NCBI GenBank assembly: GCA_963718565.1
Contig: OY970364.1
Span: 1,792,001-1,856,000, forward strand
Direction of reading: 5' to 3'
DNA length: 64,000 nucleotides
Origin: an uncultured Verrucomicrobiae bacterium
Lineage (GTDB): Bacteria > Chlamydiota > Chlamydiia > Chlamydiales > Rhabdochlamydiaceae
Shown piece after piece: positions 1-64,000 of this stretch. Under the pieces are notes generated by a model. That model was not told the origin of the DNA, did not search any database, and saw only the letters and a list, made by a program, of their open reading frames with translations. Numbering within the stretch: position 1 is the stretch's first letter; every line of letters starts with the position of its first letter. Made by a program: the position numbers and the translations under genes.

Positions 1-168
1 CGTCCCGTTTGGGGTAGTTCCTTCCGCTTCAAAGACGACCCCCATTGGAACAATTACATCGAGTTTTACGAATACTACAATCCCGAAACGGGAAAAGGCC
101 TCGGCGCTTCGCACCAAACAGGATGGAGCGCCCTTGTCGCTAATTTGATCTCAGAATTCAGAAAATAG
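1..168 (+). CDS. C-terminal fragment of a GH63/MGH1-like glycoside hydrolase (partial, runs off window start)
   Basis: Frame 1 translates as RPVWGSSFRFKDDPHWNNYIEFYEYYNPETGKGLGASHQTGWSALVANLISEFRK*. The FYEY...G.GLGASHQTGW motif is typical of bacterial GH63-like glucosidase C-termini. Confidence 0.75.
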   Translation, partial: RPVWGSSFRFKDDPHWNNYIEFYEYYNPETGKGLGASHQTGWSALVANLISEFRK

Positions 169-172
169 TAGG

Positions 173-988
173 TTATCCCATGTTGTCGGGATGCCATCGC
201 CTGATGACGAATCGAGGGCCTTCGCTTTCGTCCCATTGATTGACAGGTTTTCGATCTTTCATGATTTCAATCAGGCGCTCAGAGAACTTGGCTTTAATGA
301 CTCCTTTTGGAGCTCTGCTTTCGATCGTTGTTTTTTCATCGAAAACGCCGACAACGTGTCCTTCCCAGACAATCAAATCAAGGTCGTTGACTTTCTTAAT
401 GATCCCGCTAACACTCAACCCCTCGATGGGAACAGCCTTCCCAAAATGGATAAGACTTGAAGTATTGCGCGGCGTATAACCTGCGGAGACGTAGTGAAAT
501 AGCCCAGAGCAATCCAGTCCTTTGAATTTCCATGTGTCTTGAATGAGAGCAGACAGTTGATGCAAAGGGGTTCGGCTCGGATACAATAGTGGTACTAAAT
601 CGATCCCTTGCGGCCAATTTCCTCCCCAAACATAACGCGTTCCCATGAGCCGTTCTAATTTTGAAAGGATTGTTGGCATGGCAGGAATCACAATCGTTCT
701 ATTTGCAGGAATATGAGGAACAAGTTGAACAAAGCGGGCATCGATATAGTAATTGCCTCCATAGTCATATTCATGAGTGCTTATGCGCCAGATGGAAGAT
801 TGGGCGACCCGTTCGAATAGTTGTATTTTGGCGTGAGGGAAGAGTATGGTTTCAACCGTTCTCATCAGACCTTGTTCGTCTAGAGGAAGAGTATCGCCGT
901 CCTTGCCTCCAAAACAATGAGGAACATGAGGAGTGTTAAAGACTGGAGTGGGCCATTGTGTGACTGCATATTGCATGTTAACACTCAC
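173..988 (-). CDS. NlpC/P60-family cysteine peptidase
   Basis: Contains YVWGG...GLDCSGL...GHV catalytic motifs. Start placed at GTG 988 after a GGAGG SD (ATG 976 is an alternative). The ORF-track extension to 1099 is translated repeat element A. Confidence 0.75.
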   Translation of the reverse strand: MSVNMQYAVTQWPTPVFNTPHVPHCFGGKDGDTLPLDEQGLMRTVETILFPHAKIQLFERVAQSSIWRISTHEYDYGGNYYIDARFVQLVPHIPANRTIVIPAMPTILSKLERLMGTRYVWGGNWPQGIDLVPLLYPSRTPLHQLSALIQDTWKFKGLDCSGLFHYVSAGYTPRNTSSLIHFGKAVPIEGLSVSGIIKKVNDLDLIVWEGHVVGVFDEKTTIESRAPKGVIKAKFSERLIEIMKDRKPVNQWDESEGPRFVIRRWHPDNMG

Positions 989-1001
989 ATTTAACCTCCA
1001 A

Positions 1002-1260
1002 GAGGGAATTGCAAAATTTCTCGCCGCATAAAATCGCGCTTTTGGCACCTGTCGCCTTGGCGGCGGCTGCCTTCGGCCCCGGTTCGCTCCTTCGCTCACC
1101 TGCTTTGCTACTTACGAAGGTTCCCCGGACCTTCTCGTGTCTTCGCAGCCACTTATCCAAGTATGCTTTCGCCGCCGCCAACCGAACCCGCTGTGCGTGT
1201 TCTGGCAACAGGTGCCAAAATCATCAATTTTCTGCTGGCGAGGAGTTTTGCAATTCCCTC
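1002..1260. mobile_element. Palindromic MITE-like element, family A (long copy, 259 bp)
   Basis: Ends are GAGGGAATTGCAAAATTTCTCGCC ... GGCGAGGAGTTTTGCAATTCCCTC with internal hairpins. A near-identical shorter copy lies at 5198-5380, and an orphan end at 1291-1307. Confidence 0.8.
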
Positions 1261-1362
1261 TCCAAAAAAAAGACTTTTATGTTATAGAAGGGTTTTGCAA
1301 TTCCCTCTATAGACAAGACTAAGGGAGCATATTAAAAGGCGAATAAAAAGAGAATCTAATTT

Positions 1363-2991
1363 ATGGGTCGCTATTTGATCTTGATAATCAGTGTAATTTT
1401 GTTCGCGATTGGATCAGGATGTCAATCTCCGAAAAAAAGCCAGAAAGAGACCGTTTCTCAAACACTGCGGATTAACATTCAGAGTGAGCCGCAAACTTTG
1501 GACCCACGCAAAGCACGCAGCTTAAGTGGACAAACTCTTGTTCGGATGCTTTTTGAAGGGCTGACGCGCGTGAACAAAGAAGAAAAACCTGAACTTGCTC
1601 TTGCAAGCAGTGTGGACATTTCTTCTGATCTTAGGATCTATACCTTTCACTTAAAAGAGAGTGTGTGGTCAAACGGGGACTCTGTATTAGCCTCAGATTT
1701 TATTTACGCATGGAAAAAGATGCTTTCTCCTGATTTCCCTTCGGACATCGCCTTTCAGCTTTACGTGATTAAAAATGGCAAGGCTGCAAAAGAAGGAAAA
1801 GTACCCATAGATCAGATTGGCGTGAAGATCCTGAGTGATAAGACATTAGAGGTTGAACTGGAAAATCCCACGCCTTATTTTTTAGATCTGGTTGCCTGCC
1901 CCGCTTTTTTCCCCATCCCTCAAAAGGTCGATGAGCAGAATCCCTTTTGGCCTCAAAACGCTTCCACTTATGTTGGCAACGGGCCCTTTCAACTCATCGA
2001 ATGGAAACACCAAGACCATTTGACTTTGGTCAAAAATCCTCAATATTGGGATGCGCCAGCTGTTAAAATTGCATCTCTAGAGTTGCAGATGCTCCAAGAA
2101 GAGACTGAACTCAACTGTTTCGAGAAACAAAAAATTGATTGGGCGGGATCTCCACTTTCCCTATTACCTGTAGATGCTCTCGATTCATTAAGAAAAGAAA
2201 ACAAGCTCAATACCAAAGAGCTTCTTGGAACATATTTCATTCGAGTGAACACGGAAGCTTCTCCTTTTAACCATCCTTTGATGCGAAAGGCTTTTGCTCT
2301 TGCTATTTATCGGAGCGCTATCGTCGAGCATGTCACTCGCGGGGACCAGATTCCTGCAACAGGTCTTGTCCCTATTTTCTTAAAATTGCAGAAACAGCCC
2401 TATTTTCAAGATGGCGATTTAACAGAAGCGCGACGATTGTTTGATGAAGCCCTTAGAGCGCAGCAACTGACCAAAGAGAACTTGCCTGAAATTTCTCTCC
2501 TCTATCGAACAGAAGAGAGAAACCATCTGATTGCGCAAGCTATCCAACAGCAATGGTTCGAAGCCTTTGGTATCCGCGTGAAATTGCAATCTGTAGAAGG
2601 CAAAGTTTACTTCGATCGGATATCCAAACAAGACTTTCAATTGTCTTCAGGATCCTGGGTTGCCGATTTTGCTGACCCGATTAATTTTTTAGAAGTTTTC
2701 AAATTTAAAAAGAGCGGCTCGAATAATACTCTTTGGGAAAACCCTCGTTATATCGAACTTCTCGATCAATCGTCAGAAGTTATCGATTCTCAGCAACGCC
2801 TTGAACTCCTTGCGCAAAGTGAACAAATATTGATCGATGAAATGCCAATGATTCCAATTTTTTATTACACTATGCTATATGTCAATCAACCCCACCTAAA
2901 AGATGTTGTCCTGTCCTCGATGGGGCAAATCGATTTTAAATGGGCCTATTTTGAAGAGGCAGGAAAATGGATTGCACAAGAGGAGAATTAA
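1363..2991 (+). CDS. oppA: Oligopeptide ABC transporter substrate-binding lipoprotein
   Basis: Lipobox GSGC; family-5 solute-binding motifs EPQTLDP, LFEGL, YTFHLK..WSNG, GNGPF, W.ADF.DP. Confidence 0.9.
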   Translation: MGRYLILIISVILFAIGSGCQSPKKSQKETVSQTLRINIQSEPQTLDPRKARSLSGQTLVRMLFEGLTRVNKEEKPELALASSVDISSDLRIYTFHLKESVWSNGDSVLASDFIYAWKKMLSPDFPSDIAFQLYVIKNGKAAKEGKVPIDQIGVKILSDKTLEVELENPTPYFLDLVACPAFFPIPQKVDEQNPFWPQNASTYVGNGPFQLIEWKHQDHLTLVKNPQYWDAPAVKIASLELQMLQEETELNCFEKQKIDWAGSPLSLLPVDALDSLRKENKLNTKELLGTYFIRVNTEASPFNHPLMRKAFALAIYRSAIVEHVTRGDQIPATGLVPIFLKLQKQPYFQDGDLTEARRLFDEALRAQQLTKENLPEISLLYRTEERNHLIAQAIQQQWFEAFGIRVKLQSVEGKVYFDRISKQDFQLSSGSWVADFADPINFLEVFKFKKSGSNNTLWENPRYIELLDQSSEVIDSQQRLELLAQSEQILIDEMPMIPIFYYTMLYVNQPHLKDVVLSSMGQIDFKWAYFEEAGKWIAQEEN

Positions 2992-2998
2992 GATTAAG

Positions 2999-3358
2999 AT
3001 GAATTACGTATTGACTGTCATTTTTATTTTGGCCTGCGGGATGGGTTGGGCCAATTCCGTCACTTTGATGAACAATTCCACCTATACTTTGCAGGCCACA
3101 ATTTACGATGCCAATGGAACGCTTCTTGGGCAATTTGTGCTCAATCCCAGTGATGCGACATTGTGGAGTGATAATGACGAAGATTGGGGGACTCAAAGCC
3201 AATATGCTTCCCAAACGCCCTATACGGTGAATTGGATGTGCATGAATGGAAGTGCTTATGGCACTTGTGATAATGTTGCTGCTGGAGCTGTTGTCACAGC
3301 GCAAGGTTGCGGTGGCGCTCAGGAATGTCAGCAACAGCAGCAACAGAGCCCTTATTAA
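2999..3358 (+). CDS. Small secreted 4-Cys protein, paralog 1 (unknown function)
   Basis: Signal-peptide-like N-terminus MNYVLTVIFILACGMGWA; homologous to the next ORF (TPYTV.W.C..G..Y..CD.V..GA.V.AQ.C.GA..C). Confidence 0.7.
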   Translation: MNYVLTVIFILACGMGWANSVTLMNNSTYTLQATIYDANGTLLGQFVLNPSDATLWSDNDEDWGTQSQYASQTPYTVNWMCMNGSAYGTCDNVAAGAVVTAQGCGGAQECQQQQQQSPY

Positions 3359-3392
3359 CCCTGTTAGGAGGAATGTGGCTTTTATACCGGAA

Positions 3393-3842
3393 ATGATTCA
3401 AAAGCTGGCTTTTTTGATATTTGGCCTGATGATTTCCCCTTGTTTGCTTCATGCCGGCACAGTGCGTTTAGTCAACAATAGCCCTTATGATCTTCGAGCC
3501 GCTATCCGTGGCAGCGATGGCTCTTTTTTAGGAGAACTTGTCATCAAAGCCCAAAAAGAAACTGTTTGGACAGATACTTATGGGCAATATGGACTATATG
3601 GCGGTGCTAATGCGTCCGCAAACTCAGATTATCAATCAAAGACTCCTTATACTGTGTTGTGGTATTGCCTTGATGGAGCGGATTATGCCGTGTGTGATAC
3701 CGTTTCCACAGGGGCTCTTGTCATGGCGCAAACTTGTTCAGGCGCGCGGATGTGCAAGCCGAACCGAAGGGAAGTGTATCCACAGGAGTCCGAAGGAAAT
3801 TATCTCTATAAAAATCCAAAGACCCCGCCTCTAAATCAATAG
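3393..3842 (+). CDS. Small secreted 4-Cys protein, paralog 2 (unknown function)
   Basis: Signal peptide MIQKLAFLIFGLMISPCLLHA; shares the motif pattern of 2999-3358. Confidence 0.7.
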   Translation: MIQKLAFLIFGLMISPCLLHAGTVRLVNNSPYDLRAAIRGSDGSFLGELVIKAQKETVWTDTYGQYGLYGGANASANSDYQSKTPYTVLWYCLDGADYAVCDTVSTGALVMAQTCSGARMCKPNRREVYPQESEGNYLYKNPKTPPLNQ

Positions 3843-3916
3843 TGGGATGTTCAATAGACATCTTGCATAACCTCATTCACCTGCTAAAATCGCCCTTTTC
3901 CCGGCCTTTTGATCCT

Positions 3917-5416
3917 CTAATGGATAGGGTCATGGTTGAGTTGTGGTTTTCCTTTTTCGTAGGTCACTTTCTTTAGAAAAATGCCGTCACTTGTATATAA
4001 CGAGGCGATTCCTTTTCCCGACTCGATCTTTGAGACGATTTTTTTGTCTCCCTTTTTATAATAAGAAGCTTTGATCAACAGATCATTTTCGTACTCTTCG
4101 ACTAGCATGAGATCTCCATTTTTATACCAAGCAAAACAGACCCCTTGCTTTTTGCTGCCGTTGAATTCGCGCTGGCTTTCAATTTGGCCATTGGAATACC
4201 AGGTTTTTACTTGTCCTTGGATCCGATCCTCATTCCAATGTAAACAGAGCTTTGGCATAGGCCGCTGGCCTTTTTCTGAAAGGTAATATTCCCATTCCTC
4301 GCCATTCTTTTTTCCATCTTTGACGACGTAGGAGCATTTAAGAGTTCCATTAGAATAAAACAACTCGACATCGCCTTCAGGAATGCCGCATGAAAAATGG
4401 ATGAGTGCGTAAAGTTGGCCCTCTTTAAATTGGGCTTGCTTGCCTTGTCCGTCGTTAATTTCGGCGATGGATGTTCCATCGGGAGCATAATAAGAAGCGT
4501 GGATCAGACGGCCATGTTCATAAAATTCTTTCGACAAGAGATGCTTAGGCGTCCAAAAAGCAGTGGCGCTTCCCTCTTTTTCTCCATTGACATGAGGAAT
4601 CTCTTCTAGAAGATTTCCATGTTCATCGAAAACTTGAAGCATGCCATGGATCTCTCCTTGGCGATAAGGGATCATTTTTTGCAGCTGGCCATTGGGGAAA
4701 AAATATTGTGCCGGATTGTGCAAAAGACCCTTTTCATAAGAAAATTCAGCAATCAGGTTTCCTTGATCATCCCAAACTTTGCTTGCCCCTTCAAATACCC
4801 AAGTGGCTTGGGCGAGATCGTGGATGTCTGCCATCCCTTCGATAAGATGGGTTTCAATTTTCATACGGCCATTAGGAAACCATTCTTGATAAATCCCATG
4901 CGCCCTGCCGTCTACAGCTTCCAGGTACTGCCAAAGGTGACCGTTATCGTGGTAACTCGTAATTTTGGACAGACTCTGACCGGCAGAATTTCGACCGAAG
5001 ACGCGCAGTACTTTTTGATAGGGCTGCGGTGTGGAAAAATTCACAGATTTATAACTGGAAAGGCGCTCTTTATTGCTCACTGTCTCTGTGAACCCATTGC
5101 GGTCGACGATTTGCATGCTGACAACAGAATCGCTTTTGTCAGAGGAAGTTCTGGAAGCGCAGCCGGAAAGAACCGCCAGGCTAATCAGTAGAGTTAAGAG
5201 GGAATTGCAAAACTCTTCGCCGCATAAAATCGCGCTTTTGGCACCTGTCGCCTTGGCGGCGGCTCTTCTACTTATCCAAGTATGCTTTCGCTGCCGCCAA
5301 CCGAACCCGCTGTGCGGGTTCTGGCAACAGGTGCCAAAATCATCGATTTTCTGCTGGCGAGGAGTTTTGCAATTCCCTCCTAATTGTAAAATTCGACGCC
5401 AAAAGATTTTTCTCAT
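3917..5416 (-). CDS. MORN-variant repeat (YwqK-like) lipoprotein with an in-frame element-A insertion in its signal peptide
   Basis: Repeated G..HG....[WY][FY].NG units; lipobox LSGC; about 62 codons near the N-terminus derive from element A. Confidence 0.75.
   Translation of the reverse strand: MRKIFWRRILQLGGNCKTPRQQKIDDFGTCCQNPHSGFGWRQRKHTWISRRAAAKATGAKSAILCGEEFCNSLLTLLISLAVLSGCASRTSSDKSDSVVSMQIVDRNGFTETVSNKERLSSYKSVNFSTPQPYQKVLRVFGRNSAGQSLSKITSYHDNGHLWQYLEAVDGRAHGIYQEWFPNGRMKIETHLIEGMADIHDLAQATWVFEGASKVWDDQGNLIAEFSYEKGLLHNPAQYFFPNGQLQKMIPYRQGEIHGMLQVFDEHGNLLEEIPHVNGEKEGSATAFWTPKHLLSKEFYEHGRLIHASYYAPDGTSIAEINDGQGKQAQFKEGQLYALIHFSCGIPEGDVELFYSNGTLKCSYVVKDGKKNGEEWEYYLSEKGQRPMPKLCLHWNEDRIQGQVKTWYSNGQIESQREFNGSKKQGVCFAWYKNGDLMLVEEYENDLLIKASYYKKGDKKIVSKIESGKGIASLYTSDGIFLKKVTYEKGKPQLNHDPIH
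5198..5380. mobile_element. Family A element (183 bp) with TAA target duplication, inside a CDS
   Basis: TAA(5195-5197) GAGGGAATTGCAAAACTC...GAGTTTTGCAATTCCCTCC TAA(5381-5383). Confidence 0.85.
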
Positions 5417-6048
5417 CGTAGGGCCTCTAAGTTTTCTCGTTTGATCAATTGCATCGTCACGACATACACTTTTTCATTGGGCAAGAGCTCTTTCCTCGCC
5501 AACTTGAAGTCTTGGATGATCAATTGTGATCGGCCCTCTTTGGGACCGTATGGCCAAATCGTGACTCCCTCGATCAGGCAGAGAAGTTGTTTAAGATCTT
5601 CTTCATTGAGCTCAATAGGTTGTTGCTGTTTTTCCTCAGTTTCTCGAAAAAGCTCATTGGCGCGGATCTGTTCTTCGGAAAAGCGCAGGCGATTACCCCC
5701 ATCCTTGAGCTGTTGTAGACGTTTGGCAATCTGTTCTTCTTCAGGACCTTCTAATTGAATCGTCTCGAGTTTTTTGATTTCAGGCAGTAGAAAAGTCAAT
5801 GTTTCCACGTGCTTGTCGAGATAGTGTGGATCGGGATTTTTCAAAGCGGACAAGAGAATGCTTTCCTTTTTTTGACTTTCTTGCATGACGACCATTTTTG
5901 TATGAATTCTTTCCATTTCCTTTTCGAGTTGTTCTAATTTTTGCAATCCAAAGAAGAAGTTAAAAAGAAAAATTAAAAAAGGAACAGGGGCTGCTACCAA
6001 TACAAGGCAAAGGGAAAAGGGAGAAAGCTTACAAGAGAATTTCCTCAT
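5413..6048 (-). CDS. Membrane-anchored coiled-coil protein (possible T2SS/pilus assembly-platform component)
   Basis: N-terminal TM helix followed by a coiled coil; 4-bp overlaps with both neighbours. Confidence 0.55.
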   Translation of the reverse strand: MRKFSCKLSPFSLCLVLVAAPVPFLIFLFNFFFGLQKLEQLEKEMERIHTKMVVMQESQKKESILLSALKNPDPHYLDKHVETLTFLLPEIKKLETIQLEGPEEEQIAKRLQQLKDGGNRLRFSEEQIRANELFRETEEKQQQPIELNEEDLKQLLCLIEGVTIWPYGPKEGRSQLIIQDFKLARKELLPNEKVYVVTMQLIKRENLEALR

Positions 6049-7466
6049 GAACCTCTCTCTTTGTTGAGTTCAAAAGAGGTCTGGTACGATTGATTGTGCG
6101 TTTGCCATTTCACTTCTTTTTTCGCATTGACGATCTGATCACCTTTAAGCAAAGCTTCATGAAAATCTCGTGCGCTCCGCGGAGTCAGCGAAGTAAATTC
6201 TAGTTCCATCTGTGCAGTATAAGGGGAAGTTGCCTCTCCGATTTTAGGGTACTTTACTAAAGTGTAATGGAGAGATTTGATGTCCATCCCCTCTTTTTGG
6301 CCGCCTTCTTCGGTTGCAAAAGAGGGATGGGCGCTGAGCCATGCCAGAACATCGCTGACCTTGGGAACAGTTGGCACAAAAGCAAAGGAATTTTTTTGTC
6401 CGCGTAAGGAATTTTCCCACTCATAGAGTTTTTCTTCCATATGGTGAATGGAAGAAAGAGGATCTTTGGATGAAAGATAACTTTGTAAATTCTCAATCAG
6501 CTTGTGTTGCTTTCTGTGGAGGACAACGGATCCTCCAATGGACATCAGCAATGCTGCTCCTAGGCATAACCCGAGATAGTGGAGCATTTTTTTCTTGCGC
6601 AATTGCCATACATGTTCTGGAGTAAATTCTTTTTGACAGAATTGAACGCTAAGCTTATCTGCAGCAAGCGCATCCAACGCACATCCGATGGGAGTGGCAT
6701 AAAGAGCTAAACCCTCTTCAGAAATTTCTAACTTGTTCCCCATAAAAATTTTGCTGATGACCTCTGTGAAATCTGCGGAATCTCCTGTCAATATCCAAGG
6801 AGTCTGATCATCCACAACCCCTTTTTGTTTGAGAAAGATGGAGAGTTTTTCAAGGTCTAAAGCGAAATTTTCTGGGTTATCGACAAGGCTGGACTGCGAA
6901 AGGACGAGGTCGTTACCTTCTAAAAGTACACAGGAAAATTTTTTGTCGCGAACATCAAAACAGAGAATCCGAAACTCTTGAGGAAATTTCCATCTGGCAA
7001 ATCGCAGAAGAGCAATGGGGTCGCATGAAACGGTATCCGGTTCGATATCCATTTCTTTCCACTTTGTGAGATGAGAAGAAAGATGCTCTTGAGTGGTGGC
7101 GATCACTGCCACAGCAGTCATCTGCTTGCTTAAAGGTTTCAAAAGGGGGCAAATGATAGGGTTCTCGCTTGAAAAAGGAAGCAAGGATTCAAGCTGGAAG
7201 GGCAATGCGTCGAGGATCTTTCGTTTGTCCCGAAGAGGCAGATGAAGTTTGCGGATAAAGACATCGGAGCTCATCAGCCCTGATGCAATCTGGATCTCTT
7301 TTCCCGTATGGAAAGGCAGAAGATTGTAAAATAGCTTTACATTGTCAGAGCCATAAGAAAATGTGTGTAAAGACTCGATGGCAATCGATTTTTTTTCTTT
7401 TTTTAAGATGGCAACTCTAAATGTTTCCTTGTCGAGAGTCAGACCAATGATAAACATAATTCCCAC
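6045..7466 (-). CDS. GspL/PilM-like protein
   Basis: N-terminal IIGLTLD actin-like fold start, ILDALPFQLESLLPF motif, single TM near residue 300 followed by a periplasmic domain. Confidence 0.6.
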   Translation of the reverse strand: MGIMFIIGLTLDKETFRVAILKKEKKSIAIESLHTFSYGSDNVKLFYNLLPFHTGKEIQIASGLMSSDVFIRKLHLPLRDKRKILDALPFQLESLLPFSSENPIICPLLKPLSKQMTAVAVIATTQEHLSSHLTKWKEMDIEPDTVSCDPIALLRFARWKFPQEFRILCFDVRDKKFSCVLLEGNDLVLSQSSLVDNPENFALDLEKLSIFLKQKGVVDDQTPWILTGDSADFTEVISKIFMGNKLEISEEGLALYATPIGCALDALAADKLSVQFCQKEFTPEHVWQLRKKKMLHYLGLCLGAALLMSIGGSVVLHRKQHKLIENLQSYLSSKDPLSSIHHMEEKLYEWENSLRGQKNSFAFVPTVPKVSDVLAWLSAHPSFATEEGGQKEGMDIKSLHYTLVKYPKIGEATSPYTAQMELEFTSLTPRSARDFHEALLKGDQIVNAKKEVKWQTHNQSYQTSFELNKERGS

Positions 7467-7572
7467 TGAAGAATAGGAGTGGGATTGTATCTTAGAAAAG
7501 TAATTCAGAAAAGACTATAAGTAAGTCCGAGTGTAAATAAAAGTGTTGAAGCGGTCCAATTTAGGGGGCCAC

Positions 7573-9588
7573 TCAAGGGCAGGAGACGTCCGCCTCTGTA
7601 AGAGTGATAGTCCCCGATGCGTTAAACGGCGCGCCAACATTTCCCACAAGAGGCGACAAAATGAATGTGCTGCCACCTGTTTCATTTAAAGAATAACCCG
7701 ACGAACTAGAATTATCAGTAAGTTGTAGCTGAAGTGTAGAGGAGGCATCCGATGTTGATAAAACGCCAAAAGAAGCGGCGTTAGTTATCGTATTGTTCTC
7801 TACATTCGCTGAAACCAAAGCACTAAATAAGCTGTCCACAGTTATTCCTACGAACAGTGCTTGATTAATTTGATTTTCAGAAATTGTACCACATACATTA
7901 GTTCCTGAAAAACCTCCTGAAAGATTAATTCCATTATCGCAATTGATGATCAAATTATTTTGGATACTAGCATTAGTATTAGCTCCGAGAGTCTGCGAGT
8001 CAACAGTAATCCCAAAACCATTGTTCACAACGGTATTTTGCACAAGATTATTTGTAACAACAATGGAAGAAGTCACAGGAAGGGTAAAATTAAAAATACT
8101 AATGCCGTTGATTAAACCGGCCATAGTTCCATTTGTTGTTACTGTGTCGATGATGTTATTTTCAATCATCAAATTTCCCTGGCAATTATGCAGAGAAATC
8201 GCTCCGCTGATCACCGCGCAATTGGTGAAGATATTGTTGTGAATATAAGTATTAGTAATTCCTAAAAAAGTGGGAAGAACCGAGGGATCGCCGCCATTAA
8301 TTCCATTCCCGCCATTCGTATTGGAAATGTAGAGACCTGAAACTTCACAATCATTGCCTAAATTGACGCCGGATGTATTGAGGATTGCATTTGTGATGTT
8401 GGGAAAGGTTTTGCTTTGGGCGGGCACTGTAATCGAACCTTGCGTCGTTGGGAATACTTGGCTGATCCCTGATCCGAAAAGCTTTTGCCCGTCCTGCAAT
8501 ACAATGCCCGCATCCATCCCTTGGGTTGTGCCATTCCCCGGAAATACATAAATGGCATCCCATGGAGAGGAGGCATTCTGGGCCTGAACCAGTGTCGGGA
8601 AGGGACTTTCAATGCTTCCAGCAGAGCTGCTCGTATTGTCTACGAACCACACTTGCCAAGGGTTGCCTGTTGCAGGATTGATCGCTTTTTCCCTTCTTGT
8701 CACTTTTTTTACCACTGGAATTTCAAAGCGATAAGGGGCAAATGCAGCACGTGAAAGAGCAAGATTGGTTTGGGATGAGCACTCTTTTCCTCGGCTTTGC
8801 AACCTTTTTCCAAAAGGAAAGTTAAAAGCAATTGTCCCTTGTACAACGCTGCGGAAAAGATGGTCATAAGAATAAGAAGCTTCTAAAGCAATGTACTCTT
8901 TATAACGGCCGAGCAGACGTGTTTTGCCTCCCCAGGAGGAAGCATGCGGAGAAGAAAAATAATAGGGGCCAACTCCTGCATAGAGATCATATTTTGTACT
9001 TTGTGTGAGATGAGCACCCACTTCCGCATCTCCTCCAATCATCACATCTCTCTGCTTAGCCTTTAAGATAACGTGATGTCCCTTAAAACTGTCGAAATCA
9101 AAATGGTACTTGTGACTTTTCTGATTACCAATGGGGAAATACCCATTCATACGGTATTCCATGCGGTTACCGAGTAATTCGATGCCAGGGCTCAATTGTT
9201 GAGGAGTCAGATGATGCCTGTCTTGGCGCACATCGTAATAGAGATAATAGCCTAACACGTGGCCAATCGAACAGAGAAGGGAGCGGCCGCCCACTCCAAC
9301 ATTTCCACCAAACTTGCCGTTATCAAAAACATGTCCGCGCAGATCGATAAAAGGCATGAAAGAGGTATTGGCATTGTAAATACCGAATCCTTCTAACGTG
9401 GTATACCCCTCTTGATATCCTACTCCTCTTGCTTCCGTATGTCGTAGCCCCGCATGCATGACGTGAAATTGTTTTTTATTTTCTGGGGAAGGATTGCTCT
9501 TTGGAGATGTTGGCTTTTTTTTCGGCTCATCAACGAAGGCTTGATTGCATAACAATGAAGAGAGAAGAAGAAGTGAATAAAATTTCAT
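7573..9588 (-). CDS. Inverse-autotransporter beta-barrel protein with beta-helix passenger (tandem pair, copy 1)
   Basis: Signal peptide; IAT-like barrel motifs (N.G.G.R, YYD, Q...G.E.LG, NGY.P.G); Asn-rich I.NN.I parallel beta-helix repeats. Confidence 0.75.
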   Translation of the reverse strand: MKFYSLLLLSSLLCNQAFVDEPKKKPTSPKSNPSPENKKQFHVMHAGLRHTEARGVGYQEGYTTLEGFGIYNANTSFMPFIDLRGHVFDNGKFGGNVGVGGRSLLCSIGHVLGYYLYYDVRQDRHHLTPQQLSPGIELLGNRMEYRMNGYFPIGNQKSHKYHFDFDSFKGHHVILKAKQRDVMIGGDAEVGAHLTQSTKYDLYAGVGPYYFSSPHASSWGGKTRLLGRYKEYIALEASYSYDHLFRSVVQGTIAFNFPFGKRLQSRGKECSSQTNLALSRAAFAPYRFEIPVVKKVTRREKAINPATGNPWQVWFVDNTSSSAGSIESPFPTLVQAQNASSPWDAIYVFPGNGTTQGMDAGIVLQDGQKLFGSGISQVFPTTQGSITVPAQSKTFPNITNAILNTSGVNLGNDCEVSGLYISNTNGGNGINGGDPSVLPTFLGITNTYIHNNIFTNCAVISGAISLHNCQGNLMIENNIIDTVTTNGTMAGLINGISIFNFTLPVTSSIVVTNNLVQNTVVNNGFGITVDSQTLGANTNASIQNNLIINCDNGINLSGGFSGTNVCGTISENQINQALFVGITVDSLFSALVSANVENNTITNAASFGVLSTSDASSTLQLQLTDNSSSSGYSLNETGGSTFILSPLVGNVGAPFNASGTITLTEADVSCP

Positions 9589-9699
9589 AAATCCCCATGG
9601 CGTGTGGAATGCTCGAAAAATGTAAAAGTAAATCTTTTATTTGTTTTCTGGCAAGATCATTCCGTTTTAAAAATGTGAATCAGGCCTTAAGGCCTGGGT

Positions 9700-11784
9700 T
9701 CATTGTCCAGGGCAGGATACGTCCGTCTCTGTTAGAGTAATAGTCCCCGCTATGTTAAACGGTGCTCCAACATTTCCCACAAGAGCTGACAAGATGAATT
9801 CACTGGATCCTGTTTGAATTAAAGAATACCCTGACGAACTAGAATTATCAGTAAGTTGTACATGGAGTGTAGAGGAACTATTCGATATTGCTAAAACGCC
9901 AGAAACAGCTGCGTTAGTTATCGTATTGTTCTCTACATTTGCTGAAACCAAAGAACTTAATGTGCTTACCATATTTACTCCTGCAGACAGCGCTTGATTA
10001 ATTTGATTTCCAGAAATTGTAGCACATATATTAGTTCCTGTATTACTTGCGAAAATATGAATTCCGTTAACACAATTAGTGATCAAATTATTTTGGATAC
10101 TAGCATTAATATTATCTCCGAGACCCTGCGAATCAACAGCAATCCCAGCACCTCCATGCCCATTCGCAGCGGTATTTTGCACAATATTATTTGTAATAAC
10201 AACGGAAGAAGTCACAGGAAGGTGAAAATTAAAAATATTAATGCCGCTGATTAAACCGCCTAGGCTTCCAATTGTTACTGTGTCGATGGTGTTATTTTCA
10301 ATCATCAAATTTCCCTGGCAATTATGCAGAGAAATCGCTCCATTGGTCACCGTACAGTTGGTGAAGATATTGTCGTGAATATAAGTATTAGTGATTCCTA
10401 AAAAAGTGGGAAGAACCGAGGGATCGCCGCCATTAATTCCATTCCCGCCATTCGTATTGGAAATGTAGAGACCTGAAACTTCACAATCATTGCCTAAATT
10501 GACGCCGGATGTATTGAGAATTGCATTTGTGATGTTGGGAAAGGTTTTGCTTTGGGCGGGCACTGTAATCGAACCTTGCGTCGTTGGGAATACTTGGCTG
10601 ATCCCTGATCCGAAAAGCTTTTGCCCGTCCTGCAATACAATGCCCGCATCCATCCCTTGAGTTGTGCCATTCCCCGGAAATACATAAATGGCATCCCATG
10701 GAGAGGAGGCATTCTGGGCCTGAACCAGTGTCGGGAAGGGACTTTCAATGCTTCCAGCAGAGCTGCTCGTATTGTCTACGAACCACACTTGCCAAGGATT
10801 GCCCGTTGCAGGATTGATCGCTTTTTCCCTTCTTGTCACTTTTTTTACCACTGGAATTTCAAAGCGATAAGGGGCAAATGCAGCACGTGAAAGAGCAAGA
10901 TTGGTTTGGGATGAGCACTCTTTCCCTCGGCTTTGCAACCTTTTTCCAAAAGGAAAGTTAAAAGCAATTGTCCCTTGTACAACGCTGCGGAAAAGATGGT
11001 CATAAGAATAAGAAGCTTCTAAAGCAATGTACTCTTTATAACGGCCGAGCAGACGTGTTTTGCCTCCCCAAGAGGAAGCATGCGGAGAAGAAAAATAATA
11101 GGGGCCAACCCCTGCATAGAGATCATATTTTGTACTTTGTGTGAGATGAGCACCCACTTCCGCATCTCCTCCAATCATCACATCTCTCTGCTTAGCCTTT
11201 AAGATAACGTGATGTCCCTTAAAACTGTCGAAATCAAAATGGTACTTGTGACTTTTCTGATTACCAATGGGGAAATACCCATTCATACGGTATTCCATGC
11301 GGTTACCGAGTAATTCGATGCCAGGGCTCAATTGTTGAGGAGTCAGATGATGCCTGTCTTGGCGCACATCGTAATAGAGATAATAGCCTAACACGTGGCC
11401 AATCGAACAGAGAAGGGAGCGGCCGCCCACTCCAACATTTCCACCAAACTTGCCGTTATCAAAAACATGTCCGCGCAGATCGATAAAAGGCATGAAAGAG
11501 GTATTGGCATTGTAAATACCGAATCCTTCTAACGTGGTATACCCCTCTTGATATCCTACTCCTCTTGCTTCCGTATGTCGTAGCCCCGCATGCATGACGT
11601 GAAATTGTTTTTTATTTTCTGGGGAAGGATTGCTCTTTGGAGATGTTGGCTTTTTTTTCGGCTCATCAACATGTCCGAGCAGATCGGTAAAAGGCATGAA
11701 AGAGATATTGGCATTGTAAATACCGAAAACGAATGCCTGATTGCATAAAAATGAAGAGAGAAGAAGAAGTGAATAAAATTTCAT
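9700..11784 (-). CDS. Inverse-autotransporter beta-barrel protein with beta-helix passenger (tandem pair, copy 2)
   Basis: About 1.3 kb near-identical to copy 1 at a 2136-bp offset; divergent C-terminal part; extra duplicated N-terminal segment. Confidence 0.75.
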   Translation of the reverse strand: MKFYSLLLLSSFLCNQAFVFGIYNANISFMPFTDLLGHVDEPKKKPTSPKSNPSPENKKQFHVMHAGLRHTEARGVGYQEGYTTLEGFGIYNANTSFMPFIDLRGHVFDNGKFGGNVGVGGRSLLCSIGHVLGYYLYYDVRQDRHHLTPQQLSPGIELLGNRMEYRMNGYFPIGNQKSHKYHFDFDSFKGHHVILKAKQRDVMIGGDAEVGAHLTQSTKYDLYAGVGPYYFSSPHASSWGGKTRLLGRYKEYIALEASYSYDHLFRSVVQGTIAFNFPFGKRLQSRGKECSSQTNLALSRAAFAPYRFEIPVVKKVTRREKAINPATGNPWQVWFVDNTSSSAGSIESPFPTLVQAQNASSPWDAIYVFPGNGTTQGMDAGIVLQDGQKLFGSGISQVFPTTQGSITVPAQSKTFPNITNAILNTSGVNLGNDCEVSGLYISNTNGGNGINGGDPSVLPTFLGITNTYIHDNIFTNCTVTNGAISLHNCQGNLMIENNTIDTVTIGSLGGLISGINIFNFHLPVTSSVVITNNIVQNTAANGHGGAGIAVDSQGLGDNINASIQNNLITNCVNGIHIFASNTGTNICATISGNQINQALSAGVNMVSTLSSLVSANVENNTITNAAVSGVLAISNSSSTLHVQLTDNSSSSGYSLIQTGSSEFILSALVGNVGAPFNIAGTITLTETDVSCPGQ

Positions 11785-11892
11785 AATCCCTCTAGCGCAT
11801 GCTATGCTCGAAAACTATAAAAGTAAATTTTTATTTATTTTCCAGCAAGATAATTCCGTAATTTTCAATTGCATCTACTCTCTGAAAGAAGG

Positions 11893-12069
11893 TATACTGC
11901 GCCCAGTCTAAAAATGTGAATTTATGGGGCCATTATAACAGCCCATCTTCGAACGATCGCTTCTCGGAGGTATTATTTAATACCTCCTCGTCACGAACGC
12001 TTTGCTTCGTTCAAACTTGGACTGTTCTAAGACCTCCTAAATTCACATTTTTAGACTGGGCGCAGTATA
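11893..12069. mobile_element. MITE-like element, family C (TA ends, 32-bp perfect inverted repeat)
   Basis: TATACTGCGCCCAGTCTAAAAATGTGAATTTA ... TAAATTCACATTTTTAGACTGGGCGCAGTATA, with internal hairpin GGAGGTATTA-TT-TAATACCTCC. The same end recurs near 55477. Confidence 0.8.
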
Positions 12070-12102
12070 AAATGTCCATAAACATCATCGAAATGGGTTC
12101 TC

Positions 12103-12363
12103 ATGCTGCTTTTTTTAGGAAACATCATTCATTGGATTTTTCTAATCTATACTCTTTTTTTATTAGTGCGCATTATCGGCTCTTGGTTCCCTGCGTTTGC
12201 TCAACATAAGTTGATGCGCTTTGTCGCTTTTTACACGGATCCCTATCTGAATGTGTTCCGCCGTTTTATTCCGCCCATTGGGGGAGTATTAGATCTTAGC
12301 CCCTTATTAGGCTTTTTTGCGCTTCAAATTATGGAAAATTTAATTTTATTCCTTCTTCTTTAA
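12103..12363 (+). CDS. yggT: YggT family membrane protein
   Basis: R.I.SWFP...TDPYL..FRR.IPP.GG.LDLSP motif. Confidence 0.9.
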   Translation: MLLFLGNIIHWIFLIYTLFLLVRIIGSWFPAFAQHKLMRFVAFYTDPYLNVFRRFIPPIGGVLDLSPLLGFFALQIMENLILFLLL

Positions 12364-12385
12364 AAATTTTTTATACCACTCCATC

Positions 12386-13690
12386 GTGTTAAAACGCCCT
12401 TTCCAACTCGGTTCTTTGCGATTACCCTCTAACATCTTTTGTGCTCCTTTGGCTGGATGTTCTGATTTGCCCTTTCGTAGAATGACCGCAAAATATCGTC
12501 CGGGTCTTATCTTCTGCGAGATGGTCAAGATGGAACCTTTGATTCGCCAGGATCCCAACACTTACCGCATGCTTGACTACGAGCCTTCTATGCACCCGAT
12601 CGGCGGTCAGATTTGTGGAAGCAAACCTGAAATTGCAGGCGAGTGTGCAAAAATCATTGAGGACCTGGGCTTTGATGTCGTGGACTTGAATTGCGGATGT
12701 CCGGTCGATAAAGTCACCAAGGATGGGAGCGGTTCGGGAATGCTGAAGACGTTGGATCTGATTGGTGAAGTATTGTCTAAAATGGTTGCAGCTGTAAAAA
12801 TTCCTGTGACAGTAAAAATCCGTGCTGGTTGGGATTCCAGTCACATTGTGGGGCCGCAGGTCACACGTATCGCCGAAGAAGCAGGTGCTTCCGCAATCTG
12901 TATTCATGGACGCACGCGGGCTCAAGGGTATAAGGGTCCGGCGAACTGGGATTTTATCCGTGAATGTAAAATGGCGGCAAAGCGTATCCCCGTGATTGGC
13001 AACGGCGATGCATTCGATGGGGGAAGCGCGAAAAAATTGTTCGAATATACCCATTGCGACGCGATTTTGCTGGCACGCGGGACGATGGGCAAACCATGGC
13101 TAGTTGAAGATATTTATCGTTATCTCTCTGATGAAGCTCCGATTGAGCGCACTGGAATGGACTATCGCGATACTCTTTTAGAACATTTAGATCACATTAT
13201 TTCTTACCAAAACGAACGGCGATCCCTTCTGGATGCGCGCAGGATCGGCTGCTGGTTTTTGCGCGGCGGTAAAGGGATGCGCCATCTTCGGGAATCTCTC
13301 AATCGCTCAAGCTCTGCGCTAGAAGTTCGGAAAATGATCTGCGATTACCCCTGGCATGAAATCGATCTCATAGAAGAACAAAAGGAAGAAGAAGCTTGCG
13401 AGGTGGAAAGTTTGTTAGAATTATCAGCAATTGTCACAGGGAATGTGCAAGGAGTGGGATTTCGCGCCACTGCAAAGTTGCTTGCCGATCGCTTAAAGTT
13501 AACAGGCTTTGTTCGCAATCTTCCCGATGGCAATGTCGAAATTTGCGCTCAAGGCAGAAAATTTCAGCTAGAAAAACTTCTCTCAGAACTCAAACAAGAG
13601 TTCCCTTCTCGTTATATCGATGAAATTGTTTGTGACTTTCACCCAGCGACCACTGTCTATTCTGGCTTCCGAATTATGGGGAGTCTTTAG
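12386..13690 (+). CDS. dusB: tRNA-dihydrouridine synthase fused in frame to an acylphosphatase domain
   Basis: Dus motifs APLAG.SD.PFR, DLNCGCP, HGRTRAQ.Y.G; C-terminal AcyP motifs G.VQGVGFR and GFVRNLPDG.VE. Confidence 0.85.
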   Translation: MLKRPFQLGSLRLPSNIFCAPLAGCSDLPFRRMTAKYRPGLIFCEMVKMEPLIRQDPNTYRMLDYEPSMHPIGGQICGSKPEIAGECAKIIEDLGFDVVDLNCGCPVDKVTKDGSGSGMLKTLDLIGEVLSKMVAAVKIPVTVKIRAGWDSSHIVGPQVTRIAEEAGASAICIHGRTRAQGYKGPANWDFIRECKMAAKRIPVIGNGDAFDGGSAKKLFEYTHCDAILLARGTMGKPWLVEDIYRYLSDEAPIERTGMDYRDTLLEHLDHIISYQNERRSLLDARRIGCWFLRGGKGMRHLRESLNRSSSALEVRKMICDYPWHEIDLIEEQKEEEACEVESLLELSAIVTGNVQGVGFRATAKLLADRLKLTGFVRNLPDGNVEICAQGRKFQLEKLLSELKQEFPSRYIDEIVCDFHPATTVYSGFRIMGSL

Positions 13691-14180
13691 TTAAGTCTTC
13701 GAGCATGCGTTTTTCAAAAATCAACAAGAGGCGGGTGATTTCGGGATCCGAATCGCCAAAAGTGCGTTCATGAGAGGTTTTTAAGCGCTTTTTCTTGATT
13801 TTCTTTTTAGAGAGAAAATGCAGGAATTCATCGATGGTCATTGTTTGTGCTCGATGCTGATGGCAGCGCCCTGAGAGTTCGCGGTCGTTTGTGACGACCG
13901 TGAGTTGAGCAGGCGATTGTGAAAGAGTGACCTCTTCGTAAATATATTCATCGGCAGTTTGAGCTTTGGAAGTATAAACAATTTCAGTGGCATCGTAATG
14001 TCCTCTTGTCGGCAAAGGAAGATGTTCTTCTGCCCCATCAAAGACGAGAGTGACATGGAGGTTGAGCTCGGCAACAGCCGTATTGAGCTCTTCGATTAAG
14101 GATTGGCGACTTTTTTCAAGCGAACTGCGTTTTTTTAAAGTTCGGAAGAGGAGATTGTAAGCATCAACGAGGTAATGCAT
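13674..14180 (-). CDS. YacP-like NYN/PIN-domain ribonuclease
   Basis: YLVDAYNL, LVFDG, TADEYI, VVTND motifs. Confidence 0.8.
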   Translation of the reverse strand: MHYLVDAYNLLFRTLKKRSSLEKSRQSLIEELNTAVAELNLHVTLVFDGAEEHLPLPTRGHYDATEIVYTSKAQTADEYIYEEVTLSQSPAQLTVVTNDRELSGRCHQHRAQTMTIDEFLHFLSKKKIKKKRLKTSHERTFGDSDPEITRLLLIFEKRMLEDLTKDSP

Positions 14181-14784
14181 CGCTATTTTCTTGCAGAATG
14201 GCTTCTAGCACAGGAAGAATTTTATCAATAGCTTTACGTCGATGAGAGATGCGATTTTTAGTTTCTTCTTCGAGTTCAGCAAATGTTTTTCCATATTCGT
14301 GCTTGATAAAGATCGCATCATAGCCAAAACCGAGGCTGCCGCGCTCTTGTTCTGTAATCATGCCTTCGGAGACACCCTTGGAAGTTTTTTTGAGGCCTTC
14401 AGGTGATGCGAGGGCAATCCAGCATTCAAAGTATCCTTGCCGATGAGGTCCTTGAATGTGCTGCATTTCGGCAAGAAGCTTTTGGCGGTTTTCTTTGTCT
14501 GTCGCATTCTCCCCTGCGTAACGACGTGAATGTACTCCGGGAGCGCCTTTTAAAGCAGGGATGATAAGCCCTGAATCATCGGCAATGACCCAGCGTCTCA
14601 AATGTTGGGCAGCATGGGTCGCTTTTAAAATAGCATTTTCTTCAAAGGAGTTGCCTGTCTCAGGAACTGGGACATATTTGGGAAAATCGTTCAGGCTGAA
14701 AAGATCAAACGCGCTGATCTTTTTTAAAATAGAACGAAATTCTCTGATTTTGTGGATATTGCGGCTGGCGATGACGAGTTCCAT
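14164..14784 (-). CDS. rdgB: Non-canonical purine NTP pyrophosphatase (RdgB/HAM1)
   Basis: ASRN.HK, ETG.SFEENA..KA, ADDSGL, FGYD, SHR motifs. Confidence 0.93.
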   Translation of the reverse strand: MELVIASRNIHKIREFRSILKKISAFDLFSLNDFPKYVPVPETGNSFEENAILKATHAAQHLRRWVIADDSGLIIPALKGAPGVHSRRYAGENATDKENRQKLLAEMQHIQGPHRQGYFECWIALASPEGLKKTSKGVSEGMITEQERGSLGFGYDAIFIKHEYGKTFAELEEETKNRISHRRKAIDKILPVLEAILQENSDALPR

Positions 14785-14801
14785 GAGTCTATCTCATTAT
14801 T

Positions 14802-14821
14802 GAGGGAATTGCAATTCCCTC
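14802..14821. repeat. Collapsed family A element (20-bp perfect palindrome)
   Basis: GAGGGAATTGCAATTCCCTC corresponds to the two family A ends fused. Confidence 0.75.
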
Positions 14822-14924
14822 TATTTGATAATGAAAATAGCGGAAAGCAATAAATATTGTATATCCAAACACTTGAAAAGTTGGGAATTTCCGTTACTTA
14901 TACGTCAAAGATATTATATCGTAT

Positions 14925-15135
14925 GTGGAGACAACATGTACAACCCGCCTATGGATGGATCAAAAAAGGGGTTCGTAAAGAGATCCCAGCTAACACAGGC
15001 CGTTCAAGACTCAACCTTTCAGGGGCCATCGATGTTGTCTCTCACAATGTGGTAATCCAGGAAGACCAAACTTTAAATGCAGAATCTACGATCCGTTTTT
15101 TTCAAAAGATCGAGGAAGCCTATCCATGTAAAAGG
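14925..15135 (+). pseudogene. IS630-family transposase remnant
   Basis: QH.QPAYGWIKKG...IPANTGRSRLNLSGAID...NAESTI.FF.KIE..YP resembles the IS630 DDE region; truncated on both sides. Confidence 0.7.
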
Positions 15136-15145
15136 CGCAGGTTTT

Positions 15146-15260
15146 GTACGTCCTTAAAAACTCATGGCAAAAGTTGAAGACCATTTTGATCCATGCCTGA
15201 TTGAGGGCGTTACAGGGGGCTAAAAAACCAATTTTTGAAGTTTCTTCAGTATACTGACTC
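15146..15260. repeat. Mosaic of repeat modules ending in a partial family B end at the greA stop codon
   Basis: 15147-15205 matches the reverse complement of ~27408-27466; 15206-15255 matches the reverse complement of ~40226-40272; on the minus strand TAA is followed by GAGTCAGT. Confidence 0.75.
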
Positions 15261-17420
15261 TTAAAGATAGCTACGGATGGAACTAATTGTCAGCTCATCT
15301 CCTTGCACAACAAATTTATCTCCGATCGACTTTCCAGTTAAGGATTGAGCAAGTTTAGATTGGAACGAGAGGATATTTTTTTCAGGATCAGCATCCCAGG
15401 GGCCAAGAAGAGTATAAGTAATCTTTTCCCCTTTCTTATTCGTACATTCAGCGATGACGCCAATGCCAATCTCACGTGTTACAATATCGTCTTTGGTAAT
15501 GATGCGTGCGCGATTGAGTTGATCGGAAAGAAATTTGAGCTCTGATTGCAAGCGATCGCGCTTTTCAAGGGCTGCTTTAAATTCAGCATTTTCTCGCAAA
15601 TCGCCATGAGCGCGGGCAATCTCAATTTCTTTCGCATTTTGCACGGTTTCCACGGTGGCGATCTGTTGGATACGCTGCTGCAGCTTTTGATAACCTTCAG
15701 AGGTTGTCCAAATGACTTGCTCTTCTTGCGTGACTGATGGTTGTAATTTTTTGCGCGACTTAGCAAGAGAAGGGTGGGCAACTTCAGCAAGAGAATGGAA
15801 AATTTTTTGATCATGGTCGCTCAAGGAATGGCATTTTGAAGCGAGCAACAAGAATTCTTTAACGTCTTCAGTAGAGGATTCTTGCATCATTTGTCGTACA
15901 ATCACAAAGCGGCCGCCGGAGAGAAGGGCATGGATTTTTTTGACCATTTCGCGCTGTTCAGGATTATTTTCAATGTGGCTCAAGAGAATGAGAAGGCCTT
16001 CGAAAAATCGTGTCTTTCCTTGTTTGTCACTAAATGGAATTTTGTTTTGAGTTTGGAGTTTTTGAAAATACCACATGAAGGCTTCAGGATAACGAGCTGG
16101 ATGTGTGTAAAGGTCTTGAAATTTTTGTTTGAGTTCAGCGTTGAGTCCAGCAGAGGTTAATTCGGAAAGAATGTAATCTCTAAGTTGTGCTTGATCGACT
16201 TTAAACAATAAATCGAGAAAGCTTTCTTTCCAATCATCCCGATGTTTTCGTACTTCCATCAGTACGCGTTTTTTGAAACTAAGCACTTCGATGTTATTGA
16301 TGATCTGTTCCGCTGTTTCGAAACGTTTGATAATTTCAGGGATAACAGGATAGTCTTTAACATTGTTGAGATCTTGCAAGAAGAAATGGATTTGGAGTTC
16401 CTGAGAAGAGTTGATTTCTTTAAAAGAGAGGATCTCCGTTAATTTTGTGATCAACGTCGCTTTGAACTCACTGTTCTTGAGCGTTTCTGGAAAATCTCTC
16501 AAGAATGTGTAGACCATTTGAATGAGCGTATTAGCATCTGGCTTATTTTCCAGAACCTGCTGCAGGCGTTCTTCATGGGTCACTTCGATCTTAAGAATGC
16601 GGAACGGTTCTCGAATATCATCAGGGGTTGCAATCATCGTGTCTTTTTTTACTTTGGCCCTCGCCGTTTGCCACCAGCGCGTCCATTCATTGACGGGAAT
16701 CACGAGATCGCAGAGCTCATCTTTAATTTCAGCAGCCGTTTTAGGCCCAAGGTCGCGGAGCAGCATCCGGATGACTTCGACCGGACTTTCCTTGGCTTTC
16801 TTTTCGAGAAGGTCGGGATTGCCAAATCTTAGCGAGAGGAAATGATCATCGGGAATAGGAATTAAAGTTTTGAAAGCAGTTGCGAACGAGAGCTCCTTCT
16901 TCCCGGGAACGTAATCGAACTCTAAACTCAGCTGTTCGCGGACGACAGAAACATCGACAATTTCGCCGACTCCCCACCCGCCGGTGTGAAACACAAACTT
17001 CCCTTTTTCCATATGCGAGAGGAGTTCATAGTTGCTAATCACTCCCTGACACTTGTCTCTGCCGCGCAACCCGATCAGGCGAATCTTGTCGTTAAAATAT
17101 TTTTGATCCCCGTAGCGTTTCCTCAAATAATTATAGGCAAGTTCGATAAGATGTTCGCTGTTGCTTGTCTGGATATCAAAAATGAGTTTAATCGTTTCAT
17201 GAGATAAGAGATCTTCTGGAAGTTTTTGCCATAAGGGGAGAATTCTATCTACATGGCGTCCAAATGGTTCCGCAATATCAGAGAATTTAACGGCGCGTAG
17301 GATGTCGCAGAGCTCTTCCGCTTCCACTTCGTCTCCCGAACAGTATTCTTCCCAAAGTTTCAGGAAGGAGGGATAGTCGTGATTAGCGATGTGAGTCTGA
17401 AAGTCCTTTAGATAACTCAT
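15261..17420 (-). CDS. greA: Transcription elongation factor GreA, long chlamydial form
   Basis: C-terminal AR.HGDLRENAEF motif and a long N-terminal extension; start set at MSYLK. Confidence 0.9.
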   Translation of the reverse strand: MSYLKDFQTHIANHDYPSFLKLWEEYCSGDEVEAEELCDILRAVKFSDIAEPFGRHVDRILPLWQKLPEDLLSHETIKLIFDIQTSNSEHLIELAYNYLRKRYGDQKYFNDKIRLIGLRGRDKCQGVISNYELLSHMEKGKFVFHTGGWGVGEIVDVSVVREQLSLEFDYVPGKKELSFATAFKTLIPIPDDHFLSLRFGNPDLLEKKAKESPVEVIRMLLRDLGPKTAAEIKDELCDLVIPVNEWTRWWQTARAKVKKDTMIATPDDIREPFRILKIEVTHEERLQQVLENKPDANTLIQMVYTFLRDFPETLKNSEFKATLITKLTEILSFKEINSSQELQIHFFLQDLNNVKDYPVIPEIIKRFETAEQIINNIEVLSFKKRVLMEVRKHRDDWKESFLDLLFKVDQAQLRDYILSELTSAGLNAELKQKFQDLYTHPARYPEAFMWYFQKLQTQNKIPFSDKQGKTRFFEGLLILLSHIENNPEQREMVKKIHALLSGGRFVIVRQMMQESSTEDVKEFLLLASKCHSLSDHDQKIFHSLAEVAHPSLAKSRKKLQPSVTQEEQVIWTTSEGYQKLQQRIQQIATVETVQNAKEIEIARAHGDLRENAEFKAALEKRDRLQSELKFLSDQLNRARIITKDDIVTREIGIGVIAECTNKKGEKITYTLLGPWDADPEKNILSFQSKLAQSLTGKSIGDKFVVQGDELTISSIRSYL

Positions 17421-17745
17421 GGATGTTCCTTGCTGTGAGTGAATGTGAAATGCAGGCATATTCTTTCCTTAGAGTCTGTCTGTGAAAAGCTATTATTAGA
17501 GGAGTTTTGCAATTCCCTCATTAGACAATTTTTAAAAGATCGCCTTTATTAACCTTAAGTCTCGATTTTCTCAAAAAACAGATCGATGCTTTCTAGCATT
17601 TACCGAGTATAGGTCGGCCTGTAATTATCTTCAATTAAAACCCTAAGTCAGCCCAGGAAGAGGTTTCTTGCCAAAAACAAACTTTCTCTTTAACTTTCTC
17701 CCTTGATTCGATTCGAATTTTCTCTTTGTCTCAAATGCTTAGAGT

Positions 17746-19929
17746 GTGTTGGTGAATTTTTTCTTACGAAAATCTGTTATTCTCTTTTTATTCAGCTGTA
17801 TTAGGGTTGCAGCCCTCGATCCGTTTCCTGAAGGCAGGGTTCTTTTTGAGCCTGAAGAGACCACGCTCTTTCGCGATCTAGAACTCATTAGAAAAATCGA
17901 TGCTAAAATTACAGATGAATTGCCCATTTTCTATGATTATTCGATGGTCGTGGGATATTTTAATATGCCGTCTGCGCGCATGATGAAAACAGGTGTCTTA
18001 GGTGTTGGCGCGGCTGCTGTAAAACCCTACAATATTTACGGCGCCAACTTTCAAATGTTCGACCGCTTAGAATTTGCTTTGAACTATCGTGTTTATCGAG
18101 GAATGATCGAACGTAACTTTGGACATGAAGGATTTGGGGATGATGCTGACCGGATCGGAAATGTTAAATTAGGCCTGCTCACATTGCAAGATGGTTTTCC
18201 CAGCTTGCCGCAAATTTCTATTGGTGTGGAAGATTTTATTGGGACGAAAAGGTTCAACTCAAAATATATTGTGGGAACAAAACAGTTTCTCGACTGGAAT
18301 CTCGAATGCTCATTAGGCTGGGGAAAGGGAAGAATAAAAGGGTTTTTTGGCGGTCTTGCCTGGAGTCCATTTCGAAAGTGGGATATCCCTGTTTTAAAAG
18401 AGATCTCATTTCTTGCAGAATGGGATGCGATCAATTATAAAAAACATCCTCATGAACACCCTTCCGGAAGAAAGGTAAAATCACGGGTCAATGGCGGGGT
18501 TTCTTTTCTCGGTTGGGATACACTCCAATTTTCCGTAAGTTCTGTCCGCGGGACCGAGATCGCAGCTTCGGGCTCATTGCGCTACCCTATTGGAACGACA
18601 AATGGGTTTTTCCCAAAAATGGGCGATCCTGTTCCCTATCAATCCCCCATCGATACCGAGCCGCTGGGGGTTGTGCGCAACGAGCAAGATTTTTCTCAAG
18701 AGCTCGCGTATGCATTGAGTGACCAGGGACTCGATTTGTATTCTGCCTTTCTAGAATACGATGAAGCGGGTCAAAAAGAACTTTGGTTGAAAATCGTCAA
18801 TAACCGCTATCGCGAAGAACGTATTGTCCGCGAACGGGTCCAGCATGTTCTCGTGGCGCTGACTCCTTCCGATGTGAAAACAATCATTGTCATCATCGAA
18901 GCTGATGCTCTCCCGTGCCAAGCTTATCGCTATCGTAATGAAGATCTCAAACGGTGGCGGCTAGGCCAGATCAGCGATTTCGAGTTGGAAACAGTTTCTC
19001 CCATGCGGGAAGCTCCTCTCATGCCAAGCGAATACGACGCTGCTAAAATCTTCCAAAGGCGCAAAAGGATCTGGACATTTACCGTTCGTCCGCGTTTATT
19101 AACATTTTTTGGCAGCACTTCTGGAAAATTTAAATATAATTTCAGCGCAGTTGCTTCTCCAGAAGGGTATATATTAGACCAAGTGTACTACAAATTTCAG
19201 GTCAGCTATTCCATTAAATCGAGTATGCAAGGACTTGGCGGTCCAGACCGCGCTAATCCTTCTCGATTGCTGATCGTGCGCACAGATTCATTAAAGTATT
19301 TTCAAACCAATACATTTTCGATGGAACAAGCTTATTTCCAAAAGGGATGGAATCTTGGAAAAGGATGGTTCTATCGGCTCGCTCTGGGATATTTCGAAGC
19401 GGCATATGGCGGCGCTGCCACGGAATTGCTCTATTATCCGGTTAATTCCCGTTGGGCAATCGGCGCAGAATTTGCCGCTATCCCCAAACGGCATTACCAC
19501 GGCATCGGGTTTAAAAGAACGACGCTTCAATTAAGAGGAGATCGCTATGTTAAGGAGCCTTTTGTCGGCATCCAATATTTTTTAGACTTTTACTATGATT
19601 ACAAACCTTTGAACATGGATTTGCTCCTGTCCGCCGGCCAATTTCTTGCCAAAGACAAAGGAATCCGGATCGATATTGGGCGTTACTTCAAAAGCGGGAT
19701 GCGTTTTTCACTGTGGTGCACCTTCACTAACGGACATGATCACGTCAATGGCCACACCTATTTTGACAAGGGTTTCGCTTTCATTATCCCCCTCGATATT
19801 TTCTTAAAACAAAGCAGCCGCAATTACATCAGTTACGCGATGGCGGCATGGCTTAGAGATGTAGGGGCTCGCGCTGAAACAGGCAAGAAACTTTATTGGA
19901 CCTTAGAAGAGGAGAGATATGATTATTGA
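17746..19929 (+). CDS. YjbH-domain outer-membrane beta-barrel protein
   Basis: G.FNMPSARM, P.ISIG..DF.GT..F.S.YIV.TK, G.FLAKD.G, DKGF...IP.D motifs. Confidence 0.8.
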   Translation: MLVNFFLRKSVILFLFSCIRVAALDPFPEGRVLFEPEETTLFRDLELIRKIDAKITDELPIFYDYSMVVGYFNMPSARMMKTGVLGVGAAAVKPYNIYGANFQMFDRLEFALNYRVYRGMIERNFGHEGFGDDADRIGNVKLGLLTLQDGFPSLPQISIGVEDFIGTKRFNSKYIVGTKQFLDWNLECSLGWGKGRIKGFFGGLAWSPFRKWDIPVLKEISFLAEWDAINYKKHPHEHPSGRKVKSRVNGGVSFLGWDTLQFSVSSVRGTEIAASGSLRYPIGTTNGFFPKMGDPVPYQSPIDTEPLGVVRNEQDFSQELAYALSDQGLDLYSAFLEYDEAGQKELWLKIVNNRYREERIVRERVQHVLVALTPSDVKTIIVIIEADALPCQAYRYRNEDLKRWRLGQISDFELETVSPMREAPLMPSEYDAAKIFQRRKRIWTFTVRPRLLTFFGSTSGKFKYNFSAVASPEGYILDQVYYKFQVSYSIKSSMQGLGGPDRANPSRLLIVRTDSLKYFQTNTFSMEQAYFQKGWNLGKGWFYRLALGYFEAAYGGAATELLYYPVNSRWAIGAEFAAIPKRHYHGIGFKRTTLQLRGDRYVKEPFVGIQYFLDFYYDYKPLNMDLLLSAGQFLAKDKGIRIDIGRYFKSGMRFSLWCTFTNGHDHVNGHTYFDKGFAFIIPLDIFLKQSSRNYISYAMAAWLRDVGARAETGKKLYWTLEEERYDY

Positions 19930-20011
19930 GGGAATGTTTTCTCTTGATTGAACGAGAAGAATATGCCACCCTTAGAGACGTTCTCTTTTTTTTAATCTTG
20001 AGGTCGTCGAA

Positions 20012-21658
20012 ATGATAGAAGGCTACGAGGAATTCACTGAGAGCCAAATAAAAATTTTACAACGTTATGTGACCAATACTTCCAGCAATATCTTTGCTCT
20101 TCGCAATCTTCCTGAAGTGATTAAGGGAGCGCTTTTTTCCCGCTATTCGCGATCAAGCCTTGGCTTGAGGTCATTGCTATTAAAAGATTTTATTCTGAAT
20201 GAAGAAACGGCTTTTAATGCCATCGCTGGCACTCATACCGGTGAGCAAGCGGAACATGAGCTTGAAGACCAGATCATGGCGATTAAAAAAGCGCAAAACT
20301 TTTACGATCGTATTTTAGACGGGTATGGCGATGATTCCATTGGCGAATTAGGAGGAGCCCATTTGGCAATTGAGAATGTCTCAATGATCGCGGCCAAAAT
20401 TGTTGAAGATTGCCGCATTGGCGGTTCTCCTTTGGAAAAATCGACCCGGTATATTTACTTCGATCAAAAAGTGGATGGAGAATACCTTTACTTTCGTGAA
20501 CCGATCCTGATGACGTCGGCCTTTCGTGAGTCTTATCTTAACACATGTAATTATCTTTTCGAAACTTACTCTTCCTTAATTCCTCCCTTGACTGACCTGA
20601 TGGAGAAAAAGTTTCCGAAGGAACACGACGTTTCCAAAGTCGCTTACACCGCTGCCTTGCGCGCAAAAGTCCTCGATTGTTTACGAGGCTTGCTCCCAGC
20701 AAGTGCTTTGACCAATATGGGCATGTACGGCAATGGGCGCTTCTTTGAAAGTTTAATTCAGAAGCTCAATGGTCACAACCTCGCAGAGATGCAAGATGTC
20801 GGACGAAAGTCTTTTCAAGAACTATCGAAAGTGATCCCTTCCTTCATCCGACGTGGCGATTCTACACATAAATATCAACGGTCATTTTCTCAATTCCAAG
20901 AGCAAATGAGCAACGACCTCAAACTGCTTGCTGATCGCCATACTCCTTCGATTGCCAAAATGCAGAATACAGGTGTCCGCTTGATCAACTACGACCCCGA
21001 AAGTCCTGCTAAAATCGCTGCGGCCTTACTTTTCGAACATTGTGATGCTGGCCTGCACGAACTGCAAGAATACTGCCGCACTCTCCCCGAAGAGGAGCTC
21101 AATCGTATCCTCGACTCTGCGTCCAATTTTAGGGAAAGCCGACGTCATAAATCTCCGCGGGCCCTAGAACATGCACCCTTTGCCTTTGAGATCGTTGCCG
21201 ACTTTGGCATCTACCGCGATCTTCATCGTCATCGCATGCTTACCCAAGAGCGGCAGCTGCTTTCTTGCGATTTTGGTTATTTCGTTCCCCATGAGATTTT
21301 AAATACAGAGATGGAAAAACAGTATCGCGAAGCGATGGACGAGGCCAAAAAAGTTTATGAGCTGATCGCAGAAGAACTTCCCGAAGAAGCTCAGTACGTG
21401 GTGCCCATGGCATACAATATGCACTGGTATTTCCATGTGAATTTGCGTTCGCTTCAATGGCTGTGTGAGCTCCGGTCATCCCCAGCTGGGCATCCCAGTT
21501 ACCGTTTTATTGCCCAAGAATTGGCCAAGCAGGTTTCCAAAGTCTTCCCTTCTTTTGAAAGATTTTTCAAATTCGTGGATTACGAAGGTTATGAACTCGG
21601 AAGACTTGGGCAAGAGATTCGCATCATTGAAAAACGGTTAGCAAGGACATCTTCTTAG
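20012..21658 (+). CDS. thyX: FAD-dependent thymidylate synthase (long tandem-domain form)
   Basis: EKSTRY, RDLHRHR, EAQYVVP, NLRSL...ELRS motifs; 548 aa. Confidence 0.88.
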   Translation: MIEGYEEFTESQIKILQRYVTNTSSNIFALRNLPEVIKGALFSRYSRSSLGLRSLLLKDFILNEETAFNAIAGTHTGEQAEHELEDQIMAIKKAQNFYDRILDGYGDDSIGELGGAHLAIENVSMIAAKIVEDCRIGGSPLEKSTRYIYFDQKVDGEYLYFREPILMTSAFRESYLNTCNYLFETYSSLIPPLTDLMEKKFPKEHDVSKVAYTAALRAKVLDCLRGLLPASALTNMGMYGNGRFFESLIQKLNGHNLAEMQDVGRKSFQELSKVIPSFIRRGDSTHKYQRSFSQFQEQMSNDLKLLADRHTPSIAKMQNTGVRLINYDPESPAKIAAALLFEHCDAGLHELQEYCRTLPEEELNRILDSASNFRESRRHKSPRALEHAPFAFEIVADFGIYRDLHRHRMLTQERQLLSCDFGYFVPHEILNTEMEKQYREAMDEAKKVYELIAEELPEEAQYVVPMAYNMHWYFHVNLRSLQWLCELRSSPAGHPSYRFIAQELAKQVSKVFPSFERFFKFVDYEGYELGRLGQEIRIIEKRLARTSS

Positions 21659-21659
21659 G

Positions 21660-22919
21660 ATGGGTCAGAAACAAGGAAGTGTGATCGGGGGCATGCTGCT
21701 CATTGCCGGAAGCTGCATCGGTGCGGGAATGCTCGGGTTGCCAATTGTCACGGGAATTTCAGGTTTTTTTCCTTCATTAGCCATGTTTTTTTGCGCCTGG
21801 GTATTTATGACCTCAACCGCATTGTTGCTTGTTGAGGCCAACAGCTGGTTTTCGCGACGGGTCAATCTATTGTCAATGACGGAACATGCTCTTGGAAAAT
21901 GGGGAAAAGGGGTCTGTTGGATCACTTATCTTTTTCTGTTCTATGCCCTGCTTGTCGCCTATATTTCAGGTATTGGGAATTTGTGCAGCACATTCTTTAA
22001 ATTCAATGTTCACATCTCTTTTCCAGAGTGGTTGGGAAGTGTTATCTTTGTTCTGGTATTCGGATGGGTCATCTATCTTGGGACACGCAAAGTCGATCTG
22101 TTCAATCGCGGACTCATGGTAGGGAAGATCGGGTTTTTTGTTCTTCTTGCCTTTGTCGGCGTCTCTTATGTGAAACCCTGGCTGCTACTGCGAACGGCTC
22201 CCATTTACGCTCCTTCAGCGCTTCCTCTTTTGGTCATTGCCTTCGGATTTCATAACATGATCCCTAGTTTGACGGCATATCTGAATGGCGATCTAAAAAA
22301 AGTTCGGATCACAATTATTGGCGGAAGTTTAATGGCCTTTGTGATTTATCTGATTTGGGAAATTCTCGTCCTCGGCATTGTCCCGATGGGTGGGGTCAAC
22401 GGCTTGCTCTACAGTCTAACTAAAGATCAAGAAGCGTCTCAATCGATCGCAGCGATGATCAGCTCTCCTGCTGTGCGGATCTTTTCACAGGGACTGGCCT
22501 TTTTTGCGATTTTGACTTCATTTCTTGCCCAAGCTTTAAGTCTTGTCCATTTCTTGGCTGATGGATTCAAGATCAGTGGTAAAAAACGAGAAAATATCGG
22601 CTGTAGCATCCTTGGCCTTTTTCCTCCTCTTCTCCTCTCGATGATTTACCCCAAACTATTTTTTAAAGCCCTCAACTTTGCAGGCGGTGTATGCGCGACA
22701 ATCCTTTTTGGGCTTCTTCCTGTGGCTATGGTCTGGGTCGGACGCTATCGCAAAGCGACACCTGCAAATTACCAAGTGTCTGGGGGCAAACCTGTTTTGG
22801 TGATGATTTTTTGTTTTGCATTGTTTATCCTGTTTTTACAACTTTCGACAATGATCGGAGCTCGCTATATCCCAAAAATTCCTAATGACTACCTCACTAT
22901 GAGCGAGCAGAAGATCTGA
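21660..22919 (+). CDS. tyrP: Aromatic amino acid permease (TyrP/Mtr family)
   Basis: GG.LLIAG.CIGAGML.LP and FGFHN.IPSL motifs; multiple TM helices. Confidence 0.85.
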   Translation: MGQKQGSVIGGMLLIAGSCIGAGMLGLPIVTGISGFFPSLAMFFCAWVFMTSTALLLVEANSWFSRRVNLLSMTEHALGKWGKGVCWITYLFLFYALLVAYISGIGNLCSTFFKFNVHISFPEWLGSVIFVLVFGWVIYLGTRKVDLFNRGLMVGKIGFFVLLAFVGVSYVKPWLLLRTAPIYAPSALPLLVIAFGFHNMIPSLTAYLNGDLKKVRITIIGGSLMAFVIYLIWEILVLGIVPMGGVNGLLYSLTKDQEASQSIAAMISSPAVRIFSQGLAFFAILTSFLAQALSLVHFLADGFKISGKKRENIGCSILGLFPPLLLSMIYPKLFFKALNFAGGVCATILFGLLPVAMVWVGRYRKATPANYQVSGGKPVLVMIFCFALFILFLQLSTMIGARYIPKIPNDYLTMSEQKI

Positions 22920-24920
22920 ATGGGGATGTTCCACTTAAAAACTGAATTTTCTCCGCGTGGAGACCAGCCTCAAGCGATCGAACGTATCGTTAGCGGAATT
23001 CAATCGGGCAAAAAATCGCAAGTCTTATTAGGTGTGACAGGTTCAGGAAAGACATTCACGATGGCAAATGTCATTGATCGCATCAAGCGACCTGCCCTGA
23101 TCATTGCGCATAACAAAACTTTAGCAGCACAACTTTATCAAGAATTTAAATCTTTCTTTCCTGACAATGCCGTTGAGTACTTTGTTTCCTATTATGATTA
23201 TTACCAGCCGGAAGCTTATATTGCCCGCACCGATACCTACATCGAAAAGGACCTTGCTATCAACGATCAGATCGACCGAATGCGGCTCAGCGCCACACGT
23301 TCATTGATCGAGCGCAATGATGTGATCATCGTCTCCTCTGTCTCTTGTATCTATGGCTTAGGCTTGCCAGAATACTACGCCCAAATGTTGCTGATTTTTA
23401 AAGTGGGGGAAAAGCGCCGCCGCGATGATGCCTTACTTCACCTTGTTGAAATGCGTTACAAGCGCAGTGATCTTGACCTGATGCGTTCGACATTTCGCGC
23501 TCGCGGCGATATTCTTGAAATTTTGCCTGCCTATGAAGAAGACATTGCCTATCGGATCGAATTTTTCGGCGATGAGATCGATCGCATCAGCGAAATCGAT
23601 CCTCTCACAGGCAAAGTGCGGCAACGTTTAGAACAGGTCACCATCTATCCTGGATCTCACCATGTGACTCCCGAATCTGTCCGCCTTATTGCACTGGAAA
23701 CAATCAAAACGGAGCTCAAAGAGCGAGTCGCTTTCTATGAGAAAGAAAAACGTTACGTAGAGATGCAACGCATTCATCAACGCACGACCTACGACGCGGA
23801 GATGATCAAAGAAATCGGTTTTTGCAAAGGGGTCGAGAATTATTCCCGCCATTTCAGCCGCCGCTTGTCAGGGCAGCCCCCTCCTTGCCTTCTCGATTAT
23901 TTCCCTAAAGATTTTCTGCTATTTATCGATGAGTCCCATCAAACATTGCCGCAATTGCACGCGATGTACAACGGCGACCGTTCGCGCAAAGAATCGCTTG
24001 TCGAATTTGGTTTCCGTCTTCCTTCTGCTTTCGACAACCGTCCGTTGAAATTTGAAGAGGTTTACCAACGCATTGAGCAAGTCGTCTATGTCTCGGCCAC
24101 GCCTGGAATGTGGGAAGTCCAAGAAGCGCACGGGGATGTGATCCAGCAGATCATCCGGCCTACGGGGCTTCTCGATCCTGAAATCACAGTGAAACCTGCC
24201 GAGGCGCAAGTCGACGATTGTCTAGAGCAAATCCGCCAAGAAACCGAAAAAGGCGGCCGAGTCCTCGTCACGACACTCACTAAAAAACTCTCCGAAGATT
24301 TGAGTAAATATCTCACGGAGATTGGCGTCAAAGCAAAATATCTCCATTCGGACATCGAGACCCTTGAGCGCGTCCAAATCATCAATGATCTGCGTCGCGG
24401 CCAATTTGATGTCCTTGTCGGCATCAACTTATTGCGCGAAGGACTAGACATTCCGGAAGTGTCTCTGGTTTGCATCCTTGATGCCGATAAAGAAGGATTT
24501 TTACGGAGTGAGACTTCGTTGATCCAGACCTGCGGGAGAGCTGCGCGCAACCTCAATGGCCGTGTCATCATGTATGCCGACAAAATCACCAAATCGATTC
24601 AAAACACGCTCGACATTACTTGTGAAAGACGTGCCTTGCAAAAAAAATATAATGAAGAACATGGGATTACGCCTCACACAGTCCGACGCGGGCTCATTCA
24701 AGATCTTGCGGAAACTTTTGGCGAGGTTGTACAAACCCTCCAAGAAGAAGAAAAAGAAGTTCCCTCTCAACTTTCGGCAGATGAAGTGGAAGATAAAATC
24801 AAAGAATACGACATGGAAATGCGCCGTGCAGCCAAAGAGTTGCGTTTTGAAGATGCAGCCCATTTCCGCGATCTGCTAAGACATTATGAAAAGCTGCGCA
24901 TTCTGGAAGATAAGCTATGA
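22920..24920 (+). CDS. uvrB: Excinuclease ABC subunit B
   Basis: GDQP.AI, GVTGSGKT, YYDYYQPEAY, DESH, GRAARN motifs. Confidence 0.97.
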   Translation: MGMFHLKTEFSPRGDQPQAIERIVSGIQSGKKSQVLLGVTGSGKTFTMANVIDRIKRPALIIAHNKTLAAQLYQEFKSFFPDNAVEYFVSYYDYYQPEAYIARTDTYIEKDLAINDQIDRMRLSATRSLIERNDVIIVSSVSCIYGLGLPEYYAQMLLIFKVGEKRRRDDALLHLVEMRYKRSDLDLMRSTFRARGDILEILPAYEEDIAYRIEFFGDEIDRISEIDPLTGKVRQRLEQVTIYPGSHHVTPESVRLIALETIKTELKERVAFYEKEKRYVEMQRIHQRTTYDAEMIKEIGFCKGVENYSRHFSRRLSGQPPPCLLDYFPKDFLLFIDESHQTLPQLHAMYNGDRSRKESLVEFGFRLPSAFDNRPLKFEEVYQRIEQVVYVSATPGMWEVQEAHGDVIQQIIRPTGLLDPEITVKPAEAQVDDCLEQIRQETEKGGRVLVTTLTKKLSEDLSKYLTEIGVKAKYLHSDIETLERVQIINDLRRGQFDVLVGINLLREGLDIPEVSLVCILDADKEGFLRSETSLIQTCGRAARNLNGRVIMYADKITKSIQNTLDITCERRALQKKYNEEHGITPHTVRRGLIQDLAETFGEVVQTLQEEEKEVPSQLSADEVEDKIKEYDMEMRRAAKELRFEDAAHFRDLLRHYEKLRILEDKL

Positions 24921-26368
24921 CATCCAAAATGGTTTTCGGAAATCTCCGAGAGAAAATCACAGAAAATAGAACGATCGTCTCTCTTTTATCACTGTTATTC
25001 ATCATTTTCCCTTTCCAAAGAAGATTTCATGGATGCATAGATTCATGGTCAAGAAGGTTAGCTCTTCCCGACTTCCCTCTTCCTCCATTTTTTTCCAAAA
25101 AGATCCATCTCTTTATCACTGATCCACTCTTTGTCATCTTAGCGCTCATTCTTCTTTTCCGCTTTAAAGTCAGTTTCCGCGAGCTTTTTTGGGATGGTCC
25201 CTCTAAATATTTGACACTTCTTTTTTTCACAGCGTTGACTTCTCTCTATTTTTCTATCACAAGCCATTATGCGCTCCAATATTTGCGCCTCTTTCAATTT
25301 TCATTGATTTTTTTATTTTTTAATTCGATCTGTTGTGTTCGAAAAAGAATCGACTTGATCTCTTTCACTCATCAACTCGCCTGGATCCTCGTTATCGTTT
25401 CCTGTTTCCAGTGCGCTCTTGGCATTTATCAGTATTTCAATCAGCATTCCCTGGGCTTAAGCTTTTTGGGTGAGCTTAATATGCGCCATTTTCCCTTCCT
25501 CAATCCAGGAAAGCACAGGTGGCTTTTCGATAAATCCCAATCATGCGAGCTCTTATATCGCGCTAGCGGAACATTTACACATCCCAACATCTTAGGTGGA
25601 TTTCTGTTCTGCTCCGTTCTGGCGTCTTTTTATTTGTTCATTAAAACCGAGGCCAAACTTAAGCTCATCCTCTTAATCAGCGTGATTTGTTTGCAGGTCT
25701 TTACACTTTACGTTGTCTTTTCCCGTTCTGCAATCTTAGCGCTCGTTTTGACGATTTTTATCTGGGGAGTTCTTCAATACAAAGCTATCCTAAAACAGAA
25801 AGATTTTCGCTCTCCGGCAGTCCGTAGATTCGCAATCCTCGCTTCCACAATTCTTGTGAGCGGTGTGTTCGGCATCGTGCTTTTCTATTCGCAACTCACA
25901 GCAAGGGGCGGGATCATCAATTACAATGGTGTAACCAGTTATGCCGATTCAGAGCGCATTCAATACTTAAGAATGGCCATCGACATGATTAAAGAGCATC
26001 CTCTATTCGGCATTGGATTCAATAATTTTCAGCTCTATGAAGAGCCGATCCAGCCCGACTATCCCGGTCATGTTTTCTTTTCCAAGGTTCATAATATCTA
26101 TCTTCTCATCGCCTCTGAAATGGGCCTGATCAGCGGCGGGTTTTTTTTGCTCTTTATCTTTTCGATCTTAAAAAAGTCATGGAAGGGCATTTGGCAACAA
26201 GAAGGCTCTCAAGAAAGGATTTTTCTTCTTTCCGTCTTTTTGGGGTTATTGTTTATAGGCGCATGCGACTTTTATCTCGTCCACACCCCACACGGGAGAA
26301 TGTTATTTTTTGGCTTTGCTGCGCTGCTTTATTCTATTAATAAGACAGCGGAAGATAGATCATGTTAA
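24917..26368 (+). CDS. O-antigen ligase family membrane protein
   Basis: RASGTF.HPN, SRSA, HPLFGIGFNNF, VHNIYL...SEMG motifs. Confidence 0.8.
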   Translation: MTSKMVFGNLREKITENRTIVSLLSLLFIIFPFQRRFHGCIDSWSRRLALPDFPLPPFFSKKIHLFITDPLFVILALILLFRFKVSFRELFWDGPSKYLTLLFFTALTSLYFSITSHYALQYLRLFQFSLIFLFFNSICCVRKRIDLISFTHQLAWILVIVSCFQCALGIYQYFNQHSLGLSFLGELNMRHFPFLNPGKHRWLFDKSQSCELLYRASGTFTHPNILGGFLFCSVLASFYLFIKTEAKLKLILLISVICLQVFTLYVVFSRSAILALVLTIFIWGVLQYKAILKQKDFRSPAVRRFAILASTILVSGVFGIVLFYSQLTARGGIINYNGVTSYADSERIQYLRMAIDMIKEHPLFGIGFNNFQLYEEPIQPDYPGHVFFSKVHNIYLLIASEMGLISGGFFLLFIFSILKKSWKGIWQQEGSQERIFLLSVFLGLLFIGACDFYLVHTPHGRMLFFGFAALLYSINKTAEDRSC

Positions 26369-27321
26369 GGAATTTAAAATGGCTCATTTATTTAGCTTTA
26401 TTGATTGCCATGGTCTCTTTTGTTCATAGTGAACAAAACAATCATCGACTCGTCAAGGAGAAAAAACGAAAGAAGCCATTGCCGCAACAGCCTGCAGAGC
26501 CCCACTCTCTCCAGTATACTCCCGTATGGCCTCCACCTTTCCAGTATACTCCAGAACTTCCTCGGCCAAGTTCTTTTTACGATCCTTTAGTTGATTATTT
26601 TTTGAAAAATAAAATCATCTTGTGCACCGGCCCATCTTTGGGTCGATATGAGATGTTAAAAAGGACAGTTGAGGATGATTTAAAACTTATTCCGTTTAAA
26701 AAAATATTCATCACGACTAATGATTCTGCGAATGTAGGAATTACTTTTAATGAGGGAAAGGTTATTCCAGCTCAATGTTATTTAATTCCAGATAAGGGGC
26801 AAGCGATAGATTGTGCTAACTGTATCATTTCGACAATGAGACATGCAGTGAACCATCCTGAAGTTCAAGATGACGATATTATTCTATTCAAGCATGAGAG
26901 TGTATATATTAATGATATGGAATTGATTAGTAGAGCAATCAATAAGATGGTCAATGAAGGATATGATATGGTCAATAGACGGCTGTATCCAAGTTGTTGG
27001 AATTTTGGGATTATTTGTACAGATACAGATACCTTTTTTGTGAAAGTATCCGCAATTCGAGAAATCATTAAAGATTCCCCTGACATCATTGAATTACCGC
27101 CTCATCAATCGTTTTGTGAATTGTATTTTCATGAAAACATAGTGAAGTACATCCCTAATGCATACAGCATTTCTTATTGCCACAATAATGGAGGACCGAC
27201 GGAATTAGGATTTTATCATTATGCAAAAAGGAATCAACCCTTTTGGGATAGAACAAATTATGACCAACTTTATATCCAACCCGCTTTTGAAGTTGCTTGG
27301 GCATATACGGCACGCGGTTAG
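26362..27321 (+). CDS. Hypothetical protein with N-terminal signal/TM and Pro-rich stem (possible glycosyltransferase)
   Basis: Hydrophobic N-terminus, basic/Pro-rich linker with duplicated QYTP, DDDIILFKHE. The last residues (YTARG*) come from element D. Confidence 0.5.
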   Translation: MLRNLKWLIYLALLIAMVSFVHSEQNNHRLVKEKKRKKPLPQQPAEPHSLQYTPVWPPPFQYTPELPRPSSFYDPLVDYFLKNKIILCTGPSLGRYEMLKRTVEDDLKLIPFKKIFITTNDSANVGITFNEGKVIPAQCYLIPDKGQAIDCANCIISTMRHAVNHPEVQDDDIILFKHESVYINDMELISRAINKMVNEGYDMVNRRLYPSCWNFGIICTDTDTFFVKVSAIREIIKDSPDIIELPPHQSFCELYFHENIVKYIPNAYSISYCHNNGGPTELGFYHYAKRNQPFWDRTNYDQLYIQPAFEVAWAYTARG

Positions 27322-27466
27322 GTTTGGTGAATTTTGGTGCGTCCTCAAAAACCTATGGCAAGCACTGAATGTTATTTGGATCCATGCCGGGCTTTGCATT
27401 TATCGATCTCAATCAGGCATGGATCAAAATGGTCTTCAACTTTTGCCATGAGTTTTTAAGGATGTA
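27304..27466. repeat. Family D end followed by a ~130-bp imperfect hairpin module
   Basis: TATACGGCACGCGGTTAGGTTTGGTGAATTTTG (also at 46170-46202), then arms GTCCTCAAAAACCTATGGCAA...GGATCCATGCC / GGCATGGATC...TTGCCATGAGTTTTTAAGGAT. Confidence 0.75.
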
Positions 27467-27467
27467 T

Positions 27468-29128
27468 TAAAAAATGTTCTACAGAACATAGTGGCCTTAG
27501 AGTCAGTCCACAAACAGGTTTGTGGACTGACCCTTATCGCCAAAGAGTTTGTTTGGGGGAAAGTTCAATGATTTATTGGTTCAATAGCTTATGTGCTTTG
27601 ACGCTGACCAGCGCAGGTATTTTGGCTGATGAAAATCTTTTGCTTCAAACTGAGGAGATCTCTTCTCATCAAGCTGAGGAATCTGTTCCCCAACAAACGC
27701 TAGAAAAAGAAAGATGTAAAGGCCCTCATCATCGATGGGCTTCTGTGCGTTATACGACCCCTGAAGGTATCGGCTACAAGAACGGCTACACTACCTTGGA
27801 AGGCTTTTTTACTCCTAGGAATCTGCCCAAAGATGCCTGGATTCCCTTTTTGGATCTGCGCGGGCATGTCTTCGATAACGGTAAACTGGCTGCAAATGCA
27901 GGATTAGGACTGCGTTACTTGGCCCGTTCACGTGTATGGGGAGTGAATGCTTATTATGATTATCGCAACACCGAACGCCAGCACTACAATCAAGTCGCTG
28001 TAGGGCTTGAGTCCTTGGGAAGAGTTTGGGATTTCCGCATGAATGGTTACCTTCCTGTAGGCAGAAAGCAAAGCCCATTTTCTCATCCCAAATTTGTTGC
28101 TTTTGAAGAACACGCCATGCTCATCAAAAGAAAGCGCAATTTTGCGATGAAAGGCGCCAATGCTGAAATGGGAGTCCATGTCGATCATTTTGAAAACGCA
28201 CCCCTCTACTTTGCAGCAGGCCCTTACTATTTGACTGGAGTAGGGGCGAGCACTTGGGGAGGGGAACTACGCGGCGCTGTCGATTTATTCCGCCGTTATC
28301 TTCGCATAGAAGGCAACGTCTCCTATGACCATTTCTTTGGATGGGTCGGTCAGGCGCAAGCCAGCATTAATATCCCTTTTGGAAGAAGATGGAAAGTAGA
28401 AAAAAAAGAGGATCGATCCTGTTCAAAAATGGCAACTTTATATGCGCGCGCCATGCAACGAGTCGATCGCTATGAAATCATTCCCGTTGGCAAACAAAAA
28501 GTTACCTCGCGTGCCATTGATCCTGCGACAGGAAAACCCTGGTTCTTCTGGTTCGTGGACAATACGAGCTCTTCAGCTGGAACGTTTGAAGATCCCTTCC
28601 CCACGCTTTTGGCTGCACAGAATGCTTCCCTCCCAAACCAAGGCATCTACGTATTCCCTGGAGATGGAACCACTCGAGGGATGAATAGCGGGATTACCCT
28701 GCAAAATGGGCAGATATTCTTAGGCGCCGGCGTACAGCAATCTGTGGTAACGGCAGCGGGGACCGTCGTCGTCCCTCCACTCGCATCCAGTTCGCCCAAT
28801 ATCACCAATACCGCTGGCAACATTGTGACTTTAGCAAATAATAATGCCGTTTCAGGGTTTAATGTGTTGGTACAACACGGATATGGTCTTGTAGGAACTG
28901 GGATCTCCAATCTTTTTGCCGGTCAGAATGCCTTTATCGCAAGCAACCCCAACTTCGATGGAATCAATTTGGTTAATCCTTCTGGACAAGTCTTTATCAG
29001 TGATAGTTCTTTTACTGGATTTTCTTGTACTAATATAGGGCACCACGGCAATGGAATCTATCTGGAGCTTGATGCTGGTTCCATGCTTGCTAGTTTGAGT
29101 ATCACGGGAAATTCTTTGAGTCACTTTA
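27468..29128 (+). repeat. Left arm of a 1661-bp near-perfect inverted repeat (partner 35635-37295)
   Basis: Both boundaries were matched by eye and give equal lengths. Only one amino-acid difference (Y/H) is seen between the encoded proteins in this span. Confidence 0.9.
27500..27533. mobile_element. Collapsed family B element (34 bp) with TTA duplication
   Basis: TTA GAGTCAGTCCACAAAC-AG-GTTTGTGGACTGACCC TTA; mirror copy at about 37230-37263. Confidence 0.8.
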
Positions 29129-29868
29129 CTAAAACCAACACTAGTTTCGGCGGTCATGGTGTTTTCTTGAACATGAATGGGGGTGCCTTAGGTGCAGCGA
29201 TAGTTTTCAATAATGCTTTTAGCAACTTCTCTAACAGCTCTCAGGCAATTAATATCCTTTTTGATGGTGTATTCGATAATTTAAATATCTCAAGTTGCTC
29301 TTTTAATAATATGAATCAGAGTAACGCCATTTTCATATCCATCGACTCTGGCGTTCTGGACAACCTAAACATATCGGATTGTCTCTTTAGCAATATCTCA
29401 GGAGCCATTGCTATTAGGGCCGATATAGATGACGGTGTTATCAATCATTTCAATGTTTCTAACAATGCCTTCGAAAATCTGAGTAATAGCCATGCCTGTA
29501 CATTTCAACTTGGGCTTAATGCGATCAACGACCTTAGCGTATCAGGAAATTCTTTCAATAATTTCAATTCTTCGAGCACTGCCATTTCTTATACCCTGTT
29601 CTTTCCAGGAAGTGCTTCACTGCAGGTGCTAGATAATACTTTTATTGGCGGCAACAATGAAGGGACTGGTTACGCAGCCTATATTCAGACGTATGGCTCA
29701 TTGTGTTTAGAATTTATTGGCAATAGCGCGACGCCTGCTAATAACCCAATTCCCTATTCGTTACTTAATTTGGGGGGGACATTCAATAGGACTACTGGAT
29801 CAGACAACACGACAAATATAGGCCAATTCCAATTAACAGACGTAAACCCACCGGGCTCTTGTCCTTAA
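27568..29868 (+). CDS. Inverse-autotransporter beta-barrel protein with beta-helix passenger (inverted pair, variant A)
   Basis: Signal peptide MIYWFNSLCALTLTSAGILA; barrel motifs GVNAYYD, Q..VGLESLG, DFRMNGYLPVG; LDNLNIS beta-helix repeats. Confidence 0.78.
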   Translation: MIYWFNSLCALTLTSAGILADENLLLQTEEISSHQAEESVPQQTLEKERCKGPHHRWASVRYTTPEGIGYKNGYTTLEGFFTPRNLPKDAWIPFLDLRGHVFDNGKLAANAGLGLRYLARSRVWGVNAYYDYRNTERQHYNQVAVGLESLGRVWDFRMNGYLPVGRKQSPFSHPKFVAFEEHAMLIKRKRNFAMKGANAEMGVHVDHFENAPLYFAAGPYYLTGVGASTWGGELRGAVDLFRRYLRIEGNVSYDHFFGWVGQAQASINIPFGRRWKVEKKEDRSCSKMATLYARAMQRVDRYEIIPVGKQKVTSRAIDPATGKPWFFWFVDNTSSSAGTFEDPFPTLLAAQNASLPNQGIYVFPGDGTTRGMNSGITLQNGQIFLGAGVQQSVVTAAGTVVVPPLASSSPNITNTAGNIVTLANNNAVSGFNVLVQHGYGLVGTGISNLFAGQNAFIASNPNFDGINLVNPSGQVFISDSSFTGFSCTNIGHHGNGIYLELDAGSMLASLSITGNSLSHFTKTNTSFGGHGVFLNMNGGALGAAIVFNNAFSNFSNSSQAINILFDGVFDNLNISSCSFNNMNQSNAIFISIDSGVLDNLNISDCLFSNISGAIAIRADIDDGVINHFNVSNNAFENLSNSHACTFQLGLNAINDLSVSGNSFNNFNSSSTAISYTLFFPGSASLQVLDNTFIGGNNEGTGYAAYIQTYGSLCLEFIGNSATPANNPIPYSLLNLGGTFNRTTGSDNTTNIGQFQLTDVNPPGSCP

Positions 29869-29886
29869 TTTATTTGTGCAACAAAG

Positions 29887-31233
29887 TTATTGTTCAATTC
29901 TCGCTTTGATTTTCATGATATACCCTAAGCTGATGCCCATGTGAACCCAAATGTAGCTTCTGAAGAGCCCTTGATTAATTTGCAAACACACAAGAGAAAC
30001 GATGACCGAGATCAGCAATGCAAGCACATTTGTTTTTTCTTCTGGGAGAATCTTCTCATGCCTAAGAAGGCTTTTAAATTGCTTCCATATCAGGATGAGA
30101 AATACACCAAATCCAATCAGTCCATAAATTCCCAAGGAACCTAAAATTTCACTGAATACGTTCGTAGGCTCAAAACTGAAAAGATGCGCTATTGCTTTTT
30201 TTTCAAGAGTCCTTTGATCAAAAAAATCTATCGAAGGAACGTTGACGCCATATTGTGCGTATAAATAAGAGCTGATTCCCCCAATGCCGACTCCAAAACA
30301 GGGATTCTCCATAAAAGCTTGTAGAGCAGAAAAAATTCCGCTGAACCGAATAAAAAAAGATTCATGCGTAATGCCTGCGTAGAAGAATTTGAGAAAAGTT
30401 CTTTTAAAAAGCTCGAAAAAAGCAATACTACTCAGCAGAAATGAAGCAAAAAATAACGCTGTGATTTTTAATAGTTTTTTTCTCGATTTAAAAAAACAAG
30501 ATTTTAAAAATGGATATCGAGGGAAAAAAAATACGACTAAGAAAAACACGAAGTAAGAAATGGCCGCAGTCGTCGTTGTCGAGATGAGAAGAAAAAGATT
30601 AGCGATGAAGAGCAAGCATCGATTCTTCATTTTGTTTAAAGTCGGTGGCAAAGAATGCCTTTTTCCATAGCTGCGCTCTTCTGCTTTCATTGAGCTTACA
30701 AATAGGTGCTTAGCATTTAAAAAGACAATAAAAGGAATAGAATAAAGAGCGTAAAAAGAGGGTTCGAGAGCAAACGCGGATCCCCTTGCGAAGATGATTT
30801 TTTGAGTTGTAAAGGGAAGGGTGATCCCAAAAATGGAAAAGAAAAACTGTAGGAATGCATAAGATCCTATAATAAAAAAAGAGCTGACATAAGATTTAAG
30901 CAGCTTCTTTTCATCGCCAAACCACATGAAATTAAATGGGATTAGAAAATAAACACAAAATGAAAAAAAATAAATTAGGCTGTAGGCCAACGATCGGAAT
31001 GTTACGATGCTTTTAAGTGAGGAAATGATCATGGAGGATAAAATCAACAAAAAACAAAAAAACATTGTTTTTTCAATGACTATCTTTCTGCAACAGAAGT
31101 AGATGCAAAAGATTAAAAATCCAATGAGGTGTGGAAGCTTGAGTTGAAAACCAGAGAGTGAAATACTGATTAAATCAGCAGAGGTGACTAATAAGTAAAA
31201 AAAGAAAAAAAGCAAAAAAATGTTCTTTTTCAA
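29887..31233 (-). CDS. Wzy/O-antigen ligase-like polysaccharide polymerase
   Basis: Very hydrophobic and AT-rich; RGSAFALEPS and P.FGVGIG motifs. Confidence 0.7.
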   Translation of the reverse strand: MKKNIFLLFFFFYLLVTSADLISISLSGFQLKLPHLIGFLIFCIYFCCRKIVIEKTMFFCFLLILSSMIISSLKSIVTFRSLAYSLIYFFSFCVYFLIPFNFMWFGDEKKLLKSYVSSFFIIGSYAFLQFFFSIFGITLPFTTQKIIFARGSAFALEPSFYALYSIPFIVFLNAKHLFVSSMKAEERSYGKRHSLPPTLNKMKNRCLLFIANLFLLISTTTTAAISYFVFFLVVFFFPRYPFLKSCFFKSRKKLLKITALFFASFLLSSIAFFELFKRTFLKFFYAGITHESFFIRFSGIFSALQAFMENPCFGVGIGGISSYLYAQYGVNVPSIDFFDQRTLEKKAIAHLFSFEPTNVFSEILGSLGIYGLIGFGVFLILIWKQFKSLLRHEKILPEEKTNVLALLISVIVSLVCLQINQGLFRSYIWVHMGISLGYIMKIKARIEQ

Positions 31234-32639
31234 ACAGAGCTCAAACTTTCTTGATGGCGGCCATAGATATCATCCAAACGGATGATATCATCTTCACCCA
31301 CATACTCCCCGACTTGAACTTCGATGAGCTCTAGCGCAACTTTGCCCGGATTTTCCAATCGATGCACTTCCGATTTCGGGACATAAATGCTCTCGTTTTC
31401 ATGAACGAGCACTTCCTTATCGCCAATAGTGACTTTAGCAGTCCCTTTAACGACGATCCAATGCTCGCTGCGATGGTAATGCATCTGCAGGCTCAATCGA
31501 TGGCCTGGATCGACGACAATCCGTTTAATCTTGTAGCGAATACCTTCTTCGAGAACTGTGAACTTGCCCCAAGGGCGATGCGACGTCAAATTCTCAAACG
31601 GCTCTTTAGCATTTCTTTTTTTTAATTCGTCGACAAGATTCTTGACGCGCTGGGATTCTCCTTTTTTCCCGATGAACAGCGCATCATCCGTCTCGATGAC
31701 GAGCAAATCCTTAAGCCCGATGGTAGAAATCAGATGCTTGCTTCCCATGATGAGGCAATTGTGCGTATCGATGTCGAGGACGTTTCCAATTTTAGCATTG
31801 TGATTCTCATCTTTTTCGAGAAGTTCGTAAACACTATCCCAAGACCCGACATCCGACCAAGTGACGTCCAATGGAATCATCACGGTCTTTTTTGATTTTT
31901 CCATCAAAGCGTAATCAATGGAAATGTCGGGCATTTCCGCAAATTCTGCTAGGCACTGCTCAAAAGGATGTTGCAGCTTCCCAGAAATGATAGGGCAATG
32001 TTCCTGCATTTCTTGCATAAATGTCCCGACATTAAAAAGAAAAATCCCCGAGTTCCAAAGATAATGGCCATCGAGAAGGTACTGCTCGGCGAGTTCAAGG
32101 CTGGGCTTTTCAACAAATTCATCCACTTCATAAATGTCGGGTTCAAGAGATCGCTTAGCTTTGATATAACCATAACCTATCTCAGGCTTATGAGGACGAA
32201 TGCCAAAGATCACATTGTTGCCTTTTTTCGCAAGCGTTTCCCCTTTTGCAATGGTATCTAAAAACTTTTCCTGAGGTGAAATAAAATGATCGGAGGAAGA
32301 AACCAAAATCGTCTCACTTAAGGAAATCACTCCGATCTTTTGAAGATAGGCAATCGCTAAGGCAATCGCTGGGGCAGTATTTCTGCGTTCAGGTTCGATA
32401 AGAATTTGATTTTCTAATTCAGGAGTAATCTCACACACTTGGGTCTTTACAAGATGATAGTAAGCTTGATTCGTGACGATGAGAAGGTCTGCGTACCGAT
32501 AGCGACCTACAAAGCGCTCGATTGTTTTTTGCAGAAGTGATTTTTGATCTCCAAAATGCAAAAATTGTTTAGGGAAACAACTTCTGGAATAGGGCCAAAG
32601 CCGAGTCCCGCTACCGCCAGCGAGAATGATGATTTTCAT
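31230..32639 (-). CDS. manC: Mannose-1-phosphate guanylyltransferase / mannose-6-phosphate isomerase
   Basis: ILAGGSGTRLWP.SR...PKQF, WSDVGSW, RPWG, SLQMH.HRSEHW motifs. Confidence 0.93.
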   Translation of the reverse strand: MKIIILAGGSGTRLWPYSRSCFPKQFLHFGDQKSLLQKTIERFVGRYRYADLLIVTNQAYYHLVKTQVCEITPELENQILIEPERRNTAPAIALAIAYLQKIGVISLSETILVSSSDHFISPQEKFLDTIAKGETLAKKGNNVIFGIRPHKPEIGYGYIKAKRSLEPDIYEVDEFVEKPSLELAEQYLLDGHYLWNSGIFLFNVGTFMQEMQEHCPIISGKLQHPFEQCLAEFAEMPDISIDYALMEKSKKTVMIPLDVTWSDVGSWDSVYELLEKDENHNAKIGNVLDIDTHNCLIMGSKHLISTIGLKDLLVIETDDALFIGKKGESQRVKNLVDELKKRNAKEPFENLTSHRPWGKFTVLEEGIRYKIKRIVVDPGHRLSLQMHYHRSEHWIVVKGTAKVTIGDKEVLVHENESIYVPKSEVHRLENPGKVALELIEVQVGEYVGEDDIIRLDDIYGRHQESLSSV

Positions 32640-33735
32640 GAAACTCCCCCAATTTTCGCGTGACAAAATCTTGAAATTCTTTTTGAAAACGCGCTTTATT
32701 AAATTTCTGAGCATTCTCACGAAGGATTTTAGGATCAAACTCCATGCGATCGAACTCGCTCAAGATTTTTAGCAAACTTGGAATTGTTTGCGCATCAAAA
32801 AATAGACCTGTTTTTCCTTCGATCACGGTTTCTAACGTCGCTCCTCGACCAAAAGCGATGACAGGCGTGCCAGCAGCTTGGGCTTCGACAACGACAATGC
32901 CAAAATCTTCTTCAGCAGCAAAGATAAAGGCTTTTGCCCTTTTCATATAATCGCGAACGACAGAATCGCTTTGATGCCCTAAAATCTCAATGTTTTTGCT
33001 CGCTTTTTGTTTCACCTTCGCCATTTCGGGCCCATCGCCGATGACAACCAATTTTCTTTCAGGAGTTTGAGAAAAAGCTTCGACAATGAGATCCATCTTT
33101 TTGTAGGGCACCAAGCGAGAAACTGTGAGATAAAAGTTCTCTTTGGCCCCTTGATAGGGGATTTCTTCAACATTGACTGGCGGATAAATGACCTCAGAAT
33201 CGCGTCCATACACTTTTTTGATGCGTTTTGCAATATAATGGGAAATCGCAGCGAAATGGTCGACGCGATTTAAGGAGGCAATGTCCCAATTTCTTAAACG
33301 GTGCAAAACAAGTCGCGTGAGAAATTTTTGCAACGGGCCTAACTCTTCCAAATAACACTGTGCCAGTTCCCAAGCATAGCGCATAGGAGTGAGACAATAA
33401 CACAGGTGAAGTTGTCCAGGATGAGTGAGGGCACCTTTAGCAACAGCATGCGAGGTGGAAATGACAAGCTCGTAGTGGTTCAAATTGAATTGCTCAATTG
33501 CCAAGGGGAAAAAAGGAAGCAAATAGCGATAACAAGAAGTAGAAAAAGGAATTTTTTGCAGGAAGGAAGTATGGATTTCCGCTTTGGAGAGTGCAGTTTT
33601 TGCCAGCGCTTTGTCACAATAGACAAGGCTGTAAATCGGAGCAGGAAAGGATTCGTAAATCGCTTCCAGTGTTTTTTCTCCGCCGCCAACAGTGACGAGC
33701 CACTCATAAACGAGCGCTGTTTTAACATCTTTCAT
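32611..33735 (-). CDS. GT4 glycosyltransferase (WbaZ-like mannosyltransferase)
   Basis: GGGEK, Y..TPMRYAW, SRLVPYK, EEDFGIV.VEAQA.GTPVIA motifs. Confidence 0.88.
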   Translation of the reverse strand: MKDVKTALVYEWLVTVGGGEKTLEAIYESFPAPIYSLVYCDKALAKTALSKAEIHTSFLQKIPFSTSCYRYLLPFFPLAIEQFNLNHYELVISTSHAVAKGALTHPGQLHLCYCLTPMRYAWELAQCYLEELGPLQKFLTRLVLHRLRNWDIASLNRVDHFAAISHYIAKRIKKVYGRDSEVIYPPVNVEEIPYQGAKENFYLTVSRLVPYKKMDLIVEAFSQTPERKLVVIGDGPEMAKVKQKASKNIEILGHQSDSVVRDYMKRAKAFIFAAEEDFGIVVVEAQAAGTPVIAFGRGATLETVIEGKTGLFFDAQTIPSLLKILSEFDRMEFDPKILRENAQKFNKARFQKEFQDFVTRKLGEFHENHHSRWR

Positions 33736-33760
33736 CCGTCCTCCGGCGGAAACCCGACCC

Positions 33761-34813
33761 TTAAAGCCTGGGTTCACTGACAAGTTCTCGCGCCGAGCTT
33801 CGGACAAGTTCGAGATCGTGTTTCATCATCACTTGCACGAGTTCTTTAAGAGGGGTTTTAGAGGACCAGCCGAGTTTTTGCTTTGCTTTGCTAGAATCGC
33901 CAACCAAAAGGTCAACCTCGGAGGGCCTGAAGAATTCGGGAGAAATTTCGACGATTAGGCGGCCAGAATTTTTATCATGGCCTTTCTCATGGATACCGCG
34001 TCCCGACCATTCGATTTCCATGCCAATCTCATCAAAAGCAAGTTTCACAAATTCGCGAACAGTCGTTGTTTCTCCAGTAGCAAGGACATAATCCTCAGGC
34101 CTAGCTTGCTGCAGCATGAGCCACATTCCTTCCACGAAATCTTTTGCATATCCCCAATCGCGTTTTGCATCGAGGTTGCCAAGAACGAGCTTATCCTGCA
34201 AACCTGCGGCAATTTTTGCAACGGCCAGAGTAATTTTCCGCGAAACGAAAGTTTCACCTCTTCGCGGGCTTTCATGATTAAACAAAATGCCGTTGCAGGC
34301 GTAGAGATTATAAGCTTCTCTATAGTTCACGATCGCCCAATACGCATAGAGCTTGGCCACCCCATAAGGAGAGCGAGGATAGAAAGGCGTTGTCTCAGAC
34401 TGAGGGATTTGTTGGGCTTTGCCATAAAGTTCCGATGTCGATGCTTGATAAAGACGTGTATGAGGAGAATTTTTACGTACGGACTCTAAAAGTCTAAGAA
34501 CGCCCACCCCAGCGATATTGGCGGTGTATTCTGGAATATCAAAAGAGACTCTCACATGGCTCATCGCTGCTAAATTATAAATTTCATCCGGCTGAAGTAA
34601 GTCGACAAGCCGGTCCAAAGATGAGGAGTCTGCGAGATCCCCTTCGTGCAAGGTAATTTCCCGGGTGGGATCTAAGAGTGTTTGGATGCGAGATAAATTT
34701 GATGTGGAAGAGCGTCGAACAAGGCCATGGACATCATATCCTTTCTCCAAGAGGAGTTCTGCCAAATAAGAGCCATCCTGTCCTGTAATCCCCGTAATCA
34801 GAGCCTTTTTCAC
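33761..34813 (-). CDS. gmd: GDP-mannose 4,6-dehydratase
   Basis: [39 protein letters not shown] motifs. Confidence 0.96.
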
Positions 34814-34897
34814 GTTTTCCTCTTTTGCATATTTGCGAAAAAATGGTCGAAAGATCAGATTACACGATTCGCGAAATTTTTTTCACGGGAATTACTG

Positions 34898-37195
34898 TTA
34901 AGGACAAGAGCCCGGTGGATTTACGTCTGTTAATTGGAACTGGCCTATATTTGTCGTATTGTCCGACCCAGTAGTCCTATTGAATGTCCCCCCAGAATTC
35001 GCGAAGAAATAAGGAGTGGGGCTACTAGCAGGCGTCGCGCTATTGCCAATAAATTCTAAACACAATGAGCCAGACGTCTGAATATCGGCTGCGTAACCAC
35101 TCACTTCATTGTTGCCGCCAATAAAAGTATTATCTAGCACCTGCAATGAAGCACTTTCTGGAGAGAACAGGTGATAAAAAATGGCAGTGCTCGAAGAATT
35201 GAGATTATAGAAAGAATTTCCTGATACGCTAAGGTCTTTGATCGGGTTAAGGGCAAGTTGAAATACAACGCCCATACTACTACTACTCAGATTTTCGAAG
35301 GCATTGTTAGAAACATTGAAATGATTGATAACACCATCTACAGAGGCATTAATAGCGCTGGATACTGAGAAATTGGTAAATAAACAATCCGATATGTTTA
35401 GGTTGTCCAGAATGCCAGAGTCGGTGGATATGAAAATGGCGCTAGTCTGACTGATGTTATTAAAAGAGCAACTTGAGATATTTAAATTATCGAGTGTACC
35501 ATTAACGACGACATAAATTGACATAGAGAAGTGGGAGAAATTATTAAAAGCATTATCGGAAATGATCGCTGCACCTAAGGCACCCCCATTCATGTTCAAG
35601 AAAACACCATTACCACCGTTACCATTGATTTCAATAAAGTGACTCAAAGAATTTCCCGTGATACTCAAACTAGCAAGCATGGAACCAGCATCAAGCTCCA
35701 GATAGATTCCATTGCCGTGGTGCCCTATATTAGTACAAGAAAATCCAGTAAAAGAACTATCACTGATAAAGACTTGTCCAGAAGGATTAACCAAATTGAT
35801 TCCATCGAAGTTGGGGTTGCTTGCGATAAAGGCATTCTGACCGGCAAAAAGATTGGAGATCCCAGTTCCTACAAGACCATATCCGTGTTGTACCAACACA
35901 TTAAACCCTGAAACGGCATTATTATTTGCTAAAGTCACAATGTTGCCAGCGGTATTGGTGATATTGGGCGAACTGGATGCGAGTGGAGGGACGACGACGG
36001 TCCCCGCTGCCGTTACCACAGATTGCTGTACGCCGGCGCCTAAGAATATCTGCCCATTTTGCAGGGTAATCCCGCTATTCATCCCTCGAGTGGTTCCATC
36101 TCCAGGGAATACGTAGATGCCTTGGTTTGGGAGGGAAGCATTCTGTGCAGCCAAAAGCGTGGGGAAGGGATCTTCAAACGTTCCAGCTGAAGAGCTCGTA
36201 TTGTCCACGAACCAGAAGAACCAGGGTTTTCCTGTCGCAGGATCAATGGCACGCGAGGTAACTTTTTGTTTGCCAACGGGAATGATTTCATAGCGATCGA
36301 CTCGTTGCATGGCGCGCGCATATAAAGTTGCCATTTTTGAACAGGATCGATCCTCTTTTTTTTCTACTTTCCATCTTCTTCCAAAAGGGATATTAATGCT
36401 GGCTTGCGCCTGACCGACCCATCCAAAGAAATGGTCATAGGAGACGTTGCCTTCTATGCGAAGATAACGGCGGAATAAATCGACAGCGCCGCGTAGTTCC
36501 CCTCCCCAAGTGCTCGCCCCTACTCCAGTCAAATAGTAAGGGCCTGCTGCAAAGTAGAGGGGTGCGTTTTCAAAATGATCGACATGGACTCCCATTTCAG
36601 CATTGGCGCCTTTCATCGCAAAATTGCGCTTTCTTTTGATGAGCATGGCGTGTTCTTCAAAAGCAACAAATTTGGGATGAGAAAATGGGCTTTGCTTTCT
36701 GCCTACAGGAAGGTAACCATTCATGCGGAAATCCCAAACTCTTCCCAAGGACTCAAGCCCTACAGCGACTTGATTGTAGTGCTGGCGTTCGGTGTTGCGA
36801 TAATCATAATAAGCATTCACTCCCCATACACGTGAACGGGCCAAGTAACGCAGTCCTAATCCTGCATTTGCAGCCAGTTTACCGTTATCGAAGACATGCC
36901 CGCGCAGATCCAAAAAGGGAATCCAGGCATCTTTGGGCAGATTCCTAGGAGTAAAAAAGCCTTCCAAGGTAGTGTAGCCGTTCTTGTAGCCGATACCTTC
37001 AGGGGTCGTATAACGCACAGAAGCCCATCGATGATGAGGGCCTTTACATCTTTCTTTTTCTAGCGTTTGTTGGGGAACAGATTCCTCAGCTTGATGAGAA
37101 GAGATCTCCTCAGTTTGAAGCAAAAGATTTTCATCAGCCAAAATACCTGCGCTGGTCAGCGTCAAAGCACATAAGCTATTGAACCAATGAATCAT
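34898..37195 (-). CDS. Inverse-autotransporter beta-barrel protein with beta-helix passenger (inverted pair, variant B)
   Basis: First ~520 aa essentially identical to variant A; C-terminal ~245 aa divergent in periodic patches. Confidence 0.78.
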   Translation of the reverse strand: MIHWFNSLCALTLTSAGILADENLLLQTEEISSHQAEESVPQQTLEKERCKGPHHRWASVRYTTPEGIGYKNGYTTLEGFFTPRNLPKDAWIPFLDLRGHVFDNGKLAANAGLGLRYLARSRVWGVNAYYDYRNTERQHYNQVAVGLESLGRVWDFRMNGYLPVGRKQSPFSHPKFVAFEEHAMLIKRKRNFAMKGANAEMGVHVDHFENAPLYFAAGPYYLTGVGASTWGGELRGAVDLFRRYLRIEGNVSYDHFFGWVGQAQASINIPFGRRWKVEKKEDRSCSKMATLYARAMQRVDRYEIIPVGKQKVTSRAIDPATGKPWFFWFVDNTSSSAGTFEDPFPTLLAAQNASLPNQGIYVFPGDGTTRGMNSGITLQNGQIFLGAGVQQSVVTAAGTVVVPPLASSSPNITNTAGNIVTLANNNAVSGFNVLVQHGYGLVGTGISNLFAGQNAFIASNPNFDGINLVNPSGQVFISDSSFTGFSCTNIGHHGNGIYLELDAGSMLASLSITGNSLSHFIEINGNGGNGVFLNMNGGALGAAIISDNAFNNFSHFSMSIYVVVNGTLDNLNISSCSFNNISQTSAIFISTDSGILDNLNISDCLFTNFSVSSAINASVDGVINHFNVSNNAFENLSSSSMGVVFQLALNPIKDLSVSGNSFYNLNSSSTAIFYHLFSPESASLQVLDNTFIGGNNEVSGYAADIQTSGSLCLEFIGNSATPASSPTPYFFANSGGTFNRTTGSDNTTNIGQFQLTDVNPPGSCP

Positions 37196-37295
37196 TGAAC
37201 TTTCCCCCAAACAAACTCTTTGGCGATAAGGGTCAGTCCACAAACCTGTTTGTGGACTGACTCTAAGGCCACTATGTTCTGTAGAACATTTTTTA
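35635..37295 (-). repeat. Right arm of the 1661-bp inverted repeat
   Basis: Reverse complement of 27468-29128. Confidence 0.9.
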
Positions 37296-37327
37296 GTAAA
37301 GTTTTCTGACTAATTTCCCCCAGAAAA

Positions 37328-38587
37328 TCACCCCGTTTTGTTGGTTTTGCAATTCCCTCTAAGAATTTCCTCGAATATTTTCATATAGCCTTCGGCAGAT
37401 CTTTCCCAGGTAAATTTGCTAATGGCCTCTTTGGATTGTAAGGCTTTTGACTTAGCTTCTTGGGAATGGGTGAGGATGTGATCAATTTTACCAGCAATAT
37501 CTTCTGGTGACCTGGGATTGAAAACCTCTGCATGGACTTGATGAACGGCCATGTGTTCAAGGAAAGGAGGAATATTTGACATGGCCACGGGCGCGCCTCT
37601 TTCCCAGGCATCAAATCCGGGGACGTTTCCCCCTTCATATAAAGAAGGGTTGACGACAGCAGAGGCGCACTGGATCAGCGAATCGATCTCTTCGTTGGTC
37701 ACATAGCCCAGTCCGAAGACATCTTGGGGTTCGCAGTCCATTTCCACGCCAATAGCGCATATGCGGCCATTGATGACTTCGGTCCCAAGTCCTGTAAAAA
37801 CCAGAAGCAAATCGGGGTGCTTTTTCTTCAGTATCGCAAAAGCAGAAGCTAGAGGCCCAGTATTCTTGTGGCTGCAGATATTTGTCGGGCAAAGAAGATA
37901 CTCTTTTTTGATGCCTAGTTTGTTTCTGACAATATTAAGAGCCCTATCTTTATCAATTGCTGAAATGTTGCTTGTAGGGGCGACTGGGACAACTTTTGTT
38001 TTATGCCAAAATTCTGGATAAAATTTTTGCAGTTCGCCGCGCATAAATTCCGTGGAGACAATGGGTATCGCTCTGGAAAGCCAGATCGGCATTTCTCGAT
38101 TGAGTAATTCTAATACCCAAGGCACCATGACTTGTCCTGAGAAGAAATATTTGTAGTTAAAGTCATGGAATATACCTGCCATCGGGCACTTGAGCTCAGG
38201 ACATTTCAGATGGAAGGGCCAGATGAAAAAGGCGATGTCATAATCGATGATAAGAGTTTCAAGTTCTTTATGGACTGCTCCAGACAAATAAAAGGATATC
38301 GAGGACAAAGGTCCGGCAAATTTGCGCTGAAATAAATTCACCACATGGCGGCTGCCCCTGATATTGAATAGATCTCTGCCTGCTAACTTTGTTGAGGAAA
38401 GACCATGGATAGGAATCCCGTGAGCTTTGAAGACTTCATCCTGTTTTTCACGTAGGATGCTGTGAGGGTTTCCGAAAAAAGTGATCGATGTATTAGGCCT
38501 AATTTTTTTTAAGGCAGGAAGCAATGCTCGCGCAACGCGTGAACCTCCTCCTGGATTTCCGACATGGTCGATAACAGCAATTTTCAT
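37328..38587 (-). CDS. GT4 glycosyltransferase
   Basis: HKN and PSLYEG...P..DA...G.PV..S motifs. The C-terminal GNCKT is encoded by a family A end (37343-37359). Confidence 0.82.
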   Translation of the reverse strand: MKIAVIDHVGNPGGGSRVARALLPALKKIRPNTSITFFGNPHSILREKQDEVFKAHGIPIHGLSSTKLAGRDLFNIRGSRHVVNLFQRKFAGPLSSISFYLSGAVHKELETLIIDYDIAFFIWPFHLKCPELKCPMAGIFHDFNYKYFFSGQVMVPWVLELLNREMPIWLSRAIPIVSTEFMRGELQKFYPEFWHKTKVVPVAPTSNISAIDKDRALNIVRNKLGIKKEYLLCPTNICSHKNTGPLASAFAILKKKHPDLLLVFTGLGTEVINGRICAIGVEMDCEPQDVFGLGYVTNEEIDSLIQCASAVVNPSLYEGGNVPGFDAWERGAPVAMSNIPPFLEHMAVHQVHAEVFNPRSPEDIAGKIDHILTHSQEAKSKALQSKEAISKFTWERSAEGYMKIFEEILRGNCKTNKTG

Positions 38588-40116
38588 ATATTTTTGTTTT
38601 CAATGACCGTTTTTGAGAACAGACGCATCAAAGTCTCTCTCGCACGATTGCGTGCATAAGGGGAAACCAGAATGGATATCAACAGCGATGTAACATATGT
38701 CGACCCCAGAATTAAAACCGTGGAAGCCATATTGATATCTTTTTCAGGAAAAAAACATCGACCTGCCACAATGACCGCAAGCGAAGCAACAAAAGGGAGG
38801 CCCACATCCTGAATAAACCAACGGGATTTTTCATCCTTGATGATGCGTCGGTGCATCATATGAACAGATAATAAAAGAAAGCCGGCATTCATCACAATCC
38901 AAACCCAAGCGACCCCTTCTGCTCCAAAATGCACCGCACTCCAGTACATCAATGGAATCATGAGGATCAGATTGAGCAAATTCAAATAAAAGGAGAGCCT
39001 CGTCCATCCATAAGCATATTGCAGGGCTGTTGGCAAAACCAATAGCGCATTGAGCACCGTTTGGGTCATCAACAGTTTCACCAAAAAACTTGTTTTTTGA
39101 ACGATTTCTAGGCTTTGTGTCCAAAGAAATATGAGCTCAGAAGAAAAGAAAATGACAAAAAGAGCAGTGGGAACAACTAACGCCGACATCAATTGGCAGG
39201 AGATGTGATAAATATGTTTCAATTGATTGTGATCATTCAAAGAGATCAGTTGACTGAAGCGAGGGAAAAAAACGGAGTAAAGCGAGGCAGCGATATGCGG
39301 CAAAACCCAGGTAATTGTATTTGCAAAAGTATAATAGCCAAACAGGTCGAGAGGCAGGATCCGGCTTAAAAACATTTTGTCCAAATGGATGCAGGTCATT
39401 CCAATGATGGTAACGCCCGCGATTCCTATCGCATAGCCTCGTAAACGGCCTAAAATTGTTTTATCAAATCTCGGGGCGGCAGACCCTTTCGGAAGGCCCC
39501 TCCATAAAAACAGAGCAGTAAGGCAGGTTTGAATGATATTGATGATAATCTGCCAAATGAAAAAAGCCTGAATTGTCGGTGAGACATAAGTCAAGATCAA
39601 AACCATCCCAATCGCCCTTACCGTTCCCACAATCACGTTAATTGTATTGAGTAGGACTTGCTTTTGAAGACCCATTAATCCTCCTATATATAAAGAGGAA
39701 GGCCATAAAAACCCTAAAGCGATACCCATGCAAAAGATCCCCTGTTTGATCGTTGCGCGAGGGAGTTCCTTAGCATTGACCCAATGCTCACTGATGAATG
39801 GAGCTGCTAAAAAAACGCATATAGCAATCCCTATTGCCGTTGTCCAATAAATCACTTCTAGAGTTCGTGTAAGATCGCGAAAGTCTTTGGGTGGATTGGG
39901 TTGAGAACTGAGCCTTGCCATTTCTCTTGTCATTGAAGAGCCAAGTCCAAGATCAAAAATAGTAGACAGAGCGACAAGGGCGGTATAAATCCCCACTAAT
40001 CCATAAGCTTCAAAACCAATTAATTTGACGTAATAGGGTAAAAAAATAAGAGATATTGTGGTTGTCCATATTTTACCAACAAAATTAGCTGTGAAGTTTT
40101 TCTTTATGGAAGACAT
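38584..40116 (-). CDS. wzx: Wzx polysaccharide flippase
   Basis: Many TM helices; KN...N..G, G...YG, DLGL, DK..LS, G.Y motifs. Confidence 0.82.
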   Translation of the reverse strand: MSSIKKNFTANFVGKIWTTTISLIFLPYYVKLIGFEAYGLVGIYTALVALSTIFDLGLGSSMTREMARLSSQPNPPKDFRDLTRTLEVIYWTTAIGIAICVFLAAPFISEHWVNAKELPRATIKQGIFCMGIALGFLWPSSLYIGGLMGLQKQVLLNTINVIVGTVRAIGMVLILTYVSPTIQAFFIWQIIINIIQTCLTALFLWRGLPKGSAAPRFDKTILGRLRGYAIGIAGVTIIGMTCIHLDKMFLSRILPLDLFGYYTFANTITWVLPHIAASLYSVFFPRFSQLISLNDHNQLKHIYHISCQLMSALVVPTALFVIFFSSELIFLWTQSLEIVQKTSFLVKLLMTQTVLNALLVLPTALQYAYGWTRLSFYLNLLNLILMIPLMYWSAVHFGAEGVAWVWIVMNAGFLLLSVHMMHRRIIKDEKSRWFIQDVGLPFVASLAVIVAGRCFFPEKDINMASTVLILGSTYVTSLLISILVSPYARNRARETLMRLFSKTVIENKNI

Positions 40117-40331
40117 TTACCATGTAATTTTCGAAATTTACATTTGCAGACCGGGTGCGGTGTATCTTGGCAAACCTTCTTCATTTAAGGCAAGGCAAGT
40201 TTAGAGTCAGTCCACAAACCTAGTTATACTGAAGAAACTTCAAAGATTGGTTTTTTAGCCCCCTGTAACGCCTGTACGAACACAGCCGGCAGGGGATCAA
40301 CGCAAAGACGCATTGCAGCATCTATTATTTT

Positions 40332-41510
40332 CTCACCTTACGCAAAATGGGCTCCAACCATATCGCAACCAGTTCTGAACCGCAGCCGTTCAAGTTCTAA
40401 AAATGCCATTCGATTTGCCTTTATCAGTAATTGATATTTCAGAGCAAAATGATTCAAAAAAGTTTGAGTTCGGAGAAATTCCAACTTGCAATAAGCGATG
40501 ATTGATGCAAAAATATGGTTCTTTTGAGAGCGCAGAACCTTAGTCGGCGATTTCTCAAGGCTAGTGTTCTGCTTGATCGATTTGTGATATTCTTCTATGC
40601 GCCACCGTTTTTGGTAGATTTCGTAGATTCGGTCAGCACTACTTTCTAAGTCATTTGTAACAAGGTATAGAGTGCCTGTAGAGCCGTCTTCGTTTTTGAA
40701 GATCTTTGTAATGAGTGCTACAGAAAAAGACATGTCTTTTAGCCAGACTATTCTTTTTTCTCCATCCTTGAGTGGTAATGCATTTAGATTTTGGTACTGA
40801 CCATTTTTTCTGTCCTCTTCAGAAAGAGCGACCAATCGATTAGCTTTGATCCCAATTACAAACTTCTTTTTCATATCATAATGAATAAACTCCATATTTT
40901 TTTTCGCTCCGAACCAATTATCAGACAATATATAGTCAAATTTAACCTTATTGGTTACAGCTTGGGCAATCATAGATCGAAACATTTGATTTTTACTGAC
41001 TGAAGACTGTCTTTTTACTTTTTTGCTGGCGACATCACAAAAAAGCACGTCTTTATAAATAGGCTCATAAGCAATGGGTAAGGCAATATCTCCGTAGCGA
41101 GCAAGACATGATAAAAGGTTGACCCCCTTCACACATCTTCCCTTGGCATGCGAGTAATGCCAACAAATAATCTCATTTTCGTCCGTGTAGGTCTTCTCTT
41201 CAATCGTGTCATCAAAAATAAGCACTCCTCCTACATCTTGTTCAATCTTGCGAATTTCCGGCTTGATGTATTCCCATAGCTCTTTGGATGAAAATTCATT
41301 GCTGTTCAAAAATCTAGTAATTTTGTCATGACTAATCCGGCCTTCTAAGAGATCTGAGAGACCAACTGCTGTTGCATATTGATTCTGAGCAATCAAGTAA
41401 TCCGAATAGATATCGAGTAGTCTGTTCATTTTTTCTCCAAAAAATTGAACAAGACTACGAAAAAAAGACAGGCCTTATCAAGAAATTTTTACCGATTTGC
41501 GTAAGGTGAG
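40332..41510 (-). mobile_element. Insertion sequence, 1179 bp, IS701-like DDE element (copy 1)
   Basis: 15-bp TIRs CTCACCTTACGCAAA / TTTGCGTAAGGTGAG; 7-bp direct repeat TTATTTT (40325-31 and 41511-17). Confidence 0.92.
40338..41429 (-). CDS. DDE transposase (IS701/IS4 superfamily)
   Basis: IFDDT, SDNWF, Y.KRW.IEEYH..IKQ motifs; stop codon lies in the TIR. Confidence 0.9.
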   Translation of the reverse strand: MNRLLDIYSDYLIAQNQYATAVGLSDLLEGRISHDKITRFLNSNEFSSKELWEYIKPEIRKIEQDVGGVLIFDDTIEEKTYTDENEIICWHYSHAKGRCVKGVNLLSCLARYGDIALPIAYEPIYKDVLFCDVASKKVKRQSSVSKNQMFRSMIAQAVTNKVKFDYILSDNWFGAKKNMEFIHYDMKKKFVIGIKANRLVALSEEDRKNGQYQNLNALPLKDGEKRIVWLKDMSFSVALITKIFKNEDGSTGTLYLVTNDLESSADRIYEIYQKRWRIEEYHKSIKQNTSLEKSPTKVLRSQKNHIFASIIAYCKLEFLRTQTFLNHFALKYQLLIKANRMAFLELERLRFRTGCDMVGAHFA

Positions 41511-41559
41511 TTATTTTGCATTCATTCACGAAGGGTATCACAGGTTTGTGGACTGACTC

Positions 41560-42576
41560 TTAGAGCCATTTTGCATAATGTTTGTAGTGGCGAAACGACC
41601 TTTGCTGTTTAAAGTTCTTTAACTTACGGACCCAGAGGACTACAGATGTAAAAAAAGGGAAGCAGAGGCAGAGCCTAGCTAAATTTAATAGAACAAAAGT
41701 TTCCAAATTCAAGCCCTGTTTTTCTTTAAATGAAAATGCAGAATTGCAGGCTAATTGAAATTGTCTGTTATAAATATGTCTAAGAATGATTGACTTGTTT
41801 AATTTTTTTAAGTCTTTAGTGATTAATTCTGAGGCTTTTTTTTTACTGTCTAGATCAAGATATGAGTTTAAATGGATACGTTCTATTATGCGATGGAAAG
41901 CAAAGCTCCAATCTTCGAACCTTTTAGAGTTTGAATAAGACGAATGATGCAAATAAATTCCGCAGGGTCGCTTAGAGATATGAAATGGAAAACGGGCTGC
42001 ACTCTGAAGCAGGAAGTCGCAGTCCCAAGTTAAAGAATTGCCCATATCTATCGAAATCACATCAATGATTTTTCGATGGAAAAGGATGCACGAAGGGATG
42101 GGGTACTTGGAGGCCATTTCCAACACTCCCTCAGGAGGGGAAAACACACCCTCTCTTTCCCATAGATCAAGGGGCACCCGAATCACTTTTCCCTCTTCGG
42201 TCATGATGATTGCGGAGCCGGCTGAAAATGCACATTCAGGAAATTGTTTAAATCCCCGTAATGCCTCTTCGCAAAACCAGGGGAACAAAACATCATCATC
42301 TGAGAGAAAAGAAAAATATTCTGTTTTCACTCTCGACAAACTATACTGATAGTTCTGAATCAGACCGATATTTTGTTCATGACGATGGTATGCAAGACGG
42401 TCATCTTTTTTCATGCATTCTCTCACAACTTTTTCAGTCTTATCATTGGATGCATCGTCATAAACGTGCACTTGAATGTCTTTAAAGGTTTGATTTAATG
42501 CGCTGATGATTGCTCGCTTTAGCAATTGTGGGCGTTTATATGTGGGAATAATTGTTGTAATTAATGGACCGGGCAT
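41560..42576 (-). CDS. GT2 glycosyltransferase
   Basis: IIPTY.R, V.DDAS.D, FLSDDD motifs; its TAA stop coincides with the family B duplication. Confidence 0.88.
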   Translation of the reverse strand: MPGPLITTIIPTYKRPQLLKRAIISALNQTFKDIQVHVYDDASNDKTEKVVRECMKKDDRLAYHRHEQNIGLIQNYQYSLSRVKTEYFSFLSDDDVLFPWFCEEALRGFKQFPECAFSAGSAIIMTEEGKVIRVPLDLWEREGVFSPPEGVLEMASKYPIPSCILFHRKIIDVISIDMGNSLTWDCDFLLQSAARFPFHISKRPCGIYLHHSSYSNSKRFEDWSFAFHRIIERIHLNSYLDLDSKKKASELITKDLKKLNKSIILRHIYNRQFQLACNSAFSFKEKQGLNLETFVLLNLARLCLCFPFFTSVVLWVRKLKNFKQQRSFRHYKHYAKWL

Positions 42577-43271
42577 CAGACTCGCTTTAAAACGGTAAAT
42601 CCATGGTTGTTCAAGCGCCGCTCATATAATGTCCATTCGGGATGACGCTGTAAAAAATCTTCAACAGCAGTCCAAAGCCCGCTCTTATTGCGGTCATATT
42701 CAGCAGGATATTCCGTATAATCTCCATGATAAGAGTTGTCATTGGTATATCCCCAGGGCTCGCTGGTGTCATGCATTGCGATATATTTGCTCACTTTAGG
42801 GGAAAATTTTTCAAGTTCGTATGTGAGATGACAGTAGGTATGCAAAGAATCGATGAACAGCAGTTCTGTGGGTACAATATCTACATTAAGATCGTCTACT
42901 TGCCAAAAACGAAATGTGATTCCATTTTCTTTTGCGAGCTGCTTAGCCAAGTTAAGCGTCTCTGGCGGAGGAGAAGCAATGTCAATACCGAGATAGTAGC
43001 GAGAAGCAGCAGGACTTTCTGATAATCCTTCCAGAATACCCCAGCTTGATACCATCGTTCTCAATCCAATTTCAACAACAGATGAGCACTCCTTAGCAAG
43101 AAAGCGCAATAGAGATACATGCTCGTTAATATCAGAGGGTGCATTGATTGCATGTTCATACTGATGTTTTAATGCAATCCGCGCAGTAGAGGGCTTGCCA
43201 TAAAGAATTGAAGTGGAAGCTAAAAAAAGGAAAGCCAGAATCCAGGCTACGGAACTATATTTTTTTTTCAT
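42576..43271 (-). CDS. Class I SAM-dependent methyltransferase-like protein with signal peptide
   Basis: SDINEH, VVEIG, GID, LLFIDSLH, IAMHDT motifs; start set at MKKKYSS. Confidence 0.7.
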   Translation of the reverse strand: MKKKYSSVAWILAFLFLASTSILYGKPSTARIALKHQYEHAINAPSDINEHVSLLRFLAKECSSVVEIGLRTMVSSWGILEGLSESPAASRYYLGIDIASPPPETLNLAKQLAKENGITFRFWQVDDLNVDIVPTELLFIDSLHTYCHLTYELEKFSPKVSKYIAMHDTSEPWGYTNDNSYHGDYTEYPAEYDRNKSGLWTAVEDFLQRHPEWTLYERRLNNHGFTVLKRV

Positions 43272-43373
43272 TGGGTTTTCCTCTGCGTTTGAGAGTTTTT
43301 GGAAAAATTTAATGATCTCAACCATTATTGCGCCGCAAGGTTTTAGGATATAATTCTCATGTTTTTCTATAAA

Positions 43374-43456
43374 GAGGGAATGTTCAAAGTACGTCCTCAA
43401 AAACCTATGACATTCAGTGCTTGCCATAGGTTTTTGAGGGCGTACGCAATTCCCTC
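43374..43456. repeat. Family A ends enclosing a different hairpin module
   Basis: GAGGGAAT..GTACGTCCTCAAAAACCTATG-loop-CATAGGTTTTTGAGGGGCGTAC-GCAATTCCCTC TAA; the stem matches the module at ~27338-27370. Confidence 0.75.
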
Positions 43457-43531
43457 TAATTTTTTTCTCTGTGGTTTCCCATCTCTGTGGTAAAATCATC
43501 TATTTACGCAACAAAGCCGTCTTTTAGTGGA

Positions 43532-44473
43532 ATGAACATCAACAGCAAAATCGTTTTATCCGGAGGAGCGGGACTTGTTGGGCAAAATTTAGTCGCTTAT
43601 CTCAAACGACATCATTACAAAAATCTTGTTGTCCTTGATAAACATCGACCCAATTTAGGGATTTTACGCCAATTGCACCCTGATATTGTGGTTGAGTATG
43701 CAGATTTAGCAGAAGCGGGTTCATGGCAAGGACATTTCGAAGGGGCTGATACAGTGATTATGCTGCAGGCTCAGATTGGAGGAGCAGAGCTTGATCTATT
43801 TGTCAGGAACAATGTGACCTCTACAAACCGCATCCTGGAAATCATCAAACAGTATCAAGTCCCCTACACTGTGCATATCAGTTCATCTGTGGTTGCGTCT
43901 ATTGCAGACGACGATTATACCCACACAAAAAGGAAACAAGAACAACTGGTTTTGGAAAGCGGAGTCCATTGTGTGGTTCTTAGACCTACTTTAATGTTTG
44001 GCTGGTTTGATCGGAAACACCTGGGCTGGCTTTCACGCTTCATGCAGAAAGTGCCCATTTTCCCTATTCCTGGACATGGCCGCTACTTGCGTCAGCCTCT
44101 CTATGTGGGGGACTTTTGCAAGATTATCGCCAGCTGTATGGAGAGCCGCATTGCTGGGAAAGTTTTTAACATCTCTGGGCTGGAATATGTCGATTACATC
44201 GATATCATTCGATACATCAAACATTCTACCAAGGCTAAATGTTTGATTCTCAATATCCCTTACAAGTTATTCTCTCTGTTTCTAAAAGCATGGGCAATTT
44301 TTGATCGAAACCCTCCTTTTACTGCAGCCCAATTGAAAGCTCTCACCTCTGGAGACAAATTCGAAATCATCGACTGGCCAACTATTTTTAATGTGAAAGC
44401 AACGCCTTTTGTGCAAGCTATTGATGAAACTTTCAACGATCCCACGTATAGCCAAGTAGTATTGGAATTTTGA
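43532..44473 (+). CDS. NAD-dependent epimerase/dehydratase
   Basis: GGAGLVG, Y...K, LRPTLMFG motifs. Confidence 0.85.
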   Translation: MNINSKIVLSGGAGLVGQNLVAYLKRHHYKNLVVLDKHRPNLGILRQLHPDIVVEYADLAEAGSWQGHFEGADTVIMLQAQIGGAELDLFVRNNVTSTNRILEIIKQYQVPYTVHISSSVVASIADDDYTHTKRKQEQLVLESGVHCVVLRPTLMFGWFDRKHLGWLSRFMQKVPIFPIPGHGRYLRQPLYVGDFCKIIASCMESRIAGKVFNISGLEYVDYIDIIRYIKHSTKAKCLILNIPYKLFSLFLKAWAIFDRNPPFTAAQLKALTSGDKFEIIDWPTIFNVKATPFVQAIDETFNDPTYSQVVLEF

Positions 44474-44475
44474 AC

Positions 44476-45777
44476 ATGTCGAAAATAACAAGTTCCAAGC
44501 GTATCGCAGTGTTGGGTGCTGGGCCAATGGGGTTGGCCGTTGCCTATCAGCTCGTTAAAGAAGGTTGCCAACCCGTTGTTTTTGAAGCAGATGACCGTGT
44601 TGGCGGCATGACAGCTTCTTTCGATTTTAATGGCCTTCCAATAGAGCGCTACTATCATTTCCACTGCACATCGGACCATGCTTTCTTGCAAATTTTGGAT
44701 GAACTTGGAATTGCAGATAAAATGAAATGGGTGGAAACCAAGATGGGGTATTTTTATCAGCGCAAAGTGCACCCCTGGGGCAACCCTCTTGCGCTGTTGA
44801 AGTTTCCCGGTCTCAGCTTATTTGCAAAATTTCGTTATGGTTTGCATGTGTTCACCTCCACTAAACGAAACAAATGGGATTCTTTGGATAAGAAAGAAGC
44901 GACAAGTTGGATCAAAGGTTGGGTAGGTGAAGAAGCTTACGAAATTTTGTGGCGCAAGCTTTTTGAGTACAAATTCTATACTTATGCTAATCAACTTTCC
45001 GCAGCTTGGATCTGGAGTCGGATTCGACGTACGGGTCGTTCCCGTTATGATCTTTTTCGTGAAAAATTAGGGCATTTAGAAGGTGGCTCTGAACTTTTGC
45101 TGCAAGCGCTAAAGAAGTACATTGAATCCAATAACGGCGAGATCCGCTTGAAAAACCCAGTATCTCGAGTCATTATTGAAAATGAACAAGTGAAAGGTAT
45201 TGAATCAGACAGAAAGATGGAAAAATTCGAAAAAGTGATCAGCACAGTCCCTTCGCCCTATTTGCCCAAACTAATACCCGATCTTCCTGAAAACATTTTA
45301 AACGCTTTCCGAGCTGTTAAAAACATTGCTGTTGTCTGTGTGGTAGCCAAGCTCAAACGACAAGTGACGGAAAATTTTTGGCTCAATATCAATGATCCAG
45401 ACATGGATATCCCAGGTTTAGTGGAATACACAAATTTGCGTCCGCTTTCACAACATGTTGTCTACGTTCCTTTTTATATGCCTGGCGAACATCCCAAATT
45501 TCAAGAGCCCGATCAGAACTTTTTAGATAAAGTGCGCCGCTATTTATGCATCATCAATCCAAAAATTCAAGAGGACGATTTTATCGATATTCGAGCAAGC
45601 CGTTATCGCTATGCTCAGCCCATCTGCTTCCCTAATCATCTTAAAGGGTTGCCGTCAACCCAATTACCAGTAGAGGGTCTATGGGCGGCCGATACGTCCT
45701 ATTATTACCCAGAAGATCGCGGCATTTCTGAAAGCATTGAATTTGGTCGAAATCTTGCAAGACAGGCAATCTCTTGA
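44476..45777 (+). CDS. FAD-dependent oxidoreductase (amine oxidase/protoporphyrinogen oxidase-like)
   Basis: GAGPMGL, E...VGG, ERYYH, YYPEDRG motifs. Confidence 0.8.
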   Translation: MSKITSSKRIAVLGAGPMGLAVAYQLVKEGCQPVVFEADDRVGGMTASFDFNGLPIERYYHFHCTSDHAFLQILDELGIADKMKWVETKMGYFYQRKVHPWGNPLALLKFPGLSLFAKFRYGLHVFTSTKRNKWDSLDKKEATSWIKGWVGEEAYEILWRKLFEYKFYTYANQLSAAWIWSRIRRTGRSRYDLFREKLGHLEGGSELLLQALKKYIESNNGEIRLKNPVSRVIIENEQVKGIESDRKMEKFEKVISTVPSPYLPKLIPDLPENILNAFRAVKNIAVVCVVAKLKRQVTENFWLNINDPDMDIPGLVEYTNLRPLSQHVVYVPFYMPGEHPKFQEPDQNFLDKVRRYLCIINPKIQEDDFIDIRASRYRYAQPICFPNHLKGLPSTQLPVEGLWAADTSYYYPEDRGISESIEFGRNLARQAIS

Positions 45778-46187
45778 TCCGAAGTTTTTTATCTAAACAA
45801 TTTGTTTTATTTTTATTCGCGGGAGGAATAGCAGCGGCAATTAACTTTGGCAGCAGAATTCTCTACAATCGTTGGATGGATTTCTCCATTGCCATTATTG
45901 TTGCTTATCTCACGGGAATGATAACGGCATTTATTCTGGCAAAGTTATTTGTTTTCAAAGAAAGTGAGCAGCAAATACGGCGTTCCGCATGGATTTTTTC
46001 TTTGGTCAATCTCATTGCCGTTGCTCAAACTTGGTGCATTAGCCTTGCCTTTGCTTACTTTTTACCTATAATCGGGGTCGCAGAATACGTTCATGAAATC
46101 TCTCATGGCATAGGCGTAATGATTCCTGTTTTCACGAGCTATATCGGACACAAACGCTGGTCCTTCCGTTATACGGCGCGCGATTAG
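45774..46187 (+). CDS. GtrA-family lipid-linked sugar flippase
   Basis: 4 TM helices; QF..FL..GG.AA, FVF, SY.GHK.WSF motifs. The last residues (YTARD*) come from element D. Confidence 0.85.
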   Translation: MIRSFLSKQFVLFLFAGGIAAAINFGSRILYNRWMDFSIAIIVAYLTGMITAFILAKLFVFKESEQQIRRSAWIFSLVNLIAVAQTWCISLAFAYFLPIIGVAEYVHEISHGIGVMIPVFTSYIGHKRWSFRYTARD

Positions 46188-46376
46188 GTTTGGTGAATTT
46201 TGACAGGCTGCGACTTTGCCAAATCGATCCTTCTCGCTCGCCTTGCTCTGTGGTGAAATTATCTATTTACGCAACAAAGCCATTTAGAATACAATTTCTG
46301 TACGTCATGATGCCTGTATACCCTTCGTGGATGAAAAATGTGACATATGTTTAAAGACTACATCAAGGGGATTTAA

Positions 46377-47318
46377 ATGTTGAAAATTGCCAAACTGTTG
46401 GTTGCAGCAGTACTATTTCTCGTTTCGTTTTCTGCTTATAGCACAGAAGAAACTCCTCTGGGCTACTTCCAATTGGCAAAGCATAAAAAAACAGAAAAAA
46501 AGAAAAAGCATAAAAAAAAGTACAATCAGCAGAAATATGAACTTACACTATGCTGTATTACACGAGATGAAGCTGAATATCTTCCAGAATGGATTGAATT
46601 TCATATCAAACAGGGCATAGAACATATTTATATTTATGATAATTTAACAATCGTTAATTTGCATGATGCTCTTCAAGAATACGTTCAACAAGGGCTGATT
46701 GACATTATCAGTTGGCCTTATGAGCATGATGACGACTCCTCTTGGGGGCGGATTCAACTCTCCTGTTATAGGAATTATCTTCAAGCTTATGGAAAAGAAA
46801 CAGAATGGTGTGCTTTTATCGACACCGATGAATTTTTATTCTGCCCTGATGGAAAAAATCTAAGAGAATTTCTAAAGAGTTATAGAGGATATCAGGAACT
46901 GATGGTTTGTTGGATTATCTATGGCACTAGCGGTGTATGGCAGGCTCCTCAGGGTAAGTTAATACAGACATTATTACATCGTGGAAATGATCATTTTTGG
47001 TTAGCGATGAAACCCATTGTTAAAACCCGCGATGTCACTCGTATTCAAAGCATGCATTATTTTGACGTTCGCACCCCGTCTCTTGTCATCGATGAGAATT
47101 TTCGACCCTTAAGTTCTATTGAGGGAGGATACTGTCCAAAAATTCAATCGGTGAATAAAATTCGAATCAATCATTATGTATTTAGAGATGGAAAGTTTTT
47201 TGAAGAAGTGAAAATTCCAAGATATTTAAAGCGCGGTGTAAGCAGGGAAGGTGCGTTGGATTTTGAGTCAGTAACGAATAGGGTTTACGATGACAGCATC
47301 CTAAGAGTGTGTCGTTGA
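46377..47318 (+). CDS. GT92-like glycosyltransferase with signal peptide and Lys-rich stem
   Basis: RDEA.YL.EWIEFH..QG..H.Y.YDN, W.AFIDTDEF, RINHY motifs. Confidence 0.78.
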   Translation: MLKIAKLLVAAVLFLVSFSAYSTEETPLGYFQLAKHKKTEKKKKHKKKYNQQKYELTLCCITRDEAEYLPEWIEFHIKQGIEHIYIYDNLTIVNLHDALQEYVQQGLIDIISWPYEHDDDSSWGRIQLSCYRNYLQAYGKETEWCAFIDTDEFLFCPDGKNLREFLKSYRGYQELMVCWIIYGTSGVWQAPQGKLIQTLLHRGNDHFWLAMKPIVKTRDVTRIQSMHYFDVRTPSLVIDENFRPLSSIEGGYCPKIQSVNKIRINHYVFRDGKFFEEVKIPRYLKRGVSREGALDFESVTNRVYDDSILRVCR

Positions 47319-49223
47319 AAATTGTCTCAGTGTTAATTTGTAAGATTTTTCCCAACAACGCAAGTTTCCATTTATTTTAATGCTTTTTACTAATTTTTTC
47401 TGTGTGTATTCGGTATTGGATGTGATAAAAGAGAAGAAATCAGATGTGTTTTCGACGAGTGGGGAAATCAAAAACTTTGATTTTGCCATAGTAGATATAA
47501 GTCTATAAGTGATTTCTTTGCCATCAACAAGTTGAAAAGTGATATGTAACTCTGAAGGTTTAAATAAAATAGAAGCTATCTTCCCAATAATTTTTTGTTT
47601 TAATTCTACTTCAGCATATAAATGATTTTCAAGAGCTGGTATAACCACATAATCATTAATGCTGTGTTCGCTGCAGTATACTTTTGTTTCTACATAATCT
47701 TTCTGAATTGATTTTTTTGTTTTTAAGTAAATGAGATCGTTCTCAAATTTTTCTGCATGATAATTGCTGAATAGTGTCGGCCAACTTAAGCCGTCTTCGA
47801 GGCTTGGCAAGCGTCCATCAATGGGTTCAATGCGGAATAAAATATTTTCGGGCGCATTTTTGCTCCGTAGATGCGCTTCATTCAATTGAGCAAGTTCAGG
47901 TGTATATGCGGAATAGCTTTGAAAGATAGGGCGTAAAGAAAATGTGTTTTTCGAAGAAAGCAAGTGCGATTGTTGATAAGAATAAATATCCGAAGAACCC
48001 GTTAGTTTCGGGAGGGGAAGTTCCTTTTGCATGTGATTTAAACGTTTGATAAACTTTTTTTCGAGTTTGTTTCTTGAAGACAGCCTGATTTGCAAACCTT
48101 TTCCGACATTGGAATATGCATGGAATACATTATTAAAAACATAACTCGATGAAGTTCTAAAGTGATTTTGGTCGATATATGTCCATGTTGTGATAGATAA
48201 AAGTATTATAGCAATGGAGTATTTTTCATTTAAATGAATTGTCATTAATAATAAAGCAACAATGACGATAAAAGGAGCAGGAATAGCAGCAGCATGACCA
48301 TCATGCCGAATGAACCCTGCTTTGAATGCAACGAATAAAAAAAATGCAAAAGATAAAATTAAAACAAATTTGTGAGTAAAACTATCGAATTTATTTAAGG
48401 CAAGAACAGATAGAATAATAAATGAAGTTAAAATGTACAAAACAATTTCGTGATTGTTTCCAGAGATGGCCATTGCTTCCGTATATCCGGAGATGATGTG
48501 GCGTAAATGGATGAAATATTGAGGCAATGCAGATAGAGGTTGCCCAGAAAGTGTCCAGAATACAATTCCTCCTATGATAGGAGATAGGAAAGCGGCATAG
48601 GCGAGTGTCTTATGTTTGTGAGACCAGAATAAAATGAAAGATAAGATTGTTGTTAAAGCGCATAGGGGAAGAAGAGACCCCTTGATGAGGAGTAGCAGAC
48701 CAAGCGCGGAAAAGTAAAAGGGAAATAAAATAGGTGCATACTTTGGAAAAGTGGGTTGTTGATGATTTAGAGCCGAGGAGAATCGATAAACAACAAGGGT
48801 TAGGATCAAGGGATAAGAGAAGAGAATAGAGTCTTGTGTATATAAAAAGCCTGCGATAAACACAGAATAAGCTAACACCCACAGAAACCGTGTTCTAGCC
48901 AGAAAAAATAGAGTGGATGCATAACAAATGGCTAGGAATAAACTCCCAAAAAGCATCAATGAATCGGTTTGTGGATGATATGTTTTGGTGTAAATGGATG
49001 CATAAGGGCCAAAAGTAAATATGATATCTTTGCCAAATACCCATCCTTGAGCAATAGCCTCATTGACTGTGAACACCCAAGAGGGATCGAGCCCAGAGGA
49101 TGGCAATGCGGGATTGAGAGGAACAATCACTGCTATCGAAGTTAATAATAGCAATATTCCAATTAAGGATGTTTTAGCAAAGCAGAATAATTTTGAATCA
49201 TTAGACATGCCATTGACATTCAT
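47301..49223 (-). CDS. Polytopic membrane protein, putative GT-C (polyprenyl-sugar-dependent) transferase
   Basis: GLDPSW...FG.DIIFTFGP, F.RHD.H, RP.FQSYSAYT motifs; cotranscribed with dprE1/dprE2-like genes. Confidence 0.55.
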   Translation of the reverse strand: MNVNGMSNDSKLFCFAKTSLIGILLLLTSIAVIVPLNPALPSSGLDPSWVFTVNEAIAQGWVFGKDIIFTFGPYASIYTKTYHPQTDSLMLFGSLFLAICYASTLFFLARTRFLWVLAYSVFIAGFLYTQDSILFSYPLILTLVVYRFSSALNHQQPTFPKYAPILFPFYFSALGLLLLIKGSLLPLCALTTILSFILFWSHKHKTLAYAAFLSPIIGGIVFWTLSGQPLSALPQYFIHLRHIISGYTEAMAISGNNHEIVLYILTSFIILSVLALNKFDSFTHKFVLILSFAFFLFVAFKAGFIRHDGHAAAIPAPFIVIVALLLMTIHLNEKYSIAIILLSITTWTYIDQNHFRTSSSYVFNNVFHAYSNVGKGLQIRLSSRNKLEKKFIKRLNHMQKELPLPKLTGSSDIYSYQQSHLLSSKNTFSLRPIFQSYSAYTPELAQLNEAHLRSKNAPENILFRIEPIDGRLPSLEDGLSWPTLFSNYHAEKFENDLIYLKTKKSIQKDYVETKVYCSEHSINDYVVIPALENHLYAEVELKQKIIGKIASILFKPSELHITFQLVDGKEITYRLISTMAKSKFLISPLVENTSDFFSFITSNTEYTQKKLVKSIKINGNLRCWEKSYKLTLRQFSTTHS

Positions 49224-49978
49224 GTTTTTAGTTTTTTAAAAATAGCGTTTGGAATGTTTTTAATGATCCACATAATTTCCATCCAAAAATGGGGAGTGTA
49301 GAGGGTATTTTTTTTTCTGTGGATGGCGTGCACGATATCTTTAGCAACCTTCTCAGGAGTTGCCACTAGAAATGGCGGAAACGATAGCCCCTGTGTCATC
49401 GGAGTGTCTACGAGGCCTGGCTTGATCGTGAGAACATGGACACCTGCTTTAAACAGCCTCGCCCTTAATCCTTCACAAAAAGCAGTCACAGCTGCTTTGG
49501 CGGTCCCATATAGATAATTGGATGGCCGGCCGCGCTCTCCGGCAACTGAAGAAATGACTGCAATCGTTCCTGATGGGATTTTTTCCATGCGGTTTGCCAA
49601 TAATGTAAGCAGAGAAATGACGCTCAGCCCATTGTTGGAAAATTCTTTCAGCGCGATTTCAGCATCCCGTTCACAAGCCTGTTGATCAGGCAATGACCCG
49701 TGTGCGACTAGAGCAATGTCTATTTGTCCAAGAGAATGATAGCAGGCGTCGAGCATCGCATTGTGATTGGAAAATTGATTGACGTCAAGAATATGTGTGG
49801 TGATGTCGCTAGCACCTCGTGCAAGTAGGTCTTGGGAAACATGGTGCAGTTTTTCAGAATTCCTTCCGACGAGGAAAAATTGAGCTTTTTCTTTGGCCCA
49901 TTTGCGAGCACAAGCAGATGCGATTGCGGAAGTTGCTCCGACAATCAATATTTTTTGTGAAGACGTTGTTTTTTTCAT
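49220..49978 (-). CDS. DprE2-like short-chain reductase
   Basis: GATSAIA, SSVAGERGR.SNY.YG.AK, KPG.VDTPMT motifs; adjacent to a DprE1-like gene. Confidence 0.8.
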   Translation of the reverse strand: MKKTTSSQKILIVGATSAIASACARKWAKEKAQFFLVGRNSEKLHHVSQDLLARGASDITTHILDVNQFSNHNAMLDACYHSLGQIDIALVAHGSLPDQQACERDAEIALKEFSNNGLSVISLLTLLANRMEKIPSGTIAVISSVAGERGRPSNYLYGTAKAAVTAFCEGLRARLFKAGVHVLTIKPGLVDTPMTQGLSFPPFLVATPEKVAKDIVHAIHRKKNTLYTPHFWMEIMWIIKNIPNAIFKKLKT

Positions 49979-49995
49979 AACCTGAATTTTGGTTT

Positions 49996-51312
49996 CTATA
50001 GGATGACTCTTTTCCAAAAACGTGAACATAATGCGGGGTCGCGCAGGGCTTCGACTTGTTCCCAAGCGGGATAAAAATGACGAAAATCTTCCGCAGTCAT
50101 ATGGGCGTCTTTTGCGGGATATAGCCTTCCCCCGGCTTGCCGCACAATGGCGTCCAAGCGAGGAAACAATGTATTCAGTTTTTCTTTTTGCGGGAAATCC
50201 AAAGCTAAAGAAGTGCCTGGAAAGGGAAATGAGAGCAGGCCTGGAGAGGCAACATTGCCGCAACGTTTCAAGATTGCCAGGAATGATCCGCTTTCGGCAG
50301 CTACGACTAGATCTAACAGTTCCCGGATCGCAGATCGTGCGGAACGATCAGGAATGACACATTGATATTGCTGAAAACCACGCAGCCCGTAAATCCGATT
50401 CCAATGCAAAATGCGGTCCAAAGGATAAAAAAATGGCTCATAGCTGATCGCACTTCTGTTTCTTCCGGCCTTGTGCGCGCGGTAATAGATCGCATTGAAC
50501 ATGCGCAATGTCCAGGGATTAATCGCTGAGATAGGTGGAGTAAAGGGAACACGACTTTTCCGAGTATTATCTAGAGATAGACGGCCGCTTTTCGAATGAT
50601 CGCCTACAATGTATACCCCGCGTCCTGTAGAACATCCTTGAGCAACGCAATCGATCCAGGCTACTGTGTACTCGTGCTTCTCATCCAATTCAGCGGACAA
50701 TGCGAAAAACTCATTTAAAGAATCAAAACGAATATGCATGGCATCGATCACGCTGGATTGAATAGGCATGAGTTTTAGTTCGAGCCACTCGATAATTCCT
50801 GTGAGCCCTAGCCCGCCAATTGTTGCTGCAAAAAGATCTGCATTTTCTTCTTTAGAACAGATTGCTGAAGCACGGTCTGAGCGCACCAAGCTAAACCTGG
50901 CGACGTGCTGGCCGAAAGTCCCGCGTTTATGATGATTTTTTCCGTGGATATCATTTGCCAACGCCCCGCCCAAAGTCACGAATTTAGTCCCAGGAGTGAC
51001 AGGAAGGAACCATCCTCGAGGAATTGCCGCTACGAGCAACTCTTCTAAAGTCATCCCCGCTTCGGCAATCACGATCCCATTTTTCCAATCAGCGCTCATA
51101 AAACGATCCAATGACCTTAGATGCACGACTTGGTCGCTAGCTGCCAGGCAGCTATCGCCGTAGCTGCGGCCATTTCCAAAAGGCAGCACTCCAGAATGAT
51201 CTGCCTTAAGCTGAGCCAGCAGGTTTGATAAATCCGATCGCCAATAACAGGGGTGAGGAGTTTGAGGAAAGGAAGGAAAGAGTCCCCACGACATCAATTT
51301 TCTGCGTTTCAT
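49996..51312 (-). CDS. DprE1-like FAD-binding oxidoreductase
   Basis: G.GRSYGD, PVTPGTKFVTLGG..ANDIHGKNHH, FFYPLD, GF.QYQ, GGRLY.AKD motifs. Confidence 0.85.
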   Translation of the reverse strand: MKRRKLMSWGLFPSFPQTPHPCYWRSDLSNLLAQLKADHSGVLPFGNGRSYGDSCLAASDQVVHLRSLDRFMSADWKNGIVIAEAGMTLEELLVAAIPRGWFLPVTPGTKFVTLGGALANDIHGKNHHKRGTFGQHVARFSLVRSDRASAICSKEENADLFAATIGGLGLTGIIEWLELKLMPIQSSVIDAMHIRFDSLNEFFALSAELDEKHEYTVAWIDCVAQGCSTGRGVYIVGDHSKSGRLSLDNTRKSRVPFTPPISAINPWTLRMFNAIYYRAHKAGRNRSAISYEPFFYPLDRILHWNRIYGLRGFQQYQCVIPDRSARSAIRELLDLVVAAESGSFLAILKRCGNVASPGLLSFPFPGTSLALDFPQKEKLNTLFPRLDAIVRQAGGRLYPAKDAHMTAEDFRHFYPAWEQVEALRDPALCSRFWKRVIL

Positions 51313-52766
51313 AGTGCAAGCCAAAATATCACACCAAATAGGATTGCAACAATCACACTGATGCGATCTTTCATTGCAAAAACGATCGGATCATCGTGCA
51401 TTTGCCCGCGATGAGTGAGGAGCCAAGTTCGGCTAATCCAATACAGAAGCAAAGGACATGCAAGCCAGATCAGCTTGGGATGCTTGTAAAGGCTAACGAT
51501 CGACTGATCTTGGATATAAAGCGCCAAGACCATCACGGAAAGGTATCCTGAAGCAGCGCCAAGCGATGAAATCATGTGAAGATCATCTGGGCAATAACCG
51601 CGTCCTCGTGTCTTTTCCATCTTTGCTTTATTGTCAGCCTCTCTTAATAACTCTGCATAGCGTTTCACTAAAGCTAAACTTAAGAAAATGAACATGGAAA
51701 AGGCCAGCATCCAGAATGTTAATGTCAATCCGCAAACAAAAACGCCAGCGACAATGCGAAGAGTATAAAGCATCGCAAGAGCGATCACATCCGTGACCAT
51801 TCTTCGCTTAAAAAGAAAAGAATACATTAAGGTTAAAGCAAAATAAACTCCCAATGCCACGGAAAATTTCCAAGGTAAAAAATATAATGCATTCGCAAAT
51901 GCTAAAAAAAGCAAACCGGGAAAGGCTAAAAGCCCAGATTTAATGGATAATTGTCCCGAAGCGAAAGGACGATACTGTTTCGTGCGATGATAACGATCAT
52001 CTGCAAGATCCAGCAAGTCATTAAGCACATAGACACTAGAAGCGCAAAGGCCAAATAATAGAAAGGCAAAAAGGCACTTTAAAATCAAATGGGGATTAAC
52101 GACTTGATGGCTAGCTAAAAGAGGTACAAAAATGAGCAGGTTCTTCAACCATTGATGCAGTCGCAGGGCTTTGGACCAAACTTGCAAAGAAACGGAGTGG
52201 GTATTGATGACACGCTCGACATTGCCATGGATTTGCGCACGAGATTGAACACCTCGTTCGGGATTAACGAGGTATGCCAGACGTGCGGTCGCTAAGACGG
52301 GGATATCCTCCTGAGAGTTCCCTGCATAGTCAAATCCCTCTTTACCAAATTTTTTAACGAGCAAATCTCTCTTTGTAAAAGCAGAGAGATTGATTTTTCC
52401 TTCCGTTGCAAAAACGTGATCAAATAGGTTGAGATAGGAAGCGATTTGCTCTGCATAAATTTTATGACTTGCAGTTGCTAAAATGATTTGGCGCCCTTTT
52501 AATTTTTCTTCTTCGATTAACTTGATGACCTGTGAATTGTAGGGAAGATTGGCAACATCGATGGGAATAGTTGTTGCAAGTTGTTCTTTTAAATGTGCTT
52601 TTCCCAGAGTTAACCATTTAAATGGCAAGAAAATTCTCAATGGCTGCGATCTAAAAAAAATAAGACCAGATTCTAATAATAAATCTGAATAAATTAGTGT
52701 GCCGTCTAGATCGATAACAAGAGGAGGGATACTCACAGATTCCTTAATCAAATCACAAAAAATCAA
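51309..52766 (-). CDS. HAD + UbiA-family polyprenyl-phosphate phosphoribosyltransferase
   Basis: N-terminal DLDGTL HAD domain; R..QW.KN, NDLLD...DR.H..K..RPFASG, KR..E, HDDP motifs. Confidence 0.85.
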   Translation of the reverse strand: MIFCDLIKESVSIPPLVIDLDGTLIYSDLLLESGLIFFRSQPLRIFLPFKWLTLGKAHLKEQLATTIPIDVANLPYNSQVIKLIEEEKLKGRQIILATASHKIYAEQIASYLNLFDHVFATEGKINLSAFTKRDLLVKKFGKEGFDYAGNSQEDIPVLATARLAYLVNPERGVQSRAQIHGNVERVINTHSVSLQVWSKALRLHQWLKNLLIFVPLLASHQVVNPHLILKCLFAFLLFGLCASSVYVLNDLLDLADDRYHRTKQYRPFASGQLSIKSGLLAFPGLLFLAFANALYFLPWKFSVALGVYFALTLMYSFLFKRRMVTDVIALAMLYTLRIVAGVFVCGLTLTFWMLAFSMFIFLSLALVKRYAELLREADNKAKMEKTRGRGYCPDDLHMISSLGAASGYLSVMVLALYIQDQSIVSLYKHPKLIWLACPLLLYWISRTWLLTHRGQMHDDPIVFAMKDRISVIVAILFGVIFWLAL

Positions 52767-55336
52767 CCGATATGCTTGCTGAGCAACCCTGAGAGCTTCA
52801 TCATATCAATGGGTTTTTTGCCGCCTAATATTTTGGCAAGTTTAGCATCAGGGACAATTTGACGTTTATTTTTAGGATCTTGCAGCTTGTGTTCTTTGAT
52901 ATAATCCCAAACTCTTTTGACCACTTCGGGACGAGAGAGCTCTTTCGCTCCGACAATTTCTTCTAGTTCTTTAGAAAGTTTTAGGGCTGCTTGCTTGCGA
53001 GGAGTAGTCTTCTTTTTTTCTTTCACAGCTGTTTTTTTGTCTTCTTTCTTTTCTTTATTAGTGCCGAATTTCCCTTTTTTTTCTTTTTTGACATAGGCAG
53101 TCTTAGGATGGTCTGGATATTTTTCGTTAAGATCATCGAGATTGTTGACGATGACGTCGCAATCGGGAAAATTGGAACAGGAAAAGAAAGGTTTCCCAAA
53201 GCGGGAGCGGCGTTGGACCATCTTACCGTCGCACCCTAAGGCTGGACAGGTGGGCATATCTTTAGCAGGAGTTTCATCTTTTCGAGGGATATTCACGATG
53301 CCCTTGCAATCGGGGTAGCGGCTACAGCCGAGGAATGGGCCAAAGCGCCCAAAGCGCAATTTCATAGGGCTGTCGCATTTCGAGCAATGTTGATCCCAGT
53401 TAAAGGTGGGATCATAATCTTCTTTATTGAATTCAAGTGCCTCCAGTGGAGCTGTAAACTTGCAATTCGGGTAATCCGAGCATCCATAGAAGTATTTTTT
53501 GCGCGACCAGATTTTTTGTAAATTGTGCCCGCATTCTGGACATTTGATCTCTGTTTCAACGCGGGGGACAAAGGCTTCTTTTTCGGCCGATTTCACGAAA
53601 GGAATAAATTTGTCCCAGAAGTCACGGATCAACGTTTTCCAATCTTGTTGGTTCTCTGCGATGTGTTCGAGTTCATCTTCCATAGCAGCAGTAAAACCCA
53701 CATCCATGATCATGCCGAAGTTATCCTCGAGCATTTTGGCGATCACTCTCCCAAGCTCTGTTGGCTTTAAAGTGCCTTTTTCCTTGGTCGTGTAATCACG
53801 GCTTTGGATTTTGTTCATGATCGTCGCATAAGTGGAAGGACGTCCAATTCCTGATTTCTCAAGTTCTTTGACAAGCGATGCTTCTGTGAAGCGCGGGGGA
53901 GGACGAGTAAAAGCTTGTTGAGATTGGACTTCGAAAAGAAGAAGAGGCTGTCCCTCTTGTAAAGGAGGAAGGGTTTTCTCTTGGTCCTCTTTTTCTTTTT
54001 CCTCGCTATTGCCTTTATCCTGTTTTTCCTCGTAGGCAGCCAGGAATCCTGGAAACTTGATCGTCGATCCCGTGGCCCGGAGCATGATCTCTTTATCAGT
54101 TTCAATATCGCAGGAAACCGTATCATAAATGGCAGGGTTCATTTGTGAAGCAAGGAATCGACGCCAAATGAGAATATAAAGCTTGTACTGATCCATTGTC
54201 AGATAGGATTTGATTTTGTCTGGAACGTGCTGAAGATTGGTCGGACGAATGGCTTCGTGAGCGTCTTGAGCGCTTCTTTTAGTCGCATAATGTTTTGGCT
54301 CACTCGGGAGATATTCTTTACCGTGTGTTTTTTCAATGTATTTACGAGCGGCATCAATGGCTTCTGGAGCTACACGCACAGAGTCCGTTCGCATATAGGT
54401 GATCAACCCTTCAGCTCCCTCACTGTCAAGATCAACGCCTTCGTAGAGTCCTTGAGCAATATTCATAGTGCGAGATGCAGAAAAGCCATAGTGCCTACTT
54501 GCTTCTTGTTGAAGAGTGGAAGTAATGAAAGGGGCGACAGGATTTCTTTTTTTCTCTCTTTTTTCAACGGATTGGACTTTGTATGTGGTATTTTGCAGCT
54601 TTTCGACGATCCCATGTGCAGTTTTTTCATCGGGAATGGTGAAGTTTTCCTTGCCAGGTATCGGTTCTTTTTCGACCCGCTTCCCATCTACAGAATAAAG
54701 AATCGCATGAAAGGGAGCTTCATTTTTCTTTGTCTGCACAATGGAGGCGATATTCCAATATTCAATGGGAACAAAAGCCTCGATCTCCTTTTCTCTGTCA
54801 ACGACGAGTTTGAGGGCAACAGATTGAACCCGGCCGGCAGAGAGCCCTCCATCTCGGGCTCCCTGTACTCTTCGTGTCAGAATCGGAGAGATTTTGTAGC
54901 CTACGATGCGGTCGAGAAGGCGTCTTGCTTGTTGAGCATCGACGAGAGATTGATCGATATTTCTGGGCTCTTTTAGCGCTTCTAGGACTGCTTCTTTTGT
55001 GATCGCATTGAAAGTAACGCGCTTATATTTTGTCCCTTTGGGCAGAATAGATGCGATGTGCCATGCGATGGCCTCCCCTTCTCGATCCGGGTCAGGAGAG
55101 AGGTAAACGATATCCACTTCTTTGGCCGCTTTTTTTAAACGCTCGATCACTTCTTTTTTATCGGGAAGAATGGTATAAGCAGGCTCGAAATCGTGCTCGA
55201 CGTCGATCCCAAACCCTTTTTGAGGGAGGTCGCGGACATGTCCGAGCGATGACTCAAAGAGGTAATTTGATCCCAGAAATTTTTTTAAAGTTTTGATTTT
55301 CGCTGGAGACTCGACGATGATGAGGGCTTTACCCAT
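52763..55336 (-). CDS. topA: DNA topoisomerase I with C-terminal SWIB domain
   Basis: IVESPAK, DPDREGE, SAGRVQS, ITYMRTD motifs, zinc ribbons, and SWIB motif SRPEVVKRVWDYIK.H.LQD. Confidence 0.96.
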   Translation of the reverse strand: MGKALIIVESPAKIKTLKKFLGSNYLFESSLGHVRDLPQKGFGIDVEHDFEPAYTILPDKKEVIERLKKAAKEVDIVYLSPDPDREGEAIAWHIASILPKGTKYKRVTFNAITKEAVLEALKEPRNIDQSLVDAQQARRLLDRIVGYKISPILTRRVQGARDGGLSAGRVQSVALKLVVDREKEIEAFVPIEYWNIASIVQTKKNEAPFHAILYSVDGKRVEKEPIPGKENFTIPDEKTAHGIVEKLQNTTYKVQSVEKREKKRNPVAPFITSTLQQEASRHYGFSASRTMNIAQGLYEGVDLDSEGAEGLITYMRTDSVRVAPEAIDAARKYIEKTHGKEYLPSEPKHYATKRSAQDAHEAIRPTNLQHVPDKIKSYLTMDQYKLYILIWRRFLASQMNPAIYDTVSCDIETDKEIMLRATGSTIKFPGFLAAYEEKQDKGNSEEKEKEDQEKTLPPLQEGQPLLLFEVQSQQAFTRPPPRFTEASLVKELEKSGIGRPSTYATIMNKIQSRDYTTKEKGTLKPTELGRVIAKMLEDNFGMIMDVGFTAAMEDELEHIAENQQDWKTLIRDFWDKFIPFVKSAEKEAFVPRVETEIKCPECGHNLQKIWSRKKYFYGCSDYPNCKFTAPLEALEFNKEDYDPTFNWDQHCSKCDSPMKLRFGRFGPFLGCSRYPDCKGIVNIPRKDETPAKDMPTCPALGCDGKMVQRRSRFGKPFFSCSNFPDCDVIVNNLDDLNEKYPDHPKTAYVKKEKKGKFGTNKEKKEDKKTAVKEKKKTTPRKQAALKLSKELEEIVGAKELSRPEVVKRVWDYIKEHKLQDPKNKRQIVPDAKLAKILGGKKPIDMMKLSGLLSKHIG

Positions 55337-55476
55337 GGATTAAACCTTTCTTTCTTTCTCAGGAAGTACCTGAACGAAATGATAAAATACAAGTCACAAA
55401 AGTAGCAAACTGGTGAGATTAGTGCGAACAGTGTCGAAAAATCAAGCAAATTTTTATTTTTAAAGAATTTCTCTTG

Positions 55477-55632
55477 TACTGCGCCCAGTCTAATTTCCTG
55501 TGCCCTGGAAATTTGAAAATTTGAAAGGGCGTAATTAAAAGTGTTGAGGTTGGGTGCTTGAAGCTGGCCTCCATTTCATATGTCGGAAACACGGCACTGG
55601 CGTGTCCGCGTTTCCCGCTAGCCTTCTTGAGA
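55477..55632. repeat. Family C end plus a degenerate copy of the 178-bp unit
   Basis: TACTGCGCCCAGTCTAA; TTTCATATGTCGGAAACACGGCACTGGCGTGTCC resembles the unit segment TTTCACATGTCGGGGACAAAGCACTGCGTGTCC. Confidence 0.65.
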
Positions 55633-56357
55633 CAAAGCACTGATTTGACAGGGTATAGGAAATTAAGAAGAATTTTTTAAACTTAGTAAAGGTTTTTAAA
55701 GTGTCTCTTTTTCACATGTCGGGGACAAAGCACTGCGTGTCCTTTATCCCCTGCTGGCCCCCTTGGGACTCATCTCGCTTTGCCAAATCGCGTGCTCGTC
55801 GGGGGCCGTGCAAAGCACTGATTTGACAGGGTATAGGAAATTAAGAAGAATTTTTTAAACTTAGTAAAGGTTTTTAAAGTGTCTCTTTTTCACATGTCGG
55901 GGACAAAGCACTGCGTGTCCTTTATCCCCTGCTGGCCCCCTTGGGACTCATCTCGCTTTGCCAAATCGCGTGCTCGTCGGGGGCCGTGCAAAGCACTGAT
56001 TTGACAGGGTATAGGAAATTAAGAAGAATTTTTTAAACTTAGTAAAGGTTTTTAAAGTGTCTCTTTTTCACATGTCGGGGACAAAGCACTGCGTGTCCTT
56101 TATCCCCTGCTGGCCCCCTTGGGACTCATCTCGCTTTGCCAAATCGCGTGCTCGTCGGGGGCCGTGCAAAGCACTGATTTGACAGGGTATAGGAAATTAA
56201 GAAGAATTTTTTAAACTTAGTAAAGGTTTTTAAAGTGTCTCTTTTTCACATGTCGGGGACAAAGCACTGCGTGTCCTTTATCCCCTGCTGGCCCCCTTGG
56301 GACTCATCTCGCTTTGCCAAATCGCGTGCTCGTCGGGGGGCCGTGCAAAGCACTGAT
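55633..56357 (+). repeat. Tandem array of four ~178-bp units
   Basis: CAAAGCACTGAT recurs at 55633, 55811, 55989, 56167 and 56346; units appear identical except one extra G in the last. Confidence 0.95.
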
Positions 56358-56532
56358 CCCCCCATGCGCTGACCGCGCTCTCCTGCGCTGCGATTTTACT
56401 TTGCGATCTGAGTCCATCGGCTGCTCATGCGCTCACTTCCCGCCCTGGCTTCGCCCTTTCGGGCGGGTCCCTTTTCGCGTCGACTCGCAGAGCAATTCTG
56501 AATGCAAAACAACCCCGGTCTTCTCTTATCAA

Positions 56533-57711
56533 CTCACCTTACGCAAAATGGGCTCCAACCATATCGCAACCAGTTCTGAACCGCAGCCGTTCAAGTTCTA
56601 AAAATGCCATTCGATTTGCCTTTATCAGTAATTGATATTTCAGAGCAAAATGATTCAAAAAAGTTTGAGTTCGGAGAAATTCCAACTTGCAATAAGCGAT
56701 GATTGATGCAAAAATATGGTTCTTTTGAGAGCGCAGAACCTTAGTCGGCGATTTCTCAAGGCTAGTGTTCTGCTTGATCGATTTGTGATATTCTTCTATG
56801 CGCCACCGTTTTTGGTAGATTTCGTAGATTCGGTCAGCACTACTTTCTAAGTCATTTGTAACAAGGTATAGAGTGCCTGTAGAGCCGTCTTCGTTTTTGA
56901 AGATCTTTGTAATGAGTGCTACAGAAAAAGACATGTCTTTTAGCCAGACTATTCTTTTTTCTCCATCCTTGAGTGGTAATGCATTTAGATTTTGGTACTG
57001 ACCATTTTTTCTGTCCTCTTCAGAAAGAGCGACCAATCGATTAGCTTTGATCCCAATTACAAACTTCTTTTTCATATCATAATGAATAAACTCCATATTT
57101 TTTTTCGCTCCGAACCAATTATCAGACAATATATAGTCAAATTTAACCTTATTGGTTACAGCTTGGGCAATCATAGATCGAAACATTTGATTTTTACTGA
57201 CTGAAGACTGTCTTTTTACTTTTTTGCTGGCGACATCACAAAAAAGCACGTCTTTATAAATAGGCTCATAAGCAATGGGTAAGGCAATATCTCCGTAGCG
57301 AGCAAGACATGATAAAAGGTTGACCCCCTTCACACATCTTCCCTTGGCATGCGAGTAATGCCAACAAATAATCTCATTTTCGTCCGTGTAGGTCTTCTCT
57401 TCAATCGTGTCATCAAAAATAAGCACTCCTCCTACATCTTGTTCAATCTTGCGAATTTCCGGCTTGATGTATTCCCATAGCTCTTTGGATGAAAATTCAT
57501 TGCTGTTCAAAAATCTAGTAATTTTGTCATGACTAATCCGGCCTTCTAAGAGATCTGAGAGACCAACTGCTGTTGCATATTGATTCTGAGCAATCAAGTA
57601 ATCCGAATAGATATCGAGTAGTCTGTTCATTTTTTCTCCAAAAAATTGAACAAGACTACGAAAAAAAGACAGGCCTTATCAAGAAATTTTTACCGATTTG
57701 CGTAAGGTGAG
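56533..57711 (-). mobile_element. Insertion sequence, 1179 bp, IS701-like (copy 2)
   Basis: Same TIRs as copy 1; 7-bp direct repeat TTATCAA (56526-32 and 57712-18). Confidence 0.92.
56539..57630 (-). CDS. DDE transposase identical in protein sequence to 40338-41429
   Basis: Identical 363-aa translation in the ORF track. Confidence 0.9.
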   Translation of the reverse strand: MNRLLDIYSDYLIAQNQYATAVGLSDLLEGRISHDKITRFLNSNEFSSKELWEYIKPEIRKIEQDVGGVLIFDDTIEEKTYTDENEIICWHYSHAKGRCVKGVNLLSCLARYGDIALPIAYEPIYKDVLFCDVASKKVKRQSSVSKNQMFRSMIAQAVTNKVKFDYILSDNWFGAKKNMEFIHYDMKKKFVIGIKANRLVALSEEDRKNGQYQNLNALPLKDGEKRIVWLKDMSFSVALITKIFKNEDGSTGTLYLVTNDLESSADRIYEIYQKRWRIEEYHKSIKQNTSLEKSPTKVLRSQKNHIFASIIAYCKLEFLRTQTFLNHFALKYQLLIKANRMAFLELERLRFRTGCDMVGAHFA

Positions 57712-57777
57712 TTATCAACAGAATGGATGCTTTTTGGCATGGATCAAAATGGTCTTCAACTTTTGCCATGAGTTTTT

Positions 57778-57986
57778 GCAGCGCAGGAGAGCGCGGTCAG
57801 CGCGTGGGGGGATCAGTGCTTTGCACGGCCCCTCGACGAGCACGCGATTTGGCAAAGCGAGCTGAGTCTCAAGGGGCCAGCAGGGGACATTGGACACGAA
57901 GTGCTGTGTCCCCGACATGTGAAAAAGAAGCACTTTAAAAACTTTTAGTGAATTTAAAAAAATCTTCTTAATTTCCTGCGCCCTGA
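57778..57986 (-). repeat. Diverged inverted copy of the 178-bp unit plus flank
   Basis: GCAGCGCAGGAGAGCGCGGTCAGCGC..ATCAGTGCTTTGCACGGCCCC...TTAATTTCCTGCGCCCTG is the reverse complement of ~56183-56391 with substitutions. Confidence 0.85.
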
Positions 57987-58064
57987 CTGATTTGAAGCTT
58001 ATTGTTGTTATTAATGATTGAATAGAGCACCCTAAAGATTTTTTAACCTAAGGGATTTACAGAA

Positions 58065-58865
58065 ATGAGATTGTCGGGGTTGTTAAGGTTAGCGCTTCAA
58101 GATTTAAAAAAGGGATTCCTTCAATATCGAGTTTGGGCCCATCTTGGCTGGGCCGAAGTGAAACAGCGTTATCGCCGTTCTGTGATTGGCCCCTGGTGGA
58201 TCAGTTTAAGTATGCTCATTTTCATCATGATGATGGGGATCGTTTTCAGCAGACTATTTCATCAGAGATTAGATGAGTACATCCCTTTCTTTACGGCAGG
58301 ATTTCTATTTTGGACCTTTATTTCTAGTAGTGTTGTAGAGGCTGCAGAGGTTTTTAGGTCCAATGGCGGATACATCAAACAAATAAATCTTCCCTTCAGC
58401 TTATATGTATTTAAACATCTTGTCCGTCAGGTGATATGTCTCATGCATAATTCAGTGATTTACCTTTTGGTCTGTGTTTTTTTTAAATTGAATCCCGGGA
58501 TTTTCGTGCTATTAATTATTCCCGGATTTTTACTGCTGGCTCTTAACATTTATTGGATCTGTTTCTTAGTGGGCATCATTTGTGTGCGCTATCGGGATAT
58601 GGTCCCCATGATTACCAGTTGTGTTCAGATCGCTTTTTTTGTGACACCTATTTCTTGGATGCCCAGGTTGCTAGATCAGAATCCATCTATCTTAAAATAT
58701 AATCCTTTGAATTATATGTTAGATATTGTTCGGTCCCCTCTTCTTGGTGATGTCCCTGCTATGATGAGCTGGGTTGTCAATATAAACATGGCGCTCATAG
58801 GGTGCGTGATTAGCTGTATCATCTTTTCAATTGCGCGGTCGCGCATTGCATTTTGGGTGGATTAA
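58065..58865 (+). CDS. wzm: Polysaccharide ABC exporter permease
   Basis: VKQRYRRS.IG..W, RYRD, FF.TPI.W, NPL..LD..R.PLLG motifs. Confidence 0.9.
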   Translation: MRLSGLLRLALQDLKKGFLQYRVWAHLGWAEVKQRYRRSVIGPWWISLSMLIFIMMMGIVFSRLFHQRLDEYIPFFTAGFLFWTFISSSVVEAAEVFRSNGGYIKQINLPFSLYVFKHLVRQVICLMHNSVIYLLVCVFFKLNPGIFVLLIIPGFLLLALNIYWICFLVGIICVRYRDMVPMITSCVQIAFFVTPISWMPRLLDQNPSILKYNPLNYMLDIVRSPLLGDVPAMMSWVVNINMALIGCVISCIIFSIARSRIAFWVD

Positions 58866-58869
58866 TCCT

Positions 58870-59604
58870 ATGGCATGTGTCGAAGTGGAAAATGTTTCTT
58901 TAATGTATCCCATTTATGGATCAAATGCACGTTCGTTTAAAGCAACGTTAATCAGCAAAGCAACAGGCGGACGTCTCGGTGAAAATAGTGGGAGTATTGT
59001 TGTCGAAGCGCTCAGAGATGTGAGCTTCAAGCTTGACAAAGGCGATCGGTTGGCTTTAATTGGGCACAATGGTGCGGGTAAATCCACTCTTCTTAAGGTC
59101 CTTGCGCAGATTTATGAACCCACAAAAGGTTTTGTCAATGTAAGAGGGCGAGTGAATTGCCTCTTTGACATCATGATGGGCATGGACCATGAGCTGAACG
59201 GTTATGAAAACATCATGCTACGTGGACTCATCTTGGGGCTTTCGAAATCAGAGATACGAAAAATTATTCCCTTGGTAGAGGAGTTTTCAGAGCTCGGCGA
59301 TTTTATGAAAATGCCAATAAAATCGTATTCGTCTGGAATGAAAGTGCGTTTAGCATTTGGGATCATCACTAATGTCTTTTCCGAGATTCTACTCATTGAT
59401 GAAGTTGTTAATGTAGGTGATGCAAGTTTTCTAGAAAAGGCTAAAGCTCAGATGAAGAGCCTAGTTCATCAGTCCGAATTCATGGTGCTTTCCTCGCATG
59501 ATACTCATGTGATCCGAGAATTTTGCAACAAGGCTTTATGGTTGGAGAAAGGCATTGTAAAATTTTTTGGGGGCGTGGAAGAAGCGTTTAAAATGTATCA
59601 ATAA
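58870..59604 (+). CDS. wzt: Polysaccharide ABC exporter ATPase
   Basis: GHNGAGKST, YSSGM..RLAF, LLIDE motifs; no C-terminal carbohydrate-binding domain. Confidence 0.9.
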   Translation: MACVEVENVSLMYPIYGSNARSFKATLISKATGGRLGENSGSIVVEALRDVSFKLDKGDRLALIGHNGAGKSTLLKVLAQIYEPTKGFVNVRGRVNCLFDIMMGMDHELNGYENIMLRGLILGLSKSEIRKIIPLVEEFSELGDFMKMPIKSYSSGMKVRLAFGIITNVFSEILLIDEVVNVGDASFLEKAKAQMKSLVHQSEFMVLSSHDTHVIREFCNKALWLEKGIVKFFGGVEEAFKMYQ

Positions 59605-59615
59605 GACAGCTCTAA

Positions 59616-59743
59616 GAGTCAGTCCACAAACCGGGTGTAAACAAAAATAATGCATGCGCACATTATGCAGTCAAGCAAAATTTTTTGCATTCAAATTTTT
59701 CATCCACGAAGGGTATACTTTGATTTACACCCCCACAAACCTG
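59616..59743. repeat. Family B-related element between convergent genes, overlapping the 3' end of the GT gene
   Basis: TAA GAGTCAGTCCACAAACC; shares TTTTGCATTC and CACGAAGGGTAT modules with 41514-41538 and ~46315-46338. Confidence 0.7.
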
Positions 59744-61709
59744 TTACTTTGATTTTATTTCTTATTTTTGATATCATTGCGCTTGCTATCCCTTTTAAAC
59801 CACGCAATTCTATTATAGATCCTGCTTTTAGAAAGTTTCGACCAGCTGAATTCATTAGAGAGGCTGCTCTTTTTCGATATCTCATTGCTAATTTTTCCCT
59901 TCCGATATAGACCTTGTCGTTTGAAGGCTGTTGTATTTTTTCTAAATGTTTGCGTAGAGTGATCATGCTGTGGCGCCATGTATAATTTGAAAGAACAGTT
60001 TGTCTTGCCCGATGACTTATCGAAGCAATCGTTGGTGGATCTAAGTGCAGAGAGTGGTCGACTTTCAAACAGAGATCTTTCAGATCAGGTTCCCACCAAT
60101 CGCCCACATCCTCAAATCCTTTATCTCTATAATCAGCTTTGACGGGAATCCCTTCGAAAAAAATAGAATTCTCTTCTCGAATAAATTCCTTTGTAGCGCC
60201 ATAGTTGGGTATGACGCACACCAATCCACAGGCCATAGCCTCTAAGACGGGGAATCCGAAACCTTCACTCCGTGAATTTAATAGATAGAATTCACAGGAA
60301 CGGTATAGAGTTGCCATATCCGCATTGCTGACGTATTCTCTGAAAGCTGGCTGGAGCAGCGCCATTTGTTGGGTCGCATCTATCCTGACGATAAAATTGC
60401 CCATTCTTAATCTGGAGTCGTGATTCATGGCTATCTTGGAGCACTCGATTCCCTTCCCATATAAAACAAGAAAAACGCCAGGGTGCTTTGATCGAATTTG
60501 ATTCCACATTTGAAGTGTCACATCTAGTGCTTTTCGATATTGGTTTTGGAAAACACACAGCAGAGATTTGGCCCAAGGAAAAGAGAGTTTAGGGCCCCAA
60601 GGATTATAAATGTCTGTTTCTACTCCAAAAGGGAGAATAGATGTGTTTGTGAACCCCGATTTCTCAAAAACTTCTTTATTCCAATGAGATGGGACGAATA
60701 CGTGTTTGAATTTCTTGCTCTTGTTTATCCATGAATGAGGAAGTTGGGAGGTTTCCCACACAGTCAACAAATAATCAGAATCGTACATTTCTGGATGCAT
60801 AATAGGAGAAAGAGTAGGAGCGCTAGAACTGGAACTCATGAATCCATACTTATTTAAGTAAGACCCTAAAAATTCATTCGTTGTGCTCCATGAGCATGCA
60901 ATAGTTGAAGGAAGAAGAAGCATGTTCGCAGAGACAAAGGGAAAGCGGAGACGATATTTAAGATGATCCTTTGCAAAATACCCTTTGTTTCTTTTGATCA
61001 ATCTTGTTTTGTCGTATGTTTTTTGCTTATTAAACGTTGAGCTAGCGTAATGTTTAATTAGCGAGGTTTGATCATAAGCGCAACGAAATCCAGCGAGTTG
61101 CGCTCTGAAACAAAAATCTGTATCTTCATGATAAAATTGATACCTTTCATCCAGGAGACCGATAGCTTCAAACACAGCCCTTTTCACTAAGACGCAAGTA
61201 AATTCACAAAAATCTGCCTCAAGCAGCTCAGGATTACCATGGGCAGCATCAAATTCAAATCCAAAATCCAGTTGTGTTAAGTTCCAGCTTCCCCTTTTAA
61301 TGTCGCGTATGTCCTTGTCTGCTTGGGCTATGACAATTTGCCTAGGCGATACGAGGCCCAAATTATTCTCGAATTCGGCTCGTTTAAGAAGTTGGGTGGC
61401 TACAGAAGTTTGAAATTCGACGTCATTGTTGATGATGAGCACATACTCTGCCCCGCGTTTAAGCGCTTCCTTGATTCCTAGATTCACAGCTTCAGTAAAA
61501 GTAGCGCGAGAATGCATCTGAATGCATTGAAATCCATTTTCAAGGCATTTCTGTTCTGTTCCATCGTTACTTCCTTGATCGATGATGGCGATTTGATCTT
61601 TCGGAAGATCTATGGTCGGGAGTAGACGAGCTAATAGATGCCAGCCTTCAATACTAGGAATAATCGCCATACACTTTTTCACGACTGTATGTGCCTGAAA
61701 TCCTTGCAT
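59700..61709 (-). CDS. Bifunctional GT2 + GT4 glycosyltransferase
   Basis: N-terminal IDQGS.DGT, NND, LDE.Y..Y.EDTD; C-terminal SRSEGFG.P.LEAMACG. Confidence 0.85.
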   Translation of the reverse strand: MQGFQAHTVVKKCMAIIPSIEGWHLLARLLPTIDLPKDQIAIIDQGSNDGTEQKCLENGFQCIQMHSRATFTEAVNLGIKEALKRGAEYVLIINNDVEFQTSVATQLLKRAEFENNLGLVSPRQIVIAQADKDIRDIKRGSWNLTQLDFGFEFDAAHGNPELLEADFCEFTCVLVKRAVFEAIGLLDERYQFYHEDTDFCFRAQLAGFRCAYDQTSLIKHYASSTFNKQKTYDKTRLIKRNKGYFAKDHLKYRLRFPFVSANMLLLPSTIACSWSTTNEFLGSYLNKYGFMSSSSSAPTLSPIMHPEMYDSDYLLTVWETSQLPHSWINKSKKFKHVFVPSHWNKEVFEKSGFTNTSILPFGVETDIYNPWGPKLSFPWAKSLLCVFQNQYRKALDVTLQMWNQIRSKHPGVFLVLYGKGIECSKIAMNHDSRLRMGNFIVRIDATQQMALLQPAFREYVSNADMATLYRSCEFYLLNSRSEGFGFPVLEAMACGLVCVIPNYGATKEFIREENSIFFEGIPVKADYRDKGFEDVGDWWEPDLKDLCLKVDHSLHLDPPTIASISHRARQTVLSNYTWRHSMITLRKHLEKIQQPSNDKVYIGREKLAMRYRKRAASLMNSAGRNFLKAGSIIELRGLKGIASAMISKIRNKIKVTGLWGCKSKYTLRG

Positions 61710-61769
61710 ATTTACCTCGTTTAGAGAAAAATAATATACACGATGCTAAAATTTAGGATGAAATGAGAA

Positions 61770-62450
61770 ATGATGCAAAAGAGAACAGTTGAACCTCAAT
61801 ACGATGGACATGTTGAATTGAAACTTACACAAGGTCTTGCAAAATTAGGGGTGGAAAAAAACGCAAATTGGCATGCGGATCCAAAGCGTTTGGTTTTTGT
61901 GCTTTCGAGATATAAATTTGTCGCTAAAATGCTCTCGGGGAAAAATCGTGTTCTTGAAGTGGGTTGCGGTGACGGGTTTCCAGTGAGAATCGTTTTACAA
62001 GAAGTCGGATCCGTGCATGGGATTGATATTGACCCTATTTTTATTGAAGATATCCGCGAGCGAATGGATGAAAAATGGACGTTTACTTCAGCAGTGCACG
62101 ACATCCTTTCAGGGCCTGTTGAAGGACAATACGATGCAGCTTATTCCCTAGATGTGCTTGAGCATATTCCGAAGAAGGAAGAGAGGAAATTTATTGAAAA
62201 TATTGTCAAAAGTTTATCAAAAACAGGCACGCTTATTATTGGGATGCCCTCGCTAGAATCTCAATCTTATGCCTCCCCTTTAAGTAAAGTGGGTCATGTG
62301 AACTGTAAAATGGGTGGAGATTTGAAAGCCTTGATTCTCGATTATTTTGATAATGTTTTTATGTTTTCTATGAATGATGAGGTTGTCCATACTGGCTTTC
62401 AACCTATGGCCCAATATTTATTTGCTATTGGAGCGGGGGTGAAAGATTAA
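61770..62450 (+). CDS. Class I SAM-dependent methyltransferase
   Basis: VLEVGCGDG, GIDID, DVLEHI motifs. Confidence 0.85.
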   Translation: MMQKRTVEPQYDGHVELKLTQGLAKLGVEKNANWHADPKRLVFVLSRYKFVAKMLSGKNRVLEVGCGDGFPVRIVLQEVGSVHGIDIDPIFIEDIRERMDEKWTFTSAVHDILSGPVEGQYDAAYSLDVLEHIPKKEERKFIENIVKSLSKTGTLIIGMPSLESQSYASPLSKVGHVNCKMGGDLKALILDYFDNVFMFSMNDEVVHTGFQPMAQYLFAIGAGVKD

Positions 62451-62454
62451 AAAT

Positions 62455-63618
62455 ATGTCGCAAGATTTTTCATGCACTATGTGCGCAAATCGCACTGTAA
62501 GCACAATCGTTGATTTTGGGCTGCACCCTCCTGCAAATCGATTTATAGCCAAGGACTCTCTTGAAAAAGACGAGGATATTTATCCGCTGGGCATCGGATA
62601 TTGCTCATCCTGTAAAAACATTCAACTTTCCTGCCGCATGCCGATGCAGGAAATCAGGCCGCGCTTTGATTGGATTGCATATCAGGAGCCCGAACAGCAT
62701 CTCGATGAAGTTGCACGCCATCTTTTTCGATTGCCAGGGATCGGTTCAGCTTCGCGTATTTTAGGCGTGACCTATAAAGATCAAAGCACTTTGGATCGAT
62801 TATTGCGATTAGGGACGTCTCCAGGGGTTTGTCTTTCCAAAGAGGACTTTTCCATTTTTCGCGACCCTGAACTGGTTTTGAACGCAGAAGAGAAGCATAT
62901 CCCCGTGGATTTGTTGATCGCTCGGCATATCGCAGAGCATGCGCTGGATGCTGTGGGCCTTATTCGTAAGCTAAAAAAATTGATTGCTCCTGAAGGCTAT
63001 TTGGTCATCGAAGTTCCCGATTGTGAAAAATTTTTAAGGACGGGCAATCATGCTTTTGTTTGGGAAGAACACCTCAGCTATTTTACTCAAGAATCGCTAT
63101 TAGTATTAGCAGAGAAAATAGAAGCCAGGATAGTTTGGTTCGCACGATATCCCTATCCTTATGAAGATTCCTTAGTAGCAGCATTTCAATGGATACCAAA
63201 CTCTCAAAAGCTGGACGCTACGCTGCACCAAAGCCCTGGGATTGAAACTGTCGGCGATTTATTGCAACGCTTTAAACAAAGCCTATCGGCGTCCAAATCG
63301 GAGTGGCGAGCTCGATTGCAAGCCTATCGCGATCAAGGACATCGATTAGCTGTTTTTGGCGCGGGGCATTTGGCTGCAAAATGGATTAATTTTCTTTGTG
63401 TATCAGATCTTATTGATTGCGTGATTGATGATCATCCTAACAAAATTGGCATGTATATGCCGGGTTCCAAATTGCCCATTTTGCCGTCTAGCGCTTTATG
63501 CGAAACTGGAATCAAGGTGTGTATTTCTACCCTAAGTCCGGAAAGTGAACGCAAAGTGCGGACGAAATTAAGTCATTATTTTGATCACGGGGGAATGTTT
63601 ATTTCTGCATTCATATGA
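62455..63618 (+). CDS. NDP-sugar C-methyltransferase-like protein
   Basis: N-terminal CxxC...CxxC zinc site, HI.EH, IEVP, EH.SYF, FGA, DD...K.G.YMPG motifs; the SAM-binding segment looks shortened. Confidence 0.75.
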   Translation: MSQDFSCTMCANRTVSTIVDFGLHPPANRFIAKDSLEKDEDIYPLGIGYCSSCKNIQLSCRMPMQEIRPRFDWIAYQEPEQHLDEVARHLFRLPGIGSASRILGVTYKDQSTLDRLLRLGTSPGVCLSKEDFSIFRDPELVLNAEEKHIPVDLLIARHIAEHALDAVGLIRKLKKLIAPEGYLVIEVPDCEKFLRTGNHAFVWEEHLSYFTQESLLVLAEKIEARIVWFARYPYPYEDSLVAAFQWIPNSQKLDATLHQSPGIETVGDLLQRFKQSLSASKSEWRARLQAYRDQGHRLAVFGAGHLAAKWINFLCVSDLIDCVIDDHPNKIGMYMPGSKLPILPSSALCETGIKVCISTLSPESERKVRTKLSHYFDHGGMFISAFI

Positions 63619-64000
63619 TCGAGCTTTCTTTAAAAAAGGTTAATGAAGAACTTTATTTGGCCACAGATGCAATTGTCCGTTTCGATCGGCAAGCGATTGC
63701 ATTTATCAAGGAAAAAGCATTGAACAATCGGCGCGGCCGGGCAAGGATTTGTGCGCATAAAAGTAACGATGATCCTTTGCATGAAATGCTGATTGCCATT
63801 CGGTCGGATAGCTATATTCGCCCGCACAGACATCGTAATAAGGCTGAATCTTTTCATTTAATTGAAGGAAGAGCCGATATTGTTATTTTAAATGAGATAG
63901 GCGAGATAATCGATGTGATAAAATTAGGACTAGAAGCTAATTTTTATTATCGTTTAGACGATCCGCATTATCACACATTATTAATTCATACTCCGATCCT
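63615..64000 (+). CDS. WbuC-family cupin (partial, runs off window end)
   Basis: MIELSL...RARICAHKSNDDPLHEMLIA...YIRPHRH..KAESFHLIEG. Confidence 0.8.
   Translation, partial: MIELSLKKVNEELYLATDAIVRFDRQAIAFIKEKALNNRRGRARICAHKSNDDPLHEMLIAIRSDSYIRPHRHRNKAESFHLIEGRADIVILNEIGEIIDVIKLGLEANFYYRLDDPHYHTLLIHTPI

Follow-up and report, generated by a model that had tools for sequence, protein, structure and literature searches.

A MITE-like element lodged in frame in the signal peptide of a lipoprotein gene, and frame-keeping among its relatives in a chlamydia-like genome

In a stretch of 64,000 nucleotides from an uncultured Verrucomicrobiae bacterium (GCA_963718565.1 OY970364.1:1792001-1856000; the window), a mobile element of the MITE type was found in codon 12/13 of a gene for a MORN-repeat lipoprotein, and we put at roughly 70% the probability that this young copy is read through in frame, that the product is exported, and that the mature lipoprotein is unchanged. 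The features are collected in Table 1, where positions are those of the window; positions in the complete genome are marked as such in the text. The label chlamydia-like, as used here, comes from the preliminary description of the window and from the names of public MAGs that carry the end motif of the element.

Table 1. Lipoprotein locus with the element copy in its leader, and the long copy of the same family elsewhere in the window
Feature	Position	Strand	Remark
Upstream gene, 211 aa	5413..6048	-	No Pfam family; stop overlaps the lipoprotein start
MORN-repeat lipoprotein gene, 499 codons including the insert	3917..5416	-	Pfam MORN_2, E 6e-21
Codons 1-12, MRKIFWRRILQL	5381..5416	-	Native start and basic n-region, split from the rest of the leader
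Codons 6-12, WRRILQL	5381..5401	-	Candidate scar of an older copy; collinear with the right end of the copy in sister species G004
Target-site duplication, copy 2, CTAA	5380..5383	.	
Right terminal inverted repeat, GAGTTTTGCAATTCCCTC	5362..5379	+	
MITE copy, 182 bp	5198..5379	.	Gene reads right to left, in hydrophilic basic frame 'A'
Left terminal inverted repeat, GAGGGAATTGCAAAACTC	5198..5215	+	
Target-site duplication, copy 1, TTAA	5194..5197	.	
Remaining hydrophobic region and lipobox, LTLLISLAVLSG-C	5159..5197	-	Cys86 at 5159-5161; hydropathy 2.38
Long copy, 259 bp, intergenic	1002..1260	.	TCCAA on both sides

The 18-bp ends of the copy are perfectly inverted, with an imperfect extension to about 33 nt, and the two flanks differ in one base of four. 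Together the 182 bp of the element and the 4 bp of the duplication add 186 bp, i.e., 62 codons, and no stop is created, so the reading frame survives. The preliminary description had proposed an element of 183 bp with a 3-bp TAA duplication; the total of 186 bp was right and the division was not, while the 62 extra codons without a stop that it reported are exactly what the open reading frame at 3917..5416 contains. When folded as RNA, the element reaches -122.2 kcal/mol (z = -15), a value that none of 200 shuffled sequences equalled. Three of its six frames are free of stops, a number that was reached or exceeded in 26 of 5000 shuffled sequences and by 4% of 182-mers drawn at random from the genome. 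No Rfam match was obtained over positions 800-5700 of the window at E values up to 0.1, and ARAGORN found no tRNA in the element region. The copy is 98.4% identical to the family consensus, and because it is so young, the intact reading frame at this locus alone proves little.

The ATG of the lipoprotein overlaps the stop of the gene upstream (ATGA), and the order within the open reading frame is MRKIFWRRILQL, 62 insert residues and then TLLISLAVLSGC (TLLISLAVLSG-C), the insertion lying after codon 12. A lipobox consensus with an invariant Cys behind a hydrophobic core is the hallmark of a type II signal peptide, and here the lipobox L-S-G-C, with Cys86, follows the hydrophobic core. The native n-region is basic (MRKIFWRR), as is the insert, which has five Lys and five Arg residues against two Asp and two Glu. 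It had been stated earlier that the insert precedes the hydrophobic region; most of the core and the lipobox do follow it, but it splits the hydrophobic stretch ILQLTLLISLAVL and detaches ILQL. These four residues and two arginines were thereby moved away from the edge of the core, and a Glu-Glu pair now stands eight residues ahead of it; these changes may weaken Sec targeting. With the insert the leader is 85 residues long, and without it 23, the usual length in orthologs being 13-18. We also looked for start codons that would place the beginning of the gene downstream of the element: there is no in-frame ATG, GTG or TTG within the insert or ahead of the lipobox, and the first one lies behind the lipobox, so a downstream start would give a protein that is not exported. 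The genome encodes both LspA (PF01252, 105 bits) and Lgt (PF01790, 213 bits). It also has a gene for RNase III, and since the predicted mRNA hairpin begins 37 nt past the ATG, expression could be lowered.

In the reading that we prefer, the MITE jumped into codon 12/13 and produced a 4-bp AT-rich target duplication. Translation would most likely start at the native ATG that overlaps the upstream stop, and the ribosome would read through 62 strongly basic residues (net +6), giving a prolipoprotein with an 85-residue leader in which the hydrophobic core and the L-S-G-C lipobox are intact. Lgt and LspA would then modify it and cut at Cys86, leaving the mature protein as before, and the insertion would be nearly neutral. 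The copy would persist because the cytoplasmic n-region tolerates additional basic sequence, and because any loss that was not exact would disrupt the gene. That Sec export can accommodate a long N-terminal extension in front of an ordinary signal core is seen from the ESPR of autotransporters; unlike the insert here, which is mobile, the ESPR is a conserved functional motif.

The genome is a single contig of 2,284,058 bp, in which copies were counted with a 15-base end (up to two mismatches) and a bounded length of 178-265 bp. There are 185 left and 175 right end motifs, and 47 copies are bounded by both ends. The short class has 27 members (23 of 182 bp, one of 181 bp, two of 183 bp and one of 187 bp) and the long class 18 (seven of 257 bp, seven of 258 bp and four of 259 bp), while two further copies are 250 and 262 bp long. 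Of the 47 copies, 38 have the same 4 bp on both sides and eight show one mismatch between the flanks, and in the last one the duplication is 5 bp. Copies compared in the correct orientation are 95-99% identical to the consensus, and in this comparison, from which four mis-oriented rows were excluded, the 257-bp class was not clearly older than the others. With inverted ends, a duplication of fixed length, short size, absence of a transposase, dispersed copies and empty sites, the family is, judged by its sequence, a classical MITE, i.e., a non-autonomous DNA transposon. Within the genus, seven of 19 genomes have matches at E<=1e-10, this genome included (six of the 18 others); the other genomes hold 1-11 matches each, 69-85% alike, and only this genome has dozens at 95-99%. 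The family, being diverged elsewhere and near-identical here, is therefore old, with a recent burst in this genome.

The long form equals the short form plus a core of 75 bp, and this core, which is not shared with a tRNA, recurs at 78-85% identity in a second repeat family of about 270 bp with different ends (genome positions 731156, 762118, 1290390, 1633133, 1755249, 2200351, 2234179, 2254154 and 2258618). A core common to two families with different ends indicates that these small elements are modular. Neither the multi-copy repeats of at least 600 bp in this genome nor the end pairs 700-2600 bp apart included an autonomous partner with matching ends. An ISAs1 segment at genome 1624273-1626012 (L155) was considered as the parent and rejected, as the ends of this IS are different: ISAs1 proper (NF033564, E 2e-81) occupies positions 73-1373 of the 1740-bp segment, and of its 13 copies, all with an identical transposase, the other 12 match only those positions. 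The GAGGGAATTGC ends thus belong to a different small element, host to one IS copy that jumped in. This outer element is about 440 bp long with GAGGGAATTGCAAAACTA ends, and pieces of it occur about 20 times.

In the long copy at 1002-1260, two plus-strand frames are fully open and each minus-strand frame has at least one stop, the longest run being 73 codons; the preliminary description had called this copy stop-free over long frames on both strands, which agrees with our reading of the plus strand only. This copy is followed, 18 bp further on, by a solo right end of the element (1262-1309). The exact 18-base end was also found in at least 87 stretches of public MAGs (loci L051-L130), with many small elements, and among the matches listed the MAGs are labelled Chlamydiae, Verrucomicrobia, Victivallales, Acidobacteria and others. 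The left and right sub-terminal motifs differ from one another, and both are conserved across the phyla of the listed MAGs. The window contains other repeats as well. Two inverted segments of 1674 bp (27465-29138 and 35625-37298), 100% complementary, flank about 6.5 kb with further inverted pairs inside. A tandem array with a 178-bp period at 55633-56466 has three identical overlapping copies of 300 nt and a fourth at 67%, and inverted pieces related to it lie at 57778-57985. Duplicated segments at 7573-8435 and 9706-10571, about 2.1 kb apart, are 83-97% alike.

Copies within genes number 15 of the 47, and all of them lie inside long open reading frames with recognisable families or N-termini. 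Every one is open in the frame of its host, for which the chance expectation, given three open frames of six, is 0.5^15 = 3e-5. When each copy was removed in silico, no full copy was found to break its gene with a stop. The copy at genome 1090436 replaces the last 12 codons of a TadA-like open reading frame, i.e., its C-terminal tail. Three candidates for gene-breaking copies (genome 25637, 451267 and 2114366) were rejected, since they lie just upstream of the true starts of prs, a membrane protein and rpsL. Length is filtered along with frame: all seven 257-bp copies are genic (257 + 4 = 261, a multiple of three) against none of the 11 copies of 258 or 259 bp (Fisher p 3e-5), and all eight genic short copies have exactly 182 bp. 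The 257-bp copies carry a common 2-base deletion signature, and one of them keeps its length by a compensating pair of changes.

Ten of the 15 genic copies are leader insertions, situated 1-12 codons past the nearest start, with a hydrophobic stretch (hydropathy 1.85-2.54) following them. Besides the MORN-repeat lipoprotein, the hosts are a solute-binding protein, an FKBP protein, a gluconolactonase-like protein, PBP4, two glycosyltransferases, a Legionella_OMP-type protein and two unknown proteins. The five internal insertions are in MenF, a SET protein, an Opp-type ATPase, MutY and an RluA-type synthase (hydropathy 0.71-1.65); the numbers are small, and the leader and internal classes were set by hydropathy and by eye after the data had been seen. 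The earlier expectation that a genome-wide count would reveal many in-frame gene insertions holds, and most of them fall in export leaders. Among insertions within 25 codons of a start, 10 of 11 are in proteins with a hydrophobic leader. The peptides of the three open frames are all net basic (+11, +6 and +6), and one frame holds a membrane-like stretch (hydropathy 2.55) while the values of the other two, 0.20 and 0.52, mark them as hydrophilic. Eight of the 10 insertions in leaders are read in the hydrophobic frame, against none of the five internal insertions (p 0.007); the lipoprotein uses a hydrophilic frame. Unless the peptide is made, frame and protein context should not be linked in this way, so the link is indirect evidence of translation, and it suggests that the inserts are translated and that selection sees the peptide.

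Of the 31 intergenic copies, about 11 precede the start of an open reading frame by no more than 10 codons (e.g., 25637, 451267, 2114366, 519527 and 1793002 in the genome), and thus part of the leader enrichment may reflect a landing preference. The hairpins of such copies, e.g., those before prs and rpsL, would sit in the 5' UTR near the ribosome-binding site. The target duplications are AT-rich, as judged by eye. Empty sites were found in orthologs of the outer-membrane protein and Opp-type ATPase genes (four or five relatives), and no ortholog of the solute-binding protein was found at E 1e-30 in five relatives. A protein database search with the 62-residue insert peptide, in which only longer proteins were considered, gave seven matches, five of them from the same genome. 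Two of the matches (P0006 and P0007) are shortened copies in frame, one of them close to the N-terminus of a TsaB-like protein and the other within the leader of a DUF1343 protein of this genome, and another (P0004) has a related element peptide in the middle of a PBP4 homolog from another source. In a chlamydial MAG (L102), a 164-bp element with the same ends is placed in frame between MIRLIRFFTL and a signal-like LLFFATTSALCFAQD, which looks like another leader insertion in another genome.

Orthologs of the lipoprotein are present in all 41 related genomes. The N-termini were read by eye at 19 loci, 18 of them foreign, taking the nearest Met as the start (a twentieth locus was cut), and in all 19 a Cys follows a hydrophobic stretch. 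Uninterrupted leaders of 13-18 residues, e.g., MRKIFLSLILAVLCG-C, were found in 16 of the 18 orthologs. The empty site predicted by the preliminary description is therefore present, and relatives that would share the same segment, which it had named as evidence to the contrary, were not seen among these 16. The closest relative, the sister species G004, has a 185-bp relative of the element in the same leader at another codon, in the opposite orientation to the copy described here (alignment score 211 vs 63) and with an open frame. This insert has degenerate ends, shares only 79-82% identity with the other G004 copies and is therefore old, although its frame has stayed open. Between the mature proteins of the two species dS is 0.64 and dN/dS 0.11; the gene is thus under purifying selection while it carries leader inserts. 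In a third species (G006), an unrelated 163-bp element with a TA duplication was inserted after codon 2 and adds 165 bp, i.e., 55 codons; that genome has at least eight full-length copies of this repeat, which has no match in the present genome or in G004 at E 1e-15.

The codons of WRRILQL are absent from the 16 empty orthologs, and over this region 20 of 25 bases agree with the collinear right end of the copy in G004. WRRILQL is probably what remains of the right end of an earlier copy of this family, and we infer that in the present lineage this older copy may have been trimmed by an in-frame deletion of 168 bp, with the present copy landing at the tip of the scar. With a candidate relic and hits in two other species, the leader is, on this comparison, not simply neutral ground that was hit once.

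The main rival explanation is that the insertion crippled the gene, which would then be a very young pseudogene or strongly down-regulated, with the long leader or the hairpin blocking export or expression. The copy, being only 1.6% off the consensus, has had little time in which decay could show, the hairpin of -122 kcal/mol meets a genome with RNase III, and acidic residues have come close to a hydrophobic core that lost a part. Despite this, we consider it unlikely, since all the genic copies are in frame and their frame correlates with protein context, since G004 kept an old insert in the same leader over a mature part with low dN/dS, and since that leader also tolerated a different insertion of 165 bp in G006. 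An explanation by target choice alone, in which a preference for AT-rich DNA near gene starts brings the element into leaders, and not a better tolerance of inserts there, could draw on the AT-rich duplications and on the intergenic copies just upstream of starts. It does not account for the filters on frame and length, nor for the confinement of the hydrophobic frame to leader insertions, and the near-start insertions fall almost always (10 of 11) in proteins with hydrophobic leaders; as the complete explanation it is quite improbable, while both effects may act together.

It is more improbable still that the insert has been co-opted, with the hairpin throttling translation or the basic peptide serving as a regulated leader extension. 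A very stable structure, a leader hit repeatedly in three species and three open frames that are all net basic would fit; against it, the copy is young and near-identical to dozens in unrelated places, 16 of 18 orthologs do without an insert, and the inserts of the three species differ in sequence. An assembly artefact, i.e., a repeat misplaced into the gene, has hardly any probability in our estimation. Repeats do break short-read assemblies, and the contigs of four public metagenome runs over 4600-5900 stop at the ends of the element, none bridging flank and element; equally, none of these contigs joins across an empty site. The genome itself is a single 2.28-Mb contig, and a chimeric join would not create a proper target duplication together with an exact in-frame addition of 186 bp, which counts against mis-assembly.

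Rickettsia palindromic elements (RPEs; Ogata et al. 2000, 2002) are, according to the review PMC10969869, hairpin repeats with many in-frame copies in unrelated genes of an obligate intracellular bacterium. The preliminary description had proposed an RPE-like selfish element, and the way of working is indeed alike: a short, hairpin-forming mobile repeat with many in-frame genic copies, by which a peptide is added without breaking the gene. The element here differs in its classical MITE anatomy, with clear inverted ends and a 4-bp target duplication, in its presence in a chlamydia-like genome, and in that two thirds of its genic copies are in export leaders. This comparison concerns the way of working only, and membership is not claimed. 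A literature search for Rickettsia palindromic elements together with Chlamydiae gave, judged by title, only Rickettsia or Orientia genome papers.

The traits of bacterial MITEs given in the relevant parts of PMC10969869 and of the report on Cardinium MITECca01 (PMC9769881), namely inverted ends, a target duplication, a length below 300 bp, no transposase and many near-identical copies, are all found here; what sets the present family apart is that no parental IS with matching ends was found in this genome and that the genic lengths are a multiple of three minus the duplication. In Coxiella burnetii, another intracellular bacterium, QMITE1 and QMITE2 overlap genes and alter protein ends, and in the portion of PMC5896051 that describes them those in annotated functional genes are at 3' ends, whereas the insertions here are mostly at 5' ends, in leaders, the exception at a C-terminal tail being the TadA-like case. 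There is also a single in-silico case from Yersinia (PMC2759123), in which, according to the excerpt concerned, a small mobile repeat is read in frame as an N-terminal export signal; there the repeat supplies the signal, while here a native signal is split, a pattern that recurs in 10 genes and, for one gene, in three species. A Rhabdochlamydia genome paper (PMC9723776) discusses transposases, and the words MITE and palindromic are absent from it. Apart from the Yersinia case, our literature search gave no paper that describes such elements in chlamydiae or MITEs residing in signal peptides.

To go further, and tentatively, export leaders and a few other permissive sites could be refuges for MITEs that have been selected to be translatable, whose copies are slowly trimmed in frame so that scars such as WRRILQL join signal peptides, and this could be a regular source of leader evolution in chlamydia and verrucomicrobia and beyond. 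We regard this wider reading as possible and somewhat doubtful as it stands. It is suggested by lengths equal to a multiple of three minus the duplication (182+4, 257+4 and 163+2, the last in G006), by three basic stop-free frames, and by a hydrophobic frame that survives only in membrane-targeted N-termini.

Mobile repeats that add peptides in frame have so far been regarded as something peculiar to Rickettsia. That an element with classical cut-and-paste anatomy lives in this way in a chlamydia-like genome suggests that the habit arises wherever small transposons meet gene-dense genomes, and the preference for leaders offers a simple, testable rule for where genes absorb selfish DNA. For annotators, very long 'signal peptides' may hide a transposon. 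If the wider reading is true, mobile DNA would be a regular source of leader-sequence evolution wherever the same 18-base end occurs.

Follow-up and report, generated by a model that had tools for sequence, protein, structure and literature searches.

In the G segment of phage Mu and the Hin system of Salmonella, inversion exchanges receptor-binding tips or the expression state, and both rely on a linked invertase that acts at short, dedicated sites. The sap locus of Campylobacter fetus combines one promoter inside invertible DNA with several silent cassettes. Passages on sap describe inversion within conserved 5′ regions of the surface-protein homologues (PMC1950947, PMC5634654). In Haemophilus influenzae, the adhesin genes hmw1A and hmw2A are described as most variable in the binding domain, which can be swapped between the two loci by gene conversion (PMC8262952). 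Inverse autotransporters, or type Ve proteins, are defined with a C-terminal passenger that is typically Ig-like or lectin-like (PMC6555100). Inverse autotransporters with a pectin-lyase-type passenger also exist, with Chlamydiae as an outlying group (Heinz et al. 2016, PMC4943183), and the supplements of that study may list the adhesins described here. For Parachlamydiaceae, birth-and-death families have been described, in which host-interaction genes expand in particular lineages and vary in copy number (PMC4209131). Our literature search, which covered titles and the openings of abstracts, found neither an inversion switch in Chlamydiae nor tip variation in the present family.

The locus lies in a stretch of 64,000 nucleotides, hereafter the window, of a soil chlamydia whose genome is assembled as a single contig (2.28 Mb, 95% complete). 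The window encodes a topA-SWIB fusion and a 732-aa GreA, which we take to be consistent with Chlamydiae. Records bearing homologues of the adhesins are mostly labeled Chlamydiae or Rhabdochlamydiaceae, and the remainder Verrucomicrobia or unclassified. The cumulative GC skew reaches its minimum near contig position 1783000, so the likely replication origin lies about 40 kb from the adhesin locus; recA is at 1787330-1788121. Seven intact-looking tyrosine recombinase genes and a split one lie within about 100 kb elsewhere on the contig (168000-271000). Repeats are abundant in the window. A DDE transposase element (40204-41559) is nested with other repeats inside a member of the TTA-flanked mini-element family described below, and a second copy is found near 56521-57723. 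A tandem array of four copies with a 178-bp period (55633-56466) has an inverted partial copy at 57778-57985, past an IS.

At the locus, two inverse autotransporter genes face each other across an operon of sugar and polymerase genes (table 1), as the sequence-only reading had described. The wzy label is based on position and on a Wzy_C match of 28.3 bits, below the Pfam cut-off of 31.7. The left flank carries uvrB and an O-antigen ligase gene and the right flank wzx-GT4. A 319-aa gene, absent from that reading, sits between the ligase and arm A.

Table 1. Features of the adhesin locus and its surroundings, in window coordinates
Feature	Position	Strand	Remarks
Tandem adhesin pair	7573-11784	minus	same family as genes A and B
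319-aa gene	26362-27321		between ligase and arm A
Left end of another repeat family	27304-27336	plus	cut by the 131-bp element
131-bp mini-transposon	27337-27467	plus	hairpin-forming; arm A starts at the next base
Arm A	27468-29128	plus	100-bp leader and codons 1-520
Short dyad	27474-27489		7-bp arms; sequence confined to the two arms
34-bp mini-element (long dyad)	27500-27533		14-bp dyad; two fused terminal repeats, TTA target duplication
Inverse autotransporter gene A	27568-29868	plus	766 aa; ATG after GGGGG-rich ribosome-binding stretch
Tip A	29129-29868	plus	distal beta-helix rungs and cap
Inner operon gmd-GT4-manC-wzy-like	29887-34813	minus	between the two convergent adhesin genes
wzy-like gene	29887-31233	minus
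manC	31230-32738	minus	longest ORF
Inner GT4	32611-33807	minus
gmd	33761-34813	minus
Inverse autotransporter gene B	34898-37195	minus	765 aa
Tip B	34898-35634	minus
Arm B	35635-37295	minus	differs from arm A only opposite 27574
34-bp mini-element, arm B copy	37230-37263
Half of third repeat family	37311-37361	minus	15 bp outside arm B
Outer block GT4, wzx, nested IS, GT2, 230-aa gene	37328-43499	minus
Two fused left ends of the 131-bp family	43389-43445		candidate far end of a 16-kb inversion

The near-perfect inverted repeat reported from the letters alone is present, 1661 bp long with one mismatch, a Tyr/His difference in codon 3. Its coding part comprises the signal peptide, the barrel, a linker and the first part of a beta-helix. 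The 5′ homology in inverted orientation provides the crossover substrate that a sap-type inversion requires. A single crossover in the repeat would, as previously deduced, flip the 6.5-kb middle, leave both frames open and make the tips exchange flanks. More generally, the genome is rich in near-identical inverted repeats within a few kb, and holds 109 merged repeat intervals overall.

Both proteins match Pfam IAT_beta (33.7 and 35.4 bits) above the curated cut-off of 22.3. A structure model made with 47 homologues (pLDDT 90.2, pTM 0.79) predicts an N-terminal barrel, a linker helix and then a long beta-helix. The predicted barrel best matches invasin (4e1t, E 6e-10) and intimin (4e1s, E 1e-8), and the modeled beta-helix passenger gives weak matches to tailspikes and glycosidases. 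The adhesin genes thus encode the N-terminal invasin/intimin-type barrel that marks type Ve. Judging by their architecture, these type Ve-like proteins are probably displayed at the surface and involved in adhesion.

The tips do differ as stated earlier, but they are not unrelated, since homology continues past 29128 up to the stop codon. They share 87% nucleotide and 75% amino acid identity over 244 aligned codons, with 25 silent and 73 replacement differences. By contrast with the tips, the 520 anchor codons show no silent and one replacement difference between the copies, and the Poisson chance of seeing no silent anchor change at the tip rate is 7e-24. The pair therefore combines a part homogenized at silent sites too with a divergent, putative binding part. 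Within the tips, 58 of 148 loop-plus-strand positions differ, versus four of 72 on the asparagine-ladder (core) side (p=2.6e-8, one rung anchor being missed in this count). Adding the missed rung gives pN 0.209 on the loop side versus 0.040 in the core. By analogy with known parallel beta-helices, the variable side of the rungs may form the binding groove. For the tips as a whole, dN is 0.141 and dS 0.171, with a bootstrap share of 0.77 for dN<=dS, and dN/dS is about 1.1 on the variable side. Positive selection across the whole tip is unsupported, as dN/dS is not above 1 overall, and relaxed constraint therefore fits these values too. A diversity-generating retroelement was ruled out, the tip substitutions not being adenine-specific.

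Members of the family were found in 30 of the 41 genomes searched, with one genome per species; the source genome has seven matches in six loci. No conspecific assembly was found. A metagenome scan returned 12 loci, the best at 48% identity. In 10 of 11 same-genome pairs, mostly direct (tandem) copies, identity is 92-100% in barrel and linker and 44-90% in the tips; these pairs were chosen for high identity, and the proportion is not a frequency. The tandem pair of the window belongs to this pattern, with 99-100% identity in the 5′ part and 83-84% in the tip. As inversion is impossible between tandem copies, the sequence pattern needs no inversion. The upstream copy of the tandem pair has a 20-residue insertion near the N terminus that duplicates an internal barrel segment. 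In a quick tree restricted to sequences over 600 aa (51 of 56), near-identical copies cluster by genome. Inspection by eye of the leaders and trailers of 56 genes revealed no cassette-like ends common to the family. Alike anchors with divergent tips look like a family-wide habit rather than a dedicated on/off DNA switch.

The genomic sites of the family vary. One relative (G013) has members at sites that are empty in the source genome (G000). In another (G009, locus L037, 5877-7877), a member lies reversed between tyrP and uvrB, which directly adjoin in the other genomes examined. At locus L082 (8813-13292), a member is flanked on both sides by identical IS5-type copies, 919 bp long and inverted to each other; this layout is that of a composite transposon and could account for the mobility of family genes. 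A scan of 144 loci, some of which share a genome, turned up one further inverted pair (L141, 1-12085). Its genes are back to back and 100% alike over codons 100-300, and one copy leaves the locus end. Its interior encodes rnz-like, rhomboid, lon, dnaJ and class II tRNA synthetase genes, so an inverted pair needs no glycan operon. The coupling of adhesin and glycan operon proposed by the sequence-only reading looks incidental, given these housekeeping genes and the unrelated sites of the family between genomes.

We favor, with a probability of roughly 0.6, the view that these are paralogues homogenized by RecA-type recombination, with the tips spared by selection and an occasional unprogrammed inversion. 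Two inverse autotransporter paralogues would have inserted to the left and right of the gmd-wzy operon, where mini-transposons have apparently caused much rearrangement. RecA-type gene conversion between the close copies would repeatedly overwrite the anchor part, and selection for two binding specificities would spare the tips. As the copies are inverted, some conversion events would end as crossovers, flipping the 6.5-kb middle. Such flips would be rare and unprogrammed, and one has perhaps already happened in the lineage.

The next best explanation, a recent inverted duplication of the whole gene followed by replacement of one tip from another strain's allele, dispenses with repeated conversion. 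It readily accounts for a single mismatch in 1661 bp, for the mini-element in both leaders and for the sharp boundary at codon 521, and the family is mobile, as L082 illustrates. Against it, the 10 of 11 pairs across many genomes would demand many imports, and no donor closer than about 60% amino acid identity was present among the 41 genomes. We consider this history unlikely.

Gene order bears on whether the segment has flipped. We compared 18 relatives, five of which were excluded for lack of one gene or for having the genes on different contigs. In all 13 remaining same-genus genomes, gmd follows the O-antigen ligase gene in the same orientation, at distances of 40 bp to 6.8 kb. This comparison of orientation, which had been suggested as a check, reveals that gmd-wzy is reversed here relative to 13 of 13 relatives, and hence that an inversion happened. 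The flipped state would read ligase, 319-aa gene, adhesin, gmd-wzy, that is, the order of G003 plus one insertion. One flip in the repeat may already have occurred in the lineage, and a reversed gmd-wzy with the ancestral order in the flipped state would also fit an active switch.

An inversion of 16 kb, from 27.3 to 43.4 kb, explains the gene order equally well. The sequence at 43389-43445 shares 39 bp of inverted homology with 27337-27375. None of the seven closest relatives has the outer GT4 ahead of gmd; where the contig shows this gene, it is found beyond topA. Judging from these relatives, the outer block GT4-wzx-GT2 was moved to its present site. Both histories need this move and are therefore equally short, and the 16-kb inversion as sole explanation was dropped, GT4-wzx being beyond topA in the closest relatives. 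Swapped target duplications between 27337 and 43389, which would prove the 16-kb inversion, were not found. We also rejected an IS903-like end (29870-29888) as a bracket of the outer block in the flipped state: it has five mismatches in 19 and no 9-bp duplication, and about one such match is expected per shuffled genome.

The edges of the repeat bear traces of mini-transposons. An 8-bp target duplication flanks 21 of the 26 paired copies of the 131-bp family and is absent at the copy preceding arm A. As this copy also cuts another repeat, it points to a transposase-made deletion at the edge. An inserted repeat (27304-27321) provides the final codons and stop of the 319-aa gene, and the third repeat (37328-37361) those of the outer GT4 gene.

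In a selected RecA-driven phase switch, tip B and the GDP-sugar/Wzy operon would shuttle between positions of strong and weak read-through, and a flip would alter the dominant tip and gmd-wzy expression. Read-through from uvrB-ligase would have to pass the 131-bp hairpin, and on the other side it would come from wzx-GT4. The repeat geometry, the presence of recA, tips that differ on one face and an ancestral gene order in the flipped state would all suit such a switch. The leaders of genes A and B are identical, so a flip may be silent, and either orientation probably displays both tips. Our promoter scan (21 sites versus 35 in shuffles) found no consensus promoter or terminator at either leader, which also speaks for the switch: with no promoter-like site there, expression may depend on unequal read-through from the flanks, and a flip would matter. 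Also in its favor, a strong hairpin is predicted before arm A (-50.5 kcal/mol, z -5.5) and none before arm B. If the shared leader does hold a promoter, the tips and gmd-wzy, which always stands behind tip B, would be expressed alike either way. The evidence against a switch includes the same sequence pattern in tandem pairs and the housekeeping genes within the other inverted pair. Moreover, no family member adjoins gmd-wzy in the 20 loci examined, and neither a dedicated recombinase nor a dedicated site was found. We regard a switch of this kind as improbable.

Near-perfect identity abutting 13% divergence could also mean that two paralogues of greater divergence were collapsed during assembly or polishing. 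This seems very improbable, as the difference at 27574 was retained and many independently assembled genomes show the same pattern. Of six runs containing part of the window, none of them RNA, four were mapped to 22000-35620, which contains one arm; all consist of short contigs, and no contig spans an arm. Those of X1, X2 (possibly from the source campaign) and X5 (from a separate study) cover parts of the arm and list no variant letters inside it; they are of low depth and come from an assembly that drops variants. This lack of variant letters weakly argues against collapse. The X1 depth over the arm is raised and is not interpretable as copy number. One X1 contig is a mosaic of tips A and B joined through a shared 46-bp block; as the block exceeds the 31-letter assembly words, the contig may be an artefact and was not counted.

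Both dyads at the outer edge of the repeat occur as spelled in the sequence-only reading, which had likened their asymmetric 2-bp cores to serine-invertase sites. This likeness did not hold. Ends of the long dyad are listed 14 times in the genome, and pairing yielded five elements that have such ends and carry a TTA or TAA duplication, of 34 bp (one in each arm), 42, 160, and 1356 bp. To judge from these sequences, the long dyad is a collapsed mini-transposon, presumably of an IS5-type family; in the leader RNA, it is predicted to fold as a hairpin. Dyads like the short one are frequent, 236 in the genome having arms of at least 7 bp and a non-palindromic 2-bp core, and the short dyad is either a chance occurrence or an operator. 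The segment thus lacks dedicated recombination sites unique to its ends.

The absence of a recombinase gene from the window was borne out, no resolvase or tyrosine-recombinase match falling there. Genome-wide, matches to resolvase domains number 14 and those to tyrosine recombinases 15. Among the former, 12 are multi-copy proteins, nearly identical and either 206 or 140 aa long, with a helix-turn-helix-like N-terminal start (four translated), which we take to be IS607-type; the other two are large serine recombinases. The genome (95% complete) contains no match to HTH_7 or to IS110/Piv-type proteins. The genome-wide search for invertases that had been called for thus yielded no Hin/Gin-type enzyme, and no cognate, usually linked invertase was found for the locus. 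The adhesin locus does not belong to the site-specific invertible elements. That a serine or tyrosine recombinase encoded at another place inverts the segment at the outer dyads, as the asymmetric cores and the resolvase and recombinase matches might have suggested, is scarcely credible given the nature of the long dyad and of the resolvases, and a crossover in the leader would invert whole genes with no within-gene swap of tips.

Host recognition by environmental chlamydiae is largely open, and the family offers candidate adhesins. The natural adhesin pairs differ on one beta-helix side only, so binding specificity can be tested on them directly. If the RecA-driven switch were true, adhesin type and surface glycan would change together, and the locus would be an instance of a family-wide host-range system with constant anchor and variable tip in Rhabdochlamydiaceae-like bacteria. 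Should flipping prove frequent enough to measure, Chlamydiae would have an inversion switch.

Compared with the Mu G segment and Hin, the chlamydial homology is 1.66 kb long, the dyad is a transposon remnant and such an enzyme was not found. The locus shares with sap the conserved 5′ homology and homologues that bracket an unrelated gene block. In contrast to sap, its convergent copies have the same leader, in which no consensus promoter was seen; the analogy to sap drawn earlier is not supported here, as identical leaders make one expression site beside silent cassettes improbable. The proteins resemble the pectin-lyase group of PMC4943183 in their N-terminal invasin-type barrel and C-terminal beta-helix, and the passages of that study on the group are silent on paralogue homogenization, tip variation, and inverted pairs. 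The study of the Parachlamydiaceae families (PMC4209131) found no homogenization, whereas the present adhesin family has near-identical anchors within genomes. The likeness to hmw1A/hmw2A lies in two paralogous adhesin loci with the binding part most variable. The HMW proteins are described as two-partner secreted, with loci far apart and expression varying through heptamer repeats (PMC8262952), whereas the chlamydial pair is type Ve-like, inverted and 6.5 kb apart, with no heptamer-type repeat seen in the leader. By analogy, the best reading is that the locus would work like the hmw1A/hmw2A pair and not like an invertase switch; on present evidence, it neatly illustrates an evolutionary process that is already known.
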